Part shown: piece by piece, positions 1 through 64,000 of the stretch
How positions within the stretch are numbered: the first letter of the stretch is position 1
How the letters are laid out: every line of letters begins with the position of its first letter
DNA from: Armatimonadota bacterium
GTDB lineage: Bacteria > Armatimonadota > HRBIN16
Reading direction: 5' to 3'
Length of the DNA stretch: 64,000 nucleotides
Assembly (NCBI GenBank): GCA_049969495.1
Contig: JBMFOT010000006.1
Span: forward strand, 3,108 to 67,107
The notes under the pieces: generated by a model
The model's database searches: none
What the model was told of the DNA's origin: nothing
What the model saw: only the letters and a program-made list of their open reading frames with translations
Made by a program: the position numbers and the translations under genes

Positions 1-434
1 GCAGGGATTAATACCTCGCCGACGCGGTAGAGGTCGTTGGCAGGGTTGAGGATGACCTCTTCAATTTGCCCCAGGTATCTGCCGGTATCGGTGAACACGT
101 CCAGTCCGATGAGGTCGTCGATGTAGTAGGTACCTTCGGGCAGGGGCATCCGATCCTCGATAGGAACCTGCAGGTATCCGCCGCGCAACCGGTCGGCGGC
201 TTCCACGGTGGTGATTTCCACGAAGCGTACCAGATAACCGCCTTTGAACGGACGCGATTCTGCCACATGCAGGGTGATTCGTGGCATATCAGGCAGGGAG
301 AGCGAAAGGGTCGCCCCTCGGGCGAACCGCTGCGGGAAATCGGTCAGGGAGTACACACAGACCTCCCCCTGCAGTCCGTGCGGCTTGGAGATGTATCCGA
401 CGGTACGCCAGCTGTTTCGTTCCGCTTTTCTCAT
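1..434 (-). CDS. rimM: 16S rRNA processing protein RimM (partial, 3' end beyond window)
   Basis: Manual minus-strand translation from ATG at 434-432 gives MRKAERNSWRTVGYISKPHGLQGEVCVYSLTDFPQRF...GYLQVPIEDRMPLPEGTYYIDDLIGLDVFTDTGRYLGQIEEVILNPANDLYRVGEVLIP. This shows the RimM N-terminal barrel and PRC-barrel motifs. The ORF track misses it because there is no stop in the window. It sits in the canonical rpsP-KH-rimM order. Confidence 0.8.
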   Translation of the reverse strand, partial: MRKAERNSWRTVGYISKPHGLQGEVCVYSLTDFPQRFARGATLSLSLPDMPRITLHVAESRPFKGGYLVRFVEITTVEAADRLRGGYLQVPIEDRMPLPEGTYYIDDLIGLDVFTDTGRYLGQIEEVILNPANDLYRVGEVLIP

Positions 435-454
435 GACAACCATCCCACCCTTTG

Positions 455-480
455 CATGGGGCATAGGGAGATGCCCCATG
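455..480 (-). promoter_or_regulatory. Perfect 10-bp-stem hairpin (CATGGGGCAT-6nt-ATGCCCCATG) between the KH gene and rimM
   Basis: Inverted repeat read directly from the sequence. It lies in the 120-nt spacer between the KH gene stop (554) and the rimM start (434). There is no clear U-tract. Confidence 0.35.
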
Positions 481-553
481 CAAAGTATACCCGCCTTTCG
501 TCTGTCGCCGCACTATCGTGCCGAATGTAGCCGCAGGCTTCAGCCTGCGTCCG

Positions 554-784
554 CTACGCAATAATCTCCAGATAGATTTTGCGCTTGTTTTTCATGGCGG
601 CCGCTTTGGCGATGGTGCGCAGGGCGTTGGCAATACGTCCCTGCTTGCCGATGACCTTGCCCACGTCGTTGGGGGCGACGTGTACCTCGTAGGTGGTTGC
701 CACCTCACCCGGAACCTCGTTGATACGAACCTGGTCGGGCTCGTCCACGAGTTCCTTCACCAGATACTCTACCAGTTCTTTCAC
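554..784 (-). CDS. KH-domain RNA-binding protein (YlqC/UPF0109 family)
   Basis: Contains ...HVAPNDVGKVIGKQGRIANALRTIAKAAAMKNKRKIYLEIIA with the KH GxxG motif (GKQG). The ORF track start at 814 is a TTG. A GTG at 784 is preceded by AAAGGAG 8 nt upstream and yields a ~77-aa YlqC-like protein (MKELVEYLVKELVDEP...). Position between rpsP and rimM is conserved. Confidence 0.8.
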   Translation of the reverse strand: MKELVEYLVKELVDEPDQVRINEVPGEVATTYEVHVAPNDVGKVIGKQGRIANALRTIAKAAAMKNKRKIYLEIIA

Positions 785-838
785 CTCAGCCACTCCTTTA
801 GCCCTCTCTGTCAATAGAGTTTTGGGTGAGTAAGTATT

Positions 839-1141
839 TTACGATTTGGCTGGGGCGGTGACGTTACCTGCTGGTTGCGCTTTACGCTGTTGCAAGGCTT
901 CCAGCACGCCCGCACGACGCAGGATGTCCTTTGCCGTGTCGGTGGGTTGCGCTCCGTGTTCCAGCCAGTACAGCGCCTTCTCCATATCCACCTGAACGGT
1001 GGCAGGATCGGTCAACGGATTGTAGTAACCGATGGTTTCGATGAACCTTCCATCTCGCGGCGCGGTGCTAGGCGCCACCACGAGACGATAGAACGGGCGT
1101 TTTTTCGCCCCCATGCGCTTGAGTCGGATCCTTACCGCCAA
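839..1141 (-). CDS. rpsP: 30S ribosomal protein S16
   Basis: (M)[42 protein letters not shown] matches the S16 N-terminus. The start codon is TTG, with AGGAGGGGAGGTGAT immediately upstream. No in-frame ATG would preserve the conserved N-terminus. Confidence 0.95.
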
Positions 1142-1168
1142 ATCACCTCCCCTCCTTTCCGTGTGTTT

Positions 1169-2509
1169 TTATCCGAAGAAAGGCAGGCGTATTTTACGCT
1201 TGCCTTTGCCTCCTCCGGACTGCAAGGCGTTTAGCTCTCGGATCATGTGGCGCATCTCTTCGAACTGTGACAGCAGCTCGTTCACTTCGTGCACCGTGGT
1301 GCCGCTACCCCGCGCGATACGCCGCTTTCGGCTGGCGTTGATGATATGCGGGTTTGCGCGCTCCTCCGGCGTCATCGAAAGGATGATGGCTTCCACACGC
1401 TTTAACTCTTTCGGGTCTATCTGCACATCCTTTAACTGTGCGCCCAGACCAGGTATCATCTTCAGCAACTGGTCCAGCGGCCCCATCTGCTGCATCTGGC
1501 GCATCTGCATCAGGAAATCGTTCAGGTCAAACTGGTTCTGGCGCAGTTTGCGCTGCAGTTCCTCTACCTGCTTCTGGTCGAAGGTCTGCTGTGCCTTTTC
1601 GATAAGCGTTAACACGTCGCCCATGCCCAGGATGCGCCCCGCCATGCGGTCGGGGTGGAACACATCCAGCGCGTCGGGCTTCTCACCCACGCCGACGAAC
1701 TTAATCGGCTTGCCCACAACGGCACGGATGGAAATCGCCGCGCCGCCGCGTGTGTCGCCATCCAGCTTGGTCAGGATAAAGCCATCTACCTCCAGATGGC
1801 GGTGAAACTCCTCCGCCACACGCACCGCATCCTGACCGGTCATGGCATCCAGCACCAGCAGAATCTCGTTGGGCTGGGTGGCTTCCTTGACGCGGCGCAC
1901 CTCTTCCATCATTTCGCTGTCAATGTGCAGCCTTCCGGCGGTGTCCAGAATCACCACGTCGTTGCCTTGCTGGACGGCGTATTGCAACGCCTCATGGGCA
2001 ATACGCACCGCGTCTTTGCTGTTATCCAGTGCAAACACCGGTATCTGAAGGTTCTGCCCCAGCACCTTCAGTTGCTGCACCGCTGCCGGACGGTGCACAT
2101 CCGCTGCCACCAGCAACGGTTGCCGTCCCTGTTTGCGCAGCCAGAGCGCGAGCTTGGCAGCGGTGGTGGTTTTACCGGAGCCTTGCAGACCGCACAACAG
2201 GATAACGGTCGGCGGTTTGGGCGCGAAGTGAATACCCTCCGCCCCGTCACCGAGCAGGCTGACCAGCTCCTCGTGCACGATTTTAATCACCTGCTGGGTG
2301 GCGGTGAGGCTTTCGAGCACTTCCTGCCCGATGGCGCGCTCGCGCACGCGCGCGATAAAGTCCTTCACCACCTTGAAGTGCACATCCGCTTCCAACAGAG
2401 CGATGCGCACCTCGCGCAGGGCTTCGTTCACGTCCTGCTCGGTGACTTTGCCCTGATTGCTCAGTCGCCGAAAAACCTTCTGCAGTTTTTCCGTCAGGCT
2501 TTCAAACAA
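1169..2509 (-). CDS. ffh: Signal recognition particle protein Ffh
   Basis: (M)FESLTEKLQKVFRRL... with the GTPase G-domain (GLQGSGKTTTAAKLA, DTAGRL, TKLDGDTRGG) and the M-domain. The start codon is TTG at 2507-2509, with no in-frame ATG upstream before a stop. Confidence 0.95.
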   Translation of the reverse strand: MFESLTEKLQKVFRRLSNQGKVTEQDVNEALREVRIALLEADVHFKVVKDFIARVRERAIGQEVLESLTATQQVIKIVHEELVSLLGDGAEGIHFAPKPPTVILLCGLQGSGKTTTAAKLALWLRKQGRQPLLVAADVHRPAAVQQLKVLGQNLQIPVFALDNSKDAVRIAHEALQYAVQQGNDVVILDTAGRLHIDSEMMEEVRRVKEATQPNEILLVLDAMTGQDAVRVAEEFHRHLEVDGFILTKLDGDTRGGAAISIRAVVGKPIKFVGVGEKPDALDVFHPDRMAGRILGMGDVLTLIEKAQQTFDQKQVEELQRKLRQNQFDLNDFLMQMRQMQQMGPLDQLLKMIPGLGAQLKDVQIDPKELKRVEAIILSMTPEERANPHIINASRKRRIARGSGTTVHEVNELLSQFEEMRHMIRELNALQSGGGKGKRKIRLPFFG

Positions 2510-2539
2510 TGTTTCTTCCGTCGATTACAAATCCGCTAT

Positions 2540-2568
2540 AGTATACACCTGCGTGCAAAACTTGTCAA
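2540..2568 (-). promoter_or_regulatory. Sigma70-type promoter for ffh: TTGACA-17nt-TATACT
   Basis: On the minus strand, TTGACA (2568-2563), a 17-nt spacer, then TATACT (2545-2540). The predicted TSS is about 24 nt upstream of the ffh TTG start. Confidence 0.5.
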
Positions 2569-2702
2569 ACTAGGGGAATAGTTCCGAAAAGAGCGCAGGG
2601 AGCGGCTTCCCCTTGTTGTCCCTGCCTTACGGGATTCAGTGACCAGGTTGCCTCCTGCGCATGGCGGGGCGGGTGCGAAACCGCTCCCTTTACCTACCGG
2701 TG

Positions 2703-3353
2703 TCAGGCATTGTCGCCGTTATCGCTGCTTTCTTCTTGCTCTTCAGAGCTGCGTGCACGCCGCTTGAACGGGCGACGCAGTACAATCTGCTTATAGTCCA
2801 GTCCCGCGGCTTGCAGAGCCTTATCCCATGATTCGAAGCGGCGTCGCGCTGCTGTGATAAGCGGGATGTCCACCTCTTCTACGTTCTTGGCGTTCAACGG
2901 CACGCCCTGCTCGTACAGCTCGCGTACCCGCTTGATGATGGTCTCTTCGTCCCACTGATGGTAGCGACGCACTTCCTGGTAGTCAATGCCTGCGGCTTCA
3001 ATCGCCTTGCGCCACGAGCCAAAATGCTTGGGTTTGGTCGCTGCCGCGGCTAACTGCGGGTCTAGATTGGTGCTGACATTGCGCCATGACAGGTCTTCTC
3101 CCTGCTCGTACAGCTCACGGATGCGAGCGATGATACGCTGGCGGTTCCAGCTGCGGTACTTGCGCACCTTGTCGTAGTCGACACCAGCTGCCTTTACCGC
3201 CTCGCGCCAGCTGCCGTAGTAACGCATTGCTGCCCGCATCAACGGCAGGTGGTGAATCACCACGTTAGAGTAGGAAAGGTCCACCCCCTCTTCAGCCAGC
3301 TGCCGAATGTCCTCGGCAATGCTCTCTTTAGTCCATCGCTTGGATGTCATCAA
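2703..3353 (-). CDS. Hypothetical protein built from three tandem ~62-aa repeats (W-x-KE-I...L...G-DLS..NV...FGSW..A..AAG-DY), plus an acidic C-terminal tail
   Basis: Three internal repeats: WTKESIAEDIRQLAEEGVDLSYSNV...GSWREAVKAAGVDY, WNRQRIIARIRELYEQGEDLSWRNV...GSWRKAIEAAGIDY, WDEETIIKRVRELYEQGVPLNAKNV...ESWDKALQAAGLDY. They resemble the homing-endonuclease-associated repeat, but no nuclease domain is present. Confidence 0.6.
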   Translation of the reverse strand: MMTSKRWTKESIAEDIRQLAEEGVDLSYSNVVIHHLPLMRAAMRYYGSWREAVKAAGVDYDKVRKYRSWNRQRIIARIRELYEQGEDLSWRNVSTNLDPQLAAAATKPKHFGSWRKAIEAAGIDYQEVRRYHQWDEETIIKRVRELYEQGVPLNAKNVEEVDIPLITAARRRFESWDKALQAAGLDYKQIVLRRPFKRRARSSEEQEESSDNGDNA

Positions 3354-3638
3354 TGGTTCTACCCCCGTAACGTTTTTTAGAATTGACGGATGCCTGTCCA
3401 GAGCCGAAAAAGAAGCGACGTCCCTGAGGGAAACGCCGCCTCATGACGAGCAACCTGCTCGTTCGTTTATACGAACTTGCGGTGCTCGTTGCGCTTTTCA
3501 CCCATTACAATACAACATTTTGCACTATTTTGCAAGAGGGAAACGGACGATTTCCAGAGAAAATGTGAATTGTTCCAACCTGCTTCATCACCCAGCGGTA
3601 CAAAGGAGCGTTGCCGATGGCTGTTAAACGGACTACCG

Positions 3639-4688
3639 CTAGCCTCCCAACGCCTGTTCCACCGCCTCCAGCAGCTGACGACGCCGGTAGGGCTTCTGAA
3701 GATAGAACACCACGTTGGGGACGTTTTCCACCTGCTCAGCCACCTCCGTGCCGTAACCGCTACAAAGAATGACAGGCAAACCGGGATCCATTTGACAAAC
3801 CTGCCGTGCCAGTTCGATACCGCTTAAGCCCGGCATGGTCAGGTCGGTGATGAGTAGTCGATAGTAGGACGTCCCTCGCTCACGTATCATCTGCAACGCC
3901 TCCTCGCCGCTGGAGGCGGTTTCCACCTCATATCCCTCCTGCCGAAGCACATGCGTGACCATCTCGCGAATGGGCGCCTCGTCGTCGACAAACAACACTC
4001 GTATTGCGTGAAACGGACGGCGCACAACCGGCTCGTTGCTGGTCTGGGGCACATCTTCTGTTTCCGACAGCGCAGGCAGCAGAATGCGAAAGCATGTGCC
4101 CACTCCGACATAGGAGCGTACCTCGACGCCTCCGCCGTGTGCCAGCACAATGCCGTACACGGTCGCCAGCCCCAGCCCGGTGCCTCTGCCCACCGGCTTG
4201 GTGGTGAAGAAAGGCTCAAAGATGTGCGGTAAATGCTCTGGCGGGATGCCTCCGCCGGTATCCTCCATAATGTAGCGACGGTTTTGCAGGTTGAGCAAGG
4301 AGGTATAGACCTCTACCTGCAGTAAGGAGCCATCAGCACAACGGTAGGTACGCTCTCCCAACTGCCAGTAGCCATGCTGAAGCACCCTCTGGATGTTGCG
4401 ACGGATGTTCTCCTCGCTGTCCTCAGGCAAGTCGAAGATACTCATTTGGGCGATTTGCTCCGAGGAATAGCCGAACATGCCCAGGAAGGCTCCGTTCACC
4501 TCGATGAAGTTCCCTGTATCCGCATCGAATAAAAAGATGCCGTCCTGAGCGCATTCAAACAATGCGCGATAGCGTGTCGCATTTTCTTCTACTGGTTCCA
4601 TCATGGAATGCGCCTTCTTCCCAACGAGTGGTCGTGTACCATAGGTCGTAGATGGCAAACCTGTTCCGAACCTCTTCGTGTACCCCAA
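3639..4688 (-). CDS. PAS sensor / truncated HATPase_c / response-regulator receiver fusion protein lacking a HisKA phosphoacceptor domain
   Basis: The PAS domain (RYRALFECAQDGIFLFDADTGNFIEVNGAF...) is followed directly by the kinase G-boxes (DTGGGIPPEHLPHIFEPFFTTKPVGRGTGLGLATV) and a REC domain (VLFVDDEAPIREMV...LITDLTMPGLSGIEL...VILCSGY). No H-box is found. An alternative start is M29 at 4604. Confidence 0.75.
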   Translation of the reverse strand: MGYTKRFGTGLPSTTYGTRPLVGKKAHSMMEPVEENATRYRALFECAQDGIFLFDADTGNFIEVNGAFLGMFGYSSEQIAQMSIFDLPEDSEENIRRNIQRVLQHGYWQLGERTYRCADGSLLQVEVYTSLLNLQNRRYIMEDTGGGIPPEHLPHIFEPFFTTKPVGRGTGLGLATVYGIVLAHGGGVEVRSYVGVGTCFRILLPALSETEDVPQTSNEPVVRRPFHAIRVLFVDDEAPIREMVTHVLRQEGYEVETASSGEEALQMIRERGTSYYRLLITDLTMPGLSGIELARQVCQMDPGLPVILCSGYGTEVAEQVENVPNVVFYLQKPYRRRQLLEAVEQALGG

Positions 4689-4831
4689 GCCTTGGTACCG
4701 AGACGCAGCTATGTATTACGGCGAAGTTCACACTATTATAGCTCTTTGTACCCGTTGTCTTCAAGTCAGCAGAGAAAACTTGCTGGCTCAGGATTCAATC
4801 CAATAGTGCGAGAGGGTATAATAAAGATGCC

Positions 4832-5290
4832 ATGAAACTCTTTCGTTTTGAAGCAGAGCAGACCATACCCGCTCCGCTGGAAGAGGTGTGGGACTTTTTC
4901 TCCAGCCCCGCCAACCTGAAAATCATCACGCCGCCCTATATGGGCTTCGATATCCTGACGCCGGTGCCGGACAGAATGGAACCGGGCATCATTATCGCTT
5001 ATACGGTGCGCCCTCTTTTCGGAATCCCGATGTTCTGGGTGACAGAGATCACCCACGTATACCCGTTGCGCTTTTTCGTGGACGAACAGCGCTTTGGTCC
5101 CTACCGGTTCTGGCATCACAGGCATACCTTCGTGCCGGTGGAGGGCGGCGTGTACATGACCGACCTGGTGTATTATGCCCTGCCGGTTCCGGTGATAGAC
5201 GGCTTGATCAATCGTCTGATAGTGCGCCCACGCATTGAGGAGATTTTTACCTTCAGGCGGCAGAAGATTATCGATCTATTCGGAGCGTGA
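4832..5290 (+). CDS. SRPBCC-superfamily (polyketide cyclase/dehydrase-like) protein
   Basis: 152-aa ORF with the typical SRPBCC pattern (EEVWDFFSSPANL...GFDILTPVP...FWHHRHTFVPVEGGVYMTD). Confidence 0.6.
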   Translation: MKLFRFEAEQTIPAPLEEVWDFFSSPANLKIITPPYMGFDILTPVPDRMEPGIIIAYTVRPLFGIPMFWVTEITHVYPLRFFVDEQRFGPYRFWHHRHTFVPVEGGVYMTDLVYYALPVPVIDGLINRLIVRPRIEEIFTFRRQKIIDLFGA

Positions 5291-5297
5291 GAGCAGG

Positions 5298-6311
5298 TCA
5301 CTTCATCCCGCACAGCTGCTTGTACAGCTCGATCACCCGCTTCACGTAGGTCTGCGTTTCGCGGTAGGGGGGTACGCCGCCGTATTTGCGCACCGCGCCG
5401 GAGCCGGCGTTATACGCCGCCATCGCGAGGATGATGTCATTCCAGCTCACGGTGCCCTCGCGGTAGGCACGACCGCCGGAATAGGTGTTCAAATGCCCAT
5501 GTAGCAAACGTATCGCCCCCGCCAGGTTCTGTACCGGGTCAAAGGGGTTGCTCACTCCCAGACCGCGCGCGGTGCCCGGCATGAGCTGCCCCAACCCCAT
5601 CGCCCCCGCACGCGACACCGCTTCGGGGCGGAACCCCGACTCCGCCAGCACCATCGCCACCACCAGACGCGGGTCGACGCGGTAATACCAGCTGAACGCG
5701 AGGATGCTGTTGGTAATCACCTCTACCTGCTGGGGCTTGAGTTTTGGATTGAAGCGTGAGATGGCACGTGCATACGCATCGTACACCGCACTGTGCCACT
5801 GCTCAAAGGTGATTACCGCTCCCTGACTGGTGCGCACAGGGGTATTGAAGCGCGAGGTAAGGACGCGAGCAGTGCGCTGAGGAGGCTTCACTGCTTCCTG
5901 CCTCTTTCCCTGCTGTGCCTCCCATTGCGCGATGTCCGCTTCATGCGCGGCATGAACCAGCTCCACGTCGCTCAGCCCGACCAGATTGCCTTCCCCGATG
6001 CGCAGAAGCACCCGCAGCTGTGCTCCCAGCTGCTCCTGCAGCGGCTGGCTGGTACGCGGACACACCGACGCGCCATCCGCCGACTGAAGCACCACCACCT
6101 GCGCATCGCCTACCCGACTGACGCCTTTCACGGTGGCGGTCAGCTCCACCACCCTGCCCCGATACACATCTACGTTCTGCTGCAGATAGCTGATTCCGCC
6201 CACCGGCGTCGCCTTCAGGCTCTGGCGAGCTTTCAGAAAGCCCGTCACATCCGCCCGCAGCGGCGCACTCCAGCATAGCAGCAGTACTGTCCATACCCAC
6301 CAGGCACGCAT
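5298..6311 (-). CDS. Lytic transglycosylase (SLT-domain) with signal peptide
   Basis: C-terminal SLT motifs [26 protein letters not shown]...[26 protein letters not shown]-terminal hydrophobic signal [20 protein letters not shown]. Confidence 0.85.
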
Positions 6312-6353
6312 TACTCACCCTCTCCCACAGGGTCAAGCAACAGCTACACAGGG

Positions 6354-8675
6354 TTATTCCATATTTCGATTCTCGGCACGCAACCTCCTGCTAGTGCAAC
6401 ACGCACACCCCACCAGCCACCCCACCGCAACCAGCGCAAGATAAAGGCACACCTTCAACAGCGCGGGAGCGAAGCGCAGGGTGATTTCCTGCGCTCCGTC
6501 GACAACCTGCACCCGCTGGAAAGTGCCGTCCAGCGGTTCTATGGCTCCCGATGGCTCCGCTTCCCAACCCGGGTAAAAGGTCTGCATCACATGCAGTTCC
6601 CGTGCCCCATCAGGTAGAAACACCTGCAGGCGGTTGCATCCCTGCCAGCGGAAGGCGCATTGGTGACCATCTGCGGTGCGAACCCATGAGCGTGCGCCGG
6701 GCACCTCGTAAAGCCTTCCCTCCGGGCTGTCGTGGATAAGACGTAAGCCATGCTCAGCAAGCGGTTGCAACGAAAGCACATAGCGTACCCCCACGTTTGC
6801 GAGCAAGTCTGCAGGGGCACGCCAACCCAGCGCCATATTGCCGTTTTCCACCGGTGCAGAATCTCTGCCGTTTAAACCGTCCAGCCAGCGTTTTGCGTGC
6901 AGAGGCATCAGCGAGTCGTAGATTTGCAGGTCGTACAACCCCGCTGCCGTCGCCAGATTAGGGGGCAGTATCGCCAGCGGTGCGCGATAGAGGCTCCAGC
7001 CCCTCTGCACCGCGAAGATGCGCCACTTGCCATCGGTTAGCGATTGCAGCCGCTCCACCAGCGACGTATCAGGGTAAACGCTTTGAGCGGAGGCGAGCGG
7101 ATTGTAGCCCATCCCTGCCATCCACAGGCTGCCCAGCACGCAGGTAACTGCGACCACGTGCGTGAGCAGAGGGCTCCAGCCGCGCTTCTGCCCGAAGAGT
7201 ACCGCTCCCGCAGCCAGCGCGGATAGCGCCAGTCCCTGCAACAGCAGAGGAGCCTGCGAGGAGAACAGCTCGGCAAACGCCTCTTCGCCCAGCGATTCCA
7301 CGCTCAACGCTCTTGCCGAAAGAGTGCCTGTGACGAACAGCGCCAGAAGAACGCCAATCGCCGACAACCATTGCTTACGTGAAGCGGTGGTCAGTTCGTC
7401 CATGCCCGCTCCTGCCAGCAACGCGACACCAAACGCCCACAGCACGAGCACGCGCGCGGGAGAGCCGGTGCCGCTGAAACCGGGCACGCCAAAGTAGAGC
7501 AAGGCGTTCAGAGGTGTGCCCAGAGCCAGAAGCATTGCCAGCACCGCCAGCAACAGCGCGTAAAGACGCCATGCGGAACGGCGGCTGAAAAGCCCTAAAG
7601 CCGCCAGCAGAAGCGTGGGTACACCCACGAAGCAGGCAAACTCAGCGTAATTGCCTTTGCCCCAGTAGGTGCTGACATCGGGCTCGTCGGTGCGGGCGAC
7701 GCCCGGGTGACCGAAGAAGTCCGGTAGGAAGAGGGTGATGAGATGGGCGAGGGGCATGGCACTGCCCACGTAGGCGGAGTACCCTTCCGCTGTTGCGGGG
7801 GCGCGCCGGTGGGAGAAGCGTGACATCTCCACAGCAGGCAGTACCTGCGGCGCGCTCAGTGCAAGGGCAAGCACGAAGGCGAGCATAAAGCCTCCTGCTG
7901 TCATCCCTCTCCCTGTGGGAGAGGGGCTGGGGGAGAGGTTTCTTCGGCACAGGAACGCCAAGCATACCACCACCAGTATCCCCGCCCCCAGCACGTAAAA
8001 CGCAATCTGCAGATGCCCTGCCAGCAAGCAGAAGCCCATCGTTGTGCCCCACCATGTGGCGCGATGCAGTGTCGGCTGGGCTGTCCATCGAGCGGCTGTC
8101 AGCACAACCCACGGCAACCATGAAGCTGTCGCCGGCACGGAGGGCAGATACTGCCACGTAACCATCCACAGAGAGAAAGCGAAGACCATCGCGCCTACCA
8201 GCGCAGAGGCGAACCCTACACCTGCTTGCCTGCGCATCAGCAACCAGGTGCCCATCCCCGCCCACCACAGATGCCACGCCGCAAGCCATCCGAACGCCCT
8301 TTCCTGAAGCCAGGCAAACAGCACGTTTGGCGGGTAGAAGATGGCGGACTGACTGTTGGCGTAGAGGGGATAACCCATGCCCTGGTGGGGGTTCCACAGG
8401 GGCAACCATCCTTCGCGCCACATCTTGGCGGTGTACAACCGCCACACGCCGAACTGCGCCGCGCCATCCCACATCAGCGGGTTCCAGGGAGGCGGCGTCT
8501 CGGTGGAAAGGGCACGATAGGGGTACACATGAAATAACAGGCGTGTGGGAAGCCACACACGCCCGCCTGTCAGCACAGGAAAGAGAAACCACCACACCAG
8601 CAGAGCTAGTATCAGCCCCGCCAGCGCGGTTTCTCTAGAACTGGAGAAACTGGATTTGCTTGAGCGCGACCTCAT
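6354..8675 (-). CDS. YfhO-like polytopic membrane protein (putative glycosyltransferase/flippase-like)
   Basis: Many TM helices. The WNPHQGMGYPLYANSQSAIFYPPNVLFAWL region is typical of the YfhO family. The track start at 8756 would overlap the co-directional TPR gene by 122 nt, so the internal Met at 8675 is preferred but uncertain. Confidence 0.65.
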   Translation of the reverse strand: MRSRSSKSSFSSSRETALAGLILALLVWWFLFPVLTGGRVWLPTRLLFHVYPYRALSTETPPPWNPLMWDGAAQFGVWRLYTAKMWREGWLPLWNPHQGMGYPLYANSQSAIFYPPNVLFAWLQERAFGWLAAWHLWWAGMGTWLLMRRQAGVGFASALVGAMVFAFSLWMVTWQYLPSVPATASWLPWVVLTAARWTAQPTLHRATWWGTTMGFCLLAGHLQIAFYVLGAGILVVVCLAFLCRRNLSPSPSPTGRGMTAGGFMLAFVLALALSAPQVLPAVEMSRFSHRRAPATAEGYSAYVGSAMPLAHLITLFLPDFFGHPGVARTDEPDVSTYWGKGNYAEFACFVGVPTLLLAALGLFSRRSAWRLYALLLAVLAMLLALGTPLNALLYFGVPGFSGTGSPARVLVLWAFGVALLAGAGMDELTTASRKQWLSAIGVLLALFVTGTLSARALSVESLGEEAFAELFSSQAPLLLQGLALSALAAGAVLFGQKRGWSPLLTHVVAVTCVLGSLWMAGMGYNPLASAQSVYPDTSLVERLQSLTDGKWRIFAVQRGWSLYRAPLAILPPNLATAAGLYDLQIYDSLMPLHAKRWLDGLNGRDSAPVENGNMALGWRAPADLLANVGVRYVLSLQPLAEHGLRLIHDSPEGRLYEVPGARSWVRTADGHQCAFRWQGCNRLQVFLPDGARELHVMQTFYPGWEAEPSGAIEPLDGTFQRVQVVDGAQEITLRFAPALLKVCLYLALVAVGWLVGCACCTSRRLRAENRNME
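7905..7938. repeat. REP-like GC-rich palindrome (CCCTCTCCC-tgt-GGGAGAGGG plus GGGGGAGAGG) embedded in-frame in the YfhO-like CDS
   Basis: Same hairpin family as the intergenic copies at 31412-31520, 35399-35449 and 36018-36068. Here it encodes the low-complexity loop ...NLSPSPSPTGRGM... in the protein. Confidence 0.4.
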
Positions 8676-8988
8676 TGGTAGGGTCCTGGCGCAACACCTC
8701 CTCGAACTGTGCGCGAGCTTCCTCGTACATGCCGAGCATCGCGTAGGTGAGCGCAAGGTCGTTGCGGATGACCACGTTGCGCCCGTCTATCTGCACCGCC
8801 CGTTCCAGCTCCGCCAGCGACTGTTCGAACTCCCCGATAAACCCCAGCACCAGCCCGAGTTGATGGTGCGCCTCCGCGTTGTTGGGAGCCAGCTGTACTG
8901 CCTGCCGCAACTCCGCCAGCGCTTCATCATACTGCCCGTTGATTTTATACGCGACGCCGCGCTCGATATGGGACTGTACATCCCCCAT
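8635..8988 (-). CDS. TPR-repeat protein
   Basis: 117 aa with about three TPR units (AYKINGQYDEALAELRQAVQLAPNNAEAHHQLGLVL...LALTYAMLGMYEEARAQFEEVLRQDPTNEVA). Confidence 0.75.
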   Translation of the reverse strand: MGDVQSHIERGVAYKINGQYDEALAELRQAVQLAPNNAEAHHQLGLVLGFIGEFEQSLAELERAVQIDGRNVVIRNDLALTYAMLGMYEEARAQFEEVLRQDPTNEVALKQIQFLQF

Positions 8989-9148
8989 AGCCCGGTAGCC
9001 CTCCAGTTTCAGGTGTCCCTCATCCGCACTGTTGATGAGATAATAAATAATGAATCCACATCTCCCCGCTACCCTACCCTTCGAGCGATAGCGTCACCCA
9101 AAGTATAGCAAGTTTCCACTATAAAAGCAAGATGTGTCCCGGGCGCGA

Positions 9149-10492
9149 TTACTCCTCGCTAAGCGTTCGGCGCAGCGCCTGTACGAAATCGTCCATCTCC
9201 TGACGGGTGCGCTTTTCGGTGACCGCTATCAACAGATGATGCTCTCGCCACTGCTCGTAACGGCTCAGCGGCAATCCTGCCAGATAGTCCGGCAGCAACG
9301 CATGCACCACCTCCTCCGCTGGACGCGGCAGGCTAACAGCAAACTCTTTGAAGAAGCACGTCTGCGGGTAGACCAGCTGCACCCCCGGCAGCTCTGCCAA
9401 CCGTTTTGCCAGATAGTGCGCCTTCTGCAGGCACAAGTTTGCTACATGGCGCAAGCCCTGCTTGCCCATTGCGCTCAGGTAGACGGCTGCCGCCAGCGCC
9501 ATCAACGCTTCGTTGGTGCAGATGTTGGAGGTTGCCCGCTCGCGACGGATGTCCTGCTCGCGCGTGCGCAACGTCATGACGAAGCCTCTGCGTCCCTCCA
9601 CGTCTACCGTTTCGCCGATGATGCGTCCGGGCAGGCGGCGGATGTACTCCTCTTTGCACGCATAGAACCCCAACAGCGGACCACCGAAGCCCATTGCCAG
9701 CCCCAACGGCTGTCCTTCGCCGACCACCACATCCACGCCATATTCGCCAGGCGGTTTCAGGATGCCCAGCGCGATGGGGTCTACCGTCACGATAGCCAGT
9801 GCATTGCGCTCGTGCGCTCGCGCGGTCAGCTCCGCCATCGGCTCCAGGTTGCCGAAGAAGTTGGGGTTTTGCCACAACACGCACGCTGCGTCATCGGCTA
9901 CCGAGGTGTCCGGTAAGGTAACGCCATTCTCACCGCAGGGGATTTCCTGCACCTCCAGGTCGGCGGCGCGGGCGTAAGTGCGCACAACATGGCGGTAATG
10001 TGGATGCACGCCCTGCGATATCACAATCCGCCTGCGCCCCGTGTGGTGCCATGCCATCAGCGCGGCTTCCGCCAATGCCGTTGCCCCGTCATACATGGAG
10101 GCGTTGCTCACCGGCATACCGGTCAGCTGGCATATCATCGTCTGGTACTCGAACATCGCTTGCAGGATGCCCTGGCTGACCTCCGGCTGGTAGGGTGTAT
10201 AGGCGGTGAGGAACTCACCGCGCGAGAGGATGGCTTCGATGATCGCTGGTGCGAAATGGTCATAGATTCCCGCCCCCAAAAAGGGGACGCACTTCGATGT
10301 ATCGATGTTCTGGGAGGCGAGGCGTTGCATGTGCGCCTGCAGGGCAATTTCGTCCATGCCTCTGGGCAAGTTCAACAATCCCTTGAAGCGCAGTTCCTCC
10401 GGTATCTCCGCGAACAGGTCGTCGATGCTTCCCACGCCGATGGCGCGAAGCATCCTCTCTCGATCGGCATCGGTGTGCGGAATGTAGGTCAT
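9149..10492 (-). CDS. gcvPA: Glycine dehydrogenase (decarboxylating) subunit 1
   Basis: MTYIPHTDADRERMLRAIGV...; a 447-aa PLP-dependent P-protein N-terminal subunit. Position downstream of gcvT-gcvH fits. Confidence 0.95.
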   Translation of the reverse strand: MTYIPHTDADRERMLRAIGVGSIDDLFAEIPEELRFKGLLNLPRGMDEIALQAHMQRLASQNIDTSKCVPFLGAGIYDHFAPAIIEAILSRGEFLTAYTPYQPEVSQGILQAMFEYQTMICQLTGMPVSNASMYDGATALAEAALMAWHHTGRRRIVISQGVHPHYRHVVRTYARAADLEVQEIPCGENGVTLPDTSVADDAACVLWQNPNFFGNLEPMAELTARAHERNALAIVTVDPIALGILKPPGEYGVDVVVGEGQPLGLAMGFGGPLLGFYACKEEYIRRLPGRIIGETVDVEGRRGFVMTLRTREQDIRRERATSNICTNEALMALAAAVYLSAMGKQGLRHVANLCLQKAHYLAKRLAELPGVQLVYPQTCFFKEFAVSLPRPAEEVVHALLPDYLAGLPLSRYEQWREHHLLIAVTEKRTRQEMDDFVQALRRTLSEE

Positions 10493-10896
10493 GCCTTTTG
10501 ACGCTCCTCGATGTATGCCGCGTATTGTTCAGCGGTGAGCAGTTTGTCCACCTCGGACGGGTCTGCCAGTTGCACCTTGATCAGCCAGCCTTCGCCGTAC
10601 GGGTCTTCGTTCAGCACTTCCGAACGCTGGGTCACAGCAGAGTTTGCCTCAAGCACCTCTCCTGCTACCGGTGCGTACAGGTCTGCCACTGCCTTCACCG
10701 ACTCCACTGTGCCGAACATCTCCTCTGCTTGCAGCACCCGCCCTGGCTCCGGCAGTTCCACATACACGATGTCGCCCAGCTCGGACTGAGCGTAATCGGT
10801 GATGCCAATGGTGGCAATATCGCCCTCCACGCGCACCCATTCGTCGGTTTTGGAGTATCGTAAGTCGCTCGGGATGTTCATGTTCACCTCCATCAT
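10489..10896 (-). CDS. gcvH: Glycine cleavage system H protein
   Basis: LRYSKTDEWVRVEGDIATIGITDYAQSELGDIVYVELPE...ESVKAVADLYAPVAGEV, including the lipoyl-lysine motif. The true start may be the internal MNIPSDL. Confidence 0.95.
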   Translation of the reverse strand: MMEVNMNIPSDLRYSKTDEWVRVEGDIATIGITDYAQSELGDIVYVELPEPGRVLQAEEMFGTVESVKAVADLYAPVAGEVLEANSAVTQRSEVLNEDPYGEGWLIKVQLADPSEVDKLLTAEQYAAYIEERQKA

Positions 10897-10898
10897 CT

Positions 10899-11987
10899 TT
10901 AGACGTGACTGACGAAACGTCGCGATACAATGCGTGCAGGCACGGGCTTGCCACGCACGTCCACCTGCACCTCGTTGCCCATTCTGGAATGTTCACTGCT
11001 CACAAACGCCATGGCGATGCTTCTCTCCAGAGTGGGCGAGAAGGTTCCGCTGGTTATTTCGCCAACGGTCTGCTCGTTTACCTGCACGGGATAGCCCTGC
11101 CGCGCCACCATGCGCCCTTCCACCTCCAGCCCCACCAGCTTGCGAGTGGGACCCTGTTCACGAATGCGGCGGATAACCTCCGCCCCGATGAACTCTTTGT
11201 TCTTGCTGACCACCCAGCTCAGCCCCGCCTCGATGGGGTTGATGTGTTCGTTCAGCTCGTGTCCATACAGAGGGTATCCTGCCTCGATGCGCAGTACATC
11301 TCTCGCACCCAGCCCACAAGGCACTGCTCCCGCCTCGTGCAGGGCGTTCCACAACGGTTCCGCCGCCGAAGCGTCGAGAATCAGCTCCACACCGTCCTCG
11401 CCCGTGTAGCCGGTACGCGCCACCAGCATCGGGTACCCGCTCCACCGACTGCTTGTCACATGGAAGCGGGGCAGTTCCGCCAGATTCTGTGCGAAGAGAC
11501 GGCTCACCAGATCGATGGCTTTCGGACCCTGCACGGCTATCATGGCGGTCTGTACGGTGGCATCCTCCAGAGTAACCGATGGCGGCAAATGCTGTTGTAT
11601 CCACCCCTTATCTTTGCCGGCGTTGGCGGCGTTGACCACCACCAGCAGGTGGTCGGAAGAGAGGCGGTAGACGATGATGTCATCGATGACCCCGCCATGC
11701 GGGTTGGTGAGCAGGGAGTACTGCGCCGCGCCGTCGGTCAAAGCGGAAACATCGTTGGTGGTCAGTCTGTCAAGGGCGGGGATGGCTTCCGCGCCTCGCA
11801 AATGGAACCTGCCCATGTGGCTGATGTCGAATAGGCCCACGTTTTCGCGCACCGCGCGTGCCTCCTGGATGATGCCGCCGTATTGCACGGGCATCCACCA
11901 TCCGGCAAACTCCACCATGCGCGCCCCCATCTGGGGATGAATCTCGGCAAGGGGGGTGCGTCGCAGCTCACCGCTTTCTGTTGCCAT
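10899..11987 (-). CDS. gcvT: Aminomethyltransferase (glycine cleavage T protein)
   Basis: 362 aa: MATESGELRRTPLAEIHPQMGARMVEFAGWWMPVQYGGIIQEARAVRENVGLFDISHMGRF, which is the GcvT signature. Confidence 0.95.
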   Translation of the reverse strand: MATESGELRRTPLAEIHPQMGARMVEFAGWWMPVQYGGIIQEARAVRENVGLFDISHMGRFHLRGAEAIPALDRLTTNDVSALTDGAAQYSLLTNPHGGVIDDIIVYRLSSDHLLVVVNAANAGKDKGWIQQHLPPSVTLEDATVQTAMIAVQGPKAIDLVSRLFAQNLAELPRFHVTSSRWSGYPMLVARTGYTGEDGVELILDASAAEPLWNALHEAGAVPCGLGARDVLRIEAGYPLYGHELNEHINPIEAGLSWVVSKNKEFIGAEVIRRIREQGPTRKLVGLEVEGRMVARQGYPVQVNEQTVGEITSGTFSPTLERSIAMAFVSSEHSRMGNEVQVDVRGKPVPARIVSRRFVSHV

Positions 11988-12819
11988 AGATACCTCCTTG
12001 TTCGCGGGGCGGCACCGTTGCCCGCCCGATAAGCTTTAAGAAGCCGTCTCCCTGTTCCACGCGCTCCACCACGAACGCGCCGCCAAGGCGCAGGTCGCGT
12101 TCCACATCCAGCACCGGATTCAGCGCAGCAACTATCTTTTGCACAACTACCGGTGGAAGCTCTTCGCCCTCCACACGCACCTGCACGTTTTCTACCACCA
12201 TCTGCCGACCATCGCGCACGCCCACACCGCCTGTTGCCTCAAACCGCCACGGGGCGAGCAACGCCACCAGCTCCCCCGTGATACGCACCTCCGAAGGCGT
12301 TACCTGAACACGCGCAGAGCGCACCTCCGGCAGGCGGCGTTTTACAAACTCGGTGAGGCTTTCTTCATCGAGGGTCACCCATCCGTTACCCCAGCCCGCG
12401 CTAAACAGGCGGATGCGCAGACGAAACGCTGCCTCTCTGGAATCCAGTGAGATATCGGGTATGGTTGCTTCTAGATGGCGCACAGGAAACCCGCCCAGAT
12501 GGAAATCCTCCAGCACAATCTGCACACTGTCCGCTTTGCCGCGCCAGGCGGGAACCGGCGGTTCGGTGAAAAAAGGCATCTGCGCGGTGTGAAAGCCGGA
12601 GGCATGAACCCGAATGGTTTCTGCCCTTGCCAGCAACACGCCCAGTGCGCCCCATCTGGGCTGAATCTGCACCTGTACCTGCCCGCTGCCACCCAGTTGA
12701 TGCAGTATCTGGCGCTCTGCCGCCCGTTCCAGCCGACGGGTGTACTCTTTGGCGCCACCGATCAGCAGCAACAAGATTACGGCACCCCTGACGATGTCCT
12801 TTGTGTTGATCGGGTTCAC
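11968..12819 (-). CDS. DUF2993/LmeA-like protein with N-terminal TM anchor
   Basis: N-terminal hydrophobic segment (AVILLLLIGGA), then a repeated beta-rich region. Overlaps the gcvT start by 20 nt and livF by 4 nt, consistent with an operon. Confidence 0.5.
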   Translation of the reverse strand: MNPINTKDIVRGAVILLLLIGGAKEYTRRLERAAERQILHQLGGSGQVQVQIQPRWGALGVLLARAETIRVHASGFHTAQMPFFTEPPVPAWRGKADSVQIVLEDFHLGGFPVRHLEATIPDISLDSREAAFRLRIRLFSAGWGNGWVTLDEESLTEFVKRRLPEVRSARVQVTPSEVRITGELVALLAPWRFEATGGVGVRDGRQMVVENVQVRVEGEELPPVVVQKIVAALNPVLDVERDLRLGGAFVVERVEQGDGFLKLIGRATVPPREQGGIYGNRKR

Positions 12820-13538
12820 TCTCCCAAGTAGGCGCTGCGCACTGCCTCGTTACGCAGCAGATTCTCGGCGACATCTTCCAACACGACCTCACCGGTTTCC
12901 AGTACATATCCCCGATGCGCAAGGTGCAGCGCCATGTGTGCGTTTTGCTCTACCAACAGCACCGTTGTGCCCTCACGGTTGATACTCGCGATGGTGCGGA
13001 ATATTTCCTGAACCAGGTTTGGCGCCAGCCCCAGCGACGGCTCGTCCAGCATCAACAGCTTGGGACGAGACATTAATGCCCTGCCAATTGCCAGCATCTG
13101 TTGCTCACCGCCTGAAAGCGTGCCTGCGATTTGATGTTCTCGCTCTTTCAAGCGCGGAAAGATACTGAACACCCTCTCGAAATCCTGCACCAGCGTGTCG
13201 GGGTTACTGTGCGTGTAGGCGCCCAGCAGCAAATTTTCCCGCACGGTCATATTGGCGAAGATACGTCTCCCCTCAGGAGCATGGCATAAACCGCGACGGA
13301 CGATCTCGTGAGGTGGTTCTCGGGTGATATCCTCTCCATCAAAGATGATGGTTCCGCTGCTGGGACGTATCAATCCACTGATGGTACGCAAAAAGGTGCT
13401 TTTGCCTGCACCGTTTGCCCCCACAATGGTGACGATCTCGCCTTTTTCCACGTAAAGGGAGACGTCGCGCAGCGCGTGGATGGGCCCATAGCGCACGTTG
13501 AGCATTTCGACTTCCAGTATCTTCTCGTGAGCGTTCAT
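12816..13538 (-). CDS. livF: Branched-chain amino acid ABC transporter ATP-binding protein LivF
   Basis: MNAHEKILEVEMLNVRYGPIHALRDVSLYVEKGEIVTIVGANGAGKST...LSGGEQQMLAIGRALMSRPKLLMLDEPSLGLAP. The start was refined to the internal ATG at 13538 and gives an ATGA overlap with livG. Confidence 0.9.
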   Translation of the reverse strand: MNAHEKILEVEMLNVRYGPIHALRDVSLYVEKGEIVTIVGANGAGKSTFLRTISGLIRPSSGTIIFDGEDITREPPHEIVRRGLCHAPEGRRIFANMTVRENLLLGAYTHSNPDTLVQDFERVFSIFPRLKEREHQIAGTLSGGEQQMLAIGRALMSRPKLLMLDEPSLGLAPNLVQEIFRTIASINREGTTVLLVEQNAHMALHLAHRGYVLETGEVVLEDVAENLLRNEAVRSAYLGE

Positions 13539-14305
13539 ACTGGGGACTCTCCCAGATAAGCCTCGATGACGCGAGGGTTGGTGCGTATCTGCTGTGGTGT
13601 TCCCTGGGCAATCTCTTCGCCATGGTCCAGCACAATGATTCGTTCGCAAATGCCCATGACCACCTTCATGTCGTGTTCAATCAGCAAAATGGTCAGTTGG
13701 TACTCATCCCGCAGTCGGCGTATCAAATCCATCAGGTCGGCAGTCTCTTGCGGGTTCATCCCTGCCGCTGGCTCATCCAGAAGTAGCAGCTTGGGGTGCG
13801 TAGCCAGCGCCCGTGCGATTTCTAAACGTCTCTGTTCCCCATAAGGTAGTTGCTGCGCCCTGTAGTGTGCCACATCTTCCAACCCCATCTCGCGCAACAA
13901 CCGCCACACTTCGGCGTCTACCTTTTGTTCCTCGACCAGCATCGATCGGGTACGCCACGCCGCATGCCACAAACTGGTACGCATGTGCAGTCGCGCACCC
14001 ACCTTGACATTCTGCAGTACTGTCAACGATCCGAACAATCGGATGTTCTGGAAAGTACGGGCGATGCCCATGCGGGCGATAGCATAAGGCTTCCAACCCG
14101 TGATGTCCTGTCCAGCGAAGAGAATGCGTCCCTCTACCGGCCGATAAACCCCTGTCAGCAGGTTGAAGACGGTGGTCTTGCCGGCTCCATTGGGACCGAT
14201 CAGCCCCACCAGCTCCTGAGGTGCCAACCGCAGATGGAAATCCTTGACGGCGGTCAGCCCACCGAACCGCATGGTACAGCTCTGCACGGTGAGAATCGGC
14301 TCCAT
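13535..14305 (-). CDS. livG: Branched-chain amino acid ABC transporter ATP-binding protein LivG
   Basis: Walker A GPNGAGKTT, signature YGEQRRLEIARAL, and Walker B LLLLDEPAAGM. Confidence 0.9.
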   Translation of the reverse strand: MEPILTVQSCTMRFGGLTAVKDFHLRLAPQELVGLIGPNGAGKTTVFNLLTGVYRPVEGRILFAGQDITGWKPYAIARMGIARTFQNIRLFGSLTVLQNVKVGARLHMRTSLWHAAWRTRSMLVEEQKVDAEVWRLLREMGLEDVAHYRAQQLPYGEQRRLEIARALATHPKLLLLDEPAAGMNPQETADLMDLIRRLRDEYQLTILLIEHDMKVVMGICERIIVLDHGEEIAQGTPQQIRTNPRVIEAYLGESPV

Positions 14306-15354
14306 CAGGCTCTGAACAACCTCCAGTATTGGCGCAGGACGTACCAGCCAAACTCACGCTGTCCCAGTAAGCCTTTCGGTCGCCACAACATCAGCAGGAT
14401 GAGCATGATAGAGAAGAAAACCATCCGCAATTCAGAAGGCGCGAACGACCTGCCCCCCAGCGTGATCGTGGGCAGAAAACGCAACCACTCTAACACGATG
14501 GTCAATAACATGGCTGACACCACCGAACCGGTGATGCTGCCCTGCCCACCTAATACCACCATCGTCAAGATGATGATAGACTGGTCTAGTCGGAAGTTAT
14601 CGGGGTTGAGATAGCCGTCAAAGTGCGCATAGAGTGCTCCAGCGACGCCTGCAAAAGCGGCTCCCAGCACGAAGGCAATCACCTTGATGCGCGTGGTATT
14701 GACCCCGACCGCTTCTGCAGCCACTTCATCATCGCGTACAGCAAGGAACGCTAGCCCCTGAGAGGACACTAGTAAGTTGCGCGATAATGCCAGTAACAGC
14801 ACAACCATGAGATAGAGCCCCGAAAATGTGGTCACCAGGGGGATTCCCGAGAAACCTCGTGCTCCTCCTACCTGCTCGATGTTTAGGATGATCACGCGGA
14901 TGATCTCGCCGAAACCCAGTGTGGCTATTGCTAGGTAGTCCCCTCGCAAACGCAAGGAAGGGATCCCTACCACCAGCCCCGCAATCCCTGCAGCGGTTCC
15001 TCCAAAGGCGATGGCTGCCGTGAGCATCAGTGTGTGAGCCAGTCCAGAATCTTGCCATCCGCGCTGCTGTAACCAAGGTAAGAGCACAAACACCGTCAGA
15101 GCTGCAGAGGCATACGCCCCCACCCCCTGAAACCCCGCGTGCCCGATAGAGAACTGCCCAGTGATACCGTTGATGAGGTTTAGACTAACTGCCAGCAGCA
15201 CATTGATGCCGCATAGCATCATCACGCGGTAGGTGTAGTCGTCCACCCAGCCTGTTTCACGTAGTGCGAGAATAGCCTGATTCGCCCCGAGAAGTGCTGC
15301 CAGTGTGAGCCCTACGCAAGCTATCCGCCATATCCAGTAGCGAGTGACGCTCAT
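14305..15354 (-). CDS. livM: Branched-chain amino acid ABC transporter permease LivM
   Basis: 349-aa polytopic membrane protein with LivM-family topology, immediately upstream of livG. Confidence 0.9.
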   Translation of the reverse strand: MSVTRYWIWRIACVGLTLAALLGANQAILALRETGWVDDYTYRVMMLCGINVLLAVSLNLINGITGQFSIGHAGFQGVGAYASAALTVFVLLPWLQQRGWQDSGLAHTLMLTAAIAFGGTAAGIAGLVVGIPSLRLRGDYLAIATLGFGEIIRVIILNIEQVGGARGFSGIPLVTTFSGLYLMVVLLLALSRNLLVSSQGLAFLAVRDDEVAAEAVGVNTTRIKVIAFVLGAAFAGVAGALYAHFDGYLNPDNFRLDQSIIILTMVVLGGQGSITGSVVSAMLLTIVLEWLRFLPTITLGGRSFAPSELRMVFFSIMLILLMLWRPKGLLGQREFGWYVLRQYWRLFRA

Positions 15355-15357
15355 CCC

Positions 15358-16260
15358 CTACACCTTCTCTACGGTCGCTTTGCCGAGAATGCCTCCGGGG
15401 CGCAGCAGTAGCACCAGAATAAGGATGAGAAAAGCGATAGCATCGCGATAGGTAGTTAGTGCAGAGCCTCCTACAAATGCCTCAATGACACCCATCAGAA
15501 TACCTCCCAGTACAGCCCCGGGAATATTGCCTATTCCACCCAGCACTGCAGCTACGAACGCTTTGACCCCGGGTAATAGACCGAACAGTGGTGTGATTTT
15601 CACATTAGTGAAGGTAGCTACCATCATGCCAGCCGCACCTGCCAATGCAGACCCCAAGGCAAAAGTGAGAGCGATCACCCTGTCCACGTCGATCCCCATC
15701 AAACGTGCGGCATCGATGTCGTATGAAATCGCACGCATCGCTCTGCCAAAACGAGTGTTCATAACAATAAAGCGCAGGATCACCATGAACACGATAGAAA
15801 CCGCTAGCATAGTCATTTGTCCTGCGCTGATGTAGAGGCCCCCCTGGGTGGGTGTATTGCTTTCCAACATAGCAGGGATATATTTGGGGTCGGCACCGAA
15901 CACCACAATGCCTCCGTTCTCCAGTAGCAGCGACACGCCGATGGCGGTGATCAAAGCGGTCAGACGAGGGGCGTTACGGATAGGACGGTATGCCAAACGC
16001 TCGATCAACATGCCTACCATCGCACAGATAACCATGCACACAATCAACACGAACAGAAAGTTGCTCGCACTCGGGTGCTGATGCAGACCGAAAAACATGA
16101 TGGTATAGTAGGCGATAAACGCGCCCAACATGTACACGTCACCATGTGCAAAGTTGATCAGGCGCAATACCCCATATACCATCGTGTACCCCACTGCGAT
16201 GAGGGCGTAGATGCTTCCGTACTGGATACCGTTGATCAATTGTTGCAGATAGACTTCCAT
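15358..16260 (-). CDS. livH: Branched-chain amino acid ABC transporter permease LivH
   Basis: 300-aa polytopic permease (MEVYLQQLINGIQYGSIYALIAVGYTMVYGVLRLINFAHGD...), the LivH signature. Confidence 0.9.
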   Translation of the reverse strand: MEVYLQQLINGIQYGSIYALIAVGYTMVYGVLRLINFAHGDVYMLGAFIAYYTIMFFGLHQHPSASNFLFVLIVCMVICAMVGMLIERLAYRPIRNAPRLTALITAIGVSLLLENGGIVVFGADPKYIPAMLESNTPTQGGLYISAGQMTMLAVSIVFMVILRFIVMNTRFGRAMRAISYDIDAARLMGIDVDRVIALTFALGSALAGAAGMMVATFTNVKITPLFGLLPGVKAFVAAVLGGIGNIPGAVLGGILMGVIEAFVGGSALTTYRDAIAFLILILVLLLRPGGILGKATVEKV

Positions 16261-17411
16261 CAGGGGTAGATGGTCTGGACGTATTTGAATGCTTTCCCAC
16301 GCACCTGCAGAATCACCGCCGGCTTACGGGCGTTGCGCTGCGCGTCGATGGTGATTTTGCCGGTAACTCCTGGGAAATCTTTGGTCTGTGCCAGCGCATC
16401 ACGGATTTTCGATGGCTCGGTAGAGCCTGCTCGCTTGATCGCATCGAACAGGATGTTTGCTGCATCATAGCCCAGTGCCGCCAGCGCGTCGGGGACTTCG
16501 CCGCCATAACGCGCCTTAAACTTGCGAACAAACTCCTGCACTACGGGCTCTGTGGATTCATGCGAGTAATGGTTGCTGAAGTAGCTGCCCTCCAAGGCAG
16601 TGCCCGCACCTTCTACGAGCTTGGGCGAATCCCAACCGTCTCCGCCAAGGAACGGCACCGTGATGCCCAGCTCCCGTGCCTGTCGAGCAATAGTGCCCAC
16701 CTCTGAGTAATAACCGGGTACGAAGATGGCGTCCGGATTGGCGGCTTTGATAGCGGTCAACTGCGCCCGAAAGTCGGGGTCTCCTTCGCTATACGACTTC
16801 TCCGCCACAATCTGTCCGCCCAATTTGGTGAAGGTCTCTTTAAAGTATTGAGCCAGCCCAACGCTATAGTCGTTTTTGACGTCAGTGAGTATCGCTGCAC
16901 GGCGTGCCTTCAGTGTCTGGTAGGCAAAGGTAGCGACGGCGGTGCCCTGAAATGGGTCGATAAAGCACACACGGAAAATGTAATCACCCACTTGGGTAAC
17001 TTTGGGATTCGTGGAGGACGGGCTGATCATTGGGATACGGTTTTCTTGACAGATGGGAGCGGCAGCCAGACTGCGCGAGCTCGCTACTTCCCCGATGACG
17101 GCAACCACCTTATCACGTTGTATGAGTTTGGTCACCGCACTGCGCGCTTCCTGGGCGTCGCTGCGGTCATCTTCTTTGTGTAGTTCGATCTTCTTCCCGT
17201 CAATACCCCCTTTGGCGTTGACCTCCTCTACCGCCAGTTGAATACCTTTAAAGGTCGACTCCCCAAAGGTGGCGGTACTTCCCGTGAACGAGAGATACAC
17301 CCCAACAGGGATGTTTTGACCCGATGCACCTCCCTGCTTGAGGGGAGGCTTGCAACCTACAAGCGTCACCATACCCGCAGCGAGAAAGAGAGCTAAACGA
17401 AACCTCAACAT
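16260..17411 (-). CDS. livJ: Branched-chain amino acid ABC transporter substrate-binding lipoprotein (LivJ/LivK family)
   Basis: Signal peptide plus lipobox (LVGC). Type I periplasmic binding fold (VYLSFTGSTATFGESTFKGIQLAVEEVNAKGGIDGKKIEL). Confidence 0.9.
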   Translation of the reverse strand: MLRFRLALFLAAGMVTLVGCKPPLKQGGASGQNIPVGVYLSFTGSTATFGESTFKGIQLAVEEVNAKGGIDGKKIELHKEDDRSDAQEARSAVTKLIQRDKVVAVIGEVASSRSLAAAPICQENRIPMISPSSTNPKVTQVGDYIFRVCFIDPFQGTAVATFAYQTLKARRAAILTDVKNDYSVGLAQYFKETFTKLGGQIVAEKSYSEGDPDFRAQLTAIKAANPDAIFVPGYYSEVGTIARQARELGITVPFLGGDGWDSPKLVEGAGTALEGSYFSNHYSHESTEPVVQEFVRKFKARYGGEVPDALAALGYDAANILFDAIKRAGSTEPSKIRDALAQTKDFPGVTGKITIDAQRNARKPAVILQVRGKAFKYVQTIYP

Positions 17412-17479
17412 GGATCCCCCTTCTCTGTATGAAATGCCTTATATATTTTACTGTAAAATGCGCCGATTCCTGTAACGCC

Positions 17480-19456
17480 TCAAAACACCGTGCTCAGCTG
17501 AACGACCGCCACACCGCCTCGCTCCTTGTCACTGCCCAGCAAGGAGTAGGAGGCGACCCCCTTCGCATCATAGAAAATCGCCTGATAGAGGGCGCGTAGC
17601 ACGGTGTCTCTGCTCAGGTCGTACTGCACGCCGAAGGTAGCGTAATGTTCTGTGGGCTTGCCCGGCGCGGATAGCCCTGCCCCCGGATTGAATCGCTGGG
17701 GGTCCTTCAGGTTCCACAGTGCCCCCTCGTAGGTCAGGCTTAATCCCCATCGGCGAACAGCTTGCCATTGCGCATGGAACACCAGGTGAAGCAATTCGTC
17801 ATCCGTGCCGAAGCCTGCGGGAGGAGCAGCTTTGCCCGTGCCGGCGTAGAAGCCACCGCGCGCATCCACTGCCACACTGCCAATGCGCGTGCGCAGTCCT
17901 GCGTCCACGCCGCGCAGGTCGGTGGGATTATGCCAGTAGCCGATGCGCCCCCAGTAGCCGGGAGGCGCAAAATACGGGCGGAAGTCACGGTAGCCCAACC
18001 AGATCAGCGCATCTTTGCCTGCATTGTACTGAACCCTCGCCAAAAACGCCCAGTTGTCCTTGTTCAAACGGTTATCGCCATGATGCAACAGGTCGCTTTG
18101 TGAATAAACGGCAGAGATGTTCCACCGGTCAGAGGGCGCGAAGTTCACCTGCCATCCCCAGACGTTTACCTGATTCACGGTTCCGAAGACGGTGGGCACA
18201 TCCTGCCAGGCGTCTAAAGTCAGGAACTGTGCGCCTACGCTGATGGTGTGTCCAAGCCGGAATGTGGCAGATGCGCCGGCACTGTGTCGTGCGTGCACGA
18301 TGCCGTAGGGGATGCGGTTGGGACGCTGGCGCAGAGGATTCCCCGGCTGAAACAGATTGACCGCGTCGTTGCCCGCGGAAACGCGCATGAGGTCGGAAAG
18401 CAGGTTGGTGTTCACGGTATTATGTCGGGCGGCGTATAACATCACGCTTACCAGGTCGGTATCCATCTGGAACTGGAGGCCATCCATGCTGTAGTAGCCG
18501 TTGTCGTAACGAGGGAGCAGAGTGTATACATCCAGGTCGGGGCGCCACAGGGTCAGCGGGGTCATGCGGTTCTCGATTCGGCCAACCGCGATACTGCCCT
18601 GCCTGCCGAAAAGAGAGACGGGCAAACGCACGTTCGCTTTCCACAAAAGGAAATCCGTAGCGCCAGGCGCACGGGAGGCACCCGGTGCAAACTGGGAAGC
18701 GGAACCGAAGTATGTCAGGGCGTTTCCCACCACCAGCGCGGCTTCGGCAAGCACCGATGGCGATAGTTCGCCACGCACCTGCAGGCTCAACTCCTGTAAG
18801 GCTTGCACATTGTTCAACAAACCGCCTTGGTAAGCGTAGCCGTTTTGGTCTATGACACCTTTGTGATCGATGCCATGTGCGCCGCGCCCAACCATATCCA
18901 GTGTGCCGCTGACCTGAGCCCGCTGGCGTATCCTCTGCTGCAGGGAACGGATCTGGTTTTCGGTCCCTGAAATCTCGGAGCGCAAGCGACGCACATCCTC
19001 GCCCAGCGTTTGCAGGTCGCGCCCGAACTCTTCCAGCAGACGGTTCAGCGTGCGTACCTGCTCCTCCAACCTCTGCAGCCGCTCGCCGACGTTATCGGGA
19101 ATCTGCCTCAGTTTCTCCCTGTCGGCGGCGAGAGTATCGAAATCGACAACCTGGGGAGGGTTGATCACCGGAGGCGGAGGCACTAGAATACGCTGTCGCA
19201 GCTCGTCCCTCAAATCGTTGACGCGGCTTCTTGTCTCTTGAAGGGCGTCGCGCAGCGCCACAGCAAACTCGTAGCGCGTGACCGGCGATGTGCCCCGGAA
19301 GGCGCCATCAGGATAGCCCTTCAAGACACCCTGCCGAATCAACATTTGCACCGCCTCGTATGCCCAGTGTCCGGGAGGAACGTCCTGCTGGGCGGAAGCG
19401 GTAACGGACATGCCCAGAACAATTGCCAGAACCACAGGCGGTACAAGGCGATTCAC
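17480..19456 (-). CDS. SLH-domain outer-membrane porin (OmpM/Slp-like: SLH + coiled coil + C-terminal beta-barrel)
   Basis: Signal peptide. SLH motif (PPGHWAYEAVQMLIRQGVLKGYPDGAFRGTSPVTRYEFAVAL). Coiled-coil region, then a long beta-strand-rich C-terminus ending in an aromatic residue (F). Confidence 0.85.
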   Translation of the reverse strand: MNRLVPPVVLAIVLGMSVTASAQQDVPPGHWAYEAVQMLIRQGVLKGYPDGAFRGTSPVTRYEFAVALRDALQETRSRVNDLRDELRQRILVPPPPVINPPQVVDFDTLAADREKLRQIPDNVGERLQRLEEQVRTLNRLLEEFGRDLQTLGEDVRRLRSEISGTENQIRSLQQRIRQRAQVSGTLDMVGRGAHGIDHKGVIDQNGYAYQGGLLNNVQALQELSLQVRGELSPSVLAEAALVVGNALTYFGSASQFAPGASRAPGATDFLLWKANVRLPVSLFGRQGSIAVGRIENRMTPLTLWRPDLDVYTLLPRYDNGYYSMDGLQFQMDTDLVSVMLYAARHNTVNTNLLSDLMRVSAGNDAVNLFQPGNPLRQRPNRIPYGIVHARHSAGASATFRLGHTISVGAQFLTLDAWQDVPTVFGTVNQVNVWGWQVNFAPSDRWNISAVYSQSDLLHHGDNRLNKDNWAFLARVQYNAGKDALIWLGYRDFRPYFAPPGYWGRIGYWHNPTDLRGVDAGLRTRIGSVAVDARGGFYAGTGKAAPPAGFGTDDELLHLVFHAQWQAVRRWGLSLTYEGALWNLKDPQRFNPGAGLSAPGKPTEHYATFGVQYDLSRDTVLRALYQAIFYDAKGVASYSLLGSDKERGGVAVVQLSTVF

Positions 19457-19541
19457 GAGTGCACCTCCTGTTTGCCGAAAGGTCAGGTTTAAGCAGTGAT
19501 TCGCCGACAGTTATGGATGTCCTGCAGGATAGGACACCCCC

Positions 19542-19575
19542 AAACGAAAAACCCCCTCCGGCGAGCCGGAGGGGG
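19542..19575 (-). terminator. Rho-independent terminator after the upstream SLH-porin gene
   Basis: Minus strand: CCCCCTCCGG-CTCG-CCGGAGGGGG followed by TTTTTCGTTT. Located 18 nt downstream of the stop at 19593. Confidence 0.7.
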
Positions 19576-19592
19576 TTGGGTGCCAGAACAGG

Positions 19593-21521
19593 TTAGAACT
19601 TCACGCTGAACTGCGCCACTGCCACACCAGCGCGGGCTTTGTCATCGCCCGGGATCACACGCCATGGGACGACACCCTTGGCGTTGAAGTCCACCACCTG
19701 GTAGAGCAGTTTGAGCAGTGCGTTGTCGCCCACCTTGTAGTCTACGCCCAGCGTGACGTAGTTCTCCGTCGGCTTGGCGCCGGCTGCGGAGGTCTTGAGA
19801 TTCCACAGAACGCCCTCGTAGGAGACGTTCAGGTTCAGCTTCTCGGTGGCGTTCCACAGCACACCGGCTGCGACGTGGGTAATCTCATCGTCCTTGCCGA
19901 CGAAGCTCGCCGGGCGGTTGCTACCCTTGTAGAAGCCGCCCTTCGCATCGATGGCGAACGCACCCAGCTTCCATGCCAGGGCGACATCCGCGCCCTTGAT
20001 GTCGGTCGGGTTGTGCCAGTAGCCGATGCGTCCCCAGTAACCAGGGGCGGCGAAGTACGGACGCACCTCGCGATAGCCTGCGCTCACCGACAGGTTCTCG
20101 CCGAAGGTGTAGCCCACACCCACCAGCAACGCCCAGTTGTCCTTGTTGTTGACGTTAGTCGTCTGACGCAGCAGGTCGCTCTGGGCGTAGTCGGCGGTGA
20201 TGGTCAGGCGGTCGATCAGGTTCGCCTTCAGGTGACCACCGTATACGTTCAGGCGGTTTACGTTGCCGAACGGGGCGACCGCGGTGGTACCCAGCTTCGC
20301 GGTGATAACTTCACCGCTCAGGCTGACCTTCTCGCCCAGGTTCACGTCTACGGTTGCACCCGCACTGCTGTCGAACGCACCGATGCCCGCCACCGTGGCG
20401 GTTGCGGGGTGCGCTGCGGCCACGTTCGGGGACGCGCCGATGCCACCGTGAAGTGCCATGAAGTTTGTGCCGTTGTTGGTGTTCACGTTGCTGTTGCGAG
20501 CAGCGAACAGCCCGATTTGCACCGAGCCGAATCCCACCGATGCCTTCGCACCATCCATGCTGTAGTAGCCGTTATCGTAGCGATCGATGCTGGTGTAGAC
20601 ATCCACATCGGGTCGCCACAGGGTCAACGGGTTGATGCGGTTCTCGAAGCGACCGATAGTCAGGTTGACCTCGGTGCCGAACACGCTAATCGGCGCGTTG
20701 ACCGCGGCTTTCCACAGCACGATGTCGGTGTTGGTCGCTGCCGGGCGAAGGCCGAACTGCGATGCCGAGCCGAGGTAGGGCAGCCAGTTGCCGACCACTA
20801 GGCTCACATCGGCAGAAGCGGTGTCGCTGAGCTTGCTGCTGATGTTCAGCCCCAGCTCGTGCAACACGCTCAGGTTGCCCAGCAAGCCACCGGGCGCGGT
20901 CGGCTGCGCGTTCTGGTCGATGGCGGTGCGGTTGTCGATGCTGTTGGTGCCGCGCACCACAAAGGTGACGTCACCGCTGAGACGGAACCGCTTCATCTCC
21001 TCCTCGATCGCCTCGACACGCTTGCGCAGGTTGGCAAGGTCTCGCTTGGCGGACTCCACGTCCACACCCAGCGAAGCCAGCTCATCCTGGAACTCCGTGG
21101 CGAGGCGGTTAATACGCGCGATCGCCTCGTCCAGTCGCTGCAGTCTCTGCGCGGTGTCCGCCGGTATCGACTGCAGCTTCGCACGCTCCTCCTGGGTGAT
21201 TCCAGGCTGAGGTGCTGGAGGTTGCGGAGGCTGGCTGGGCTGTCCGCCTCCTCTCGGAATCTGCGCCCTCACCTCGTCGATCTGCTGTCGAATCGCGGCG
21301 AGCGCGTCGCGGATAGCGATGGCAAACTCATACCGCGTCAGCGGTGCCTTCCCCTTGAAGGTTCCATCCGGGTAACCCTTGATGATGCCATCGCGCATCA
21401 GCTCCTCGATAGCATCATAAGCCCAGTGCCCAGGTGGAACATCGGGGGGCACTTGTGCCCAGGCGTTGCCAGCGAAGGTCATCGCGATGGCGACACCCAA
21501 GCCGATTAACAGACGTTTCAT
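19593..21521 (-). CDS. SLH-domain outer-membrane porin paralog (OmpM/Slp-like)
   Basis: Same architecture as 17480-19456: signal peptide, SLH motif (PPGHWAYDAIEELMRDGIIKGYPDGTFKGKAPLTRYEFAIAI), a proline/glutamine linker, coiled coil, beta-barrel, C-terminal F. AAGGAGGAGGG SD. Confidence 0.85.
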   Translation of the reverse strand: MKRLLIGLGVAIAMTFAGNAWAQVPPDVPPGHWAYDAIEELMRDGIIKGYPDGTFKGKAPLTRYEFAIAIRDALAAIRQQIDEVRAQIPRGGGQPSQPPQPPAPQPGITQEERAKLQSIPADTAQRLQRLDEAIARINRLATEFQDELASLGVDVESAKRDLANLRKRVEAIEEEMKRFRLSGDVTFVVRGTNSIDNRTAIDQNAQPTAPGGLLGNLSVLHELGLNISSKLSDTASADVSLVVGNWLPYLGSASQFGLRPAATNTDIVLWKAAVNAPISVFGTEVNLTIGRFENRINPLTLWRPDVDVYTSIDRYDNGYYSMDGAKASVGFGSVQIGLFAARNSNVNTNNGTNFMALHGGIGASPNVAAAHPATATVAGIGAFDSSAGATVDVNLGEKVSLSGEVITAKLGTTAVAPFGNVNRLNVYGGHLKANLIDRLTITADYAQSDLLRQTTNVNNKDNWALLVGVGYTFGENLSVSAGYREVRPYFAAPGYWGRIGYWHNPTDIKGADVALAWKLGAFAIDAKGGFYKGSNRPASFVGKDDEITHVAAGVLWNATEKLNLNVSYEGVLWNLKTSAAGAKPTENYVTLGVDYKVGDNALLKLLYQVVDFNAKGVVPWRVIPGDDKARAGVAVAQFSVKF

Positions 21522-21936
21522 CGTACCCTCCTCCTTGTTCCTTGATGGAAGTGTACTGTACCGCTCGGAGCACCACTTCCCGGAACAGAGAGGACACTTT
21601 GGGGCACAGGGAGTTCGCTACGCGGAGCCTCCAGGGTTACCTCTCGCGCTACGTCTCCCCGCCGCCTTCCAGTGCTCCTCTGTTCTTGTCAGAAAGTGCC
21701 CCGATATGCATTCACCGCTTTCGCGGTGGGAATGCCATACCGAGTTCATTAACTACTATACCACGACCTTGCGCAAACGTCAAGCAGTTTGCCAGTGATT
21801 TTGCTGAAAAAGTTGTTTCTCTGCACTTTTCCGTCGTGTTGTTCCATTGCTATCGACAAGGTGAGCGGGAAATCGGTTATCATCATGTTGGCGGCTTTTT
21901 TCGCCGAATATCTTAAAACGGAGGAGAGTTCTCACG

Positions 21937-22857
21937 TTGATGCGTCAGGTGATAGAGTGCGTGCCGAACTTCAGCGAAGGACGCCGTCGCGATACGGTGG
22001 ATGCACTGGCAGCAGCCGTACGCGAAGTGTCCGGCGTTCGACTGGTGAACGTATCGGCAGACCCCGACCACCACCGTGCCGTGTTGACCTTTCTGGGCGA
22101 ACCAGACGCGGTGGCGGAAGCCGCCTTCCGCAGTGCCCGGGTGGCGGTGGAGCGTATAGACCTGCGATCCCATCAGGGGGTGCATCCGCGCATCGGCGCG
22201 GTGGACGTGATGCCCTTCATCCCGCTCCGAAACGTGGAGATGTCGGCATGTGCGCAAGTTGCACGCGAAGTGGGGTATCGTATCGCGCATGAGCTGGATG
22301 TGCCGGTGTACTTCTATGAACATGCCGCGCTGCCCGGCAGACCGGCAGACCTGCCGACCATCCGCCGAGGAGGTTTTGAGCGATGGGCAGGACGCCCGCT
22401 GAGCGGCGACCGCGCACCAGACGCGGGTCCGGCTTTTCTTCACCCAACGGCAGGAGCGGCGATCGTGGGGGCGCGCGGACCTCTCATTGCTTTCAACGTC
22501 AATTTAAGCACCGACCGTTTGGAAGTAGCCCAGCACATTGCCCACACGATTCGACGGGAACGGGAACGCATCCCTCAGCTGGCGGGCGTGCGCGCGCTGG
22601 GGTTATTGCTTGCCTCGCGGGGCATTGTGCAAGTGTCGCTGAACCTCACGCAGCCGGATCGCAGCCCGCTCTGGTGGGTGCTGGAGTACGTGCGAGAGCG
22701 TGCGGCGGAGCAGGGCGTGCAAATACTGGAAACGGAGCTGATAGGCGTCGCGCCTGCATCTGTAATCGCCGGGGTAGCGGCACGCTATTTGCAAAATCCG
22801 GCACTGGGTGAAGAGCACATTCTGGACCTGTGGCTGGACCCGGAATGGAGACCCTGA
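21937..22857 (+). CDS. ftcD: Glutamate formimidoyltransferase (formiminotransferase domain only)
   Basis: MMRQVIECVPNFSEGRRRDTVDALAAAV...HPRIGAVDVMPFIP matches the FTCD N-terminal family. No cyclodeaminase domain is present. Confidence 0.85.
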   Translation: MMRQVIECVPNFSEGRRRDTVDALAAAVREVSGVRLVNVSADPDHHRAVLTFLGEPDAVAEAAFRSARVAVERIDLRSHQGVHPRIGAVDVMPFIPLRNVEMSACAQVAREVGYRIAHELDVPVYFYEHAALPGRPADLPTIRRGGFERWAGRPLSGDRAPDAGPAFLHPTAGAAIVGARGPLIAFNVNLSTDRLEVAQHIAHTIRRERERIPQLAGVRALGLLLASRGIVQVSLNLTQPDRSPLWWVLEYVRERAAEQGVQILETELIGVAPASVIAGVAARYLQNPALGEEHILDLWLDPEWRP

Positions 22858-24845
22858 GTATATCGCAAATGGCTTTTCGTCTGGTACTTGCGCTGGCAGT
22901 GGTGGCGTGGAGCTGGTACGCCTCGCCACTGCAGCAGCTCGTCACCGGCATCGCAGGTGGACTGCTATTGCTCACCGCGGCGAAGCCGAAAGGGCGACCG
23001 GCGGCTTGTCTGGATGTGCTGGCGGTATCCGTCTTGCAGGCGTATTCCCCGGCGTGGCTACCACTCAGCGCATGGGTGATTTCCATCCACCGGCGATATG
23101 CACGGTCGGTAGCGATCCTGCTCACTCCGGCTCCCTTTCTCTATGCCTGGCGGGCAGATGGCGGTTTTTTGTGGTGGGCTGTACTGTCCGGAGGAGTATG
23201 GCTGTACCTTGGCTTCGCGCTGGCGGAACAACCGGCGGGTAACGAAGAAGGAGCTTTGCTGTTGCCCCTGCCGGACGACCTGCGCGAGCAATGGGAGCAG
23301 GAGCGTGAAGCGCACCGTCAGCTGAGATATCAGTATCAGGAGCTGGTAGGCGCACACCGCGAGCTGATAGCGCAACAACAGGCGGAACACACCCGTATTC
23401 ACATTTTGCGGGCAGCCCTTCTGGCAGGTGACGTGGGCGAGGTGGCACAACGCATCTGCTTTATGCTGTGCGAACACACTGGCGTAGGCGAGGCGGCAAT
23501 ATGGATGTTTGAGCGATACCGTTCCGCTCTGCGGCTGCTACACCCCCGCCATACCAACTTGCCAGTCCATATCCCTCTATCCCTATCTTCCCGCTCGCAG
23601 GAAAGCGACCTGTCTTTCCGTGCAGCTCTGAACCAGTTCAAGTCTGCTTTACAGCCTTCACAGGGCAACAGGGTGGAGGCGTTCCTGCTTTGCGATGAAC
23701 AGGGAATCGTCGGAGGGGTAGCGCTGTTTGGCTGGGGGCACCCAGAGGAAGAGGCAGGCATTCGCGAGCGGTTTCAGCAGATGCAGGGCGTGGTTGCTCT
23801 GGCTCTGCGCCACGCGATGCAGTGGAACACGCTATGGCAGGAAAACCGTACATGGCGCGCGCTGTATGAGATAGGCCGACTGTTCCTCACGTCTTCTTCA
23901 GTAGAAGATTCTGCCAGAAAGTTTATCTCAGCTGTATCGGAACTGCTGTCTGCTCCCTTTGTCACCCTGTATCTTCGTCAGCAGGATACCGACGCCTTTC
24001 AGATTGTCGCCTCTGTCGGTGAACCCATCCGATTGATGGAGCAAGAGGGGAAAGCAGAAGGAGGCATCGCCGCCTGGATAGCGCAGCAGGCTCGCCCTCT
24101 CTACGTTCCTCGCACCTCTACAGAGCCCAAACTGATTGGTCACACTTCCAAACGGATATTTGCCAGCCTGATCGGAGCGCCTCTGTCGGTGCGGGGACGC
24201 GTGGAAGGTGTGCTGCTCGTGGCGCATCCTACAACCGGCTATTTCGATGAGCACCACGTAGAACAAGTGGTGTCAGCTGTCAATCAGTTTGCGCAGGTGA
24301 TAGAGGTCTCACGCCTGACCCGTTCGGTTGGACTGCTGGCGCTCACGGACGGCTTGACGGGCGTGTTCAACCGCCGCTACATGGAGGTGCGGCTGGATGA
24401 GGAGATCCATCGCAGTCAGCGATACGGTAAGCGGTTCAGCCTGATTCTGGTGGACGTGGACCACTTCAAACAGGTGAACGATACCTGGGGGCATGCCACA
24501 GGCGACATGGTGCTACAGGAGGTAAGCCGCAGGCTGGTGGAGAACCTGCGGGAGACGGAGATGGTTTTCCGCTACGGGGGCGAGGAGTTTCTGGTGATTC
24601 TACCGGAGACCGCGCTCCAGCAGGCGACGGTCGTTGCACAACGGTTATGCGACGCGGTGCGAAAACACCCCTTCCACACGCTGGGCGGGGCGACCGTTTT
24701 CCGTGTAACGCTCAGCGCAGGTGTTGCCGAGTACCCGACGCACGGTTCCGATAAGGTGACCCTGCTTGCTGCCGCCGATCAGGCGCTCTATCTGGCGAAA
24801 CGGCGCGGACGGAACCGGGTAGAGCAATTACCCGATGCTGCTTGA
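22830..24845 (+). CDS. Membrane-anchored GAF-domain diguanylate cyclase (GGDEF)
   Basis: Multiple N-terminal TM helices, a coiled coil, two GAF-like regions, and a C-terminal GGDEF domain (RYGGEEFLVILPE, DHFKQVNDTWGHATGD). Confidence 0.85.
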   Translation: MAGPGMETLSISQMAFRLVLALAVVAWSWYASPLQQLVTGIAGGLLLLTAAKPKGRPAACLDVLAVSVLQAYSPAWLPLSAWVISIHRRYARSVAILLTPAPFLYAWRADGGFLWWAVLSGGVWLYLGFALAEQPAGNEEGALLLPLPDDLREQWEQEREAHRQLRYQYQELVGAHRELIAQQQAEHTRIHILRAALLAGDVGEVAQRICFMLCEHTGVGEAAIWMFERYRSALRLLHPRHTNLPVHIPLSLSSRSQESDLSFRAALNQFKSALQPSQGNRVEAFLLCDEQGIVGGVALFGWGHPEEEAGIRERFQQMQGVVALALRHAMQWNTLWQENRTWRALYEIGRLFLTSSSVEDSARKFISAVSELLSAPFVTLYLRQQDTDAFQIVASVGEPIRLMEQEGKAEGGIAAWIAQQARPLYVPRTSTEPKLIGHTSKRIFASLIGAPLSVRGRVEGVLLVAHPTTGYFDEHHVEQVVSAVNQFAQVIEVSRLTRSVGLLALTDGLTGVFNRRYMEVRLDEEIHRSQRYGKRFSLILVDVDHFKQVNDTWGHATGDMVLQEVSRRLVENLRETEMVFRYGGEEFLVILPETALQQATVVAQRLCDAVRKHPFHTLGGATVFRVTLSAGVAEYPTHGSDKVTLLAAADQALYLAKRRGRNRVEQLPDAA

Positions 24846-24848
24846 TAG

Positions 24849-25436
24849 CTACTGTACGGAGACCTCTTCCAGCGCGACCAGTTTCGCACCTTTGCTCTGC
24901 ATCTCCGCTAACGCCTTCTCGCTGTCGCCCGGCTGTACGTCCACCCCGCGAACTGCATCTCGAAGTACCAGCACCTCGAATCCGCGCTCCAGTGCGCCCA
25001 GCACCGATGCGCGCACGCAGTAGTCCGTAGCCAACCCGCCGACCACCAGCCGCCTGACCCCTTTCGTCTTGAGCAGGTCTTCCAGCGGCATGCCCTCTTC
25101 CGTGCGGGCATCGAACGCGGAGTAGGCGTCCTCGTTCTCGCCCATCCCTTTGGACACGATGATGGCATCATCGGGCAGACGCAGGTCGGGATGGAACGCC
25201 GCGCCCGCGGTATTCTGCACGCAATGCACGGGCCACTGCCCCCCATACGCAGCGAAGTGCGTGCTCTTTTCGGGATGCCAGTCGCGCGAGGCGATGATAG
25301 GTGCGCCCAACTGCCGGAACCGCTCGATGGCGCGGTTCAGCACGGGTACCACTTTATCTCCCTCCGGCACGGGCAATGCGCCGCCCGGGCAAAAATCATT
25401 TTGCACGTCCACTATCAGCAACGCGGTGTCCGCCAT
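24849..25436 (-). CDS. pncA: Nicotinamidase/pyrazinamidase (isochorismatase family)
   Basis: MADTALLIVDVQNDFCPGGALPV...ASRDWHP...VVGGLATDYCVRASVLGA. Start refined to the internal ATG at 25436; the track N-extension is spurious. Confidence 0.85.
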   Translation of the reverse strand: MADTALLIVDVQNDFCPGGALPVPEGDKVVPVLNRAIERFRQLGAPIIASRDWHPEKSTHFAAYGGQWPVHCVQNTAGAAFHPDLRLPDDAIIVSKGMGENEDAYSAFDARTEEGMPLEDLLKTKGVRRLVVGGLATDYCVRASVLGALERGFEVLVLRDAVRGVDVQPGDSEKALAEMQSKGAKLVALEEVSVQ

Positions 25437-25566
25437 GTTCTCACCTCCCGTACAATCTATTGTGTCACACTCCCCGCGTGATATGCAACCTCGGCAGGTT
25501 GACATCTACACAGCAAAACTGCTATGCTTACAACGACCACAGGGCACATGCAAGGAGGCTCGAGAT

Positions 25567-27306
25567 TTGGAAAACGCAAGACCGCTCGGTTACTTTGCCT
25601 TTGTGTTGCACTCGCATATCCCATACGTGCTGGCACACGGGCGCAGTCCGCACGGTATGGACTGGCTATCAGAAAGCGCTGCCGAGACATACATACCGCT
25701 GCTGAATACCTGTTACCGGCTGATCAAAGAAGGCATCTCACCGCAGTTTACCATCGGTATTACACCGGTGCTGGCGGAGCAGCTGGTACAGCCGGCGTTC
25801 GCCGCCGAGTTCGAGGCGTGGCTGCAGGACAAAATCGCCGCTGCCGAGGTGAATCGAAAAGAGTTCCTGAGCGAGAAAAACCTGGGCATGGCTGCACTAG
25901 CAGAATACTGGTACCGGTTTTTCAGTAAAACTTTAACCGATTTTCGGGAACGCTATCAGTCGGACATCATCGGCGCATTCCGTGACCTGCAAGACGCCGG
26001 GCACGTGGAAATCCTGACCAGTGCGGCAACGCACGGCTACCTGCCTCTGCTGGGAACCGATGAGGCGGTGCAGGCGCAAATTAAACAGGGTGTGCAGACC
26101 TACAAACGATTGTTCGGCAGGATGCCGCGAGGCTTCTGGCTGCCCGAATGCGCGTATCGCCCGCGCTACCGCTGGAACTATCCGGTAGATTTCGAGAGCA
26201 AACCCTCGCAACCCTGGCTACGCAAAGGCGTTGAGGAGATTCTGGCTGAAAACGGCATCGAGTACTTTTTCATCGATTCGCATTTGCTCAAGGGCGGGGA
26301 GGCGATAGGCGTCTACGCCGAGCGGTTCAAGCCTCTGCGCGAGCTGTGGGTACAGTTCAGCACACAGTACCGCCCGGAGGAGGCAGAGAAATCACCGTAC
26401 TACGTCTACCTGGTGAATTCGTCGGGCGAGCCCAAGCCACCCATCGCTGTTTTCACGCGCGACCCGCGCACCGGCGTGCAGGTGTGGAGTGCCGACTCCG
26501 GTTACCCGGGCGACGAGTACTATCTGGAGTTCCACAAAAAGCAGCCACCGGGTGGCCTGCGTTACTGGCGCATCTCCCGCCCAAAAGATGACCTGGGCAA
26601 AAAGCAGCCGTACGAGCTGGCGAGGGCGTTCGAGCGCATTCAGGAACACGCCAAGCACTTCGTCGACCTTGCGCACGAGGTGCTCAGCGAGCACGTGCAA
26701 TCCACCGGTCAAAGCGGTATCATTACCGCCATGTACGACACCGAGCTGTACGGGCACTGGTGGTTTGAGGGCCCTGAATGGCTGTACTGGGTGCGTCGGG
26801 GGATGGAGACACACCCCGAAATCCACCCCGTCACCTGTAGCAAATACCTGCATCTGTACCCGCCGCAGACGGTGGTACATCTGCCGGAAGGCTCGTGGGG
26901 TGAAGGCGGCTACCACTGGGTGTGGCTGAACGAGTGGACAGAATGGACATGGAAGCGTATTTACCCTGCCGAGCGCGAGATGGTGCGCCTGGCGCGGCAG
27001 TACGGCGATAACCCGAAGGTGCAGACCATCCTGAAGCAAATCGCCCGCGAGTTGTTGCTTCTGCAATCATCTGACTGGCAGTTTCTCATCAGCACGTGGT
27101 CGGCGCGAGATTATGCCGAGCTGCGAGTGCAATGGCATGCCGACCGTTTCCAGATGCTGGTGAACTTGCTGGAGCGGGTCGCGCGAGGTGAGGAACCATC
27201 TGCTGAAGAGTGGGGCGCGCTGGGCGAGGCGGAGGAGCGCGATAACATCTTCCCCGACGTCGAGCCGAAGTGGTGGGCGCAGATAGAGTTCCCGCCAAAC
27301 GAGTAG
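25567..27306 (+). CDS. GH57-family 1,4-alpha-glucan branching enzyme
   Basis: N-terminus ENARPLGYFAFVLHSHIPYVLAHGRSPHGMDWLSE resembles Thermus/Thermococcus GH57 branching enzymes. Proposed TTG start at 25567, with a perfect AAGGAGG 8 nt upstream. The 718-aa track ORF over-extends into the divergent pncA gene. Confidence 0.75.
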   Translation: MENARPLGYFAFVLHSHIPYVLAHGRSPHGMDWLSESAAETYIPLLNTCYRLIKEGISPQFTIGITPVLAEQLVQPAFAAEFEAWLQDKIAAAEVNRKEFLSEKNLGMAALAEYWYRFFSKTLTDFRERYQSDIIGAFRDLQDAGHVEILTSAATHGYLPLLGTDEAVQAQIKQGVQTYKRLFGRMPRGFWLPECAYRPRYRWNYPVDFESKPSQPWLRKGVEEILAENGIEYFFIDSHLLKGGEAIGVYAERFKPLRELWVQFSTQYRPEEAEKSPYYVYLVNSSGEPKPPIAVFTRDPRTGVQVWSADSGYPGDEYYLEFHKKQPPGGLRYWRISRPKDDLGKKQPYELARAFERIQEHAKHFVDLAHEVLSEHVQSTGQSGIITAMYDTELYGHWWFEGPEWLYWVRRGMETHPEIHPVTCSKYLHLYPPQTVVHLPEGSWGEGGYHWVWLNEWTEWTWKRIYPAEREMVRLARQYGDNPKVQTILKQIARELLLLQSSDWQFLISTWSARDYAELRVQWHADRFQMLVNLLERVARGEEPSAEEWGALGEAEERDNIFPDVEPKWWAQIEFPPNE

Positions 27307-27342
27307 AACAAGACGTGGGACATCCGTACGCTATTTTCCGAA

Positions 27343-27359
27343 GGACACGGATAGGCACG
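27343..27359. promoter_or_regulatory. 17-bp motif GGACACGGATAGGCACG (copy 1; ACGGAT/ATCCGT half-sites) upstream of selA
   Basis: An identical 17-mer recurs at 29420-29436 upstream of the GT4 gene. Both loci also carry CATCCGT(R)(Y)(R)CTAT. See findings. Confidence 0.35.
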
Positions 27360-27386
27360 AAGGATTCGCTTATCGTTTACACTCCA

Positions 27387-28829
27387 ATGGGAACGCAGTA
27401 TACAGAAGATAAGCAACCTGGTTTGCGTCGGCTTCCTGCAGTGTCGCGTGTGCTGCAGGATAAGCAGGTGCAAGAAGCGATAGCCGAACACGGGCGCGAA
27501 CTGGTTGTGGATTGCGTGCGTGAAACCCTCGATCGGCTTCGTGAACGCCTTAAAAGAGGTGAAACGGTACCGACCGACCTGTCGTCGGTGGTGCAGGAAG
27601 CGCTGCAGGCGGTGGAACGATGGCGCACTTCTACCCTTCGCCGCGTCATCAACGCGACGGGCGTCGTCTTGCATACCGGCTTGGGGCGCGCTGTGCTGGC
27701 GGAGGCTGCTCGTCGGGCGGTGGCGGAGGTAGCACAGGGGCACTCGATGCTGGAGATCGACCGCGATACCGGCGAGCGCGGCGACCGCATCGAGCATGTG
27801 CGTGAGCTACTGTGTCGCCTGACCGGCGCGGAGGATGCTACCGTGGTAAACAACAACGCGGGGGCGGTGCTATTGGCAGTGACGGTGCTGGCGCAGAGCA
27901 AAGAGGTTATTATCTCGCGGGGGCAACTGGTGGAAATCGGAGGGGCGTTTCGCATGCCCGACATCATCGCGCAGAGCGGGGCAAGACTGGTGGAAGTGGG
28001 TACCACCAACCGCACACGTCTGTCGGACTACGAGCGAGCAATAACCCCCGACACCGCCTTGCTGATTCGCTGTCACCCCAGCAATTTCCGCATCGTGGGC
28101 TTTAGCGAAGAGGTACCTGCGGCGGATTTGGCGTCGCTGGCGCACCGATACAATCTGCCCGTGCTGGACGATGTGGGCAGTGGGTGTCTGGTGGATACCG
28201 AGCGGTTCGGGCTGGAGCACGAACCCACCTTGCAGGAGAGCGTACAAGCGGGTTGCGACGTGGTTACCTGCAGTGGCGACAAACTGCTGGGCGGACCGCA
28301 GGCGGGTATCGTCCTGGGGCGCAAAGAGATAGTACAGCGCATTCGCAGGCATCCGTTGCATCGTGCCCTTCGAGTGGATAAGCTGACCCTTGCTGCGCTG
28401 GAGGCAACCCTGCGTCTCTACCTGAATCCGGAGAAGGCGGTGCAGGAGGTTCCTGTGCTGCGTGCGCTGGCGACGCCTGCCGATGATATCGAGCGACGGG
28501 CGAGGCGGTTGAAACAGAGGCTGCAATCCATCTTGCCCGCAGAGGGGATAACGGTGCGCCTGCGCGAAGGCGAGTCGGCTGTGGGAGGCGGAAGTCTGCC
28601 CGGTCAGCAACTACCCACGACGCTGGTATGCCTGCGATTGTCGGATGGCAATGTGCAACGGCTGGCACGCGCCCTGCGCTGGCAGGAACCCGCTGTCTTC
28701 ACTCGTATCGAACAGGAGGAGGTAGTGATAGACCCCCGTACCTTACTGGAGGGTGAGATGGAAACGCTGGTGCAGGCGGTGGCGCGCGCCGTCACGCAGT
28801 GCTTGGGAGGTGAGGCAAGCCATGCATGA
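27387..28829 (+). CDS. selA: L-seryl-tRNA(Sec) selenium transferase
   Basis: MGTQYTEDKQPGLRRLPAVSRVLQ...RRVINATGVVLHTGLGRA...PSNFRIVGFSEEV...DVVTCSGDKLLGGPQAG. This is the SelA family with its PLP lysine region. Confidence 0.9.
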   Translation: MGTQYTEDKQPGLRRLPAVSRVLQDKQVQEAIAEHGRELVVDCVRETLDRLRERLKRGETVPTDLSSVVQEALQAVERWRTSTLRRVINATGVVLHTGLGRAVLAEAARRAVAEVAQGHSMLEIDRDTGERGDRIEHVRELLCRLTGAEDATVVNNNAGAVLLAVTVLAQSKEVIISRGQLVEIGGAFRMPDIIAQSGARLVEVGTTNRTRLSDYERAITPDTALLIRCHPSNFRIVGFSEEVPAADLASLAHRYNLPVLDDVGSGCLVDTERFGLEHEPTLQESVQAGCDVVTCSGDKLLGGPQAGIVLGRKEIVQRIRRHPLHRALRVDKLTLAALEATLRLYLNPEKAVQEVPVLRALATPADDIERRARRLKQRLQSILPAEGITVRLREGESAVGGGSLPGQQLPTTLVCLRLSDGNVQRLARALRWQEPAVFTRIEQEEVVIDPRTLLEGEMETLVQAVARAVTQCLGGEASHA

Positions 28830-29403
28830 CCCGGTGAATCGAGCGATTAACGATGCCGTCAAAGCGCTGGTGCGTGTGGCGGCGATGCGTGAAAAAGGAG
28901 CGGACCAGCACAGCGCGCGAGTAGCGGTTTTGGCGGTAGCTACCGGCGAGAAGCTGGGCATGAACGACGAGGAGCTGCTGGTGTTGCGCCGCGCGGCAGA
29001 ACTGCATGACATCGGTAAAGTGGCGATTTCGGAAAGCATTCTGGGGAAGCTGGGCAGATTGAGCGAAGAGGAGATCAGAATCATGCGCCAGCACGCTACC
29101 CTCGCGCTGGAAATCCTGGGTGCTGTACAGGCCCTGCAGCCCACTCTCCCACTCATCAAGCATCACCACGAGCGCTGGGACGGCACAGGTTACCCCGACG
29201 GTCTGGCTGGTGAGGAGATACCTCTGGGAGCGCGTATTATTGCGGTGGCGGAAGTGTACGACATTCTGACGCACGGTGCTGCGTGGAAGGAGCCGCTGAG
29301 CGTAGAGGAGGCGAAGGCGGAGATACGGCGATGCGCAGGCTCGCAGTTCGACCCGCGTGTGGTGGAAGCGTTTCTTCAGGTGTGTGACCTGATGTGCGAG
29401 TAA
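28822..29403 (+). CDS. HD-GYP domain protein (c-di-GMP phosphodiesterase-like)
   Basis: AELHDIGKVAI...IKHHHERWDGTGYPDGLAGEEIPLGARIIAVAEVYD contains the HD and GYP motifs. The start overlaps the selA stop as ATGCATGA. Confidence 0.85.
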   Translation: MHDPVNRAINDAVKALVRVAAMREKGADQHSARVAVLAVATGEKLGMNDEELLVLRRAAELHDIGKVAISESILGKLGRLSEEEIRIMRQHATLALEILGAVQALQPTLPLIKHHHERWDGTGYPDGLAGEEIPLGARIIAVAEVYDILTHGAAWKEPLSVEEAKAEIRRCAGSQFDPRVVEAFLQVCDLMCE

Positions 29404-29419
29404 TGTTTGCGGTTAAGAG

Positions 29420-29436
29420 GGACACGGATAGGCACG
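29420..29436. promoter_or_regulatory. 17-bp motif GGACACGGATAGGCACG (copy 2), with an inverted CTATCCGTGTGCATCCGTGT 30 bp downstream
   Basis: Identical to 27343-27359. ACGGAT direct and ATCCGT inverted half-sites form a dyad array between the HD-GYP stop and the GT4 start. A TATAAT occurs at about 29522-29527. Confidence 0.35.
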
Positions 29437-29545
29437 GATGAAACGGATTGGCGCAGATACTATCCGTGTGCATCCGTGTACTATAAACGTTACCGAGTTG
29501 ATTGCAAACGACCCAAGAGGCTATAATATCGATACCCGTCCGATT

Positions 29546-30658
29546 ATGGAAGCACACGATTCGGCGAAAAGGTGGCGTGTTTTACAGGTGGTTTCCAGCT
29601 CGGCAACCTCCGGTGCCGAGAGACATCTTGTGCTTCTCGCCAAGACGCTTCAACAACAGGGACACCACGTGATTACCGTTTGTCCGCCATGCAACTGGCT
29701 TCCCGATGAGCTGCGACGTGCCGGCGTGCCTACCTTACCGCTGCCGATGCGCGGTGCTGGCTCGGTGATGACGTTGTGGCATCTCGCGCGTGTGGTGCGT
29801 GAACAACGGATAGACATTATCCACACCCACCTTACCCGCGCCACCTACTACGGTTTACTGCTGGGATTGCTGACGCACAAACCGGTGGTCTCCACAGTAC
29901 ATGTCTTCACCTCCGACCCTGCCTACCGCTGGCTGTCGCGTCTGGGCAATCCACTCATCGCCGTTTCAGAGGCGCTCAGACGCTGGCTTATCGAACATGG
30001 CGTGCCCGCCAGCGAGGTGCAGACCGTTCACAATGCCACCGACTTTATATCGCTAAACGGCGCACACGCGAACGCACCGCTGGAGGTGCGCAGAGAGTTT
30101 GGATTGCCGGAGAGCAGTAAGCTGATCGGACTCTTCGCCAAAATATCCCCCATCAAAGGGCAGGACCTGTTGTTGGAAGCGCTGCCGCAGGTGTTGCGCT
30201 CGCATCCTGATACGCATGTGTTGTTCGTGGGCAGCACCAACGGTGAGTTCGCCCGGCGTACCCAGCAGCGTGCGAGGGAACTGAAGGTGGGTCGTCACGT
30301 GGTCTTTACCGGATTGCGTTCCGACGTTGCCCGCCTGATGCAGGCAGTGGATGTGGTCACGCTGCCCTCGCGCTCGGAAACGTTCGGCCTGGCGGTGCTG
30401 GAGGCGATGGCACTGGGTAAGCCCGTTGTGGCGACACGGGTAGGGGGACTGCCCGAGCTGGTGCGCGACGGGGAGACAGGGATACTGGTGGACTACACAA
30501 CCGCTTCGCTGGCGCACGCGCTGAACGAACTGCTGAGCAGTGCAGACCTGCGCTACCGGCTGGGGCAGGCTGCCCGGTCATTTGCCTGTCAGCACTATAC
30601 GCCGGAGCGCATGGTGCAAAGCATCGAAGCAGTGTACGCACGGGCATTGACCGCCTGA
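29546..30658 (+). CDS. GT4-family glycosyltransferase
   Basis: ...RVLQVVSSSATSGAERHLVLLAKTL...; C-terminal E-x7-E region (FGLAVLEAMALGKPVVATRVGGLPELV). Start refined to the ATG at 29546. Confidence 0.85.
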   Translation: MEAHDSAKRWRVLQVVSSSATSGAERHLVLLAKTLQQQGHHVITVCPPCNWLPDELRRAGVPTLPLPMRGAGSVMTLWHLARVVREQRIDIIHTHLTRATYYGLLLGLLTHKPVVSTVHVFTSDPAYRWLSRLGNPLIAVSEALRRWLIEHGVPASEVQTVHNATDFISLNGAHANAPLEVRREFGLPESSKLIGLFAKISPIKGQDLLLEALPQVLRSHPDTHVLFVGSTNGEFARRTQQRARELKVGRHVVFTGLRSDVARLMQAVDVVTLPSRSETFGLAVLEAMALGKPVVATRVGGLPELVRDGETGILVDYTTASLAHALNELLSSADLRYRLGQAARSFACQHYTPERMVQSIEAVYARALTA

Positions 30659-30660
30659 AG

Positions 30661-31395
30661 ATGGTACCCATCCTGATGTACCATAACGTGGGCGCGAGGG
30701 AACGTCATCTCAACGTTTCTCCACAGGCTCTGGCAAGGCAATGTCGCCTGCTGCGAGCGATGGGTTTTCGTGCTATCACGCTGGGCGAACTCGCGGAGCC
30801 TCTGCAAGCACACTATCTTCCCCAACGCGCGGTGGTGTTTACCTTCGACGACGCCCTGCTCGGCGTGTATGAACATGCGTTGCCCGTGCTGCAAGCCTAC
30901 GGATGGTCTGCCACCGTGTTTGCCGTCAGCAGTCGGCTGGGGCAGGAGGCGGATTGGGCTCCACGTCACCGCCACCGCGTGATGAGCCGCGAGCAGCTTG
31001 CCGAACTGCACGCCCAGGGTTGGGAGGTAGGGGCGCATACTCTCACCCACCCCTATCTCACCCGCCTGTCCCCAGAGGAGGCTCGCCGGGAGATTGCACA
31101 ATGCAGGGAAGACCTTCAGCAGCTGGTCGGTGCGCAGGTGCTCAGCTTCTGCTACCCGTACGGCGATTTGGATGACCAGGTGGTGCAGATGGTTCGGCAG
31201 GCAGGCTACCGGGTTGCGTGCACGGTGCGCAAGGGGTTGGTACATCCGCACGATGACCCGCTTACTCTCCCCCGCGTACCGATTGCCTACAGTGACGGCG
31301 CGACAGGCTTGCTGTATCGACTGTGGCGGGCATGGAGGCGTACCCTACACTGGGAGAAATCTCCACGCAATGTGAGGGTGTTCGAGAATTGTTGA
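30661..31395 (+). CDS. Polysaccharide deacetylase (CE4/NodB family)
   Basis: ILMYHNV...VVFTFDDALLGVYEHALPVLQAYGWSATVFAV...GAHTLTHPYL shows the NodB-homology motifs. The start lies 3 nt after the GT4 stop. Confidence 0.85.
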   Translation: MVPILMYHNVGARERHLNVSPQALARQCRLLRAMGFRAITLGELAEPLQAHYLPQRAVVFTFDDALLGVYEHALPVLQAYGWSATVFAVSSRLGQEADWAPRHRHRVMSREQLAELHAQGWEVGAHTLTHPYLTRLSPEEARREIAQCREDLQQLVGAQVLSFCYPYGDLDDQVVQMVRQAGYRVACTVRKGLVHPHDDPLTLPRVPIAYSDGATGLLYRLWRAWRRTLHWEKSPRNVRVFENC

Positions 31396-31411
31396 GAAGT
31401 TGGTTGTAGCG

Positions 31412-31520
31412 CAAGGGGAGAGGCGTTCTTGCTACCCCTTGTCTTACCTCACCCCCGTCCCCTCTCCTACGAGGAGAGGGGGGCGTTCCCCCTTCCCTGC
31501 GAGGGAAGGGGGCTAGGGGG
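31412..31520. repeat. Cluster of three GC-rich REP-like hairpins (CAAGGGG..CCCCTTG; CCCTCTCCT-acg-AGGAGAGGG; CCCCCTTCCC-tgcg-AGGGAAGGGGG)
   Basis: Inverted repeats read directly downstream of the deacetylase stop. Same CCCTCTCC/GGAGAGGG family as at 7905, 35399 and 36018. Confidence 0.5.
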
Positions 31521-31572
31521 TTAGGTTATCTATCCATTCAACCACCAATTTATCGAACTCCCTCAGAGCCTA

Positions 31573-31627
31573 TTGACAAATCGTGCAGCCTGTGTTATGA
31601 TAAAGATGAACCTTAACGTTAAACGTT
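31573..31627 (+). promoter_or_regulatory. Putative promoter (TTGACA-17nt-TATGAT) and tandem AACGTT palindromes (candidate operator) upstream of the LacI-family gene
   Basis: TTGACA at 31573-31578, a 17-nt spacer, TATGAT at 31596-31601. Then TAACGTTAAACGTT at about 31614-31627, just before the start at 31647. Confidence 0.4.
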
Positions 31628-31646
31628 GAGGGATAAAGTAATCATC

Positions 31647-32645
31647 ATGCTTACGAAAAGGGCGACTATCAAAGATATAGCGGCACGGGTGGGCGTCTCT
31701 GCAACGGTAGTGTCGCAGGTGCTGCGAGGGGTACAGGGGGCGATGGTCTCCACAGCCACACGCCAGCGCATCCTGGACACTGCCCGCGAGCTGGGCTATC
31801 GTCCCAACCGACAAGCGCAGGCACTGGTGGGAGGCAAGACGTATACAGTGGCTATTTGGAAACATGGTCTGCACTCGCCCTTCCACGCCTGGGTGATACA
31901 CGAGTGTGCGCAGCAGGCGTACGCCGACGGCTATGAGGTGATTATTCGTGACTTTACCTCCGTGCGCGAGGACACTTTATGGATGCACATCAACGATGTA
32001 GACGGTATCCTGGCGCACGAGTGTCCTGCTCATGCGCGAATGCTCCTGCAACAGCATCCACACGCGCGTTTACCGATAGTCAGCATGGGCGCCTTTTACA
32101 TCACGGAATGCGACCATGTGGGTATAGACCTGTATCCGGCTGCGCGCGAGGCGGTGCAGCATCTCGTTGGCAACGGCTGTCGTCGTATCGCATACGTGGC
32201 GCATGACCCCGACCGATCTTCCGGGGAGCCGCGCTACGAGGCATACCGGTCGGTGCTGCAGGAGGCAGGCATTCCGCTAGAGTACATCGCCCTGCGTGAC
32301 GCCCCTCGCGCCGAGGCGCGTCGCCTGCTACGAGAGTACTTTCAACAGCAGGGAACGCCCGACGGCATCTTTTGCCATAACGACGATGCGGCGATAACTT
32401 GCTTACGTGCAGTGTATGACACGGGCGCTCGCGTGCCGGATGACGTTGCGCTGGTGGGATGCGACGGCATCGATGAGACACAATACACCTTTCCGGAGCT
32501 CAGCACGATTGTACAACCGATAGAGGAGATGTGCCAACAGGCATGGAGGCTGTTCAGGCAGCGACTGGAGCAGCCGGGTAGGGAAATTGAAGGGGTGATA
32601 TTGCCTGCCCGGTTCGTCGCTCGTGGCTCTTCGCTGCGTTCTTAA
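31647..32645 (+). CDS. LacI-family transcriptional regulator
   Basis: N-terminal HTH ([22 protein letters not shown]) followed by a periplasmic-binding-protein-like sugar-binding domain. Confidence 0.85.
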
Positions 32646-32722
32646 TATGGCGATCAGGGGTAGAGTGCAGTGGCTGCCCCTTGATTAAGCGCATAAACAA
32701 CAACGATCGGAGGGATTATCCA

Positions 32723-33568
32723 ATGAAACGCAGCGCTTTCACGCTCATTGAGCTGCTGGTCGTTATCGCGATTATCGCGATACTGGCAGCGATCCTGTTC
32801 CCGGTGTTCGCTCAGGCACGCGAGAAGGCACGTAGCATCACCTGCCTGAGCAACACTAAGCAAGTCGGACTGGCAGCAGCCATGTACTTGCAGGATTATG
32901 ACGAAACAACGGCGCCTGCCAAAACATGCGGTGGGGACGGCACGTGTGCCACGGCACCTGCGCCTGGGCGATTCTCCTGTGCCAACGATTCGATAAGCCC
33001 ACCCTACTACATCGAGTGCATTGGGCCTTTTGCTTCCTTCCAGGACCTGGTGCAGCCATATATGAAGAACTACGGGTTGCTAGTTTGCACCTCGAACCCT
33101 CAAAGAGGCGTTTGGCCCACGGATCCGACCTGCGATGGTACCGCCGGCAATCGACAGTACACTTACAAAGTGAACCACTATGCGGTGTCGCCGGTCGTGT
33201 ACCTGAACAACTATGATCCCAACATGCAGAACCCGTACGTCGGATGGACGGCGATCGGGGCACCTCTCGCTCGATTTGCCACTCCCGCATCGCTGATACT
33301 GCTTGCCGAGTTCTACGGCACCTGTCCTGACGTGCGCAACAGTATCCATGACATCGACTGTGGTATCCACAACGGGGGATCAAACTACGTCTTTGTAGAC
33401 GGTCACGCGAAGTGGTACCGTTTCCTGCAGACAGTCACCCCGGACAGGACATGCATGTGGGCAGGCGAAGAAGACCCGAACGCACAGCTGGTTATTTGCA
33501 CCGCCTACAAGAACAAAGTCATCGCCAGGGCACCGGGTAGGCCGTTCTTGCAGAAGTGTCTGCAGTAG
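32723..33568 (+). CDS. Prepilin-type N-terminal cleavage/methylation domain protein, DUF1559 (H-X9-DG) family
   Basis: [29 protein letters not shown] (type IV pilin-like leader and TM), and C-terminal [21 protein letters not shown]. Confidence 0.85.
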
Positions 33569-33579
33569 GGAGGCTAGCG

Positions 33580-33768
33580 ATGAATAAGGAAGTGCACTGG
33601 GGCTGGGTCATTGCTGCCATTGTGGTAGCGATACTGATACTCGTGGGTGGGCTCTGGTGGCAAGATAAGAAGCGCACCGCCGAGTACATCAAGTATCGCC
33701 AGGAGGTGGTGGCAGGCGAGCAGCGGATTGGAGCTCCCGCGGGACCGGCTTCACGTGAGGAGCGGTAG
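33580..33768 (+). CDS. Small single-pass membrane protein (63 aa) immediately downstream of the DUF1559 gene
   Basis: MNKEVHWGWVIAAIVVAILILVGGLWWQDKKRTAEYIKYRQE...; TM helix, then a basic juxtamembrane stretch. Overlaps the DUF1559 stop. Confidence 0.45.
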   Translation: MNKEVHWGWVIAAIVVAILILVGGLWWQDKKRTAEYIKYRQEVVAGEQRIGAPAGPASREER

Positions 33769-33822
33769 CTTGCTTGCTGCTCGCATCACGCGATAACACA
33801 AGCAACTCGATTCGCAGGCCAA

Positions 33823-33857
33823 TCTGCTTCTGCCGGTATGCCCGCGCAGGGCATACC
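33823..33857 (+). terminator. Rho-independent terminator (CCGGTATGCCC-gcgca-GGGCATACCGG + GCTTTTT)
   Basis: 11-bp perfect stem followed by a T-tract, about 55 nt after the small-protein stop. Confidence 0.7.
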
Positions 33858-33964
33858 GGGCTTTTTGTGCCTGAGCAAGGGAAACCCTGCGCGAACGGCG
33901 AAAGGAAAAGTGAATGGGATGCGAAGACAATTGCGCAGGGAATCAGTCGAAGGGGGAAGGAACG

Positions 33965-35407
33965 ATGCACAAGCTTTCGCGACGACGCTTCTTGCAGGAT
34001 TCGCTGGCACTGCTGGCGGTCAGTGCACTGCCCGCTCCCGTTTTCGCCTCGGTCAAGGTGGCTCGTAAGCAAGCCAGCTCCAACGAGCGCATCGGCGCGG
34101 CGGTCATCGGCTTCAACGGGCAGGGCAAAAGCCACATCCGTCAGCTGCTGGCTCAACCCGATGTGGACCTGGTGGCGCTGTGCGACGTGGACGAGGCGGT
34201 ATGGCCCATCGGACTGAAGATTGTGGAAGACGCGGGCAGACCCAAACCCAAAACCTATCAGGACATCCGCAAACTGCTGGAAGACAAGGACGTGGACGTG
34301 GTGACCATCGCCACGCCCAATCACTGGCACGCACTCGCCGCTATCTGGGCGATGATGGCGGGCAAGGATGTGTATGTTGAAAAGCCCTCTAGCCATAACG
34401 TGTGGGAAGGTCGCCGCACGGTAGACATTGCCCGACAGCTGGGGCGCATCTGCCAAGTGGGCACGCAGATTCGCTCCTCCGAAGGCATCCGCCAGGCGAT
34501 GCAGTACCTGCACGAGGGCAAGCTGGGCAAGGTGTACCTGGCGCGCGGACTGTGCTATAAACGACGCGATTCTATCGGCAAGGTACCCGGGCCACAGGAA
34601 CCACCCGCCACGGTAGACTACGACATCTGGCTGGGACCCGCGCCCAAGAAGCCTGTGATGCGCCAGCGGTTCCATTACGACTGGCACTGGTTCTGGGACT
34701 ACGGCAACGGCGACCTGGGTAACCAGGGTGTGCACCAGATGGACATCGCCCGCTGGGGCTTGAACAAGAATACCCTGCCGAACAAGGTGCTGGGCTTGGG
34801 CGGGCGCTTCGGCTATGTGGACGACGGTGAGACGCCCAACACCGAGCTGGTCTTCTGCGACTACGGCGATAGCCAGCTCATCTTCGAAGTGCGCGGGCTG
34901 GAGACCCCCGACCTGAAGGGCGTCAAGGTCGGTAACATCTTCTACGGCGAGAAGGGTATCATGGTCATCCCCAGCTACAGCCAGGCGATTGTGTTCGACA
35001 ACGACGGCAACAAGGTGACCGAGTTCGGCGCGGGTGGCGACCACATGCGCAACTTCCTCGACGCGGTGCGCAGCCGAAAGCACACCGACCTGCACGCCGA
35101 CATCGAAGAGGGGCATCTCTCCAGCGCGTTGTGTCATCTGGGCAACATCTCCTATCGGCTGGGTGAGCTGGTACCCTTTGACGCCGAGAAGAAAGCCTTC
35201 GGGGATAACAAGGAGGCTTACGAGACCTTTGCCCGCTTCGAGGAGCACCTCGCGGCAAACAACATCGTGCTGCGGGAAACAAAGTATCGCCTGGGACGCG
35301 AACTGCAAATTGATGCCCACCACGAAACCTGCGGGCGCGATTCGCGGGCGAACCGTTTGCTCACCCGCGAGTACCGAAAACCCTACGTCGTGCCAGAGAA
35401 GGTGTAG
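33965..35407 (+). CDS. Gfo/Idh/MocA-family oxidoreductase with twin-arginine (Tat) signal
   Basis: MHKLSRRRFLQDSLALLAVSALPAPVFA (Tat motif SRRRFLQ) and a Rossmann fold (IGAAVIGFNGQGKSHI). Start refined to 33965. The stop TAG is supplied by the 51-bp repeat. Confidence 0.85.
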   Translation: MHKLSRRRFLQDSLALLAVSALPAPVFASVKVARKQASSNERIGAAVIGFNGQGKSHIRQLLAQPDVDLVALCDVDEAVWPIGLKIVEDAGRPKPKTYQDIRKLLEDKDVDVVTIATPNHWHALAAIWAMMAGKDVYVEKPSSHNVWEGRRTVDIARQLGRICQVGTQIRSSEGIRQAMQYLHEGKLGKVYLARGLCYKRRDSIGKVPGPQEPPATVDYDIWLGPAPKKPVMRQRFHYDWHWFWDYGNGDLGNQGVHQMDIARWGLNKNTLPNKVLGLGGRFGYVDDGETPNTELVFCDYGDSQLIFEVRGLETPDLKGVKVGNIFYGEKGIMVIPSYSQAIVFDNDGNKVTEFGAGGDHMRNFLDAVRSRKHTDLHADIEEGHLSSALCHLGNISYRLGELVPFDAEKKAFGDNKEAYETFARFEEHLAANNIVLRETKYRLGRELQIDAHHETCGRDSRANRLLTREYRKPYVVPEKV

Positions 35408-35449
35408 CCCTCACTCTCCCCCCTCTCCCAGGCGTCGGGAGAGGGGGCT
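35399..35449. repeat. 51-bp direct repeat, copy A (AAGGTGTAGCCCTCACTCTCCCCCCTCTCCCAGGCGTCGGGAGAGGGGGCT), containing the CCCCTCTCCC/GGGAGAGGGG hairpin
   Basis: Identical at 51/51 to 36018-36068. It provides the last two codons plus stop (K-V-stop) of the oxidoreductase gene. Confidence 0.85.
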
Positions 35450-35525
35450 TGACGGTTTGTTCCGCAACGCTACCTGTGCTAAAATAATGGAGGAGTGTAC
35501 TTGAAACTGTGTGTTAGGGACAAGT

Positions 35526-35750
35526 ATGAGTGGAAGACAGCTACGAGGGCTGAAAGGGGAAGAGGTTATCAAAGCTTTTGAAAGAGCGGGAGGCGTTGTG
35601 CGCAAAGGGAAAGGAAGTCATGTGAACATCAAGATGCCGAACGGAGCGCTCATCACTATTCCAGTGGTATCGGAAGTCAAGGTTGGCTTGCTGAAGGCGG
35701 CGATTCACCGAGCAGGGCTCAGCGAGGAAGAGTTTATCCGTTTCCTCTAA
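35526..35750 (+). CDS. hicA: HicA-family mRNA interferase toxin
   Basis: MSGRQLRGLKGEEVIKAFERAGGVVRKGKGSHVNIKMPNGALITIPVVSEVKVGLLKAAIHRAGLSEEEF matches the YcfA/HicA fold with the conserved GSH. Candidate promoter TTGTTC-17-TAAAAT at 35457-35485. Confidence 0.85.
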   Translation: MSGRQLRGLKGEEVIKAFERAGGVVRKGKGSHVNIKMPNGALITIPVVSEVKVGLLKAAIHRAGLSEEEFIRFL

Positions 35751-35762
35751 AGGAGGAGCACA

Positions 35763-36026
35763 ATGGACTATACCGTTATCATCCACGATGCGGAAGAAGG
35801 TGGATACTGGATAGAAGTACCCGCCTTACCCGGTTGCTTCTCGCAGGGCGAGAGCATGGAAGAAGCCTTGCAAAACATCCAGGAAGCCATCGCTGTGCAC
35901 CTCGATGCTTTGGCAGAAGAAGGAAAAAGTGCCCCACCCGACATCGGCTGGATGGTGGCACGGGTAGCAGTGCCGAAGATACAGGCTCAACCAACAGCTA
36001 CACGCAAAAGGGCTCACAAGGTGTAG
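35763..36026 (+). CDS. hicB: HicB-family antitoxin
   Basis: MDYTVIIHDAEEGGYWIEVPALPGCFSQGESMEEALQNIQEAIAVHLDAL matches HicB/UPF0150. AAAGGAGG SD. The stop TAG lies inside repeat copy B. Confidence 0.85.
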   Translation: MDYTVIIHDAEEGGYWIEVPALPGCFSQGESMEEALQNIQEAIAVHLDALAEEGKSAPPDIGWMVARVAVPKIQAQPTATRKRAHKV

Positions 36027-36068
36027 CCCTCACTCTCCCCCCTCTCCCAGGCGTCGGGAGAGGGGGCT
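36018..36068. repeat. 51-bp direct repeat, copy B (identical to 35399-35449)
   Basis: Perfect duplicate. It provides K-V-stop to hicB. The hicAB cassette lies exactly between copies A and B. Confidence 0.85.
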
Positions 36069-36075
36069 CTTGTGT

Positions 36076-36294
36076 TTAGCGGGCGGTCTGCTCGCCTCCG
36101 GCTGGAGGGGCAACTCCCCCACCGCCCGGTGGTCCCATCCGCTGTGACTTGGGCAGCATCGGACCGGTGTAATAGCCGGGGGGCGGAGGCTCCTCCTTCT
36201 GTGCCTGAAAACGCAGTAGCATGGCTATGCCTACCAGCACAATGCCCACCAGTAACAGGATGAGGATGTTCTTCTGCCTGCCAGTTGCACCCAT
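36076..36294 (-). CDS. Small membrane protein with conserved GYYxGPMLPKSQR motif (paralog 1)
   Basis: MGATGRQKNILILLLVGIVLVGIAMLLRFQAQKEEPPPPGYYTGPMLPKSQRMGPPGGGG... The motif is shared with the neighbouring gene at 36352-36534. Start refined to the internal Met. Confidence 0.5.
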   Translation of the reverse strand: MGATGRQKNILILLLVGIVLVGIAMLLRFQAQKEEPPPPGYYTGPMLPKSQRMGPPGGGGVAPPAGGEQTAR

Positions 36295-36351
36295 CGCTGC
36301 TTTCCTCCACACTGCCGAAATGAAGCCCCCGCCCACAGGCGGGGGCTTCGG

Positions 36352-36534
36352 CTAATTCGTTGTCCCTTGAGCGGGTGTGCTTCCCCTCTGGCTCTTGGGA
36401 AGCATAGGACCCTCGTAGTAGCCCTCTGCCTTGGGGTCTTCTTTCTTTCCACAGGCGGTGATACTCAGGCCGATGACCACGAGCCACAAAAGGCTGAGCA
36501 CGAGCAGTATCGCTCTGACGATGCCTCTTCGCAT
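36352..36534 (-). CDS. Small lipoprotein with conserved GYYxGPMLPKSQR motif (paralog 2)
   Basis: MRRGIVRAILLVLSLLWLVVIGLSITACGKKEDPKAEGYYEGPMLPKSQRGSTPAQGTTN; signal peptide plus lipobox ITAC. Lies 4 nt downstream of the DUF1559 gene. Confidence 0.55.
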   Translation of the reverse strand: MRRGIVRAILLVLSLLWLVVIGLSITACGKKEDPKAEGYYEGPMLPKSQRGSTPAQGTTN

Positions 36535-36538
36535 GGGA

Positions 36539-37357
36539 CTACTCCATCGAGAAAGTGAAGTAGCGCTCGTAGTACACGGTCTGCCCGTTCTCGACGGTGG
36601 TCGCTAGGTAGCGCTCCGGATTGCGCTTGATGTTCTTGGCATGACCATCCAGGAAGGTAAAGTTCGCACCGTCCTGGTGGATCTTCTGCGATTCGCAACC
36701 GATGGAGATGACCACATAGGTGGGGCCTTTGTCCAACATGGTGATGCCGTCACCTATGAGGATGGTCTCCGCCGGTCGCTTGATTTCCGGCATATACCGG
36801 GTAAGCCCACCACTTTCAGCTGGATAGCACAGACTACCCGGGAAGTGGTAGTAAGGATTCTCAGGGGTGCCTGCGCCACCGCGCTGCGCCATCTGGAACA
36901 CGATGCCGTAGTGAGCGAAGACCTGAGTGGGAGGCCAGTAGGGGTCCATCTCACCCGGATAGCAGTCAGGCATGTTGACACCCTCCATGTACCTTTCCTG
37001 GCTCCACGAGGGGCATCGATGCAAGCCAGCAGGCTGTCCACCTACAGTGTAGGTCCGCCCTGCATCTGGCGGCACCAGAGTGCTTTTGATGTACGGATGT
37101 AGCAGACCGAACCAGAACCGCTCGTTCAAGGGCTGCCCGGGGTACTCCCGAATCTTGAACCAGGGCACGATGGCTTCATCGTAGTCCTGGGCATACATCA
37201 GGATCGCCGTGCCGAACTGTTTGGAGTTGGACAGACACGACGATTTCCGAGCCGCTTCTCGCGCCTGCGAGAAGACGGGGAACAGGATCGCTGCCAGTAT
37301 CGCGATAATCGCGATAACAACCAGCAGCTCGATGAGCGTAAAAGCATGTCGTTTCAT
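36539..37357 (-). CDS. Prepilin-type N-terminal cleavage/methylation domain protein, DUF1559 (H-X9-DG) family, paralog 2
   Basis: [47 protein letters not shown]... with C-terminal [13 protein letters not shown]. Start refined to 37357. Confidence 0.85.
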
Positions 37358-37624
37358 TACCGTTTTACCCTCCTGACCTTGGATGTGATGAATTATGTCA
37401 AGCGCTTGAAAGCGCCGGACATCCTGTGTATACATATTCAGAAAGATTATACCTAACCTTCTTTTTTTCCGCAACCCTGCACCATAATCTAATGCTATTC
37501 GTTGTTATTTTAAGCCTTCCTTCCCATTTTGTCAATAACTATTAAGTCTTCCAGCGATTTTACTGTACTTTTGCGGAGATGACAGGGCGTGGCGGGTAGT
37601 ACCACGCCCTGGGGGAAATAAGTC

Positions 37625-38830
37625 TTACTCATCCCCGATCGCGCCGAAGTTTGCCACCAGGATGCCGAAATCGAACAGGGTCACTTCCTCATCTCCGTCG
37701 AGGTCGGCATCGGGGTTCCAGTTCTCATCACCGGGCATACTGCCGAAGGCGGCAACCAGCGCACCGAAGTCGAACAGGGTTACCTCGTTGTCGCCGTCGA
37801 TGTCGCCGTTTATCAGCGACACATCTACGCCCGTAACATCTGCACCGGCGACCACCACGCCCGGTACCACGACGCGCAACCAGTGGCTGGCTTTGAAGGC
37901 GATGTCATACGTGCCATCCGCCACGTCGATGATGGTATAGGAGCCGTCAGCGTTCAGGTTAATCTGCTCGGAGCGCACCACGTTGCCGTCCTGCCGCAGC
38001 GCCACATTAATCGGCACCTGCGTGATGTCACCGCCGAAGTCGGTGAGGGTCACGGTTCCACTAACGGAGAAGCTCGCAGGCAGAATGTTGTGTAACGCCG
38101 CCACGTACACGATGTCCGCGTCGAACCGGGTGTTGGGATAGGGCTGGTTGGGCGTTGCGGATTGAGGTCCTTGCAAAGGCACATAGCCGGCCCCGCCGCC
38201 AAGGATCACGTTACCCTGTCCGCTCGGATTATCCACGCGGTCGGCGTCGATGAGGTTGGCAATCATGATGGCGTCGATCGATTCTCCATCCTGCAGACCG
38301 AAGTCGCTGAGGTTGTACGCTGTGGCAAAGACGTTGTAGCCGGTAGTGAAGGAGTTAGCAAACTCGTAACGCCACTGGCTGAACTCGGTAGATCCCTTCT
38401 TGCGTACCGCCACCATGAACCCCTCTGGCGCACCCAGCGAACCGACCTCGTATACCACAAAGTCTTCGCCGGACAGGTTGGGCAGTCGCTTGCCCTCCCA
38501 GTCGACCAGAATGATTTTGCGCACGGTGGGATCGGTGACATGCCCCAGCTCCACAAAGCGCGCTCGTCCTGAGGGACTACCGTTCATGATCCATCCGATG
38601 CTCTTGGTGCGGTCGAAACTGGGCTGGTCATACAGAAAGTCGGAATCGTAGAAGCTAAAGCCACTCACATTATCGGGAAGCACCGGTAGCGCGCGCGTGG
38701 GGCTGTTCGCGAGGTCCCATGAGTAGCCACCTACCGTGAAGACCTGTGCTGTTACCGGCTGCGGAGTAGCGAGCAAAAGAGCTACCCCACACACCAGAGC
38801 GATGTGGAGATAGACGCTGGCGAAACGCAT
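37625..38830 (-). CDS. Secreted protein with C-terminal dockerin-like repeats
   Basis: Signal peptide MRFASVYLHIALVCGVALLLATPQPVTAQ. C-terminal DIDGDNEVTLFDFGALVAAFG...DLDGDEEVTLFDFGILVANFG matches the dockerin type I calcium-binding repeats. Confidence 0.7.
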   Translation of the reverse strand: MRFASVYLHIALVCGVALLLATPQPVTAQVFTVGGYSWDLANSPTRALPVLPDNVSGFSFYDSDFLYDQPSFDRTKSIGWIMNGSPSGRARFVELGHVTDPTVRKIILVDWEGKRLPNLSGEDFVVYEVGSLGAPEGFMVAVRKKGSTEFSQWRYEFANSFTTGYNVFATAYNLSDFGLQDGESIDAIMIANLIDADRVDNPSGQGNVILGGGAGYVPLQGPQSATPNQPYPNTRFDADIVYVAALHNILPASFSVSGTVTLTDFGGDITQVPINVALRQDGNVVRSEQINLNADGSYTIIDVADGTYDIAFKASHWLRVVVPGVVVAGADVTGVDVSLINGDIDGDNEVTLFDFGALVAAFGSMPGDENWNPDADLDGDEEVTLFDFGILVANFGAIGDE

Positions 38831-39034
38831 TTCGAGTACACCCTCCTTCCCAAGTAATTACGCGCGTGCCCTGCTAGAAGCCATGTAATACCGTAATACG
38901 GCAAAAATGGCTCTTTCGCCTGCTCTTTGCAAAACCTCTCCACTTTACTTAATATGCATCAACCGTACCAAAACCCTGCGTTTTTGCGGAAAGAAACGAA
39001 AATAACAGTAAAAATCCTCGATTAGAAAATGCTA

Positions 39035-40258
39035 TTACGATGTGTTGCTACAGATATTCTTGTGCCGCTTTACCAATTCCTTTACCGCCTCCAGCAAGCG
39101 GCATGCTACTTCGCGTTTGGTCATGAGAGGCAGGGGTTCCTGCCTACCATCCGCCCACAGGAAGGTCACGCGATTGGTATCGCGCCGGAAGCCGGAACCT
39201 TCCTGCGACACATCGTTCGCCACGATCATATCCAGGTTTTTCTCGCGCAATTTCGCCTGCGCGTTTTGTAGCAGCTCCTGTGTCTCCGCCGCGAAGCCCA
39301 CCAGAACACGTTTGCCCTTGCGTTCGCCCAGCGTGCGCAGGATGTCGGGGTTGGGCACAAGGCGAATCGTCCATTCCTTTTCACCTTTCTTGCGCTTACC
39401 CTGCCACACCTCGGCGGGACGGTAGTCGCTGACGGCGGCGGTAGCAACTACCACATCCATCTCATCATACACCTGCAAGCAAGCGTTCAGCATCTCCTGC
39501 GCGGTACGCACCCTGATTACCCTCACACCCGCAGGAGGCTCCAGCAGAGTGGGACCGGTTACCAGCGTGACCCCTGCCCCTTGTCGGACCGCCTCCTCCG
39601 CAACCGCATACCCCATCTTGCCCGAAGAGGGGTTCGAGATGTGACGCACCGCATCAATCGGCTCCTCGGTGGGACCGGCTGTGACCAGAATCTGCACGTC
39701 GCGCAGGGGCGGATTCAGCACCGTTTCCACCGTTGCGAGGATGGTAGGGGTATCCGCCAGCTTGCCTGCGCCCACGTCTCCACAGGCAAGCATTCCCTCT
39801 GCAGGATAAACGAAGGTTGCGCCACGCCCTTCCAGAATCTTTACATTGTGTTGTGTCGCGGGGTGCTGCCACATGACGGTGTTCATCGCCGGGGCGATCA
39901 CCATCTTCGCCTCCGTTGCCAGCGCGAGGGTGGTCAGTAAGTCGTCGGCGATACCTGCAGCCAGCTTCGCCAGAACGTTTGCGGTGGCAGGAGCTATCAG
40001 TAGCACGTCCGCCCGCTTCGCCAGGTGGATGTGTGCAATCTGTCGCTCTTCCGGCTCGTCAAAAAGGTCAACCAGCACCGGGCGGCGGGTGATGGCGCGG
40101 AAGGTCACTTCGGTAATAAAGCGGCGGGCATGTTCTGTCAATACCACGTCCACCTCTGCCCCTGCCTGTGTGAGCTTGGAGGCGATATCTGCCGCTTTGT
40201 ACGCTGCGATACTGCCCGTGACGCCCAGCAGGATATGTTTGCCCTCAAGCACCGACAT
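39035..40258 (-). CDS. coaBC: Bifunctional phosphopantothenoylcysteine decarboxylase / phosphopantothenate-cysteine ligase
   Basis: MSVLEGKHILLGVTGSIAAYKAADIASKL... (flavoprotein domain) plus a C-terminal DFP/CoaB domain (PTEEPIDAVRHISNPSSGKMG). Confidence 0.95.
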   Translation of the reverse strand: MSVLEGKHILLGVTGSIAAYKAADIASKLTQAGAEVDVVLTEHARRFITEVTFRAITRRPVLVDLFDEPEERQIAHIHLAKRADVLLIAPATANVLAKLAAGIADDLLTTLALATEAKMVIAPAMNTVMWQHPATQHNVKILEGRGATFVYPAEGMLACGDVGAGKLADTPTILATVETVLNPPLRDVQILVTAGPTEEPIDAVRHISNPSSGKMGYAVAEEAVRQGAGVTLVTGPTLLEPPAGVRVIRVRTAQEMLNACLQVYDEMDVVVATAAVSDYRPAEVWQGKRKKGEKEWTIRLVPNPDILRTLGERKGKRVLVGFAAETQELLQNAQAKLREKNLDMIVANDVSQEGSGFRRDTNRVTFLWADGRQEPLPLMTKREVACRLLEAVKELVKRHKNICSNTS

Positions 40259-40261
40259 GTT

Positions 40262-40867
40262 TCACTCCTTCGCAATGCGCGCACGCTCGGCGAGGATGAT
40301 GGCTCGTAACAGGTCTACCGCCTGCTCCAGGTCGTTGTTGGTCACCAGATAGTCGTAATACCGCATCGCTTGCATCTCCTGTTCGGCAATGCGCAGGCGG
40401 TGTTCTATCTGCTCCGGCGTATCCGTACCACGCGCCATTAACCGCTGGCGCAACGCCTCCATGCTGGGCGGCTGCACAAAGATAAGCACCGCATCGGGCA
40501 CGCGCCGGCGTACCTGCAAACCGCCCTGCACCTCAATCTTCAAAATAACGTCCAGTCCCTTCGCCAGCCACTCCTCCGCCAGATGGCGCGGTGTCCCATA
40601 GTACGCCTGGTTGTAGCGGACGTACTCCAGAAACTTGTCTTCCGCAATCCAGCGTTCAAACTCCTCTTCAGAGAGGAAAAGATAGTCCACGCCGTGCCGT
40701 TCGCCTGCGCGCGGGGGGCGCGTGGTGGCGGTCAGGCATTTCACAACGCCCGGCACCCGCCGAAGCAGAAGCTGTAGCAGGGTGTCTTTCCCTACACCAC
40801 TGGGACCGGAGAGCACGATAAGCTTAGCCATGTTCGCCGGAGCCTCTTTCACGCTCATAGATAGCAA
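40262..40867 (-). CDS. gmk: Guanylate kinase
   Basis: KLIVLSGPSGVGKDTL...TTRPPRAGERHGVDYLFLSEEEF. The true start may be the internal MAKLIV. Confidence 0.9.
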   Translation of the reverse strand: MLSMSVKEAPANMAKLIVLSGPSGVGKDTLLQLLLRRVPGVVKCLTATTRPPRAGERHGVDYLFLSEEEFERWIAEDKFLEYVRYNQAYYGTPRHLAEEWLAKGLDVILKIEVQGGLQVRRRVPDAVLIFVQPPSMEALRQRLMARGTDTPEQIEHRLRIAEQEMQAMRYYDYLVTNNDLEQAVDLLRAIILAERARIAKE

Positions 40868-41037
40868 TAAGATATAATTATCGCCTCTTGCAAAATCTGT
40901 TCGCGCAGCTCCTCTTCCTCAGTCTGTTCCCCGCGTGCGTAGGAGCCAAAGATGCCGATCTCTTTCACGCTGTACTTTTCGGCAAGCTCCGGTTTATGCT
41001 GTGCCAGGGTATCTTTCCACTCGCGAAGTGACTTCAT
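40855..41037 (-). pseudogene. Truncated nucleotidyltransferase (MNT-like) N-terminal fragment
   Basis: MKSLREWKDTLAQHKPELAEKYSVKEIGIFGSYARGEQTEEE carries the GS-x9-13 motif but lacks the D-x-D and the rest of the domain. Read-through runs into the gmk start. No HEPN partner is adjacent. Confidence 0.4.
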
Positions 41038-41175
41038 TGCCGGTTCTCCTGATAACGCCGTCGCACCTTCAGTATAGCACAACTCCACGCCCGACGCACG
41101 GGCAGCGCCGTCCTGCCACGCAGAAGCAGGGAACTTCCTTGCTATGCCGCCAGCCGAAACGAAAGCGACGAGCAG

Positions 41176-41514
41176 GTGCGTCAGCTGGTGCAATCGCTGA
41201 GCCGTCGTGCTCAGACGGTTCCCGTTCCCGACAACAGGGTGGCGACAACCCTTCAGCAGGCGGGGTGTGGGGTGCAGATAGAACCCGCTTCCCCTGAAAT
41301 CTGGGTAGCCCGCTATCGTCGTGACGGAGATTACCTGTATTGCCTGCTCAACCTCTCCCCTCAAGACAGGCGATGCACCCTGAACCTGCCCGATACGGTA
41401 CGCCGCGCCAGCCTGTGGCTGCCGGAAACGGGCGATGTGCGAGTTACCGAGGCAGAACGTGTCGCGCTGGAGCTACCAGCGCTGGGGTGTGTGCTGGTCT
41501 GGGGCGAAGTGTAA
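41176..41514 (+). pseudogene. 3'-terminal fragment of a glycoside-hydrolase-like gene (C-terminal beta-sandwich only)
   Basis: ...DGDYLYCLLNLSPQDRRCTLNLPD...LWLPETGDVRVTE...LELPALGCVLVWGEV resembles a GH C-terminal domain. No upstream in-frame catalytic domain exists. Confidence 0.35.
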
Positions 41515-41586
41515 AAAAGAGAGCCTGTCCATACAACAGGATAACCACCTTTGAAAGCGAACATTGCTTGTGAGGTGAATATAGGG

Positions 41587-42837
41587 ATGAGGAGTGTGTT
41601 ACCCAAAAGATTACCCATTGTGTGTATCGCGGGGCTGCTCTTCCTGCAGAATGCCACCCTCGCCGCACCGCTTCGGGTATTGTCCATCGTTGCCGGCAAT
41701 GGACATGAGGTGGCAACGCCCTCCGCGACCCTTTCATGGCTGCTAAAACGTCATGAGGAGATACAGTTCACCCTCAGCAGGGATGTGAACGCGCTCTCTC
41801 CGCAAGGCCTACAGGACATCGATGCAGTAGTGCTGTTTGCGCCGGGTATAGAATGGAACGAGGGGCAAAAACAGACTCTCCGGCAGTTTATCCAGCGTGG
41901 CGGCGGAGTGGTTTACCTGCATACCAATCCGGTCTCGCCTGCCGCTGAGGGAGCGGTGGGTAACGTAGTGGTTCAAATAGAGCAGCCGCGCCATCCGATA
42001 ATGCAGGGGGTATCTCCCTTTCAGATAAGCGATGCGCCCATCCAGAGCGAAGACAGTCAGCCTGCCGGAGTGCAGGTAATCGCCCGTCAGCGGAACGGTC
42101 AATCACTGGCATGGGCAGGACAGGCAGGCAAGGGAAGAGTGTTTATCACCGCTCTGGGGCACGCGCCTTCCGCGTGGAACCATCCTTATTTCCAGCAGAT
42201 GGTGCTGAATGCGGTATACTGGTGTGCCGGACGCAAACCGCCTCAACCACGTGCGCCACAGCCACCGAAAGGCTTCGTGTCGCTATTCAACGGGGTGAAT
42301 CTGGAGGGCTGGGGAGAGGTCGGTGCTCCCTGCTGGTCGGCGCGGGATGGGGTCATTGTATGCAGTGGTCTGAGCGAGAGCACCGGATGGTTGCGTTCCC
42401 ATCGGATGTATCGCAATTTTATCCTGCGACTAGAGTATCGCATCTCGCCGGGAGGAAACAGCGGTATCTTCCTGCGTGCGCCGCATTACGGCAGGAGCTC
42501 GCGTCTGGGCATGGAGCTGCAGATTCAGGACGACGGCACCAGCCCGCCCAGCAATACCTGCACTTCGGCGGTATACAGTGTGGTGACGCCACGCCTGAAC
42601 CCCGCCAGACCCGCTGGCGAATGGAATCGGGTGGAGATTACGCTGAAGGACAGGCATCTGCGGGTAGTGTGGAACGGTCATCTGGTGCACGATATTGACC
42701 TGGATGACCCCGCGCTCAGCGCGAACCTGCCTCGCACTCACCTGCTCTATCGCCGCCCGAACTGGGGCTACATCGGTTTACAGAACCATCGCTCTCTGGT
42801 GGAGTTTCGCAACATCTTCATCAAGGAGCTTCAGTAG
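41587..42837 (+). CDS. ThuA-like (class I glutamine amidotransferase-like) domain fused to a DUF1080 (3-keto-disaccharide hydrolase-like) domain; secreted
   Basis: Signal peptide MRSVLPKRLPIVCIAGLLFLQNATLAAP. ThuA region (VVYLHTN...ITALGHA). C-terminal DUF1080 (FNGVNLEGWGEVGAP...GIFLRAP...GLQNHRSLVEFRNIFIKEL). Confidence 0.75.
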   Translation: MRSVLPKRLPIVCIAGLLFLQNATLAAPLRVLSIVAGNGHEVATPSATLSWLLKRHEEIQFTLSRDVNALSPQGLQDIDAVVLFAPGIEWNEGQKQTLRQFIQRGGGVVYLHTNPVSPAAEGAVGNVVVQIEQPRHPIMQGVSPFQISDAPIQSEDSQPAGVQVIARQRNGQSLAWAGQAGKGRVFITALGHAPSAWNHPYFQQMVLNAVYWCAGRKPPQPRAPQPPKGFVSLFNGVNLEGWGEVGAPCWSARDGVIVCSGLSESTGWLRSHRMYRNFILRLEYRISPGGNSGIFLRAPHYGRSSRLGMELQIQDDGTSPPSNTCTSAVYSVVTPRLNPARPAGEWNRVEITLKDRHLRVVWNGHLVHDIDLDDPALSANLPRTHLLYRRPNWGYIGLQNHRSLVEFRNIFIKELQ

Positions 42838-44015
42838 GCGCGCTGAATCAGCTCGTTCCAGAGGGCGCGTTTGATGGCGTTAGACGCTTGCTCCGCCAGC
42901 TCCTGCATGCTCTTGCCGTGCAGGGCGGCGTCTTCAGGCTCAACGGTTAATATCGGGCTGTTGCGAGCCACGACGGTGCGCTTGTCACTGGATAGCCGGA
43001 TGTCAAACATCTGGATGCCGTCGTTCAACAGGCTATCCAGCCGCTCCCCGATTTGCCGGGCGCGTTCGGCGGAACTCTTGCCGTTGCTATCCGCAGGGGC
43101 GAACACCGGCACGCTGTCCAGATAGACCTCCGTCAGGCTACCGCTCTGTACGCTCTTCTCACGCAGTTCGACGGGCAGAATACGCGCCACCGCCCGACGG
43201 TTCACCGGGATGTTCAACTGCTTGAACAAGTTCAGCATTGCCTGCGCACGCTCTCGCGAAGGTGGGTGCGTGCGGAAGATGCCCAGCTGTCTTTCAGGGC
43301 GGCGTGCTTCGTCCCGCGCCAAACGCTCCATGAAGGTTAACATGCCTACCGGATTGTACTTCGTGCGCGTCAGGTAATAGATAGCCGCGTGGTCGGCGTC
43401 CATCTCCGCTTCCTGCGTGTAGCCGTTGAGTTTGGCTATCTGATATAGCTGCACGCCCATCATCACGTTGCTCAAATCGCGTGGGGGAGCGCCCGACAGC
43501 ACCAGCACCAGCAGCGCAGGCAGGGTAACCCGACGGTTAATCTTTTCGTTCTCCTGCCCCAGACGCAGCAGATGGTGATGGGATGCGTGCGCGATTTCGT
43601 GCGCTAATACCGCCGCCAGCTCGTGGTCGGATTGCACATAGTCCAGCAATCCTTTGTTCACATAGATAAAGCCGCCCGGCAGTGAGAAGGCGTTCACGTC
43701 CTTATCATCCACTACTTTGAACGTGTAGGTAAACTGAGATCGCTTGTTGATGCCCCAGGTGACGGGAATCTCCAGCGAGTTGGCGACCGCGGCAATCTCC
43801 TGCCCGATGCGATTGACACGCTCCACCAGCGCGGGGTCGGTGACCAGACGCAAGGTGCGCTCGATCTCTTGCACCGCTTCCCTGCCCATGCGCACTTCGG
43901 GGTCTTCCTCCGCTTTGGGTTGCGCGAGAACGCCAGCCGCCAGCCCGCTCAGCATCAAACTGGCCACGAGCACCGCAATGCAATGAATTCGCCGGAACAG
44001 CTTCGTATTCATCAT
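42831..44015 (-). CDS. M48-family zinc metallopeptidase with signal peptide
   Basis: HEXXH motif (LAHEIAHASHHH) plus downstream E (GYTQEAEMDAD). N-terminal signal MMNTKLFRRIHCIAVLVASLMLSGLAAG. Confidence 0.85.
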   Translation of the reverse strand: MMNTKLFRRIHCIAVLVASLMLSGLAAGVLAQPKAEEDPEVRMGREAVQEIERTLRLVTDPALVERVNRIGQEIAAVANSLEIPVTWGINKRSQFTYTFKVVDDKDVNAFSLPGGFIYVNKGLLDYVQSDHELAAVLAHEIAHASHHHLLRLGQENEKINRRVTLPALLVLVLSGAPPRDLSNVMMGVQLYQIAKLNGYTQEAEMDADHAAIYYLTRTKYNPVGMLTFMERLARDEARRPERQLGIFRTHPPSRERAQAMLNLFKQLNIPVNRRAVARILPVELREKSVQSGSLTEVYLDSVPVFAPADSNGKSSAERARQIGERLDSLLNDGIQMFDIRLSSDKRTVVARNSPILTVEPEDAALHGKSMQELAEQASNAIKRALWNELIQRAY

Positions 44016-44241
44016 ATGATAACCTCGTTTTGCACTCCATTCCATTATAACATACGGACAGCTCCTTGCTCACTATTCCCATCTACTCAGACGGCTGAGG
44101 GCGACGCACGGTTTCGCTGCGAGATGGCATAGCCGTGCCCCCTGTGCTATAATAAGCCATCCGTGCGTATGAAGGTGTGAACAAGCAGTAACGCGCGCAC
44201 ATTCACGGCTAAAGCCGTTCCTTCACAGATGAAGCCAGCCT

Positions 44242-45792
44242 TTGCTGGCTCAGGTAACACGAACAGATAAAATGCATCTTGCCGGATTGTCCTCGGCACA
44301 TAATAGCGAACAGATACAGCAAGCAACTCTTGCGCTACCAGCCGGGTTGTCTTTGCAGGAGATATATGCTCGTTTACCACTGCAGCAGTCAGGCACGGCG
44401 GTGCTGGACAGCGCGGTGGAGCCCTCACCAGCAGGCAAGACCCCCCTGGCACGCTACTGCATTGTGGCGCAGGAACCGTTCGGCATACTAGAAGGCACGA
44501 TGGATGGTGTGTGGTGGCATTCACCGGATGGTAGCCGGTTTATCGCGGGTAATCCCTTGCGGTTGCTACAGACCTTCCTGAGCAGATACCATTTGCCAGC
44601 TGCGAACTACGCCACTCCGTTGCCTGCCGGATGCATCGGCTTTCTGAACTACGGGCTTAAGGCTCTGGTGGAACCCTGCCCCAACCGCCTTCCCACACCC
44701 AACAGGTTACCGCTCTACTGGTTCGGCTTTTACGACTCGGTTGCCACGATAGACCTGCATCGTCGGGAGGTCATCTTGACCTCCTCTGGCTTCCCTGAAG
44801 AGGGCGACGCCGGGTTCCGGCGAGCGCAGGAAAGGCTCCTGAGGTTCGTTACACAGTGGCAGAGCGTCCTGGACGCACCGTTTGCCGTCTCTGCCCCCTC
44901 CTTCCACTGCGACGAGGCACAGGCGTACTGGAGCCGGCGCGAATACGCGCAGGCTCACCAGCGCATCAAGGACTACATCGCGGCAGGTGATGTGTACCAG
45001 GTCAACCTGGCACAGATGTTTCAGGCATCGTTTGGAGGCTCCCCCGCCGGACTGTTTTTGCGGGCGCGCACCATCAGCCCCGTGCCCTTCGGGGCGTACC
45101 TGCAAGCAAACGATTTCACCATCCTCAGCCTGTCACCAGAGCGGTTCCTGCATGTATGCCCCCTCACTCACCGCGTGCACACGCGCCCCATCAAAGGCAC
45201 ACGCCCACGGGGCAAAAACGTCGGCGAGGACCTGCAATATGCGGACGGGTTACTGCGTAGCTCCAAAGACCACGCGGAACACATCATGATTGTGGACCTG
45301 GAGCGCAACGACCTGGGGCGTGTGGCGCGAACAGACAGTGTAGAGGTCACAGAGTTCATGGTGCTGGAAGGTTTTGCACGGGTGTACCACCTCACCAGCA
45401 CGGTGGAAGCGGTTTTGCGTCCCGAGGTGGACATAGCGACCTTACTGCGAGCAACATTCCCCGGCGGCAGTATCACCGGCGCGCCCAAGATACGTGCTAT
45501 GCAGATTATCGAGGAGGTGGAACCGGTCGCCCGCGAGGTGTACACCGGCTCCATCGGCTATATCGGCTTTCACGGGAGCGTGGATTTGAACGTCGCCATT
45601 CGTACCGCAGTAGTACGCGACGGGAAGATTACCTTCTATGCAGGCGGAGGCATTGTCGCCGATTCGGACGCCGAGCAGGAGTACGAGGAGACGCTGGTCA
45701 AAGCGGAGGGGTGGTTTCAGGCAATCCGTACACTGCAGAAAGAGGAAGCGCATGAGCAGATGGGCATGGTGCAACGGTCAGCTATGCGCTGA
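44242..45792 (+). CDS. pabB: Aminodeoxychorismate synthase component I
   Basis: Chorismate-binding domain (HIMIVDLERNDLGRVARTDSV...FPGGSITGAPKIRAMQIIEEVE...YTGSIGYIGFHGSVDLNVAIRT). Adjacent to a class IV aminotransferase (pabC). Confidence 0.85.
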   Translation: MLAQVTRTDKMHLAGLSSAHNSEQIQQATLALPAGLSLQEIYARLPLQQSGTAVLDSAVEPSPAGKTPLARYCIVAQEPFGILEGTMDGVWWHSPDGSRFIAGNPLRLLQTFLSRYHLPAANYATPLPAGCIGFLNYGLKALVEPCPNRLPTPNRLPLYWFGFYDSVATIDLHRREVILTSSGFPEEGDAGFRRAQERLLRFVTQWQSVLDAPFAVSAPSFHCDEAQAYWSRREYAQAHQRIKDYIAAGDVYQVNLAQMFQASFGGSPAGLFLRARTISPVPFGAYLQANDFTILSLSPERFLHVCPLTHRVHTRPIKGTRPRGKNVGEDLQYADGLLRSSKDHAEHIMIVDLERNDLGRVARTDSVEVTEFMVLEGFARVYHLTSTVEAVLRPEVDIATLLRATFPGGSITGAPKIRAMQIIEEVEPVAREVYTGSIGYIGFHGSVDLNVAIRTAVVRDGKITFYAGGGIVADSDAEQEYEETLVKAEGWFQAIRTLQKEEAHEQMGMVQRSAMR

Positions 45793-46624
45793 AAGCGAGA
45801 TTCTCTTGCCGGTGCGTGATACAGCGGCGTTGTATGGCGCATCGCTATTCGAAACCCTGCGCTGCTATGGCGGGCATCCGTTTCGCCTCGAACAGCACCT
45901 GCAACGACTGAGAGGCTGGATGAATCGACTGCATCTGTTTGCAGGCGCGCGAGGGAGGGCAGACCTCGAAACACCGGTAGTTCAACACGCCATTGCCAGC
46001 CTGCTGGAGGCAAACGGTTTGCTTGGCGGGGACGCTCGCCTGCGCCTCACGGTGACCGCTGGCTCGGAGGAGATCCCGCCATCCTGTTTCATACTGGCGG
46101 AGCGTATCAGCCCGGAGCAAATCGCGAAGTGGCAGGCTGGCATCACTGCGGTGCTGTTGCCCGACCCACGCGGAGTAATAAGAGGAGAACAGCCTAAATG
46201 GGGTAATTACGCCTGGCATATTGAGGCGCAACTGCTGGCGAAGACGCAGGGAGCAGACGAGGCGATATGGTTCAACCGCGAAGGCTATGTAACCGAAGGC
46301 GCCTTCAGCAATGTGTTCGTATGGTACGGAGAATGCCTGCTGACTCCGCCGCTGGAGGAAGGTGTTCTGGCAGGCATCACGCGACAGGTGGTGTTCGAAA
46401 TAGCCACGCAGCTGGGCGTAGATTGTCGTGAAGAGCGCATTCCCGCCAGCTTGCTGCCTCACGCGCAGGCGATATTCCTGACCAGCTCGGTGCGCGAGAT
46501 TGTGCCGGTTGTTCGTCTGGACAGGGCGTCGCTTCCCGTACACCCGGTTGTTGAATGCCTGCACAGCACATATCAGGAGCAAGTCAAGAACGAAAAGCGA
46601 GATTCTTCGCTCTGCCCAGAATGA
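45752..46624 (+). CDS. pabC: Aminodeoxychorismate lyase (class IV aminotransferase)
   Basis: MSRWAWCNGQLCAESEILLPVRDTAALYGASLFETLR... shows the class IV PLP fold. Overlaps pabB by 41 nt. The start could be slightly downstream. Confidence 0.8.
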   Translation: MSRWAWCNGQLCAESEILLPVRDTAALYGASLFETLRCYGGHPFRLEQHLQRLRGWMNRLHLFAGARGRADLETPVVQHAIASLLEANGLLGGDARLRLTVTAGSEEIPPSCFILAERISPEQIAKWQAGITAVLLPDPRGVIRGEQPKWGNYAWHIEAQLLAKTQGADEAIWFNREGYVTEGAFSNVFVWYGECLLTPPLEEGVLAGITRQVVFEIATQLGVDCREERIPASLLPHAQAIFLTSSVREIVPVVRLDRASLPVHPVVECLHSTYQEQVKNEKRDSSLCPE

Positions 46625-46706
46625 CAGGGTTGTTGGAAGCGACAGATACCCTTATAATCGCGCTGAACAGACTATTGGAGATGACCACCGGGTAGAATCA
46701 ACTCAC

Positions 46707-47351
46707 TCAATACGCCAACCCTCTATCGTACGAGCGCAACAGCCCAATCACCTTGCCAATCACACGCATTTCTTCCGGGCGTACCTCGATCGGCTCGTAT
46801 GCGGGATTCGCCGGAAGCAGGCGTACCTTGCCGTTGCCGTACTGGATGCGCTTAATGGTGGCTTCATCCCCGATGAGCACCGCGACTAGTTCGCCGTTTT
46901 CAGCCGTGTTCTGCGGCTTGATAATGACCAGGTCACGAGGCAAGATATGCTCGCCCACCATCGAGTCGCCCCGCACCCTTAGCAGGAACGCGCCCTCGAT
47001 ATTATGCACCATCTCGCGCGGTACCGGTACCAGCGCCTCGATGTTCTGCGATGCCAGCACCGGCGTACCTGCGGCGATTGTACCTATCAGCGGCAGCATC
47101 GCCACGTCGGGCGAGCTCTCCAGATGCTGCACAAACTCGGGATGCACCACGCGGATGCTGCGGCTTTTGTGCTCGCGCTCGATGTAGCCCTTGCGCTGCA
47201 GAGCATCCAGATGCACCGTTACCCCGCGCAGGCTGGAGATGCCGAACTGGTTGCCAATCTCGCGAATGGTGGGCGGATAGCCATTCTCTCGTGTGTAGTG
47301 CAGAATAAAGCGGAGAATCATCTCCTGTTTATGGGTCAGTCCTCGTGTCAT
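46707..47351 (-). CDS. lexA: LexA repressor
   Basis: N-terminal wHTH (MTRGLTHKQEMILRFILHYTRENGYPPTIREIG). Cleavage site and protease domain (GTIAAGTPV...VRGDSMVG...ELVAVLIGDEATIKRI). GGAGGGA SD. Confidence 0.95.
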   Translation of the reverse strand: MTRGLTHKQEMILRFILHYTRENGYPPTIREIGNQFGISSLRGVTVHLDALQRKGYIEREHKSRSIRVVHPEFVQHLESSPDVAMLPLIGTIAAGTPVLASQNIEALVPVPREMVHNIEGAFLLRVRGDSMVGEHILPRDLVIIKPQNTAENGELVAVLIGDEATIKRIQYGNGKVRLLPANPAYEPIEVRPEEMRVIGKVIGLLRSYDRGLAY

Positions 47352-47370
47352 CGTCCTCCCTCCCCCAAAA

Positions 47371-47391
47371 TACTATACGAAGTATATACTA
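47371..47391. promoter_or_regulatory. Candidate SOS (LexA) operator: overlapping palindromes TATAC-GAA-GTATA and AGTATATACT
   Basis: Perfect dyads 20-40 bp upstream of the lexA start codon, read directly from the sequence. The box consensus for this lineage is unknown. Confidence 0.4.
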
Positions 47392-47423
47392 CAATTGGTC
47401 TACTTGTCAAGGGTTTCGAATGG

Positions 47424-48659
47424 CTACTCCACCATCACGTACGGATTTTCCAGAATGCGCTTCAGCTCGCGCAGGAACTCGGCAGCAACGGCGCCGTCCA
47501 GAGCACGGTGGTCCGCCGAGATTGTCACTTTCATGCGCGGACGCACCGCTACCGTATCATCGTCCAGTGCGACGGGTTGCTTCTGCACTGCACCCACCGC
47601 CAGTATCGCCACTGCGGGTGGGTTGATGATGGCGATGAACTCGTCCACCCCGTACATGCCGAGGTTGGAGATGCTGAAGGTCGCACCGGTATATTCGTCG
47701 GGCGTCAGGCGTCCCGCTCGCGCCTTTTCCACCAGCTGGCGCGTCTCTACAGCGATCTGACGCAGCGTCTTGCGCTCGCAGTGACGCAGCACCGGCACAA
47801 TCAACCCGTCGGGCAGGGCCACCGCGATGCCGATGTGTATCTCACTGCTTGGGTAGACCTGTTCGTTCTGGTACAGCGCGTTCACCTGCGGATAGCGTGC
47901 CAAAGCCAGCGCACACGCCTTGGTAACCAAATCGTTGACCGAGAGCTTCGGCGCGTCTTCGGGCAACGCCGCGTTCAACCGTTCGCGCAGTGCCATCGCC
48001 TCGGTCATGTCGATGTCCATCGTGACATAGAAGTGCGGCACCGTTTGTTTGGTGAGCGTGGTACGTTCGGCAATCAGACGACGCATCCGGCTGAGCGGCT
48101 GTCCACCGGCAGGAGGTTCTACCGTCACCGCGGTGCGTACCGGCTCCGTCGCGGGCGGACGAGGCGTGGCTTGTCGTGAGGCGATGAACTGCTGTACATC
48201 ACGCTCCACGATACGCCCGCCGGGTCCGGTGCCCCTCACCATCGCCAGGTCTATGCCTGCCTCCTGTGCAATACGTCGTGCGAGCGGGGAGGCCTTGACG
48301 CGCTCCTGCACGGGCGGCTCCTGATGCGTCTCGCCTATTGGCGCAACCGGTTGGGCACTCGGCGCAACAGATTCCTCTGCGGCGGCGGGTGGCTGGGCAG
48401 GCTGGGTAACCTGAGGCTGTTCGCCCTCGCCCAGAATCTCTGCAATCACCGCGCCAACCGGCACGGTATCGCCTTCCTTTGCCAAGACGTTCGCCAGCTT
48501 GCCCGACGTCTCCGCCGGCAGTTCCACACTGGCTTTGTCGGTTTCTATCTCCGCGATGATATCACCGACCTCTACGCTGTCGCCCTCTTTCTTCAGCCAG
48601 CGCAGGATGGTTCCTTCTGTCATCCCGTCGCCCATCTTGGGCATGATTACCTGTGCCAT
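47424..48659 (-). CDS. Dihydrolipoamide acyltransferase (E2) of a 2-oxoacid dehydrogenase complex
   Basis: Lipoyl domain (IMPKMGDGMTEGTILRWLKKEGDSVEVGDIIAEIETDKASVEL), a Pro/Ala linker, an E1/E3-binding domain, and a catalytic domain with DHRALDG. Confidence 0.9.
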   Translation of the reverse strand: MAQVIMPKMGDGMTEGTILRWLKKEGDSVEVGDIIAEIETDKASVELPAETSGKLANVLAKEGDTVPVGAVIAEILGEGEQPQVTQPAQPPAAAEESVAPSAQPVAPIGETHQEPPVQERVKASPLARRIAQEAGIDLAMVRGTGPGGRIVERDVQQFIASRQATPRPPATEPVRTAVTVEPPAGGQPLSRMRRLIAERTTLTKQTVPHFYVTMDIDMTEAMALRERLNAALPEDAPKLSVNDLVTKACALALARYPQVNALYQNEQVYPSSEIHIGIAVALPDGLIVPVLRHCERKTLRQIAVETRQLVEKARAGRLTPDEYTGATFSISNLGMYGVDEFIAIINPPAVAILAVGAVQKQPVALDDDTVAVRPRMKVTISADHRALDGAVAAEFLRELKRILENPYVMVE

Positions 48660-48671
48660 CGGTTTTCCTCC

Positions 48672-49649
48672 TTAAGCCAGTACACGCTTCACCGCGCGGA
48701 TAATATCTTCCTCGCTGGGGAAGGCGGCGCGTTCCAGATTGCGAGCGTAGGGGATAGGCACGTCTGCACTGGCAACGCGCAGCACCGGCGCGTCCAGCTC
48801 GTCGAAAGCGAGCTCCTGAATACGCGCCACCACCTCCGCCCCAAAGCCCACGTTGCGGTGGTCCTCATGCACCACCACCGCCCGATGCGTCTTGCGGATG
48901 GAGTGCAGCACTGTGTCCATGTCCAGCGGTTGTAGCGAGCGCAGGTCTATCACCTCGCACTCGATGCCTTCGGTTTCCGCCAGCTTCTGCGCCGCGTGCA
49001 ACGCCAGCATCACCGGTTGCGAATAGGCGATGATGGTGACGTCGCGCCCCTCGCGCTTCACATCTGCTACACCGAATGGAACGGTGTATTCGCCTTCAGG
49101 AACCTCTCCGCGCGTGGAGTACAGCTTCGCGTGCTCCATGAAGATAACGGGGTTGTTATCGCGAATAGCGGTCTTCAACATTCCCTTCGCATCGGCAGGG
49201 GTAGCCGGGGTGACCACTTTCAGCCCCGGGATATGCGCATACCACGATTCAAGGCTGTGTGAATGCTGGGCAGAGAGCTGCGCCCCACCGCCTGCGGGTC
49301 CGCGAAACACAACGGGTACCGCAATCTGCCCGCCGAACATATACAGGATCTTCGCCGCATGGTTCACCAGCTGGTCGGCTGCAATCAGCGCGAAGCTGAA
49401 GGTCATGAACTCCGCCACCGGACGCAGGCCAATCATCGCCGCGCCGATTGCCATGCCCGCAATGCCCGCCTCGGAGATAGGCGTATCCACCACACGCATC
49501 TCCCCAAACCGCTGTAGCAGTCCCTCGGTCACACGGAACGTACCCTGATACCGCCCGACCTCCTCGCCCAGGATGAACACCCCCGGATCGCGCTCCATTT
49601 CCTCAGCTAACGCCTGTCGCAACGCCTCGCGATAGGTAATTACCGCCAC
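48672..49649 (-). CDS. 2-oxoacid dehydrogenase E1 component beta subunit (pyruvate/acetoin/branched-chain type)
   Basis: MAVITYREALRQALAEEMERDPGVFILGEEVG...; transketolase-like pyrimidine-binding and C-terminal domains. Confidence 0.9.
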   Translation of the reverse strand: MAVITYREALRQALAEEMERDPGVFILGEEVGRYQGTFRVTEGLLQRFGEMRVVDTPISEAGIAGMAIGAAMIGLRPVAEFMTFSFALIAADQLVNHAAKILYMFGGQIAVPVVFRGPAGGGAQLSAQHSHSLESWYAHIPGLKVVTPATPADAKGMLKTAIRDNNPVIFMEHAKLYSTRGEVPEGEYTVPFGVADVKREGRDVTIIAYSQPVMLALHAAQKLAETEGIECEVIDLRSLQPLDMDTVLHSIRKTHRAVVVHEDHRNVGFGAEVVARIQELAFDELDAPVLRVASADVPIPYARNLERAAFPSEEDIIRAVKRVLA

Positions 49650-50671
49650 TCTCGCACCTCCATATCGGTATACACATCCCGATAGAGCTCCTCCAGCGGG
49701 GGTTCGGGGCTAGCATCAGCATAGGCAACCGCCTCCAGAGCCCGCTGTTTTGCGTGCGCATCCCACTCCAGCAGTTCGTTTTCGGTGGCGAAACCGTTCT
49801 CCAGCAGGAAGCGTGCGGTGTTCACGATGGGGTCGCGCTGTCGCCAGTATTCTATCTCCTCTTTCGTCCGGTAAAGCGCCTGGTTGGTAGGGTTGTCGGC
49901 GATGCCATGTCCCTCAAAACGGTAGGTCATCACTTCCACAAAGAAGGGTTCGGGGGTGGTGCGTACGTGGCGGATAATCTGCTCTGCTTCGCGATACACC
50001 TCCAGCAGGTCCATACCGCCAATCTGCTTGGTGGGCATTCCGTATTGCTTCGCCCGCTCGGCGAGGCTCGGCACGGCAGAGGCGAACTCTACTGGCGTTG
50101 CCATCGCATAGCGGTTGTTCTCGCAGATGAAGACAACCGGTACCTTGTATATCGCCGCCATATTTAGCGCCTCGTGGACAGGTCCGATGTTCATCGCACC
50201 GTCGCCGAAAAAGCACAAACACACCTGATCGGTGCCGCGATAGCGGATTCCATAGCCCACGCCCACCGCCAGCGGAACCATCCCTCCCACGATGCCGTAT
50301 CCGCCCAGGAAGCCTCGCTCCACGTCCACTAGGTGCATCGAGCCTCCTTTGCCCTTCGCTACGCCCGTATAACGTCCGAACAGCTCCGCCATGATTCGCC
50401 GGGGGTCGGTACCGCGCGCGATAGCGTGACCGTGGTCACGATAGGAACAGAGCATGTAGTCATCGTCACGCATGTGGGCGATAAATCCGGTAGCGACCGC
50501 TTCTTGCCCGATATACACATGCATATACCCCCCCATTTTACCCTGTCGGTAGGCGGGGGCGCATTGCTCTTCGAAGTGGCGAATCAGCAGCATGGTGCGG
50601 TACAGTTCCACCAGACGTTGCGGGGTCAAAGAGTCTGGCAGCGCCTTTTTTACAGGTACCTCAGCCCTCAC
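49640..50671 (-). CDS. 2-oxoacid dehydrogenase E1 component alpha subunit (TPP-dependent)
   Basis: TPP-binding motif (GDGAMNIGPVHEALNMAA...VVFICENNRYAM). Overlaps the E1 beta start. Confidence 0.9.
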   Translation of the reverse strand: MRAEVPVKKALPDSLTPQRLVELYRTMLLIRHFEEQCAPAYRQGKMGGYMHVYIGQEAVATGFIAHMRDDDYMLCSYRDHGHAIARGTDPRRIMAELFGRYTGVAKGKGGSMHLVDVERGFLGGYGIVGGMVPLAVGVGYGIRYRGTDQVCLCFFGDGAMNIGPVHEALNMAAIYKVPVVFICENNRYAMATPVEFASAVPSLAERAKQYGMPTKQIGGMDLLEVYREAEQIIRHVRTTPEPFFVEVMTYRFEGHGIADNPTNQALYRTKEEIEYWRQRDPIVNTARFLLENGFATENELLEWDAHAKQRALEAVAYADASPEPPLEELYRDVYTDMEVREWR

Positions 50672-50726
50672 GATGTGTTCCTCCTCAAGTTCTGTCCAGC
50701 GTCAGATGTGTGCCGACGCCCGGGTT

Positions 50727-50756
50727 GGTGTACGGAGAGGAATAGTCCTCCGTACA
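50727..50756 (-). promoter_or_regulatory. 10-bp perfect inverted repeat (GTGTACGGAG-10nt-CTCCGTACAC) in the 347-bp leader upstream of the E1 alpha gene
   Basis: Read directly from the sequence. No U-tract, so more likely an operator or RNA structure than a terminator. Confidence 0.3.
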
Positions 50757-51018
50757 CACGCTATCGCGGCGGGCGCTGTGCAACGCTCGCCGCGTATCTT
50801 ATTGTGGCACAAAAGAGCCAGCTCCTGCAAGCGGTGGTACGTTACCCCCCCCTATCCACCTGTTCTTCGGGATAAGTCACCGTCGGCGGGCTGATAGAAA
50901 TCATCCCGCCTGCAGAAGTGTGAACGTTCCCTTTGCACGCGGACTACCGTATACGAAACAGTGGTCACACTCGTAAGGGCATTTGTAGGTGAGCAAGAAG
51001 TGGATGCCGGTTAACACA

Positions 51019-52137
51019 CTATCCTCCTTGCGCTGCCATGCAGTCCAGCGCCTCGTCTACCATCGACAGGTAGTTTTCCACCGGCACATAGCTGGGGATG
51101 GAGTTGCCGGAGCCAACGGCATATCTGCCTCGCGCCCCGCAGGTCTCTACGAGCTCGCGGGTACGCCGGCGCACCGTTTCAGGCGTGCCCGCCGAGAGAA
51201 CGTTCAGGTCTATCCCACCCAGCACCGCGATGCGGTCGCCGTACAGCCTCTGAAACTCCTGCACAGGGATGATGGCGTCCTCGAAGGAGTGCTTGCCGTC
51301 GATGCGCACATCGGTAATCAGGTCCTCCATGATTGCTCGCAGGTTGCCGCAGGAGTGCAGGAAGTAGGGCAAGCCGCGCTCATGCGCCATCTGCGCCCAT
51401 CGCTGATGCCAGGGCAAGCAGTATTGACGCAGAGCGTCGGGGGCAATCAGCGTGCCGGAGCGAAAGCCCATGTCGTCGCCCGGGAAGACCGCTATCAGCT
51501 TATCCAGCTGCAGCAGATGCTCGTAGAACTGCGTGATGAGCGTGCCGATGCGCTCGCTCACCGCCTGCACCAGCATGGGGTCGTCGTACAACGCGAGACA
51601 CAGCCCCTCCAGAGACATCACCCACGAGAGATGCTCGAAGATGCCCGCCGCATGCGAGGAGATGAATCCCATCCCTTCCGGCAAATGGTCATTGATATAC
51701 TCCAGTATGAAGAAGTCCACATCCTCAACGCGGGGCCAGGGATACCTTTCGAAATCATCCCAGCTGCTAATCGCGCCCTGGTGTTCGTCTGCCCAGGCGC
51801 GTTGCTTGCTGGATGCGGTGTCGGCGGTGACCAGATGCCTTTCCTGAAACGGCAAACCGATCTCGAGGCGCACAAAGTCATAGCCCATGCGATACCAGAA
51901 ATCAATCACCATGTCGAGGAAAGCCTTCAGCGATTCACGGTCGCCTTGAGGGGTCACCCACTCCCTGCCCATCAGTTCGGTCACGATGGGGCGCATCACC
52001 ACATCGTCCACAATGTATTCCACCAGCGGCGTGCGTCGCTGCGGTATCCGCCCCAGCAGGGTATCGATAAACTCCCGCCCGTTGGGCTGAGGATTTTTCA
52101 CAGGAACATGGCGCCACATATCTACTCTCATCCACAC
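51019..52137 (-). CDS. Uroporphyrinogen decarboxylase (URO-D)-family protein (MtaA/CmuA-like methyltransferase fold)
   Basis: 372 aa with URO-D family features (FLHSCGNLRAIMEDLITDVRIDGKHSFEDAIIPVQEF...). Confidence 0.65.
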   Translation of the reverse strand: MWMRVDMWRHVPVKNPQPNGREFIDTLLGRIPQRRTPLVEYIVDDVVMRPIVTELMGREWVTPQGDRESLKAFLDMVIDFWYRMGYDFVRLEIGLPFQERHLVTADTASSKQRAWADEHQGAISSWDDFERYPWPRVEDVDFFILEYINDHLPEGMGFISSHAAGIFEHLSWVMSLEGLCLALYDDPMLVQAVSERIGTLITQFYEHLLQLDKLIAVFPGDDMGFRSGTLIAPDALRQYCLPWHQRWAQMAHERGLPYFLHSCGNLRAIMEDLITDVRIDGKHSFEDAIIPVQEFQRLYGDRIAVLGGIDLNVLSAGTPETVRRRTRELVETCGARGRYAVGSGNSIPSYVPVENYLSMVDEALDCMAAQGG

Positions 52138-52488
52138 AGAGTCTTTGCTTTCTCGATTCCCTGCTGACCAGCAATCTACCTGCTACTGGTTTTGTGGATT
52201 GTTGCCTGCGGACCGCAGTTGTGCTACTATAAATTGTAAAGATGTGGTAGCGCTGGCACTCTGCAGGACGAACATCGTGAACGAGATAGGCATATTCGGG
52301 TGGCCGAGCAACTACATCACCATGGGCACCACGTTCGAGTATCTCTTGGATTTCTGGAAGCCGCCGAAATGAAACTCTACACCAAACATGAGTTGACACA
52401 TTTGCCTCGTGGTGAACGGCATGCGTGAAGTTCTGCCCCTGTCGTATGCAGGCAACCACCTTCTGGCAGGGGGCTACTATGTGCATGG

Positions 52489-52835
52489 GTGAACTATGAC
52501 TGCCGCAAGGTGCTTCCGATGGCGTCCACCCAGTTTCCCGCGCAGACCTTCTACGTGACCGACGTGGGCAGTCGCATTGAGTCCAACAGCAACGCTTTTG
52601 CAGGGTGGTACATCGCCCCCGGTTACGACAACGGTGCCCCCAACCGCCGCTGGCCGAAGGGACAGCGCCACCAAAACGGGCGTAACTGGATTTTCGCAGA
52701 TGGGCACGCGAAGTACCATCGCGCGATCCCGCCCTCACCAACCCCGACGGCTCGCGCAAGTCGCAGGCGCAGCTCACCTGCGATTACGAGGCGATGGGAA
52801 TCTACACCTACCCGCAGGGCAAAACCTGTAACTAG
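52489..52835 (+). pseudogene. Degraded C-terminal remnant of a third DUF1559 (H-X9-DG) prepilin-type gene (frameshifted; no N-terminal pilin leader)
   Basis: ...NAFAGWYIAPGYDNGAPNRRWPKGQRHQNGRNWIFADGHAKY matches the DUF1559 C-terminal motif. A +1 frame continues ...NPDGSRKSQAQLTCDYEAMGIYTYPQGKTCN-stop, resembling the native C-termini of the intact paralogs. No [13 protein letters not shown] leader is found upstream. Confidence 0.45.
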
Positions 52836-52881
52836 CCCCTTGCACGCAGTACGGGTGCTGGGCGGTTTGCCCAGCACCTTT

Positions 52882-53565
52882 TTATCGTAGGGTCACATAA
52901 GGTCGTATCTGCTCCAGCTTCTTTGGACCGATACCGCGCACCTCGATGAGTTCGTCCACCGAGTGGAAGCTCCCGTTCTGCTTGCGGTATTCGATGATTG
53001 CGCGGGCGGTAGCCGGTCCTACGCCGGGCAGGCTCTCCAGTTGCTCTGCGCTGGCGGTGTTGACGTTGATTTTACCCCGGAGAGGCTCCCTGTGCTCCGA
53101 TGTTGCACCTTGCCGAACCGCTCCCACACGTGCCTCCACCTGCACTGATTCGCCCTTGCGAGGCACATAAACCTGCACGCCGTCTTCCAGTGGCTGCGCC
53201 AGGTTCACCGAATCGGGGTCCGCCTGACTGCTGAATCCGCCCGCCGCTTTCACCGCATCGTCCACCCGACTGCCTCGCGGTATCCGCACCACACCGGGCT
53301 TTTTCACCGCCCCTGCCACGTGCACCACGATCTCGTCGCTCTCGGCAGGCGGCGTCCCCTGAGAAGGGGTGGCTTCACCGGTTTCAGCGGGTAGTGTTGG
53401 GGCGGAAAGCGCGGGCGGCGATGGCTGCCGGGTGCTGTCGCTCGGTATGGTAGGCGCAGGCACATCGCTGCCGGAAAACACCCCCTGCCACAGCACAATA
53501 CCGCAGGTAATCACCACCAGCACCCCAGCGGTCCATAACCCTTTGGGAACACGATCCATTGCCAA
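52882..53565 (-). CDS. comEA: ComEA-like DNA-binding protein (SLBB + tandem helix-hairpin-helix)
   Basis: N-terminal TM. SLBB region (GVVRIPRGSRVDDAVKAAGG). C-terminal HhH (INVNTASAEQLESLPGVGPATARAIIEYRKQNGSFHSVDELIEVRGIGPKKLEQI). Confidence 0.8.
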   Translation of the reverse strand: MAMDRVPKGLWTAGVLVVITCGIVLWQGVFSGSDVPAPTIPSDSTRQPSPPALSAPTLPAETGEATPSQGTPPAESDEIVVHVAGAVKKPGVVRIPRGSRVDDAVKAAGGFSSQADPDSVNLAQPLEDGVQVYVPRKGESVQVEARVGAVRQGATSEHREPLRGKINVNTASAEQLESLPGVGPATARAIIEYRKQNGSFHSVDELIEVRGIGPKKLEQIRPYVTLR

Positions 53566-53784
53566 CTTCTCCCTCAGCGGTCTCTCTCTTCGTTGCCGTC
53601 CGAGCGATTCCTGCTACCACTGCAAGGAGGTGTGACTTCACATGAAACGTTTGAAGCACATCGCGACATGTCCTCCCGTGATGCGCAACCTTGTTGCTGC
53701 CTTGCTAGTACTCCTGATGGTACAGTCAGCGCGAAGCTACGACTTCGGTATCCTGGTACGGAACTTCGGGAAGGTGGGGGACGA

Positions 53785-54837
53785 TTAGCGGCACCGCTGC
53801 ATCGCCCATTGCAGGTGTTCGCGCACCATCGGGTCGGTTTCGTGCTGCAGTTCGCCCTGCAATACGGGTAGCGCATGTGGGTCGTTGCTGTTGCCGATGG
53901 CGACCGCGACATTGCGCCGAAAGCCTCGCCACTTTGCGCGCTTGACGGGGCTGTTGCGGAAAGCAACACGAAACTCCTCCTCACTCAGGCGCAACAGGTC
54001 TATCAGTCTGGGCGTCAGAGTGACCTCACGCGGGGTGAAGCCGGGTTCATCGGTGGGCGCGGAACGCAGCGGGGCGTGCGGGCGAGGCTGGTTGAACGGG
54101 CATACCTCCTGACAGATGTCGCAGCCGAAAATGCGGTTGCCCATCTTTGGACGCAACTCCTCTGGGATAGAGCCGCGCAGTTCGATGGTGAGGTAGCTGA
54201 TACACCGCCTCGTGTCCAGCACGTACGGGGCGACAATCGCCCCTGTAGGACACGCCTCGATGCATCGGTTGCACTTCCCGCAACCGCCAAACGCCGGCTG
54301 GTCGTACTCCAGTTCCACGTCCAGCAGGATTTCACCCAGCAGGAAATACGAACCGCGATGGGTGTTAATCAGCATGGTGTTCTTGCCGAACCAGCCCAGC
54401 CCGGCTCGCCACGCGAGGTCGCGTTCCAGCACCGGTCCGGCGTCCACGTAAATCTTCGCCCGGCAATCAGGGCGCTGCTGACGGATAAAATCCAGCAGTT
54501 GGCGCAGCTTGCGCTCCATCACCTGGTGATAGTCGTCTCCCAGCGCATAGCGGGCGAAGATGCCCCGCGATGGATCGTCAGTAACAGGAGAAACAGCAGG
54601 GGCATAGTTCAGACCGACCACCACTGCACTCTTTGCGCCGGGCAGCACCTGCTGCGGGTCACATCGGGCGTCGGCGGTGCGGGCGAGGTAAGCCATCTCT
54701 CCCGCAAACCCTTGCTCCAGCCACTTGCGGAAGAAGAGCGCGTGAGCAGGGGTTAGCACTGGAGCAAAACCCACCAGGTCAAAACCCAGAGAAAGGGCGC
54801 AAGCGCGAATTGCTTCGGATATGGTATGCTCGGTCAT
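53785..54837 (-). CDS. queG: tRNA epoxyqueuosine(34) reductase
   Basis: Two 4Fe-4S ferredoxin motifs (CGKCNRCIEACPTGAI, CDICQEVCPFN), a cobalamin-binding region and HEAT-like C-terminal repeats, in the QueG family arrangement. Confidence 0.9.
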   Translation of the reverse strand: MTEHTISEAIRACALSLGFDLVGFAPVLTPAHALFFRKWLEQGFAGEMAYLARTADARCDPQQVLPGAKSAVVVGLNYAPAVSPVTDDPSRGIFARYALGDDYHQVMERKLRQLLDFIRQQRPDCRAKIYVDAGPVLERDLAWRAGLGWFGKNTMLINTHRGSYFLLGEILLDVELEYDQPAFGGCGKCNRCIEACPTGAIVAPYVLDTRRCISYLTIELRGSIPEELRPKMGNRIFGCDICQEVCPFNQPRPHAPLRSAPTDEPGFTPREVTLTPRLIDLLRLSEEEFRVAFRNSPVKRAKWRGFRRNVAVAIGNSNDPHALPVLQGELQHETDPMVREHLQWAMQRCR

Positions 54838-55238
54838 ACCTCGAGACCGGACTGCGCCAGCTTAGCAAGCACAAACTCCCGAACCCGCTCCGCAATCTGC
54901 AGGGCTTGCCGCGCCTCCTCTACGGAGGGCATATAAAACTCATCGCCATAACGAATAGTTACGGCATAATCAGTTAGATGATCTATGTCCAGCTCGTTTA
55001 ATCTGCGAAAATCAGCATCGATATCGGCGCATCGTTCTATAAGTGCTGCCAGGGAATGAACGCGAGGAACTTCCTTTCCGTGAAAGATGAGAAAGCTCTT
55101 CAAGTACTTCTCACAACATTGCTGCATGTGAAAGCACACTGTATCGGTTATAGGGTCGTCCCTGCTCAATTCGTTTTTGCCTGTTTGGAGGTCGTTATCT
55201 GCTTTGCGCATCCAGTTTCTCACCGTATCTGCGTTCAT
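54834..55238 (-). CDS. HEPN-domain protein (putative toxin of a HEPN/MNT pair)
   Basis: MNADTVRNWMRKADNDLQTGKNELSRDD...CFHMQQCCEKYLKSFLIFHGKEVPRVHSLAALIE shows the HEPN fold. Overlaps the queG start by 4 nt. Confidence 0.7.
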   Translation of the reverse strand: MNADTVRNWMRKADNDLQTGKNELSRDDPITDTVCFHMQQCCEKYLKSFLIFHGKEVPRVHSLAALIERCADIDADFRRLNELDIDHLTDYAVTIRYGDEFYMPSVEEARQALQIAERVREFVLAKLAQSGLEV

Positions 55239-55638
55239 ATACAGGAACCCCTTCTTTGAGAACGTAGTAGGTAAGATATCCTGTATCGCTGCGCCTGCGG
55301 CATACTGTCTCTTCTGCCTGGATGAGCACATCACAATCTATCTTCTGTTTGGCAAGGAAGCGTCGTATCAGGGAGCCCATTTGCTGGCGTTGAAGAAAGC
55401 CCACTTCCTTGTCGATAACAACATAAAAATCCCAGTCGCTATCCTTGCCTGCCCCGCCCCGTGCCCGACTGCCGAACAGGTAGATTCGCACGACGTCTAC
55501 CCCATGCTGTTGCGCGACAGAGCAAATGACGTCCACCGCCTGGCGCAGCAGCTCCTGCTCTTCGGGTTTGAACGTTTCCAGTGCGTGCACGCTGCTCACC
55601 CCCAGCTCATTATAGCACCGCGCCCGTTTCGCGCGCAA
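55195..55638 (-). CDS. Minimal nucleotidyltransferase (MNT; putative antitoxin of the HEPN/MNT pair)
   Basis: RIYLFGSRARGGAGKDSDWDFYVV gives the G[SG]-x9-13-DxD nucleotidyltransferase motif. Overlaps the HEPN gene by 44 nt. Confidence 0.7.
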   Translation of the reverse strand: MRAKRARCYNELGVSSVHALETFKPEEQELLRQAVDVICSVAQQHGVDVVRIYLFGSRARGGAGKDSDWDFYVVIDKEVGFLQRQQMGSLIRRFLAKQKIDCDVLIQAEETVCRRRSDTGYLTYYVLKEGVPVYERRYGEKLDAQSR

Positions 55639-55644
55639 TGAAAG

Positions 55645-58600
55645 CTAAGCCACCCGCCCTCTCATCTGTTCCTTGACCAGCTCCAGGTTGTGACGGGCGG
55701 CGTGGTGGTTGGGGTCAATGGCCAGCGCTTGCTGGAACGCCATCATCGCCGCCTCGTACGCGCCCATCTGGAAATAGGCGTTGCCCAATGTGAAGAACCC
55801 CTGCGCGTTGATCGGGTCACGCTGTAGCCCGGCGGTGTATGTTTCAGCAGCGGCTTCGTATGCACCCAGCTGGTACAGCACATCTCCGGCGTTGAAGAAG
55901 GCGTTGGCGTCTTCGGGGTTGAGTTCAATCGCACGGGTGAAGCAGGAGAGCGCGCCTTCGTAATCGCCCTGCGCCAGATGCACCCTGCCCAGGTTGACCC
56001 ACGCGGGCGCAAACTGCGGATGCACCACTGTCAGCTCGGTGTAATCCGCCTGCGCTTCATGCCACAGGCCCAGCTTCTCCGCGCAGGTGGCACTGTGCCA
56101 TCGCCATTCCGGGTTGTTCTGGAACGCGCTCACCAGCCTGCGCCATATCGCATAGGCATCCGCCCAGCGTCCAGCCTCTTCGTAGCGCACCGCCAGTTCG
56201 CGGGCGATTTCGGGGTTCTGAGGAGCATCCCGATGCGCCTGTTCGAGCTCTTTCAACGCAGATGCGGTTTCGCCTCTGGTGAACAGCAGCTGAGCCAGCA
56301 GATAGCGCGCTTCCGCGAAGGCAGGTTGTTCCGCCAGCGCGCGACGGCACTCTGCTTCGCTCTTCTCCAGCTGCTCTAACCCCAGATAAGCCTGAGCCAG
56401 TCCGTAGTACGCCTTGAAGCCGCTGATACTGGTATCACCACCGACGAAACGGTCGTCATCGCCTGAGGCTATCGCACGCCGGAACGCTTCCACCGACTCG
56501 GCGTACCGCCGCAGGGAAAGATAAGCGTAGCCATCGGCAAAGTGCAGCCCCGGATGGTCAATCCCCCGCCGGACGGCGCGCTCGTGCACCTGCAGTATCC
56601 GCTCGTATTGCCCCAGAGGATACAGCGCGTTCGCCAGCAACACGTAGCCGATAGCCGCGTGGTCGGCATGTGGTTCTATCCGATCCACAATCGGCTCCAG
56701 CTCGTTCACCGCCTGCTCATACTGTCCGGCGACATAGTAGGCATTGCCCAGATTGAACCGCTGGAACAGGTCGTCAGGGTTCTTTTGCACCTCCTCGCGC
56801 AACATGCGGATGGTGCGTTCGTGCTTGCGCCGGTCGGCAACAATGTCCTGCCGGTAGCCGAGGTGCCGAATGCGCACGCCTTTCAGGTAAGCTATCTCGT
56901 AGCCATTACGCTCCAGAGAGGGCACAACCTGCTCGTGAATGCGCCCCTCAAAGCGCGTGATGGGCAGGCGACGAAACAGACGGCAGGCACGGTGCACGAA
57001 AGTGCTGCTACTGTGCTGGTCGCCGACATCGTTCGCAATCTCCACCAGGTAACCGGCAAACTGCGGGTCACGAATAGCGTTACGGATGGCCTCTGCACTG
57101 CCTCTGTCCAGCCGCTCGTCGGCGTCCAGCCAAAGCACCCACTCGCCGGTTGCATGTTGCAGCGATACATTGCGGGCATCGGAGAAGTCGTCGCGCCAGG
57201 GATGATGCACCACTTTTGCGCCGTACCGTTGCGCGATTTGCACCGTGCGGTCGGTGGAGCCGGTATCCACCAGCACAATCTCGTCCACCAGCCCCTGCAC
57301 ACTTTTCAGACAATCCTCGATGAACGCCTCCTCATCTCTTGCTATCATACACAGGGAAATGGTGGGATGAGCCTTCTTCTGCGAGCGCGTTGCCACAGGC
57401 TGGCTACCAGATTGCACAGGCGGCGTTGTGGCACTGCTCTGTTGCAGTAAGCGACCTGCCCGCTGCAACTCATTCTGCAAAGCGTGTTTGCCCCGCTTCA
57501 GGGAACGCTTTTGCAATTTCGTGTACAGCCCGCGCAGCAGTTCTATCGCCTCCTCGCATTCAGGGTTCAGCTCCACCGCGCGGATGGCATGACGGAGCGC
57601 TTCCTGCGAGCGACCGGTTTGCAGAAGAATATACGCCAGGTGGTAGTGCAACTCAAAATCCTCACCAATCTGTATCCCCTGCCGCAGTGCACCCTCTGCC
57701 CGGGCGATACTGCCCGCCTGAAAGTAAGCCACGCCCAGCCCACAATACGCCTTGAGCTGTTGTGGCTGCTCACGGACCAGCCTTTCCAGAAGAACAATCG
57801 CTTCATCGTAGTTTTCCTGAGCCACATAGTCGGCGGCGCGGTAGATGATGGGTTCGGCATCTTCTGCTGGGGATTTCCCGCTCGCACGAGACAATCTGCC
57901 TGCCGCCACCTGCGCAGCGTGATCCCAGGTGAGGTTCTCGCGTACCCATCGGGCAGCGCGTTCGGCGACTGCTTTCGCGCCTTCGTAGTCGTGGTATACT
58001 CGCTCCATCAGCGCTTCCATCTCGTTGCGCTCCGGCTTCGCCCAGAACGGACGGCTCACCGTCTCCATATCACCAATCAGGTTATCCGGGAAGTACTCCA
58101 CACCTGCCGGGATGAGGAATGCTCGCTCTTCGTTGCAGAAGTCCATCGCCGCGCCAAAGCCGGTGACAATAACTGGCAGACCACACGCCATCGCTTCCGC
58201 AATGGGCAAGCCGAAGCCCTCACCGCGATAGGGGTGCACCAGCACGTGGCAGGCGCGATAGAGCGCGTTCATCTGCTGCTCGTCCAGCTCGTCGGCGATG
58301 TAGATGATTTCGGGTACGTCCGGCTGCTTCTGGAACCAGCGGATTTGCTCCACAAAGTTCTGCCCGCGATAGAAGGTGTTCATCCCGAAGTCTTTAATCA
58401 CCAGCGCCACGTCATCGGAACGGGTGAAGGTGCGCGTGTAGCCGTCCAGCAAAATGTCAATGCCCTTGCGGGGTATTGTGCCCCCCACGAACAGGAAGCG
58501 GAACCGTTTCTGTGTGGGCAGTTCCATCGGTGGAACGGGCTCGAAAAAGCTCTCGGAAACGCCGTTGGGAACCACTATCACCTTTTCCGCCTGCACGCCA

Positions 58601-59004
58601 TCGCGCACATAGCACTCCCTCACGAAGGTGGAAGGGACCCACAGCTCGTCCACGTTACGGTTGATAGCATCTACCCACTCTACGGGAATGGAGCCGAACT
58701 CCCAAGGCTGAATCACGATGAATCGCTCTGCGTTTGGACGTTGCCAGTTGGGCGGCCAGTGGTGGCGTATCCACACGTCGATATGCCGAGGCAAACGGCG
58801 CATCCTCTCCTCGATGAACTTCCAGCGCGGGTCACCGTGCAGCGCGCCGTCATCGGTGGGATGCGGTACCAGATAGAATTGCCACTCCGGCATCAGTCGA
58901 TGTAGCGCGGTAACCAGTTCCCTGTTCACCAGCGCAAGGCTATGCCTCGCCAGAAAAGCCCCTTCCCAGACGATATGAAGTTGCGCATCGCCTGCGGTTT
59001 TCAT
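55645..59004 (-). CDS. Giant multidomain glycosyltransferase (~1119 aa): GT4-like domain, TPR, GT2 domain, long C-terminal TPR array
   Basis: GT4/GT1 region (...HVLVHPYRGEGFGLPIAEAMACGLPVIVTGFG). GT2 region (ISLCMIARDEEAFIEDCLKSVQGLVDEIVLVDTGSTDRTVQIAQRYGAKVVHHPWRDDFSDARNVSLQHATGEWVLWLDADERL). More than 10 TPR units at the C-terminus. Start refined to the ATG at 59004, with GGGAGGA SD. Confidence 0.8.
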   Translation of the reverse strand: MKTAGDAQLHIVWEGAFLARHSLALVNRELVTALHRLMPEWQFYLVPHPTDDGALHGDPRWKFIEERMRRLPRHIDVWIRHHWPPNWQRPNAERFIVIQPWEFGSIPVEWVDAINRNVDELWVPSTFVRECYVRDGVQAEKVIVVPNGVSESFFEPVPPMELPTQKRFRFLFVGGTIPRKGIDILLDGYTRTFTRSDDVALVIKDFGMNTFYRGQNFVEQIRWFQKQPDVPEIIYIADELDEQQMNALYRACHVLVHPYRGEGFGLPIAEAMACGLPVIVTGFGAAMDFCNEERAFLIPAGVEYFPDNLIGDMETVSRPFWAKPERNEMEALMERVYHDYEGAKAVAERAARWVRENLTWDHAAQVAAGRLSRASGKSPAEDAEPIIYRAADYVAQENYDEAIVLLERLVREQPQQLKAYCGLGVAYFQAGSIARAEGALRQGIQIGEDFELHYHLAYILLQTGRSQEALRHAIRAVELNPECEEAIELLRGLYTKLQKRSLKRGKHALQNELQRAGRLLQQSSATTPPVQSGSQPVATRSQKKAHPTISLCMIARDEEAFIEDCLKSVQGLVDEIVLVDTGSTDRTVQIAQRYGAKVVHHPWRDDFSDARNVSLQHATGEWVLWLDADERLDRGSAEAIRNAIRDPQFAGYLVEIANDVGDQHSSSTFVHRACRLFRRLPITRFEGRIHEQVVPSLERNGYEIAYLKGVRIRHLGYRQDIVADRRKHERTIRMLREEVQKNPDDLFQRFNLGNAYYVAGQYEQAVNELEPIVDRIEPHADHAAIGYVLLANALYPLGQYERILQVHERAVRRGIDHPGLHFADGYAYLSLRRYAESVEAFRRAIASGDDDRFVGGDTSISGFKAYYGLAQAYLGLEQLEKSEAECRRALAEQPAFAEARYLLAQLLFTRGETASALKELEQAHRDAPQNPEIARELAVRYEEAGRWADAYAIWRRLVSAFQNNPEWRWHSATCAEKLGLWHEAQADYTELTVVHPQFAPAWVNLGRVHLAQGDYEGALSCFTRAIELNPEDANAFFNAGDVLYQLGAYEAAAETYTAGLQRDPINAQGFFTLGNAYFQMGAYEAAMMAFQQALAIDPNHHAARHNLELVKEQMRGRVA

Positions 59005-59026
59005 CTGTTTGTCCTCCCTGTACCGT

Positions 59027-62000
59027 TCACGCCGCCTTCTCGCGTAAACGCTCGCATTGCGTCCCGTACCTTGTTTGCAGCACGCTATCGAAGCGGCTAC
59101 CGCCCAGTACCACCCGTCCAAAGAAGTTCTCAGGTAGACAGTCGGTAATCTCGATGTCCGCACAGTGTTCGGGGTCATAGCCCAACGATACCACGTACTG
59201 CGCCAGCAACTCGTACGCCTCTTGCGCGTTAAAAGCGTTGTGCACGCCCGCGTAGAGCCGAAGCAGTGCACCATCACCCGGCTGGTGCTCACGAAGATAC
59301 TCGCAAACTATCGGTTGCCATGTCTGCGGTTCGTTCCAGTCTGGCAGAGACAGGATGGTGCCCTGTTCCTGGAGCACTTGCTCATACGCCTCTGCGGTTG
59401 CCCTCGCTGTCTCCGACCACGTGTAGTGCTTCAGGATATACTCACGGAACGCCTCGCGCTTTGCCGGGTCGCGCTCTTCCCATGCCTGCAGCACCGCCTC
59501 GCGCACCGAATCCACATCGGCGGGGTTGCAGTAGTAGGCGAAATCCCCAAAGTATTCCCGCTCCGCCCCTTGATTGCCCACCACGACGGCACAACCGGCG
59601 AGCGCGGCTTCCATGCTCGTTAAGCCGGGCGTCTCCGCCCACGAAGGCATGGCGTGCACTCGCGCCGCCGCATATGCACTGGCTAGCAGTTCGGGCGAGA
59701 GCTCGCCCACAAAATGCACATTTTCGCCTGCCCACTGCCGGCACAGCGCACCGTATTCCGGCTCGGAGACCTTGCCTGCCAGCACCAGAGGGATACCCGT
59801 GTCGCGCATCGCCCATATCAGCATCAGCTGGTTCTTAAACGGCTCAATGCGCGCCGCGCACAGCACAAAATCGCGCAAGCCAAAACGCCGGGCAAAGGCA
59901 TCGGGCGTTGCCTGAACAAACCGCTCCGGGCGCACCGCGTTGGGCACTACCTGCGCCGGCTTGTAGCCCAGGCGGAAATACCTGCGCAATGCGGCGAGCT
60001 CCCACCGGCAGTTGGGCAAAAGTATCTGCGCTCGGCGCACAACACGCTCCTTAACGCGCTTCATCTCCCCCGGTTCATCCAGCGATTGAGGGTCTACGCC
60101 TTGCACCCGCAGCCGCCCCTCTTTCCACGCTCGCAACGCCTCCTCTACCTGTGCGGTCGTCTGTTGTCGGAAGACCGCCGCGCCTACCGTTACCGGATAG
60201 AAGGCTGTGTTATCGCGGAAGATAGTGGAGACGACCAGCGGTTTGTCGGTGCGCTCTAAGTGTTCTACTTTATCCGCATGGTACAGGCTGAAGGCGTGGA
60301 TCAGGTCGTAAGGCTCTTCGGGCAGGCGCAGGGATACCGACACATCTGCCACCACCCCTTGTTCCCTAAGCGCCAGCAGCGTCTCGAAAAGCTGTGTTTC
60401 GCCGCCGCCCAGCATCTCTAAGGCACGTTGGTGGGTGGTCATGAGTACCCGATGACGCACCGGCTCGACTCGCTGCCCCTTCCAGCCGAAAGCGAAAAGC
60501 CATGAGCAGTCGTTTTCAGGGTCTATCAGGTGCGCTGTTGCGCCAAAGGTTTGCTCTACCTCCGTACGCCAGTGCTGGGGGTTCTGCGGGAACACCGGCA
60601 CACCGATGAAGAAGCTGCCCCCATCACGCAGCCTGTGCACCGCATCCTGCCACCCTTCGCCAAACACAATCAGCGCGTCTGCCTGCTCGTGTTCCGACGC
60701 TTCGTTCCAGCCCTCGCCCGGCGGTTCACCATCTGCTACCCTGAGAATCACCACCCTCCCCCCGGGCTCTCGCTGGAGCCTTTGCCATAGCCTGCGCCAC
60801 CACGAAGGCGGGACAGGTGCTGTTGTTTCGCCTCCTGAAAAAGCAAGCACATGGGACAACTTCTTCTGAACTACCTGAACCCTGCCTGCCGCTGCATCCG
60901 CCGCGAAGCGCAAAAACTCTTCCGCGCTGGCGGGCAACAGGTCATCTCCTGCCCATCCCTCACACAGGCGCAATTCGGCATAGCGAATCTGGTCGGCGAG
61001 CGCGCTCATCGCGGCACAGGCGGAGAGCAAAAAGCCGTGCGCACCGTCCCGATAGCCCTGCGTCTCGTCGTAGTAGAAGCGAAACGCATAGCCCATTGCT
61101 GCGGCAAGCGTCTGCCACGAGCAGGGAGCGCGTTCTTCCAGCATCTGCTGCGCTGCGCTCTGGGAGTAGTGGTTGAGCTTGCGCATATAATGCTCCAGAG
61201 TGGGCATCGAGTGGTGCTCGATAGCACAGTCGGGATTATCGGGCGGGAAGAGAACGATTTTGCCAAATACCTTTACCCCCTCATGCGCCGCACCCAACCA
61301 TTCAAACCTGCCTCTGCGCAATAGCATCGGCGCTTTGTATCCGGGATACCACTGCCCCGCATAGCGTATCCATTTGCCCAGAAAGTAGTTCTTGTAGGTC
61401 AGCTTGACCGCCGCCACCTCGTTGTCCAGCTCGGGCAGCATCTGCCTTAGTGCATCTACCAGCGCATCGGGCACACGTTCATCGGCATCCACGTATAGAA
61501 CCCACTCATAGCGCGCGTGCTGGGCGCTGGCGTTGCGTGCCAGGTCAAAGTCGAGAATCAGCGGGTGGTGATATACCTTGTCCGTGTAGCGGCGGGCGAT
61601 TTCCACCGTGCGGTCGGTGCTCTCCATATCCATCACAATGATCTCGCCCGCCCAATCCTTCACCCGCTCCAGGCACTCGGCGATGTTGCGCTCCTCGTTG
61701 CGCGTGTGCACGATAACGCTGACCGGCAACCGTCCCTGTGCAAGAGCCTCTTCAGGCGAAGAGGTTTCCCAAACCGTTGGTGGTGGCAGTACTATCGCCC
61801 GCGCGTTTCCAGCATATTCACGGCATACGGCAACGTAGATTTCTTGTCCATCGTTGGTCTCCTCAACGATATCGAACTCCATCGCCGTGTGCGGCAGCTG
61901 ACGCGAGCGCACCTGTCCGAAAAGCTGCACACGGTGAAACCGGCTCTCCAGCAGTCGGCGAAACTCCTCCAACGTCATCAGCGAGACATGGTAGGGGTCG

Positions 62001-62827
62001 GGGTAGTGGATGTACACGTGTTTGTTCGGCGTGGAGAGGATGACCATACCGTCCGGCTTGAGCACGCGGGCGATCTCGGCAAAGAAAGCCTCCATTTGCC
62101 CCACAGGCACGTGCTCAATCACCTCAAAGCTCACCACTGCGTCGAAAGAACCCCCCTCAAAAGGCAACCCCTGCCTGTCGCTGATCGGCGCGATACGCAC
62201 GCGCTGAATCCTCTCATCTGGATAGGTCTGCTCGCCGTAGCGCAGGGGGAAACCGTCCACATCCGCTGCAACAACCTGCGCTGCCCGCCGGGCAAGTATC
62301 TTCGCGCCGTAGCCCGTTCCGCAGCCCAGGTCCAGCACGCGCATCTCCTGTACCCGCTCGCTGGCAAAGAGGTAACGTTTTGCGCTGTGGATATACAGCT
62401 CGTTCCAGGCGAAGCCTGGTGCCACCCTGTTTTCTCCTCCGCCATCCAGTCGGGGCACATCCTCCGGTACCGGAAAGTCGGCGTTGAGAATCATTCCGTG
62501 TGCGGCTTCCGGGTTTGCGTACACCGCCTGCAGTGCGTTGATCAGGGCATGGGTGACCAGCTTCTGCCACGTTCCATCAATATGTTGAAATGGCGTGGGG
62601 AAGTTCAGGTGGAGTTCCCCATCATGTACATCGAGAGCGATAAACTGCCACACCATGCGACGCCTGAGGTGGCGATGATAGAGAAATACATCCGCCGTAT
62701 ACAGCGACTGCCGGTCACGCTCCAGGCGTATCCGTTGCACAACGGCGCCATCAGCACCAGCAGAGGTAAACGCTTCAACATCTCGCGCTGTGTACGGGAT
62801 GAAACCATCCCATTGAGTGATGGGCAT
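59027..62827 (-). CDS. Giant multidomain protein (~1266 aa): class I SAM methyltransferase, GT2 glycosyltransferase, unknown middle region, C-terminal GT4 glycosyltransferase
   Basis: MTase motif I (VLDLGCGTGYGAKILARRAAQVVAADVD). GT2 (VSVIVHTRNEERNIAECLERVKDWAGEIIVMDMESTDRTVEIARRYTDKVYHHPLILDFDLARNASAQHARYEWVLYVDADERV). GT4 (FGLRDFVLCAARIEPFKNQ...HAMPSWAETPGLTSMEAALAGCAVVVG). Ends 22 nt upstream of the next giant GT gene. Confidence 0.8.
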   Translation of the reverse strand: MPITQWDGFIPYTARDVEAFTSAGADGAVVQRIRLERDRQSLYTADVFLYHRHLRRRMVWQFIALDVHDGELHLNFPTPFQHIDGTWQKLVTHALINALQAVYANPEAAHGMILNADFPVPEDVPRLDGGGENRVAPGFAWNELYIHSAKRYLFASERVQEMRVLDLGCGTGYGAKILARRAAQVVAADVDGFPLRYGEQTYPDERIQRVRIAPISDRQGLPFEGGSFDAVVSFEVIEHVPVGQMEAFFAEIARVLKPDGMVILSTPNKHVYIHYPDPYHVSLMTLEEFRRLLESRFHRVQLFGQVRSRQLPHTAMEFDIVEETNDGQEIYVAVCREYAGNARAIVLPPPTVWETSSPEEALAQGRLPVSVIVHTRNEERNIAECLERVKDWAGEIIVMDMESTDRTVEIARRYTDKVYHHPLILDFDLARNASAQHARYEWVLYVDADERVPDALVDALRQMLPELDNEVAAVKLTYKNYFLGKWIRYAGQWYPGYKAPMLLRRGRFEWLGAAHEGVKVFGKIVLFPPDNPDCAIEHHSMPTLEHYMRKLNHYSQSAAQQMLEERAPCSWQTLAAAMGYAFRFYYDETQGYRDGAHGFLLSACAAMSALADQIRYAELRLCEGWAGDDLLPASAEEFLRFAADAAAGRVQVVQKKLSHVLAFSGGETTAPVPPSWWRRLWQRLQREPGGRVVILRVADGEPPGEGWNEASEHEQADALIVFGEGWQDAVHRLRDGGSFFIGVPVFPQNPQHWRTEVEQTFGATAHLIDPENDCSWLFAFGWKGQRVEPVRHRVLMTTHQRALEMLGGGETQLFETLLALREQGVVADVSVSLRLPEEPYDLIHAFSLYHADKVEHLERTDKPLVVSTIFRDNTAFYPVTVGAAVFRQQTTAQVEEALRAWKEGRLRVQGVDPQSLDEPGEMKRVKERVVRRAQILLPNCRWELAALRRYFRLGYKPAQVVPNAVRPERFVQATPDAFARRFGLRDFVLCAARIEPFKNQLMLIWAMRDTGIPLVLAGKVSEPEYGALCRQWAGENVHFVGELSPELLASAYAAARVHAMPSWAETPGLTSMEAALAGCAVVVGNQGAEREYFGDFAYYCNPADVDSVREAVLQAWEERDPAKREAFREYILKHYTWSETARATAEAYEQVLQEQGTILSLPDWNEPQTWQPIVCEYLREHQPGDGALLRLYAGVHNAFNAQEAYELLAQYVVSLGYDPEHCADIEITDCLPENFFGRVVLGGSRFDSVLQTRYGTQCERLREKAA

Positions 62828-62881
62828 GAGTTGCGCTCCTAGTATCCCTTCTTGAAATCGTTCCCCACGCCGGTTTGCTGG

Positions 62882-63133
62882 CTAAGCAGCGGTACGTGCA
62901 GAGGTACTATCGCGGTAACTCTGCGCCAGCACTCGCCGCGCCCCGGCGATGCTGTACATCTCTTGCTTGAGTAGCCGTTTAATCTCCAGAATCAGCGTCA
63001 CGTCATCTGCCGAGTAACGGCGTTGCTTGCCGCCGGTGCGCCTGGGTTTGAGAAACTCGCTGAACTCTTTCTCCCAGTAGCGCAGAGTGTGCACTTCTAC
63101 TCCGGTGAGCGCGCTGACCGCGCCTATCGACAT
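62882..63133 (-). CDS. MerR-family transcriptional regulator (HTH only, short)
   Basis: MSIGAVSALTGVEVHTLRYWEKEFSEFLKPRRTGGKQRRYSADDVTLILEIKRLLK shows the MerR HTH signature. Start refined to 63133. Confidence 0.8.
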   Translation of the reverse strand: MSIGAVSALTGVEVHTLRYWEKEFSEFLKPRRTGGKQRRYSADDVTLILEIKRLLKQEMYSIAGARRVLAQSYRDSTSARTAA

Positions 63134-63338
63134 TGACCCTCCGTTGTACAATGGCGACCGTCGCATCGTTCTCCTCCATGAGAATGATGTTCCCCCGCAA
63201 TCCTGCGAGGTGTTTCCACCCAGATTATCGGCATGTCCCCTTGCAATCTGTAGTGCTCTGTGAGGTTTTGACGAAACCCGCAGGGTCATGATATACTGTG
63301 AGGGCAAACCTGCTCATCGTTACAGGAGGGAATGCAGC

Positions 63339-64000
63339 GTGCGCAAAATCGCGGTATTTCTGGGTCTCTGGTCTCTACTGAGCACACTGTCTCTGGCACA
63401 AACCGGGCAACCCACGCAACCGCCTGTCTCAACTACCTTACCGTCTTCCAGCGGTCAGGCGGGAAATCAAGAGGTAACCCCTGCCTCAACGAACAACACC
63501 GCTCCGACAATGTCGTCGGAAGGGCGTCCCAGGCAAACGGCGCCGCTAGAAAAGTTCGGCTACAGCTACTTTAAGCAAGCACGGCAAGCCATTGACCTGC
63601 GAAGGCTCTATTTCCAGATGTTGTTGCAGGGTACCTTGCAAGCTAGTCCGCCACCTATCCCGCGTCCTGAGCGGACCGCTTTATCAGAACAGCAAAAAGT
63701 CGCAGATCAAACCGAGGTGCAGGAGGCAACCGAAAGCACCTCCGCAAAGGGTTCTACATCACAAGCCACCGCTGCTGGACAAGCAGGCACGACCAATCCG
63801 GGCAGCGTGCTTCCACAAACCCACACGGGCACTCGTGAAGGCAGAAACAGCGTGTCTACGCAAACTCGCATGGACACACCGGTTACGCCTGCAGAGACGC
63901 AAAGCCCGATACTGCCAGGAGACGTGCCGCAGCGCAGCATCTTTGGGCAGCAGATTCCGGGTTTACCCCAACTCAATATACCATATCAGCCGCAACTGGC
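63339..64000 (+). CDS. Secreted protein, possibly polysaccharide-export (Wza-like) N-terminal region (partial; continues beyond window)
   Basis: GTG start with GGAGGG SD 9 nt upstream. Signal peptide VRKIAVFLGLWSLLSTLSLAQ. A Ser/Thr/Pro/Gln-rich linker, then ...FGYSYFKQ...SIFGQQIPGLP, reminiscent of Poly_export N-termini. Open to the window end. Confidence 0.4.
   Translation, partial: MRKIAVFLGLWSLLSTLSLAQTGQPTQPPVSTTLPSSSGQAGNQEVTPASTNNTAPTMSSEGRPRQTAPLEKFGYSYFKQARQAIDLRRLYFQMLLQGTLQASPPPIPRPERTALSEQQKVADQTEVQEATESTSAKGSTSQATAAGQAGTTNPGSVLPQTHTGTREGRNSVSTQTRMDTPVTPAETQSPILPGDVPQRSIFGQQIPGLPQLNIPYQPQL

Follow-up and report, generated by a model that had tools for sequence, protein, structure and literature searches.

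Integron cassette arrays, for which toxin-antitoxin (TA) cassettes are typical cargo, and CALINs, the integrase-less clusters of attC sites that often hold TA cassettes, invite comparison with the locus described here, a hicAB operon set between two direct repeats in an Armatimonadota genome. Shared with them are small hairpin-bounded cassettes, TA operons with their own promoter, and the gain or loss of whole units with no integrase nearby. Unlike integron arrays, the locus lacks core sites, has a perfect stem and carries repeats that include duplicated host coding sequence; it is also a single chromosomal site with at most two slots, and no IntI was found in the window, the whole 64-kb stretch of DNA that was analyzed. 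SCC and pseudo-SCC elements at rlmH, and e14 and phage 21 at icd, resemble the locus in that the final codons of a conserved host gene are contained in their repeats, units lie in tandem at one site, recombinase-less units persist and excision via the repeats is precise. SCC and e14-type elements are kilobases long and need identified Ccr or tyrosine recombinases and fixed attachment sites, whereas the units here measure 0.57–0.74 kb and are associated with palindrome-centered duplications of 57 and about 120 bp, with no recombinase found in the 64-kb window. The pdif modules of Acinetobacter plasmids are likewise small units, below or around a kilobase, that carry resistance genes or often TA operons and have short palindrome-like borders but no recombinase of their own; pdif sites, however, are 28 bp long (11-6-11), follow the XerC/XerD consensus and alternate in orientation around each module, in contrast to the present repeats, which are direct, chromosomal, of unrelated sequence and reach into the flanking genes. 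CRISPR spacer acquisition and casposons (Cas1-family) provide an analogy only, in the staggered attack on a palindromic repeat and the fill-in that duplicates it; the inserts here are operons of 565–740 bp, the duplication is variable in length, and neither Cas1 nor a casposase was found in the 64-kb window.

The repeat itself is closest in kind to REP/BIME sequences, being a G+C-rich extragenic palindrome located 3′ of a gene that recurs at several window loci. Recombination and insertion are known to concentrate at REPs, but joint duplication of a REP and a gene end on either side of an inserted operon has not, to our knowledge, been reported. The E. coli ccdO157 system, as summarized in PMC3184786 from Mine et al. 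(2009), is a TA operon in the variable, REP-containing folA–apaH intergenic region, where its presence and decay vary among strains and a REP is found in the same gap when the TA operon is absent. According to that summary it would be comparable as a chromosomal type II TA operon in a short gap between housekeeping genes with polymorphic presence, although the summary mentions no flanking duplication of REP and gene end, second cassette or concerted repeat evolution. A literature search found no description of the architecture reported here.

The upstream gene, O (33,914–35,407, forward strand), encodes a 497-residue Gfo/Idh/MocA oxidoreductase (Pfam GFO_IDH_MocA and GFO_IDH_MocA_C2) with a twin-arginine motif, RRRFLQ, visible at the N terminus of the translation; an exact look-up of the protein returned no match. 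Downstream, on the reverse strand, lie two tandem paralogous genes for small membrane proteins (36,076–36,336 and 36,352–36,534; together termed D). Between these flanks, the hicA toxin gene (35,526–35,750, forward strand, 74 residues; Pfam HicA_toxin PF07927, 1.3e-10, positions 1–58 of 58) is followed on the same strand, after a 12-nt gap, by the hicB antitoxin gene (35,763–36,026, forward strand, 87 residues; Pfam HicB_lk_antitox PF15919, 1.1e-15), which is the gene order expected of a HicAB operon. Because the profile match covers only positions 1–56 of 123 and the protein has 87 residues in a family mostly of 70–75, HicB is assigned, by length and profile coverage, to the short HicB subgroup; a C-terminal DNA-binding domain (HTH or RHH), which for autoregulation is a feature of the long subgroup, is absent from the match. 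A putative hicAB promoter (35,457–35,485, forward strand) consists of TTGTTC (35,457–35,462), a 17-nt spacer and TAAAAT (35,480–35,485), with TGC in front of the latter, in the manner of an extended −10 element. Since a consensus scan gave no sigma-70-type site at hicAB, the assignment is suggested by conservation, with TGCTAAAAT invariant in the three cassette carriers (the window genome, HR16 and L083). Comparison of composition with the neighboring gene, as the earlier note had proposed, gave a GC3 of 0.55–0.57 for hicAB versus 0.79 for the oxidoreductase gene, by which measure hicAB is foreign relative to the latter.

The cassette is bracketed exactly by two copies of a 51-mer, at 35,399–35,449 and 36,018–36,068, that are identical at 51 of 51 positions, just as the earlier note had claimed. 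The window holds exactly two occurrences of the 51-mer, with 0 mismatches, at a spacing of 619 (family D3 in the repeat search of the window), and any match was obtained in 0 of 100 shuffles. Its identity is limited by g versus c on the 5′ side and by TGACGG versus CTTGTG on the 3′ side; if a 2-nt indel is tolerated, the duplication runs on into a common TTG and then comprises copy A at 35,399–35,451 and, by sequence comparison, copy B at 36,018–36,072 (both forward strand), in agreement with the 57-bp duplication in HR16. Copy A thus contains the last 9 nt of O (AAGGTGTAG, AAG GTG TAG), a CCCTCAC spacer, a hairpin and, after the indel, the TTG. Both copies overlap the final 9 nt of a gene and the repeat gives K-V-stop to two proteins, the Tat-signal oxidoreductase and HicB, so that the proposed sharing of stop codons is borne out. 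The oxidoreductase orthologues end in EKV-stop in all relatives. The final three codons of hicB derive from the duplicated end of O, and the corresponding HKV tail is confined to the three genomes that carry the insertion. Nothing but the putative promoter, hicA and hicB lies between the repeats; here too the original reading held, with the TTGTTC-17-TAAAAT motif present and both domains identified by Pfam. The stop codon of the first D gene is located 7 nt beyond the 51-mer of copy B.

Each repeat copy includes an 11-bp stem, CCCCCTCTCCC/GGGAGAGGGGG, with a 7-nt loop. Hairpin A (35,419–35,447, forward strand) has G+C-rich arms at 35,419–35,429 and 35,437–35,447 and the loop AGGCGTC; hairpin B (36,038–36,066, forward strand) is followed by CTCTTGTGTTT. 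The 62–68-nt segments spanning each copy have a predicted fold of about −29 to −33 kcal/mol. In a terminator scan copy B scored as terminator-like (11-bp stem, then CTCTTGTGTT), while a weaker T-tract, TTGACGGTTTGTT, is found 3′ of the hairpin in copy A, and TTATTGTGTTT in HR16. From these features we infer a terminator role for the hairpin: hairpin A is probably a REP-like intrinsic terminator of O, and hairpin B is predicted to act for hicAB and is common to the convergent downstream gene. The stems are perfect duplexes of 11–14 bp that have no extrahelical bases, and the distance separating the conserved arms is nearly constant, at 7–8 nt, in every genome compared. Hairpins of the same type are located elsewhere in the window at 7,905–7,925 and about 31,450–31,480, giving, with the O–D gap, three independent loci per 64 kb (about 1 per 20 kb), and one more was found in a related genome (L090). 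The composite motif CCCTCAC...CCCTCTCCC-loop-GGGAGAGGG is also present in other phyla, including at unrelated Verrucomicrobia loci. An Rfam search of the hairpin region gave no family above threshold, and an exact 43-mer had no match in the genome contig collection searched. The hairpin is palindromic and extragenic and, dispersed as it is over further loci of the 64-kb window and of Verrucomicrobia, is of a REP-like type.

Comparison with relatives revealed the site before or without insertion. One genome (L091) has an empty site, in which the stop codon of D comes immediately after a single repeat copy (AAGGTGTAG-CCCTCAC...hairpin), which is the configuration that the earlier note had suggested looking for; in three others (L003, L005 and L092) the site is without the hairpin. 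The adjacency of O and D is kept in relatives with an empty site. The same architecture as in the window was found in independent assemblies of two further species, HR16 (L002) and L082/L083/L084/L085. By these sequence comparisons, hicAB is an insertion in the gap between O and the small genes, with the target duplicated, including the last 9 nt of O, and the suggestion that the 3′ end of the host gene had been duplicated is thereby upheld. In the oxidoreductase tree the window genome, HR16 and L083 form one clade, with the empty-site genomes outside it. The junctions CAC|AAGGTG and TTG|A are the same in all three, which are 88–93% identical in the flanking gene, and between genomes the cassette interior is 85–89% identical, a level similar to the 80–93% of the flanks. 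As three species carry identical junctions, the insertion, judged from these alignments, is not recent and predates at least three Armatimonadota species.

Perfect identity of the repeats would ordinarily point to a recent event, an expectation that is contradicted by these shared junctions and by the behavior of the repeat copies. Within a genome the copies are 100% identical over the 51-mer in the window, 90–91% in HR16 and only 81% in L083, whereas orthologous copies are 75–83% identical between genomes. The alignments thus show concerted evolution, with copies alike inside a genome and unlike across genomes, and the 51/51 identity in the window is accounted for by homogenization of the copies within that genome.

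A second cassette, phd-vapC (vapBC), with confirmed Phd/YefM and PIN domains, occupies the same site in some relatives. It is flanked by a duplication of about 120 bp that takes in 48–51 nt from the end of the oxidoreductase gene, then the hairpin, and lastly about 20 nt belonging to the downstream gene; the cassette junctions are identical in HR16, L168–L175 and L176. Concerted evolution is seen here too: in L176 the oxidoreductase remnant, 51 nt long, matches the live gene end perfectly, whereas in HR16 and L168 it has decayed and includes a stop codon. Since HR16 carries phd-vapC together with hicAB, L168–L176 carry phd-vapC alone and the other genomes lack it, the sequences define four allelic states of the site: empty, hicAB only, vapBC only and both.

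Between HR16 and L168, identity is 98.9% over the oxidoreductase gene and 98.6% over the flanks, and the two are set apart by exactly one hicAB-plus-repeat unit. Their mismatches show an even distribution, the 108 nt left of the junction and the 284 nt right of it being free of any, and this pair tested negative for a recombination tract imported beside hicAB. The hicAB-less allele was obtained from eight separate metagenome assemblies, and these sequences together show precise presence or absence of hicAB within one species. Counts of informative sites also differ between cassette and flank: for hicAB they are 13/4/4, favoring a grouping of the window genome with L083, and for the flank 33–38/17/9–13, favoring the window genome with HR16. 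By these counts, the history of hicAB is shown to be incongruent with that of its flanks, which suggests that cassette alleles have been exchanged laterally between lineages. The proposal of a small mobile cassette therefore stands in part, in that the allele at this one site appears to have been lost precisely via the repeats and exchanged among lineages, while a general use of the genome's palindromes finds no support. Elsewhere in the window, hairpins of this type have no cargo, and the window holds no recombinase, and the closest hicAB relatives, at a hydrogenase locus in L086 and L087, are without flanking repeats and without this hairpin; the repeat architecture is thus not a property of the hicAB family, and the idea that the genome's palindromes serve in general as attachment sites is not supported.

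Taken together, these data are best explained by an old hicAB insertion with target duplication, followed by turnover through homologous recombination at the repeats (probability about 0.7). A minimal type II TA operon of about 565 bp (promoter, hicA and hicB) would have entered the gap between convergent genes in the ancestor of at least three Armatimonadota species, and the whole gap, 53–57 bp comprising the last 9 nt of O, the REP-like hairpin and a few bases past it, would have been duplicated. O would thereby retain its own stop and hairpin, with hicB reading into copy B and borrowing K-V-stop and hairpin from it. Because the vapBC duplication is contiguous oxidoreductase-hairpin-downstream sequence, vapBC would have entered first and hicAB later, into the left-hand copy, an order that we infer from the sequences. 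The direct repeats would then serve as substrates for homologous recombination, presumably of the RecA type, that homogenizes the copies within a genome and, when it occurs between the repeats, deletes a whole cassette precisely and leaves one repeat; together with the conserved flanks, they would also allow cassette alleles to pass among related lineages. As a guess, entry may have proceeded by staggered breaks flanking the palindrome and fill-in, or through a Campbell-type circle bearing a copy of the site. We know of no bacterial process documented to yield target duplications of 57 and 120 bp around a hairpin. It also counts against the proposed explanation that an ancestor with both cassettes needs four independent losses; lateral exchange of alleles, as suggested by the site counts, makes loss hard to tell from gain. 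Moreover, if a simple reciprocal exchange separates HR16 from L168, its crossover has to fall within the first 11 nt of the repeat, about 20% of its length, which is possible but not the likeliest position.

An alternative is a dedicated site-specific system, in which the hairpin, with arms of 10–11 nt and a center of 7–8 nt, is the core site of an integron-like or Xer-like tyrosine recombinase encoded elsewhere, and cassettes leave as one-site circles and re-enter at hairpins. The site-cassette-site-cassette-site order of the HR16 array, the clean presence or absence of whole cassettes, the near-constant spacing of the arms in all genomes and the minimal promoter-to-stop extent of both cassettes would all be in keeping with such a system, as would a 619-bp metagenome contig (L001) that is exactly one repeat period, as expected of a circle or an assembly-graph cycle. 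The machinery is not seen: a Pfam survey of the 54 ORFs of the 64-kb window detected neither an integrase nor a transposase or RAYT, and no tyrosine recombinase such as IntI is listed in the gene tables of L082, L083, L168 and L176. Inspection by eye found neither of the core sites RYYYAAC and GTTRRRY; the window sequence has no GTT after the stem, and the GTTATTG found there in HR16 fails RRRY, so that, with a perfect stem free of extrahelical bases, the hairpin does not qualify as an attC. Dif-like sites are also absent by eye, as the arms are unlike the dif consensus, the center is 7–8 nt and the copies are direct. The repeats reach past the hairpin into 9 or 48–51 nt of O and about 20 nt of the downstream gene, and conservative exchange at a core site does not produce such extended repeats. 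On either side of the loop the single L168 copy is of H2 type, making a crossover within the loop less likely. The cargo-free hairpins and the related hicAB at another locus, where such a site is lacking, also speak against a dedicated system, which we consider unlikely.

The cassettes could instead be what is left of larger integrative elements, such as a plasmid, prophage or ICE, that entered at the 3′ end of O through attachment sites bringing a replacement for the gene end and were then reduced to their addiction modules, with CIME-like tandem accretion. Direct repeats that rebuild a gene end and tandem accretion are hallmarks of integrative elements such as e14 and phage 21 at icd or SCC at rlmH, and both are seen here: AAGGTGTAG is duplicated for hicAB, 48–51 nt of the oxidoreductase end for vapBC, and the two cassettes share one site. 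Duplications that differ in length, as for two different elements, and the resistance of TA modules to loss would also agree with such an origin. Both cassettes, however, extend exactly from promoter to stop, with about 4 nt of spare DNA 5′ of the hicAB promoter and 4 nt following vapC, while hicB, whose stop codon is part of the repeat, has none behind it, and two independent deletions of such tidiness are hardly to be expected. Neither the cassettes nor the window contains an integrase, and no integrase remnant was detected in about 15 alleles of the site examined. The relic origin is accordingly improbable. Nor do the cassettes resemble a transposon or MITE: the best end-to-end match for terminal inverted repeats did not surpass what shuffled sequence gave and was not conserved between genomes, and the duplications, 53–57 bp and about 120 bp, are neither short nor fixed.

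It is less credible still that the hairpins arrived separately, for example with each cassette bringing its own REP-like terminator, and that gene conversion extended their identity with no target duplication. Gene conversion is clearly active at the site and such hairpins are dispersed over genomes and even phyla, but conversion needs homology and cannot readily make shared stretches of 9, about 20 and 48–51 nt at three boundaries. The junctions are, moreover, the same in all lineages, whether or not their copies are homogenized, and two contiguous duplications account for every boundary with two events. We reject the view that conversion alone produced the extended identity, as it cannot create non-homologous extensions. 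An assembly artifact or chance repeat, which might be suspected in a 70,264-bp contig of a metagenome-assembled genome when a separate low-coverage assembly breaks at the hairpins, is refuted by the recurrence of the architecture in independent assemblies of three species from many samples and by the absence of any match in the 100 shuffles.

Beyond the preferred account of old insertion and turnover at the repeats, a more speculative thought, to which we attach little credence, is that the hairpin-centered duplications of 57 bp and about 120 bp are the footprint of an unrecognized insertion pathway for minimal TA operons. Staggered cleavage on both sides of an extruded hairpin at terminator palindromes, with subsequent fill-in, would generate the duplications, in formal analogy to the way CRISPR adaptation duplicates a repeat, and cassettes would cycle as circles of about 0.6–0.9 kb with one repeat each. 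The L001 contig, which may be a circle, a tandem copy or an assembly-graph cycle, would then be the trace of such a circle. If true, a recombinase-light type of cassette system would exist apart from integrons.

The site is a tidy natural-history example that varies what is already known of cassettes and repeats and, as it stands, is no new kind of system. The entry and exit of chromosomal TA operons in conserved housekeeping neighborhoods are poorly documented, and most cases are scarless. Here, one site in uncultured thermophilic (hot-spring) Armatimonadota keeps the full record: the empty site, both with the hairpin and lacking it, two insertions, one nested in the other and each marked by a long target duplication, all four allelic combinations, precise loss at ∼99% identity of the flanking gene, homogenized scars, and a cassette history unlike that of the flank. 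It also carries a warning that perfect flanking repeats do not necessarily denote a recent insertion, as gene conversion can keep old scars identical. Should long hairpin-centered duplications prove general, they would indicate an insertion route that known transposases or integrases do not explain.

The 51-mer AAGGTGTAGCCCTCACTCTCCCCCCTCTCCCAGGCGTCGGGAGAGGGGGCT occurs in the window as two exact copies, at 35399-35449 (copy A) and 36018-36068 (copy B), with no mismatches; window shuffles gave no match to it, and an independent repeat search recovered the same pair at a spacing of 619 nt. Each copy carries a hairpin with an 11-bp G+C-rich stem and a 7-nt loop. The last three codons (K-V-stop) of an oxidoreductase gene (497 amino acids, Gfo/Idh/MocA family, twin-arginine signal) lie inside copy A and those of hicB (HicB_lk_antitox, 1e-15) inside copy B, the only content between the copies being a promoter-like TTGTTC-17-TAAAAT, hicA (HicA_toxin, 1e-10) and hicB. 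The sequence, the repeat search and the domain matches agree in every detail with the earlier note's description of the repeats and of hicAB. The identity ends sharply on both sides; as both copies run on through a shared TTG once a 2-nt indel is admitted, the real duplication is 35399-35451 and 36018-36072, in agreement with a 57-bp duplication in a relative.

In form and in distribution across the window and the other loci compared, the duplicated hairpin appears to be REP-like. The composite motif CCCTCAC...CCCTCTCCC-loop-GGGAGAGGG recurs at ~31450-31480, with a simpler form at 7905-7925, and is also present at unrelated Verrucomicrobia loci. Upstream of a LacI-family regulator gene (31440-31520), tandem REP-like hairpins stand in a BIME-like arrangement (CCTCACCCCCGT-CCCCTCTCC-TACG-AGGAGAGGGG, then CCCCCTTCCC-TGCGA-GGGAAGGGGG), the first matching the duplicated hairpin in type. 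No Rfam family matched the hairpin region above threshold. A T-rich tract (CTCTTGTGTTT, TTATTGTGTTT) follows the hairpin in copy B and in the relatives, and the hairpin was scored as terminator-like; it is the predicted terminator of the oxidoreductase transcript, and its duplicated forms would also terminate hicAB and vapBC, a second toxin-antitoxin (TA) cassette found in relatives.

The flanking genes assign the window to an uncultured Armatimonadota (Chthonomonadia-like) lineage known from hot-spring metagenome-assembled genomes, the closest relative being 'Bacterium HR16' (L002), whose oxidoreductase gene is 92.8% identical at the nucleotide level. Genome and metagenome collections supplied about 15 alleles of the junction between the oxidoreductase and the downstream gene. 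The empty site that the earlier note had predicted, with one repeat copy directly followed by the downstream small-protein genes, is present in the relative L091, which reads ...GAGAAGGTGTAG-CCCTCACCCCCTG-CCCCTCTCCCA-GCGCTG-TGGGAGAGGGG-CTGCTGTTTTA, a single copy of the element leading directly into the stop of the small gene that converges on the oxidoreductase. In L003, L005 and L092 the oxidoreductase is followed directly by the small genes and the hairpin is absent, a pyrimidine tract resembling its 5' arm being all that remains in L003 and L005. A further, sister clade (L088, L089, L090 and L138) carries a different palindromic element, cTGTAGCCGCAGGC-taaa-GCCTGCG ... CTGCGGCTAC, in the 110-150 nt past the oxidoreductase stop, in place of the CCCTCTCCC hairpin; the gap is thus a recurrent landing place for REP-like palindromes, which come and go between the convergent genes. 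More than one clade has the hairpin as a native part of the site, into which hicAB was inserted. The downstream genes at 36076-36336 and 36352-36534 (reverse strand) encode tandem paralogous small membrane proteins with the common motif GYY(T/E)GPMLPKSQR and no Pfam match; every relative keeps the pair downstream of a DUF1559/prepilin-type gene, and L083 (GCA_017880035.1) has a 53-nt repeat, 77% identical, between its two copies.

The 3' end of hicB locates the insertion breakpoint. Members of this HicB family are mostly 70-75 residues long, and only the three genomes with hicAB at this site have a ...RKR(A/P)HKV tail. Nucleotide homology to the copy in L086 extends to ~5 nt short of the duplication, where the L086 hicB stops (TCG AAG GGT TAG), whereas the window hicB continues via GCT CAC into AAG GTG TAG. 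The breakpoint therefore lies at about the original stop codon of hicB, whose reading frame is now closed by sequence duplicated from the oxidoreductase 3' end. Away from the site, the nearest HicB relatives (P0004 and P0005, 86 and 73% identical) follow a hydrogenase-type operon; their hicAB loci lack flanking repeats and have a terminator hairpin of a different kind, so the architecture belongs to this site and not to the hicAB family. At the hydrogenase locus of L086 (5192-5420), codon 5 of hicA is a premature stop (ATG AGC GGA CGG TAG) and hicB is intact, which looks like toxin-first decay of the module.

The three genomes with hicAB at the site (the window genome, HR16 and L083, with L082, L084 and L085 as independent assemblies alongside the last) form one clade on the oxidoreductase tree, with empty sites outside it; their 88-93% identity in that gene is a species-level divergence. 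All three have in common the right junction ...CAC^AAGGTGTAx (^ marks the junction) and the left junction, in which the hairpin is followed by TTG (TCG in L083)^A(T/C)GGTTTG..., and the 565-bp hicAB interior is 85-89% identical between genomes, on a par with the flanks. The simplest reading of these alignments is one old hicAB insertion, in the common ancestor. The likeness of the repeat copies departs from the species tree. Within genomes, the window pair is identical over the 51-mer, the HR16 trio 90-91% alike and the L083 pair only 81% alike; orthologous copies across genomes are 75-83% alike. The loop is AGGCGTC in both window copies and AACGC(G/T)TT in every HR16 copy, and L083 has AAGGCG(TT/CC). 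This pattern is the signature of gene conversion between repeats in some lineages and, because conversion homogenises copies, the 51/51 identity is uninformative on recency.

HR16 has the hicAB unit, then a unit of a Phd/YefM antitoxin and a PIN-domain VapC toxin (vapBC), then a third hairpin copy. A longer duplication, separate from that of hicAB, flanks the vapBC cassette: to the right of the cassette, the hairpin is preceded by 48-51 nt derived from the oxidoreductase gene end, a remnant that in HR16 is decayed and has an internal stop codon, and to the left ~20 nt derived from the downstream-gene end come after the hairpin. The cassette recurs with identical junctions and without hicAB on eight metagenome contigs from an HR16-like strain (L168-L175) and in L176 (GCA_026003175.1), which is more distant. 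As the vapBC duplication consists of contiguous oxidoreductase end, hairpin and downstream-gene sequence, it formed before hicAB split those parts, which points to vapBC having entered first and hicAB later, into the left-hand copy. The site is accordingly an array with two slots, and four states of it were observed: no cassette in L091 and others, hicAB alone in the window genome and L083, vapBC alone in L168-L176, and both cassettes in HR16. The 51-nt remnant of L176 (5440-5500 versus 4580-4632) is 100% identical to the live gene end, another case of homogenisation. Its adjacent hairpin copies are more diverged than the coding remnant, with one arm mutated (CTCTCGC); conversion tracts apparently covered the coding remnant and not the hairpin.

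Cassette turnover is ongoing: HR16 and L168, with 98.9% identity in the oxidoreductase gene and 98.6% over the flanking alignments, differ by exactly one hicAB-plus-repeat unit (~620 bp). Their other mismatches are distributed evenly and leave 108 nt before the junction and 284 nt after it free of differences, so nothing in the flanks suggests a tract brought in from a divergent source. The simplest account is that recombination between direct repeats removed the unit precisely, or that the event went the other way. The sole copy in L168 is of one HR16 hairpin type (H2) at all three positions separating it from the other (H1), which would place a reciprocal exchange in the first 11 nt, outside the hairpin loop; this speaks weakly against a loop-directed recombinase, and prior homogenisation of the copies may confound it. 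In hicAB, with the L086 hicAB as outgroup, 13 informative sites group the window genome with L083 and each alternative has 4; in the flanking gene 33-38 group it with HR16, against 17 and 9-13. The cassette thus has its own history, as expected if recombination in the repeats and conserved flanks carries cassette alleles from one related lineage to another. The only other contig with an identical HicB, L001 (ENA ERZ3623746 NODE_54154), is 619 bp long, exactly one repeat period, and spans the equivalent of window positions 35442-36060, from copy A position 44 to copy B position 43 with a mismatch at the first base. Its length could reflect a repeat-caused cycle in a low-coverage assembly graph, or a real circular (excised) or tandem form of the cassette.

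Several other features of the window were observed. Directly upstream of gmk, a 233-bp insertion relative to L168 (40832-41064) codes for no more than an N-terminal portion of a nucleotidyltransferase of the MNT type (motif GIFGSYARGE) and looks like a decayed HEPN/MNT TA remnant; inspection by eye found no obvious flanking repeats at its boundaries. A HEPN-domain gene (PF05168, 1e-25) at 54834-55334 (reverse strand), between queG and a very large TPR/glycosyltransferase gene, may be another TA module. Tandem duplicate genes for SLH-domain porin-like proteins (17480-19456 and 19593-21521, reverse strand) are the source of repeat families D1, D2, D4 and D5 (spacing ~2.07-2.08 kb, 74-84% identity).

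A Pfam survey found no integrase, transposase or RAYT among 54 window ORFs, its only selfish-element hint being an ORF at 2703-3353 (reverse strand) with a homing-endonuclease-associated repeat (PF18780, 1e-20), adjoining ffh. The neighbourhood is one of housekeeping genes (ffh, glycine cleavage system, branched-chain amino acid ABC transporter, coaBC, gmk, lexA, pyruvate dehydrogenase and queG). Terminal inverted repeats were not found in either insert, and the repeat sequences, with their perfect stems, contain neither integron core sites nor dif-like sites.

The alignments establish the insertion with its two nested target duplications (53-57 bp and ~120 bp, both centred on a palindrome), its age, the concerted evolution of the copies, the precise presence or absence of cassettes and their incongruent history. 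Entry may have proceeded by staggered breaks flanking the extruded hairpin followed by fill-in, a candidate to which the repeat duplication of CRISPR adaptation is formally alike; Campbell-type entry of a circle bearing a copy of the site, and a recombinase encoded elsewhere in the genome, are further candidates. A last candidate, the decay of larger integrative elements, is hard to square with two cassettes each trimmed exactly from promoter to stop. Gene conversion alone is unable to make the non-homologous extensions at three boundaries. After entry, RecA-type homologous recombination between the repeats would explain how copies are homogenised, cassettes are lost cleanly and alleles are exchanged. 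Through the duplication each transcription unit would gain a stop codon and a terminator of its own, a probable reason why these insertions were tolerated between two intact genes.

The locus resembles integron and CALIN arrays, in which TA cassettes are bounded by hairpins, SCC and CIME elements, which accrete at a gene 3' end, pdif modules and, as summarised in PMC3184786, ccdO157 in the REP-containing folA-apaH gap of Escherichia coli. It differs from all of these in their defining features, namely core sites, a recombinase, and the sequence and orientation of the site. Literature searches turned up no account of TA operons between duplicated segments that combine a terminator with a gene end, and the locus is a well resolved example of the gain of TA cassettes, the homogenisation of their scars and their loss.

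What the first reader, a model, noticed from the sequence alone, without database searches (positions are those of the whole stretch)
36076..37357. DUF1559 prepilin-like gene followed by two tiny paralogous membrane/lipoprotein genes sharing a conserved EGYYxGPMLPKSQR motif
Downstream of the pilin-like gene (37357-36539), with 4-nt and 15-nt gaps, lie two short ORFs: one of 60 aa (lipobox ITAC) and one of ~72 aa (TM helix). Both carry ...K(E/K)EDP...GYY(E/T)GPMLPKSQR... after the hydrophobic segment. I do not recognise this motif from any described family. The second DUF1559 gene (32723-33568) is likewise followed by a 63-aa single-TM ORF (33580-33768) whose stop overlaps, suggesting a recurring pilin-like plus micro-protein module. 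The function of the large DUF1559 paralog families is unknown.
Basis: partly seen in the sequence, partly recalled or inferred. Interest (0 to 1): 0.6.

Follow-up and report, generated by a model that had tools for sequence, protein, structure and literature searches.

The report
Pilin-linked micro-protein pair in Armatimonadota
Two tiny membrane-anchored proteins that share a strictly conserved short motif are real genes, always sit just after one particular pilin-like gene in Armatimonadota bacteria, belong to no described family, and are most likely partner subunits of that pilin-like protein.

Summary
On the minus strand lie a prepilin-type H-X9-DG/DUF1559 gene (36539-37357), a 60-aa lipoprotein gene (36352-36534) and a 72-aa single-helix gene (36076-36294). 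Both small proteins carry GYYxGPMLPKSQR.

Both small genes are real. Across 38 distinct DNA versions of the motif, variation sits at third codon positions (entropy 0.34/0.30/1.14). Profile searches recover about 190 small proteins, split 84 lipobox to 80 helix-anchored. Every informative name is Armatimonadota-type, and none matches Pfam, NCBIfam, PDB or IMG/VR viral contigs. The phylum-wide core motif is shorter: GYYxGPMxPK.

In 27 assembled loci and 41 of 42 testable metagenome contigs, the pair directly follows one orthologous pilin-like gene. The lipoprotein start lies 3-26 nt (usually 3-8 nt) after the pilin stop. A GC-rich hairpin, conserved in structure only, follows the lipoprotein gene. 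The motif sits 12-13 residues from either anchor. Other pilin paralogs carry their own, different micro-proteins.

Function is inferred, not shown. The most likely reading is that these are cognate, membrane-tethered docking partners of the pilin-like protein, as PilA-C is for Geobacter PilA-N. This is a new family and a moderately interesting lead into the uncharacterised DUF1559 expansions.

The parts
37507..37535 (-). Sigma-70-like promoter candidate (TTGACA-17-TAAAAT, 11 of 12 matches), about 150 nt upstream of the pilin start codon.
   Evidence: This is a consensus match only. Three such sites were found in the region against 0.8 expected from shuffles.
36539..37357 (-). Prepilin-type H-X9-DG / DUF1559 pilin-like protein of 272 aa. 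It has a class III signal (MKRHA|FTLIELLVV) and ends in ...[25 protein letters not shown].
   Evidence: Family matches. The AlphaFold2 model has pLDDT 95.6, with a long N-terminal helix (residues 8-58) followed by a beta-sheet domain. Invariant residues among 121 homologues are P88, Y89, C132, G174, C221, H227, G230, D237 and H239. Orthologues precede the small genes in every locus examined.
36352..36534 (-). GYY-motif micro-protein, lipoprotein type, 60 aa. It has the signal peptide MRRGIVRAILLVLSLLWLVVIGLSITA|C. The predicted mature lipopeptide is 33 aa. The gene starts 4 nt after the pilin stop.
   Evidence: Lipobox statistics for 84 family members are.
36385..36423 (-). Motif GYYEGPMLPKSQR in the lipoprotein copy (residues 38-50).
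36322..36349 (-). GC-rich hairpin with a 12-bp stem and 4-nt loop, immediately after the lipoprotein stop codon. It is a candidate terminator, attenuator or mRNA-stabilising element.
   Evidence: An equivalent 10-13 bp hairpin occupies the same position in all 19 loci folded. The sequences differ while the structure is kept, and several are followed by T-runs.
36076..36294 (-). GYY-motif micro-protein, helix-anchored type, 72 aa. The layout is MGATGRQKN, then a hydrophobic helix, then LRFQAQKEEPPPP, then GYYTGPMLPKSQR, then a Gly/Pro-rich tail.
   Evidence: In the AlphaFold2 model, helix 4-31 has pLDDT 94-97, the motif region is coil with pLDDT about 78, and the tail is below 50.
36139..36177 (-). 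Motif GYYTGPMLPKSQR in the helix-anchored copy (residues 40-52).
36038..36066 (.). Palindromic GC-rich hairpin (11 pairs) just past the stop of the last small gene. It is shared with the convergent hicB gene and is the likely end of the transcription unit.
32723..33568 (+). Second H-X9-DG/DUF1559 pilin-like paralog, 281 aa. It is part of the recurring pilin-plus-micro-protein pattern but is not a GYY module.
33580..33768 (+). 62-aa single-helix micro-protein following the second pilin paralog. It has a different C-terminal sequence (...KYRQEVVAGEQRIGAPAG...).
   Evidence: It is conserved in L001, with 12 synonymous and 13 non-synonymous codon differences.

Best explanation
What is shown:
- This is a conserved three-gene cassette of the phylum Armatimonadota.
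- The first gene encodes one specific orthologue of the H-X9-DG/DUF1559 type-IV-pilin-like proteins.
- The lipoprotein gene starts 3-26 nt after the pilin stop (3-8 nt in most loci), a spacing consistent with translational coupling.
- The lipoprotein matures to a lipopeptide of roughly 30-45 residues.
- A structured hairpin follows, and then comes a paralogous single-helix membrane protein.
- Both small proteins present the same linear motif, GYYxGPMxPK, extended to GYYxGPMLPKSQR in this clade.
- The motif sits on a Pro-rich spacer 12-13 residues from the membrane anchor.
- The motif is the selected part. The anchors and tails drift.

What is inferred:
- The motif faces the periplasm in both proteins. 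This is certain for the lipoprotein if the lipobox is used. For the helix-anchored copy it rests on paralogy.
- There the motif docks onto the membrane-proximal globular domain of the cognate pilin-like protein while that protein is still held in the membrane by its N-terminal helix.
- The small proteins would then be partner or escort subunits that stabilise, hold or hand over the pilin-like protein. This resembles the way the separately encoded PilA-C completes the short Geobacter pilin PilA-N.
- The hairpin would set a high pilin-plus-lipoprotein to helix-anchored-protein expression ratio.
For: The genes are real and selected: third-codon-position variation in the motif, 60 close and about 190 total homologues, and 63 representative clusters among 1.84 billion proteins.

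Linkage to one pilin orthologue is strict. It holds in the window plus 26 other distinct loci. It also holds in 41 of 42 testable metagenome contigs, and the remaining one keeps only the pilin 3' end. The flanking genes differ between clades, so only the trio is kept.

The spacing between the pilin stop and the lipoprotein start is 3-8 nt in most loci and up to 26 nt.

Lipobox and helix-anchored forms occur at 84:80, as expected for an obligate pair.

The distance from anchor to motif is nearly identical in both forms: median 12 residues after the lipidated Cys and 13 after the helix. In the AlphaFold2 model the motif region is coil without regular secondary structure, as expected of a motif that folds on a partner.

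Other pilin paralogs carry different, paralog-specific micro-proteins, which argues for cognate pairing.

There is precedent for a pilin completed by the product of the next gene: Geobacter PilA-N (61 aa) plus PilA-C (104 aa) form a heterodimeric major pilin (PMC11046646). [quoted passage not shown]
Against: No physical interaction has been tested.

Gene linkage and translational coupling show co-expression, not binding.

The positive-inside rule does not settle the topology of the helix-anchored copy: K+R is 2.16 on the N-terminal side against 2.07 on the C-terminal side.

The small proteins show no sequence similarity to PilA-C or to any solved chain.

The function of H-X9-DG pilin-like proteins is itself unknown, and no type IV pilus or type II secretion machinery genes lie in this window.
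Confidence: 0.4

Rival explanations
1. The motif does not bind the pilin. Instead it binds a shared envelope machine or enzyme, such as the filament assembly platform, the secretin, the prepilin peptidase or a modifying enzyme. The small proteins would then be adaptors that recruit or regulate that machine for this particular pilin-like protein.
For: The motif is near-invariant across the phylum, while the pilin globular domain diverges to about 50% identity. That pattern fits a partner more conserved than the pilin. The fixed 12-13-residue tether places the motif near the membrane surface, where such machinery sits. A PilZ-domain gene lies convergent and immediately downstream in 10 Fimbriimonadales-type loci, although those PilZ sequences share only 27-57% identity.
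Against: Other pilin paralogs have different micro-proteins rather than reusing the GYY motif. That argues for pilin-specific recognition rather than recognition of a shared machine. No machinery genes are linked to the cassette in any locus examined.
Confidence: 0.2
2. The pair is an envelope-spanning tether that works independently of the pilin. An inner-membrane helix-anchored protein and an outer-membrane lipoprotein would meet through their shared motif or Pro-rich arms, with the architecture of two-component phage spanins (Rz/Rz1). They would merely be co-transcribed with the pilin gene.
For: The pairing of one lipoprotein with one bitopic protein is conserved at 84:80. Residue +2 after the lipidated Cys is G, S or A and never Asp; by the E. 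coli rule this would send the lipoprotein to the outer membrane. Both proteins have Pro/Gly-rich extended regions. Three of 65 members give weak sub-threshold hits to the T7 o-spanin family (best E = 0.0098).
Against: The ectodomains are very short, and the motif lies only 12-13 residues from each anchor, which is poorly suited to bridging a periplasm. No relatives were found in IMG/VR viral contigs. The o-spanin hits are below threshold and reflect the lipoprotein signal. Strict linkage and coupling to one pilin orthologue would be left unexplained. L028 has only the lipoprotein copy.
Confidence: 0.12
3. The small proteins are precursors of processed or released peptides, such as signals or modified peptides. 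The conserved motif would be the core that is cut out or modified.
For: The sequences are very short, with one sharply conserved core and variable flanks. A short M50 (site-2 protease family) peptidase gene lies next to the cassette in two lineages, L010 and L028, at 53-58% identity.
Against: The M50 gene is absent near the cassette in most loci and in the window. No maturation, export or modification genes are linked. A lipid-anchored copy and a helix-anchored copy of the same motif, held at the same tether length, suggest membrane display rather than release.
Confidence: 0.08
4. The small ORFs are chance reading frames in GC-rich DNA and are not genes.
For: They are very short, have no database annotation beyond 'hypothetical protein', and many spurious ORFs overlap this 59% GC region.
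Against: The codon-position pattern of variation, about 190 homologues with invariant motif residues, and conserved order, spacing and ribosome-binding context over 60-plus loci all argue against chance.
Confidence: 0.01

Closest known systems
Geobacter sulfurreducens split major pilin PilA-N / PilA-C (heterodimeric pilin; PMC11046646)
   Same: A pilin gene is followed directly by a small gene whose product completes or partners the pilin. The N-terminal helix of the window pilin gives its best PDB sequence matches to PilA-N ('Geopilin domain 1', E = 2.7e-07).
   Different: Here the pilin is full-sized, with a 272-aa protein and a large globular domain. There are two partners, each only 60-72 aa, and they consist of a linear motif rather than a folded 104-aa domain. 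The GYY proteins show no sequence similarity to any PDB chain, PilA-C included. An interaction has not been shown.
H-X9-DG / DUF1559 (PF07596, TIGR04294) prepilin-type paralog families of Planctomycetota, Verrucomicrobiota, Lentisphaerota and Armatimonadota
   Same: The upstream gene is a member. In Tuwongella such genes are reported to be often flanked by genes with type I or type II signal peptides (PMC8567305).
   Different: No specific partner family or motif has been described for them. Here a defined micro-protein family is tied to one orthologous pilin group across a phylum.
Two-component phage spanins (i-spanin Rz plus o-spanin Rz1)
   Same: Adjacent genes encode a small bitopic membrane protein and a very small Pro-rich lipoprotein.
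   Different: The setting is a chromosomal housekeeping region. There are no viral relatives and no coiled-coil periplasmic domain. The two proteins are paralogs sharing one motif, and they are coupled to a pilin gene.
Flp/Tad-type mini-pilins
   Same: Proteins of 50-90 aa with a charged N-terminus followed by one hydrophobic helix, encoded in pilus loci.
   Different: There is no G/XXXXEY processing motif. One copy has a lipobox instead. The conserved element lies after the helix, not within it (direct reading of the alignments).

Membership tests
Type IV pilin-like proteins (prepilin N-terminal cleavage/methylation; PF07963, TIGR02532) | Short basic leader, a cleavage site before Phe, Glu at mature position 5, and a hydrophobic alpha-1 helix. 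| tested here: met
   The sequence reads MKRHA|[26 protein letters not shown]07963 scores 33.8 bits (cut-off 21.2) and TIGR02532 scores 31.4 bits (cut-off 16.3). The model has a helix at residues 8-58. Processing by a prepilin peptidase was not tested.
DUF1559 / SBP_bac_10 (PF07596) | A match to the family profile above the gathering score. | tested here: met
   36.7 bits against a cut-off of 23.3, but only profile positions 2-60 of 268 align. The globular part is divergent from the Pfam seed.
H-X9-DG domain (TIGR04294) | His, nine residues, then Asp-Gly near the C-terminus of a prepilin-type protein. | tested here: met
   H227-x9-D237-G238-H239. The score is 19.7 bits against a cut-off of 19. 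H227, D237 and H239 are invariant in 121 homologues.
Bacterial lipoproteins (signal peptidase II substrates), for ORF 36352-36534 | A basic n-region, a hydrophobic h-region and a lipobox [LVI][ASTVI][GAS]C. | tested here: met
   The window ORF reads MRRGIVR, then AILLVLSLLWLVVIGLS, then ITA|C. 84 family members carry a lipobox such as LSGC, LAGC, ITAC or LSAC. This is a pattern match only; no dedicated predictor was run and lipidation was not measured.
Bacterial lipoproteins (signal peptidase II substrates), for ORF 36352-36534 | Actual lipidation and cleavage, and the final membrane location. | not testable with these tools
   This needs globomycin sensitivity, mass spectrometry or fractionation.
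Geobacter PilA-C-like pilin partner | Sequence or fold similarity to PilA-C, and assembly with the pilin. | tested here: not met
   A profile search of PDB sequences with the GYY family found nothing below E = 0.29 and no pilin chain. Assembly with the pilin could not be tested.
Phage two-component spanins | A match to i- or o-spanin families, and a phage lysis-cassette context. | tested here: not met
   Only 3 of 65 members hit PF17531, at E >= 0.0098 and below threshold. There are no relatives in IMG/VR. The context is chromosomal.
Any described protein family, for the two GYY micro-proteins | A significant match in Pfam-A, NCBIfam or PDB, or a mention of the motif in the literature. | tested here: not met
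   There were no hits. No paper contains GYYEGPM, GYYTGPM or longer motif strings. Where a source gives a name, it is only 'hypothetical protein' or 'uncharacterized lipoprotein'.

The most novel reading that the evidence does not exclude
The large, functionally unassigned H-X9-DG/DUF1559 pilin-like expansions may be two-component modules. Each pilin paralog would work with its own genetically coupled, membrane-tethered micro-peptide, which occupies or gates a site on the pilin's globular domain. One possibility is the site around the invariant Cys/Glu/His/Asp/His cluster, met by the peptide's invariant Tyr-Tyr, Met and Lys. The GYY trio would be the most conserved and most tractable example. 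That would make the function of the whole DUF1559 family experimentally approachable.
Probability: 0.15. Interest if true: 0.75.

Novelty: new variant of a known kind. Interest (0 to 1): 0.45.

Why it matters
H-X9-DG/DUF1559 pilin-like proteins form some of the largest paralog families in Planctomycetota, Verrucomicrobiota and Armatimonadota, and none has an assigned function.

A strictly co-inherited, closely spaced (probably translationally coupled) micro-protein pair with a sharp linear motif gives a concrete handle. It yields a predicted binding partner, a mutable 10-residue motif, and a culturable carrier genus (Armatimonas).

The pair also adds a well-supported family to the under-annotated world of bacterial micro-proteins of 100 aa or less. 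Gene callers missed the lipoprotein copy in at least two loci, L030 and L033.

Tried and rejected
- **Complex model.** I tried AlphaFold on a pilin-linker-lipopeptide-linker-ectodomain fusion with a 13-row paired alignment.
- **Rfam.** A scan of 35800-37800 gave only sub-threshold matches, the best being sX6 at 26.3 bits against a gathering score of 40.
- **Taxonomy of distant members.** A cluster look-up returned no organism names.
- **Reach into other phyla.** The profile searches gave no Planctomycetota or Verrucomicrobiota names.
- **Phage spanin origin.** Rejected: no viral relatives were found.
- **Flp-type mini-pilins.** Rejected: the processing motif is absent.
- **Sortase LPXTG signal.** Considered because of 'LPKSQ' and a weak TIGR01167 hit. 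Rejected: that hit covers the N-terminal helix (residues 4-28), falls below the cut-off (15.7 against 15.9), and the LPKSQ part is not conserved across the family.
- **Upstream and downstream neighbours as cassette members.** The CarboxypepD_reg/dockerin-like gene (37625-38830) is conserved only in the HR16-like clade. The PilZ gene is conserved only in the Fimbriimonadales-type clade. Neither belongs to the core cassette.
Full report
**1. What is in the sequence**

The minus strand of 36076-37357 carries three consecutive ORFs.

- The first (36539-37357, 272 aa) begins MKRHA|[16 protein letters not shown].
- It matches the prepilin N-terminal methylation motif: PF07963 at 33.8 bits and TIGR02532 at 31.4 bits.
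- It also matches DUF1559/SBP_bac_10: PF07596 at 36.7 bits, covering only profile positions 2-60.
- It matches the H-X9-DG domain too: TIGR04294 at 19.7 bits against a cut-off of 19.
- Four nucleotides after its stop begins a 60-aa ORF (36352-36534). It has a textbook lipoprotein signal, MRRGIVR-AILLVLSLLWLVVIGLS-ITA|C, and would mature to a 33-residue lipopeptide.
- The third ORF is best read from the ATG at 36294 (72 aa), which is where the homologues start.
- The real 57-nt spacer holds a 12-bp GC-rich hairpin at 36322-36349.
- Both small proteins carry GYY(E/T)GPMLPKSQR. BLASTP gives 15/22 identities, E = 0.002 for the single comparison.
- The two DNA copies differ by synonymous changes, including AGC against TCA for serine. 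They are therefore old paralogs held by selection on the protein.

**2. Are the small ORFs genes?**

Yes.

- A profile of the two found 60 proteins with E-values from 5e-29 to 3e-6. Every hit that carries a name is a 'hypothetical protein' or 'uncharacterized lipoprotein' from Armatimonadota-type MAGs. The window's own record is an NCBI Armatimonadota MAG, locus tag ACP5RN_02225.
- In the alignment, G38, Y39, M44, L45, P46, K47 and R50 are invariant.
- Over 38 distinct DNA versions of the 13-codon motif, mean entropy at codon positions 1/2/3 is 0.34/0.30/1.14.
- A no-word-index HMM search of 1.84 billion representative proteins gave 63 clusters at E <= 0.001.
- A profile of those distant hits gave 190 proteins at E <= 1. 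The informative names were Armatimonas sp., Chthonomonadales, Chthonomonadetes, Fimbriimonadales, Armatimonadota and bacterium HR16.
- One hit is labelled 'Firmicutes' (P0042). Its contigs L004-L006 are syntenic with this window, so the bin is probably mislabelled.
- One hit is labelled 'Chloroherpetonaceae' (P0195). Its contig L033 carries the same pilin-plus-GYY cassette, so that label is also doubtful.
- Across the wider family the core motif is GYY[TE]GPMx[PNGAS]K. LPKSQR(M)G is specific to the window's clade.
- In more distant clades the helix-anchored copy carries a second conserved segment, roughly Y-x-T-E/D-D-G-x-x-V-x-P-P-P.
- None of the small proteins matches Pfam, NCBIfam or any PDB chain. 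No paper in the library contains the motif. No relative exists in IMG/VR viral contigs.

**3. Linkage**

Every context I could read shows the same cassette.

- The window and 26 other distinct assembled loci have a pilin-like gene of 259-286 aa directly followed by the lipoprotein copy. The pilin ends ...ERYL...Y(F/Y)TFSME, or ...RYY..DR in distant clades.
- The gap to the lipoprotein start is 3-8 nt in most loci and up to 26 nt.
- The helix-anchored copy follows.
- There are two exceptions. L028 lacks the helix-anchored copy, and in L032 the order of the two small genes is swapped.
- Gene callers missed the lipoprotein copy in L030 and L033. It is nonetheless present there.
- Of 51 metagenome contigs with the motif, 42 have enough upstream sequence to test. 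Forty show the H-X9-DG ORF ending less than 260 nt upstream.
- One more (L059) has the pilin with a frameshift. One (L061) keeps only the last 40 or so pilin codons behind unrelated sequence, possibly through chimeric assembly.
- The flanking genes differ between clades. They include a CarboxypepD_reg/dockerin-like gene and HicAB or PIN genes in some, a convergent PilZ gene in others, and ADH, DAHP synthase or glycosyltransferase genes elsewhere. Only the trio is the conserved unit.
- The linkage is to one orthologous pilin group, not to DUF1559 genes at large.
- Lipobox and helix-anchored forms are found 84:80 among 164 family members.

**4. Expression signals**

- A TTGACA-17-TAAAAT site (11 of 12 matches) lies at 37535-37507 on the minus strand.
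- In all 19 loci folded, a 10-13 bp GC-rich hairpin starts within a few bases of the lipoprotein stop. Its sequence is not conserved but its position and strength are, and several are followed by T-runs.
- A second hairpin (36038-36066) follows the last gene.
- The simplest reading, which is an inference, has two parts. The pilin and lipoprotein would be made together from an abundant transcript that ends or is stabilised at the first hairpin. The helix-anchored copy would be made at a different level by read-through.

**5. Structure**

- With 120 homologues, AlphaFold2 gives a confident model of the pilin-like protein (mean pLDDT 95.6, pTM 0.88).
- The model has a 50-residue N-terminal helix, a long insert and a multi-stranded beta domain that runs through the H-X9-DG segment to the C-terminus.
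- Foldseek found no PDB relative at E <= 0.001.
- PDB sequence matches cover only the N-terminal helix. Geobacter PilA-N is on top.
- Invariant residues include C132, C221, H227, D237 and H239. C41, C115 and E222 are nearly invariant. Four conserved cysteines fit an extracytoplasmic, disulfide-bonded domain; that is an inference.
- The helix-anchored micro-protein models as one confident helix (residues 4-31, pLDDT 94-97).
- After the helix, the motif is coil with pLDDT about 78 and the tail is disordered. This is the behaviour of a linear motif that needs a partner.

**6. Geometry**

- The motif starts a median of 12 residues after the lipidated Cys (range 11-28).
- It starts a median of 13 residues after the hydrophobic helix (range 10-16).
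- Two different anchors holding the same motif on the same short Pro-rich tether is the strongest hint about mechanism. Whatever binds the motif sits close to the membrane surface.
- The positive-inside rule does not decide the orientation of the helix-anchored copy (K+R 2.16 against 2.07). I infer an outward-facing motif from paralogy with the lipoprotein.

**7. The wider pattern**

- Among other pilin-like paralogs present in the fetched loci, 7 of 11 types are followed by their own micro membrane protein. Examples are the window's 33580-33768, the '...YREGELGHRPGE' family, and small lipoproteins in L029 and L030.
- These micro-proteins differ from paralog to paralog, which suggests cognate pairs.
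[quoted passage not shown] No partner family has been defined.

**8. Mechanism**

- Shown: the genes are real, the motif is under selection, and co-inheritance with one pilin orthologue is strict.
- Also shown: the spacing is tight, the hairpin is conserved, the anchors are of two types, and the tether length is fixed.
- Inferred (confidence about 0.4): the two micro-proteins are cognate partner or escort subunits. Their motif would dock on the membrane-proximal globular domain of the pilin-like protein. This is analogous in logic to Geobacter PilA-N/PilA-C (PMC11046646).
- Rival 1: the motif binds shared assembly machinery or an enzyme (0.2).
- Rival 2: the pair is a spanin-like envelope tether independent of the pilin (0.12).
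- Rival 3: the small proteins are precursors of released peptides. This is prompted by an adjacent M50 peptidase in two lineages, but that gene is not general (0.08).
- Rival 4: the ORFs are chance reading frames. This is refuted.

**9. Novelty and score**

- The pilin-like gene is an ordinary member of a known but uncharacterised family.
- The GYY micro-proteins are an undescribed family.
- Their strict, phylum-wide coupling to one pilin orthologue is a new variant of the 'pilin plus accessory partner' theme.
- It is a useful, testable lead rather than a major surprise. Interest is 0.45.

Noticed in passing
window 31626-35407 (+); also L001 7370-11238 and L003 2763-6631: A conserved four-gene run. 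It consists of a LacI-family regulator (31626-32645), the second H-X9-DG pilin-like gene, its 62-aa micro-protein, and a GFO/IDH/MocA oxidoreductase (33914-35407). The oxidoreductase has a twin-arginine-type signal (SRRRFLQDSLALLAVSALPAPVFA). This suggests that this pilin paralog belongs to a sugar-responsive periplasmic unit.
   Followed up: partly
L007 6244-6792, L008 6249-6845, and the same position in L020-L027: A PilZ-domain gene lies convergent to the trio and immediately downstream of it. In L007 it overlaps the trio by 12 nt. This is seen in 10 Fimbriimonadales-type loci, although the PilZ proteins share only 27-57% identity. It is absent from the window and from the HR16-like clade.
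   Followed up: partly
window 35511-36026 (+): A HicA toxin (35511-35750) and HicB antitoxin (35763-36026) pair lies convergent with the cassette. The slot is variable: L002 has HicAB plus a PIN gene, L001 has the PIN gene only, and L004 has neither.
   Followed up: partly
window 37625-38830 (-): A 401-aa secreted protein with a CarboxypepD_reg-like domain and dockerin-like repeats at the C-terminus (both below the Pfam cut-offs) lies directly upstream of the pilin gene. It is conserved at 68-92% identity in the HR16-like clade only.
   Followed up: partly
L010 7414-8070; L028 2110-2748: A short (212-218 aa) Peptidase_M50 (site-2 protease family) gene sits next to the cassette in two separate lineages. 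The two copies are 53-58% identical to each other. It was not found near the cassette elsewhere.
   Followed up: partly
Helix-anchored family members from distant clades (e.g. P0244-P0287; L030 4001-4291, L032 4001-4282, L033 4001-4258): After GYYTGPMKxK these proteins carry a second conserved segment, roughly Y-x-T-(E/D)-D-G-x-x-V-x-P-P-P. It is missing from the window's clade, where SQRMGPPGGG takes its place.
   Followed up: no
window pilin residues 221-239 (about 36641-36697, minus strand): This stretch holds a cluster of invariant or near-invariant residues: C221, E222, H227, D237 and H239. It looks like a possible metal or ligand site. The partner motif has an invariant Met, Tyr-Tyr and Lys. 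No coordinates were available to check the geometry.
   Followed up: no
L061 about 2400-2515; L059 about 1700-2500: In L061 only the last 40 or so codons of the pilin gene precede the small genes, behind unrelated sequence with dockerin-like repeats. This may be a chimeric assembly or a real truncation. L059 has the pilin gene with a frameshift.
   Followed up: partly
L030 about 3690-3880; L033 about 3710-3900: The lipoprotein GYY gene is present in both loci, but the source annotations did not call it. Micro-proteins of this family are therefore under-annotated.
   Followed up: yes
window 22830-24845 (+), 27270-28829 (+), 52882-53565 (-): The rest of the window is ordinary chromosome. It includes a GAF-GGDEF diguanylate cyclase, selenocysteine synthase SelA, and a ComEA-like SLBB plus helix-hairpin-helix protein. 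No type IV pilus or type II secretion machinery genes were seen among the ORFs scanned.
   Followed up: partly

Follow-up and report, generated by a model that had tools for sequence, protein, structure and literature searches.

A candidate flagellin O-glycosylation module encoded by two giant multidomain glycosyltransferase genes in HRBIN16-class Armatimonadota

Introduction

In Listeria monocytogenes flagellin is O-GlcNAcylated by GmaR (PDB 22ao), a soluble, cytoplasmic protein in which an N-terminal GT2 domain is directly followed by TPRs for which recognition of flagellin has been proposed (PMC9638930). A single GlcNAc is added, and the protein also carries an anti-repressor domain. In the type B system of Clostridium difficile (CDR20291_0241 and 0242), encoded adjacent to fliC, an initiating GT2-family enzyme, termed GT1, adds GlcNAc, and an extending enzyme, termed GT2 and composed of PF00535 and a methyltransferase domain (PF08241), adds and methylates two rhamnoses (PMC5207246). 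TPR arms for protein capture are fused to glycosyltransferases in FlmG of Caulobacter, whose TPR domain binds flagellins (PMC7591256), as well as in eukaryotic OGT and SPINDLY (SPY); in these proteins the TPRs are located N-terminally to a GT-B domain (GT41 in OGT and SPY). SunS and ThuS (PDB 7msn, 7msp, and 7msk) consist of a GT-A and a helical-repeat domain and modify small Cys-containing peptides encoded in bacteriocin clusters. Finally, WsaE, which participates in S-layer glycan formation in Geobacillus stearothermophilus (PMC2943079), and ORF6 of the Klebsiella O7 cluster (PMC11231755) are soluble proteins in which an O-methyltransferase at the N-terminus precedes two glycosyltransferase modules; they act on lipid-linked glycans and are encoded together with wzm/wzt and an initiating transferase.

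Here we describe two neighbouring genes, A and B, from a hot-spring Armatimonadota bacterium of the class HRBIN16, which probably encode a highly fused variant of flagellin glycosylation, a type of system already known in simpler form.

Results

Organization of the locus

The window, i.e., the whole stretch of 64 kb that was analysed, contains gene A (59027-62827, minus strand; 1266 aa, ATG start, TGA stop) and gene B (55645-59004, minus strand; 1119 aa, ATG at 59004, preceded by a GGGAGGA ribosome-binding site). Both are intact, and 22 nt separate the TGA of A from the ATG of B, so that an ORF check bears out the adjacent giant reading frames of the initial annotation in coordinates and strand. 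Splitting of a single gene by a sequencing error, which had been considered at that stage, does not account for them, as A and B are separate ORFs in 8 of 8 related loci with a visible junction. The flanking genes proposed earlier are also present: 54 nt upstream of A and on the same strand, a MerR-family HTH regulator of 94 aa is encoded (62882-63166, minus strand; Pfam MerR_1, 73.6 bits), and the N-terminus of a divergently oriented Wza-like protein (Poly_export/SLBB; from about 63339, plus strand) is found at the window edge. Sequence scans detect transmembrane segments neither in A, with a maximum Kyte-Doolittle 19-residue score of 1.23, nor in B, and signal sequences are absent from both; A and B are therefore most likely soluble, cytoplasmic enzymes.

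Domain architecture of A

The Pfam search confirms the GT4 and GT2 domains claimed for each protein as well as the methyltransferase of A, where the matches span residues 153-295 (methyltransferase), 370-491 (Glycos_transf_2), and 986-1131 (Glycos_transf_1). A begins with an N-terminal domain (residues 1-140; 62408-62827, minus strand) which is conserved in every homologue carrying the methyltransferase; its fold has no assignment, and residues 1-150 give no Pfam match even at E = 10. It is followed by a class I SAM-dependent methyltransferase (residues 141-345; 61793-62407, minus strand; Methyltransf_11 at E 1e-20, Methyltransf_25), which matches solved methyltransferase structures in the PDB and, with an intact glycine-rich motif VLDLGCGTGYG, is predicted from its sequence to be active. 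The GT2 domain with GT-A fold (residues 362-625; 60953-61744, minus strand; Glycos_transf_2 at E 1e-17) has an invariant D447-A-D449 among homologues and GmaR as its best PDB match (7e-15), and it ends in a helical C-terminal extension of its own that is free of TPRs.

Residues 640-790 (60458-60910, minus strand) adopt a degenerate class I methyltransferase fold that has lost the glycine-rich SAM-binding loop. The AlphaFold model of this pseudo-methyltransferase has a pLDDT of 78 (core above 90), the top Foldseek hits in the PDB are all SAM methyltransferases (E about 3e-4, TM 0.35-0.48), and comparison with A's own methyltransferase by hhalign gives an E of 3e-4 at a probability of 38%. In a clade of 53% identity a GRGNG motif is retained at the equivalent position. 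The subsequent GT4 domain of GT-B fold (residues 791-1155; 59363-60457, minus strand; Glycos_transf_1 at E 1e-14) matches PimA, PimB, and MshA in the PDB, in a register that places its N-terminal Rossmann half from about residue 790. What had been described as a central region of about 300 aa without motif is thus not one domain but the GT2 extension to about residue 625, the pseudo-methyltransferase, and the N-terminal half of the GT4; it remains correct that residues 626-800 have no Pfam match.

The tail of about 110 aa (residues 1156-1266; 59030-59362, minus strand), with the motif PDW...TWQP, is an un-annotated module, and residues 1151-1266 have no Pfam match. A search of 1.84 billion representatives with its profile yields 130 proteins at E <= 1e-3; those sampled are multidomain glycosyltransferases with the module recurring at their C-terminus, and they include a Glyco_trans_1_2-TPR protein of about 735 aa, of a type encoded beside B in other Armatimonadota. 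The tail weakly resembles the beginning of a GT-B C-terminal domain.

Domain architecture of B

B consists of a GT4, three TPRs, a GT2, and about 11 further TPRs (Pfam spans: GT4 141-365, TPRs about 390-480, Glycos_transf_2 550-658, TPRs about 720-1110), and the AlphaFold model of the full-length protein has a mean pLDDT of 90.6. Its GT4 of GT-B fold (residues 1-375; 57880-59004, minus strand; Glycos_transf_1, Glyco_trans_1_4) is modelled as two Rossmann halves. A TPR block with two long helices follows (residues 383-525; 57430-57858, minus strand; Pfam TPR and ANAPC3), in which the model shows three TPRs at 383-479, and a disordered 18-residue linker (527-544) connects it to the GT2. At the C-terminus, a TPR superhelix (residues 727-1118; 55651-56826, minus strand; Pfam TPR_1 and TPR_2 at E about 1e-45) is modelled with 22 helices, i.e., about 11 TPR-like hairpins, in agreement with the more than 10 repeats counted earlier. 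By fold this arm fits the TPR domains of OGT and SPINDLY in Foldseek searches, and it is predicted to bind the acceptor protein; in B, unlike in FlmG, OGT, and SPY, the TPRs are C-terminal to a GT-A domain.

The GT2 of B (GT-A fold, residues 545-720; 56845-57372, minus strand) is of the GmaR/SunS type and predicted to be a protein-modifying module. The alignment of residues 545-740 to GmaR covers its entire catalytic domain (E 1e-31 to 3e-29, the GT2 itself at 3e-29), about half of the first 80 aligned residues being identical by eye, and the alignment with SunS has an E of 5e-19. Across 71 homologues D627-A-D629 and H690-E691 do not vary. SunS and ThuS are the best structural matches to this domain among solved GT2 enzymes (Foldseek: SunS 7msp, rmsd 3.3 Å over 281 columns; ThuS 7msk also matched), and the superposition of the model takes in the helical repeat after the GT-A. 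The GT2-TPR half thus resembles GmaR in order and, B likewise being soluble and cytoplasmic, in location; B differs from it by an additional N-terminal GT4 and 3-TPR block, by a much longer canonical TPR superhelix, and by the absence of the anti-repressor domain.

The two GT2 domains are paralogous, as had been claimed (43.6% identity over 117 aa, E 7e-23; hhalign probability 99.9%, E 1e-37), but the string DTGSTDRTV given as shared is exact only in B and reads DMESTDRTV in A. Catalytic residues whose loss might have refuted the assignments are in place, i.e., the DxD at D447-A-D449 in A and D627-A-D629 in B, and the EX7E of both GT4s at E1065-E1073 in A and E262-E270 in B.

Conservation and module fusions

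About 35 full-length homologues of A were found, all in Armatimonadota metagenome-assembled genomes, and the full-length B family is widespread in the phylum, with a member 40% identical in Chthonomonas calidirosea. The KatS3mg022 genome (class HRBIN16) has genes 86% and 90% identical to A and B, respectively. The order MerR-A-B is kept throughout the close clade, and the MerR protein is 90-100% identical across HRBIN16-like loci and 61-63% identical to the MerR proteins whose genes immediately precede B orthologues in HR15 (L023) and in L027, where B itself is 38-39% identical. Not every B has A as its partner: adjacency of the two is confined to loci in which A has 68% identity or more, and elsewhere B is paired with other methyltransferase and GT4 genes, consistently so in the distant Armatimonadota loci L024-L026 and L028.

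In the A-like proteins P0038, P0040, and P0041 a B-type GT4 is fused at the C-terminus, in P0038 and P0040 together with TPRs, and P0038 is 39% identical to residues 6-487 of B. In P0052 an A-type methyltransferase-GT2 is combined with B-type GT4, GT2, and TPR modules, and a giant protein encoded between fliW and fliD in locus L021 contains an A-type GT2, in a module 56% identical to residues 366-672 of A, and B-type GT4 modules. Because these fusions join both module types, A-type modules belong to the system of B. The comparison supports B as the functional partner of A in a linked set of two GT2, two GT4, and one methyltransferase, suited to make a methylated hetero-oligosaccharide as initially suggested.

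Linkage of B orthologues to flagellar genes

Flagellar filament genes, counted as Pfam-confirmed flagellin/FlgL, FliD, FliS, FliW, FlgK, FlaF, or FlbT, occur within 10 kb in 34 of 75 loci encoding B-like GT4+GT2 proteins, compared with a chance expectation roughly estimated at a few percent. Full-length B orthologues of 39-41% identity immediately precede flagellin in three loci, and fliD and fliS come next as far as the sequence extends. The gene order is GT4, B orthologue (41% identity, same Pfam architecture), flagellin, and FliD in L029; GT2-GT4, a 292-aa protein, a TylF O-methyltransferase, Glyco_trans_1_2-TPR, B orthologue, flagellin, FliD, and FliS in L109; and B orthologue and flagellin in L110. 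These loci lack an A orthologue and are related to A only by GT2 paralogy. Linkage to flagellin is seen only for B orthologues of 32-51% identity; flagellar genes are absent from the present window, and the HRBIN16-like and HR15-like loci are all free of them up to 10 kb from A-B. All Armatimonadota genomes in the study describing KatS3mg022 are reported to encode pilus, flagellum, and chemotaxis genes (PMC9671151).

Discussion

We regard it as moderately probable that MerR-A-B constitutes a cytoplasmic flagellin O-glycosylation module with glycan extension and O-methylation in flagellated thermophilic Armatimonadota of the class HRBIN16. Since the window carries no flagellar gene, we infer flagellin as the acceptor in this lineage from the linkage of B orthologues in other genomes. 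The idea that the TPR array indicates a protein acceptor is strengthened by the homology of the GT2-TPR half of B to GmaR, SunS, and ThuS in sequence and fold. The GT2 subfamily also holds sugar-acceptor enzymes such as LgtF and WaaE, and therefore homology to GmaR and SunS is no proof of a protein acceptor. The division of labour would resemble that of C. difficile type B, and A shares two Pfam domains (PF00535 and PF08241) with the extending enzyme; A is far larger, with the pseudo-methyltransferase, GT4, N-terminal, and tail domains added, and A-B is not adjacent to fliC in this window.

Alternatively, A and B might polymerise and terminate a cell-envelope polysaccharide that is assembled on a lipid carrier on the inner side of the membrane, as with WsaE, WbdA/WbdD, or Klebsiella O7 ORF6, the TPRs being multi-enzyme scaffolds, with an O-methyl cap and export possibly via the Wza-like channel. 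Its methyltransferase followed by two glycosyltransferase modules does make A similar to WsaE and O7 ORF6, and TPR-like bundles are present in some terminators (PMC11231755). However, OPS terminators carry a coiled-coil ruler, which A and B lack: stretches free of Pro and Gly reach at most 42 aa in A and 28 aa in B, and helices in the B model do not exceed about 20 residues. Neither wzm/wzt nor an initiating phosphoglycosyltransferase, flippase, ligase, or oligosaccharyltransferase was found near A or B in Pfam-inspected loci. The Poly_export/SLBB gene is divergently adjacent throughout the close clade, but its synteny stops there, and the genes for sugar-nucleotide biosynthesis that L026 has within and next to the operon are equally expected in flagellin glycosylation islands. 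It is flagellar filament genes that show the strong association, and we consider the polysaccharide function unlikely.

The GmaR/SunS-like module would equally suit another protein acceptor, i.e., a DUF1559/prepilin-like, SLH-domain outer-membrane, or other secreted protein, and the window, where A-B is not beside flagellar genes, holds two intact DUF1559-type genes and one remnant as well as two SLH-domain proteins. The S-layer or pilin-like acceptors of the initial annotation are nevertheless not favoured by comparison: 5 of 10 inspected loci have a DUF1559 gene at a distance of up to 10 kb, close to the 60% or so expected from the density of such genes (3 per 64 kb here), neighbour clustering of the 75 loci reveals no recurrent non-flagellar candidate, and the comparative signal is flagellin instead. 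Glycosylation of pilins and S-layer proteins normally takes place outside the cytoplasm and is carried out by oligosaccharyltransferases of the membrane, and A and B are soluble and without signal sequences, so a non-flagellin acceptor seems quite unlikely. Still far less probable is that B is a glycocin glycosyltransferase attaching sugars to S or O of a small ribosomal peptide, as its resemblance to SunS and ThuS and the name "SunS" given to the HR15 orthologue by one source could suggest. B scores 79 bits against an NCBIfam SunS equivalog cut-off of 350, none of the loci has a gene for a precursor peptide, a peptidase-ABC exporter, or a thiol-disulfide protein, and the B family is phylum-wide and found with flagellar genes, whereas bacteriocin clusters are sporadic.

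For flagellin glycosylation, we infer the initiating module, the nature of the sugars, and the parts played by the degenerate domains and MerR as follows. The C-terminal half of B, i.e., its inverting GT2 with the TPR superhelix of about 11 repeats, would bind unexported flagellin and place the first sugar on Ser/Thr. Whereas GmaR adds a single GlcNAc, this half of B has three more glycosyltransferase modules and a methyltransferase attached or next to it: the retaining GT4 of B and the GT2 and GT4 of A might lengthen the first sugar into a short hetero-oligosaccharide, with up to four linkage types possible, and the SAM methyltransferase of A would O-methylate a sugar. The pseudo-methyltransferase and tail of A may serve as non-catalytic scaffolding, glycan-binding, or docking elements, and transcription of the A-B unit is probably under the control of the small MerR-type protein, whose conservation is unusually high.

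Gene organization of the MerR-A-B unit

A gap of 22 nt separates the gene for A (59027-62827, minus strand; ATG start, 1266 aa) from the downstream gene for B (55645-59004, minus strand; 1119 aa), whose ATG at 59004 is preceded by GGGAGGA. On the same strand and 54 nt upstream of A, a MerR-family gene (62882-63166; 94 aa) has its own AGGAG-type ribosome-binding site. A promoter/terminator scan, which gave overall the same counts as in shuffled sequence and is informative on the two gaps only, found no terminator-like hairpin in the A-B gap or in the MerR-A gap. That A and B are two genes, as initially proposed, holds: in the related loci L001 and L006-L012 they are likewise distinct ORFs a short distance apart, which rules out a gene split by a sequencing error. 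Signal peptides and transmembrane segments are absent from both proteins, and their top 19-residue Kyte-Doolittle windows (1.23 and 1.6) fall within Rossmann folds.

The MerR-type protein consists only of the helix-turn-helix and is devoid of an effector-binding domain. Within the clade it is 90-100% identical and thus better conserved than the enzymes A and B encoded downstream of it. It is also 61-63% identical to the product of the merR gene that immediately precedes B in bacterium HR15 (L023) and in L027, despite an identity of only 38-39% for B in these two loci.

Domain architecture of A and B

Pfam and NCBIfam searches bear out the domain outline of the initial annotation. In A, a methyltransferase (residues 153-295), whose VLDLGCGTGYG motif is intact, is followed by a GT2 domain (370-491) and by the C-terminal half of a GT4 domain (986-1131). 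B comprises a GT4 domain (141-365), a first set of TPRs (~390-480), a GT2 domain (550-658), and a second set of TPRs (~720-1110). The expected catalytic signatures are present in both proteins and are invariant, DxD 447-449 and EX7E 1065-1073 of A in an alignment of 29 homologues, and DxD 627-629 and EX7E 262-270 of B in an alignment of 71. In the GT2 domains, D447-A-D449 and H515 of A, as well as D627-A-D629 and H690-E691 of B, are invariant, the latter being aligned with ‘DADE’ and ‘HEQ’ of GmaR, the flagellin O-GlcNAc transferase of Listeria. Sequence comparison identifies the two GT2 domains as true paralogues (43.6% identity over 117 aa; hhalign probability 99.9%), as had been claimed at the outset, and the GT4 domains of A and B display only a distant kinship (E 5e-14). 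A match to the model PF20706 (‘GT4 in conflict systems’) has the same score as those to generic GT4 models, and a role in defence was therefore set aside.

The structural model of B (mean pLDDT 90.6) consists of a GT-B fold (1-375), three TPRs plus two longer helices (383-525), a disordered linker (527-544), a GT-A fold (549-720), and, from residue 727 to the C-terminus, 22 helices that form about 11 TPR-like hairpins.

No Pfam matches were obtained for residues 1-150 (N-domain), 626-800, and 1151-1266 (tail) of A. The centre of A, about 300 aa, had been described as devoid of recognizable motifs, and this description does not hold; nor is it a single novel domain, as it resolves into an extension of the GT2 domain, a domain with a methyltransferase fold at 640-790, and the N-terminal half of the GT4 domain. 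The GT2 domain reaches to about residue 625, and this stretch is conserved with the pattern W[YW]PGYKAP, which was used for a genome scan. According to the register of PimA and MshA alignments, the N-terminal Rossmann half of the GT4 domain starts at about residue 790. Between them, residues 640-790 are predicted by AlphaFold to form an α/β domain with a core pLDDT >90. Its top 50 Foldseek matches in the PDB are nearly all class I SAM methyltransferases, although the matches are weak (E ~3e-4, TM 0.35-0.48), and a profile comparison with A’s own methyltransferase (hhalign) gives E 3e-4. The Gly-rich SAM-binding motif I (GxGxG) is missing in this domain, where the window sequence reads VVILRVADGEPPGEG, which is why it is classified as a pseudo-enzyme. 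Only in a clade of 53% identity does the sequence ‘IGRGNG’ partly preserve the SAM loop. From fold and profile similarity, we read residues 640-790 as a putative pseudo-methyltransferase.

A profile of the A tail matches 130 proteins at E <= 1e-3 among 1.84 billion representative proteins, and the matches sampled are multidomain glycosyltransferases according to Pfam. Many of them are about 730-750 aa long, with the match near residues 610-690, and the one of this length that was checked (P0265) has a Glyco_trans_1_2+TPR architecture like the gene beside B in other Armatimonadota. By its profile matches, the tail is a recurrent C-terminal module. Its interpretation as a clear GT4 relic is not upheld: an hhalign probability of 95% is an artefact, because the A1-derived alignment includes three fusion proteins in which a real B-type GT4 occupies these columns, and the clean alignment A4 gives E 0.014 and a probability of 3%. 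Since overlapping HMM matches between tail and GT4 remain only in P0261 and P0270, a truncated GT4/GT-B relic is kept as a weak suggestion. Also, the second half of A is not an orthologue of the ~735-aa Glyco_trans_1_2-TPR partner in Chthonomonas, for which BLAST gave nothing significant; the tail motif alone is common to them.

Similarity of B to protein glycosyltransferases

Flagellin glycosylation is well studied in pathogens. Among solved structures, GmaR is the nearest relative of B’s GT2 (E values of 1e-31 to 3e-29 across the whole catalytic domain), followed by the glycocin glycosyltransferases SunS (5e-19) and ThuS. The model of B superposes on SunS and ThuS in a Foldseek alignment that covers the GT-A fold plus the repeats, and its C-terminal arm superposes on the TPR superhelix of OGT and SPINDLY. 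B shares with GmaR and SunS the presence of TPR or other helical repeats immediately C-terminal to GT-A. In contrast, the GT2 domain of A matches GmaR (E 7e-15) over the N-terminal half of the domain only and is followed by a different extension instead of such repeats. By sequence and predicted fold, the GT2-TPR part of B is a candidate protein or peptide glycosyltransferase of the GmaR/SunS type. GmaR adds GlcNAc, and its TPRs are proposed to bind flagellin (PMC9638930). Similarly, FlmG requires its TPR domain to bind flagellin, and this domain alone suffices for binding (PMC7591256). In the type B modification of Clostridium difficile, GT1 adds GlcNAc, and two rhamnoses are attached and methylated by GT2, which combines PF00535 with the methyltransferase domain PF08241 (PMC5207246). 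Methyltransferases are also common in the flagellin glycosylation islands of Geobacillus (PMC5109656).

Distribution and module shuffling

The closest relatives of A and B are encoded in metagenome-assembled genomes of Armatimonadota, ‘Bacterium HR16’ (A 91%, B 94% identity) and KatS3mg022 (GCA_026003175.1; A 86%, B 90%), the latter being assigned to class HRBIN16 (PMC9671151). The A family is small, with about 35 full-length members, all from Armatimonadota. The B family is large (at least 120 full-length clusters, 36-93% identity) and includes proteins of the cultured Chthonomonas calidirosea (40%) and of bacterium HR15. In C. calidirosea T49, the B orthologue belongs to a GT4 / GT1_2-TPR / B operon. 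The order A-B is kept wherever A is at least 68% identical (L001, L006-L013), and MerR is likewise placed upstream in L001, L006, L008-L012, and L014. In the 53%-identity clade, A stands alone with no B adjacent. In other Armatimonadota (L005, L024, L025, L026, L028), B closes an operon in which it is preceded by a methyltransferase(s)-GT4 or GT4 protein and a Glyco_trans_1_2-TPR protein that may carry the tail. A is not orthologous to the methyltransferase-GT4 partner in L025, with which it shares only generic methyltransferase similarity.

The modules of A and B recur in other combinations. In P0038, P0040, and P0041, residues 1-1150 of A are fused to a B-type GT4, and in P0038 and P0040 also to TPRs; P0038 is 39% identical to residues 6-487 of B. 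In P0052, an A-type methyltransferase-GT2 is fused to B-type GT4, GT4, GT2, and TPR modules. HR15-like genomes (L016-L019) have a separate gene that corresponds to A’s second half, with pseudo-methyltransferase, GT4, and tail. This shuffling, as judged from the proteins’ architectures, ties A and B into what would be one system.

Several variants were encountered in the related loci. P0029, P0034, and P0035 (~1540 aa; locus L004, 10001-14623) are A variants with an extra TylF/Methyltransf_24 domain between the first methyltransferase and GT2. In L026, a Gfo/Idh/MocA oxidoreductase, a hexapeptide acetyltransferase, and a DegT aminotransferase (a WbpB/D/E-like set) are inserted in the B operon (4665-7664) and dTDP-sugar genes lie downstream of it; the inserted genes hint at a di-N-acetylated amino sugar in the glycan of that organism. 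The last gene in L002 (20856-23861) and L003, near a 53%-identity A homologue, encodes a SufB split by an intein with LAGLIDADG homing-endonuclease domains and is unrelated to A-B.

Linkage of B to flagellar genes

Metagenome contigs were scanned with the B alignment, yielding 80 loci in which ORFs were called and all neighbours clustered. The top recurrent neighbour families, confirmed by Pfam, were flagellin/FlgL, FliD, FliW, FlgK, FliS, FlaF, and FlbT. At least one flagellar filament gene was located within 10 kb in 34 of 75 B-like loci, a count for which the loci were not de-replicated, compared with a few percent expected by chance on a rough estimate. Among loci with a near-full-length B match outside the close clade, filament genes were found in 9 of 26. 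L029 encodes, in this order, a GT4, a B orthologue that is complete, 41% identical, and alike in Pfam architecture, a flagellin with Flagellin_N and Flagellin_C, and FliD. When this flagellin was used as a query and two of the resulting flagellins were traced on their contigs, both were located directly downstream of a B orthologue, in L110 and in L109, which encodes GT2-GT4, a 292-aa protein, a TylF O-methyltransferase, Glyco_trans_1_2-TPR, the B orthologue, flagellin, FliD, and FliS. The TylF methyltransferase is free-standing in this flagellin-linked island. In L021 (NC10), a giant protein with an A-type GT2 (56% identity to residues 366-672 of A) and B-type GT4 modules is encoded between fliW and fliD, adjoined by more B-type GT2 and TPR genes. 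A first hint of a link to flagella came from L024 (640-4221 and 21560-22111), where, in a 6.1-Mb genome, the B operon is situated between cheX, cheY, cheR, cheD, cheC and flgM. Gene neighbourhood thus provides the decisive lead toward flagellin as the probable acceptor.

Flagellar genes were found neither in the 64-kb window nor within 10 kb of A-B in HRBIN16- or HR15-like loci, and an A orthologue was found in none of the loci where B directly adjoins flagellin (L029, L109, L110). For the acceptor in HRBIN16, we therefore infer from flagellin-linked B orthologues of 32-51% identity and from the published statement that all Armatimonadota genomes of the Katase hot-spring study, class HRBIN16 with KatS3mg022 included, encode flagellum and pilus genes (PMC9671151). 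Chemotaxis genes were reported there for all Armatimonadota clades except f__ATM1 (PMC9671151).

Proposed function of A and B and alternative explanations

From gene neighbourhood and by analogy to GmaR, A and B most likely participate in the O-glycosylation of flagellin with a methylated oligosaccharide. The GT2-TPR part of B would capture cytoplasmic flagellin and attach the first O-linked sugar, which would be lengthened by the GT4 of B and by the GT2 and GT4 of A. The methyltransferase of A would then O-methylate a sugar, its pseudo-methyltransferase and tail may serve as scaffolds or docking elements, and MerR might regulate the MerR-A-B unit. The initial annotation had proposed protein O-glycosylation with a methylated oligosaccharide, which agrees with this proposal in kind; its choice of S-layer or pilin-like proteins as the target is probably wrong, given the flagellar linkage. 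DUF1559 genes occur near the loci at about the frequency expected from their abundance, so that their co-occurrence with A-B is at chance level, and neighbour clustering yielded no other recurrent candidate for a non-flagellar acceptor.

The main alternative is that A and B act in the manner of WsaE or Klebsiella O7 ORF6, as polymerase-terminator of a polysaccharide (PMC2943079; PMC11231755). Like WbdD, WbbB, ORF6-O7, and WsaE, A joins a methyltransferase to GT2 and GT4 domains, and a Wza-like gene neighbours MerR-A-B. However, the extended coiled coil expected as a molecular ruler for enzymes of this type is not seen in A and B: the longest Pro/Gly-free segments span 42 aa in A and 28 aa in B, and no long helix is present in the B model. 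Furthermore, no wzm/wzt, initiating phosphoglycosyltransferase, or flippase was encountered in any locus inspected; for wzm/wzt and the initiating transferase, this covers the Pfam-annotated neighbours and a reading of the window’s ORFs. The synteny of the Wza-like gene ends at the close clade and is uninformative, because within this clade the downstream queG is also syntenic; the gene was rejected as a member of the system. A role of B as a glycocin glycosyltransferase, at which its similarity to SunS might hint, is disfavoured, as the gene context is unlike and the scores of B (79.3 bits) and A (47.4 bits) with the SunS equivalog model TIGR04195 are below its cut-off of 350 bits, so that neither protein is a SunS equivalog.

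If flagellin is the acceptor, MerR-A-B is probably a highly fused variant of flagellin glycosylation in an under-studied phylum, with two un-annotated domains and a conserved mini-MerR; our literature searches found no report of flagellin glycosylation in Armatimonadota. A more far-reaching reading, to which we give only a small chance, is a cytoplasmic assembly line free of lipid carriers, in which the B family works with variable partners, here A. The TPR arm would hold flagellin while four GT modules and one methyltransferase assemble a methyl-capped oligosaccharide directly on it, the pseudo-methyltransferase and a truncated GT-B-like tail would be re-used for docking or glycan reading, and the mini-MerR would couple glycosylation to flagellar expression, for which GmaR-MogR coupling in Listeria offers a loose parallel.

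Flagellin glycosylation would provide a testable function for the B family (~1100-1250 aa, conserved across Armatimonadota), whose present annotation is just “TPR protein” or “glycosyltransferase”. It would also represent an extreme module fusion in protein glycosylation, with four GT domains and one methyltransferase across two polypeptides and, in some relatives, in one. The pseudo-methyltransferase and the recurrent tail could be defined as new families, and thermostable, soluble enzymes of this kind might serve protein glyco-engineering. MerR-A-B falls within the known categories of biology.

Other features of the window

Directly downstream of B, a HEPN-domain gene (54834-55334, minus strand) and a minimal nucleotidyltransferase gene (55195-55638, minus strand) resemble a toxin-antitoxin pair of the HEPN/MNT kind. 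The two ORFs overlap if each is taken from its earliest potential start codon, so that HEPN translation probably begins further downstream. The pair is situated elsewhere on the contig in HR16 (L007) and is absent at this position in KatS3mg022 (L001), which makes a mobile insertion between B and queG probable. Of a DUF1559/prepilin-like gene, only a remnant is present at 52483-52832 (plus strand), either a pseudogene or an assembly error: it corresponds to no more than residues 174-289 of its orthologue in L001, which has 289 aa, and its frame changes near 52720-52806. The Wza-like (Poly_export/SLBB) protein of about 1000 aa, whose N-terminus is encoded at 63339-64000 (plus strand) divergently from MerR-A-B and in synteny in the close clade only, has a signal peptide followed by a long low-complexity segment rich in Thr, Ser, Pro, and Gln.

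Two tandem paralogues of about 650 aa (17480-19456 and 19593-21521, minus strand) each possess, besides a signal peptide and an SLH domain at the N-terminus, a segment resembling a coiled coil and a long β-barrel-like C-terminal region, and they resemble the porins that tether the outer membrane to peptidoglycan in deep-branching diderms. A polytopic membrane protein of 800 aa (6354-8756, minus strand), for which Pfam gave no match at E <= 1e-3, may be a glycosyltransferase of the GT-C/YfhO kind. Elsewhere in the window (29438-32645, plus strand), genes for a canonical GT4 of 406 aa, a 244-aa polysaccharide deacetylase, and a regulator of the LacI type make up a small carbohydrate cluster of their own.
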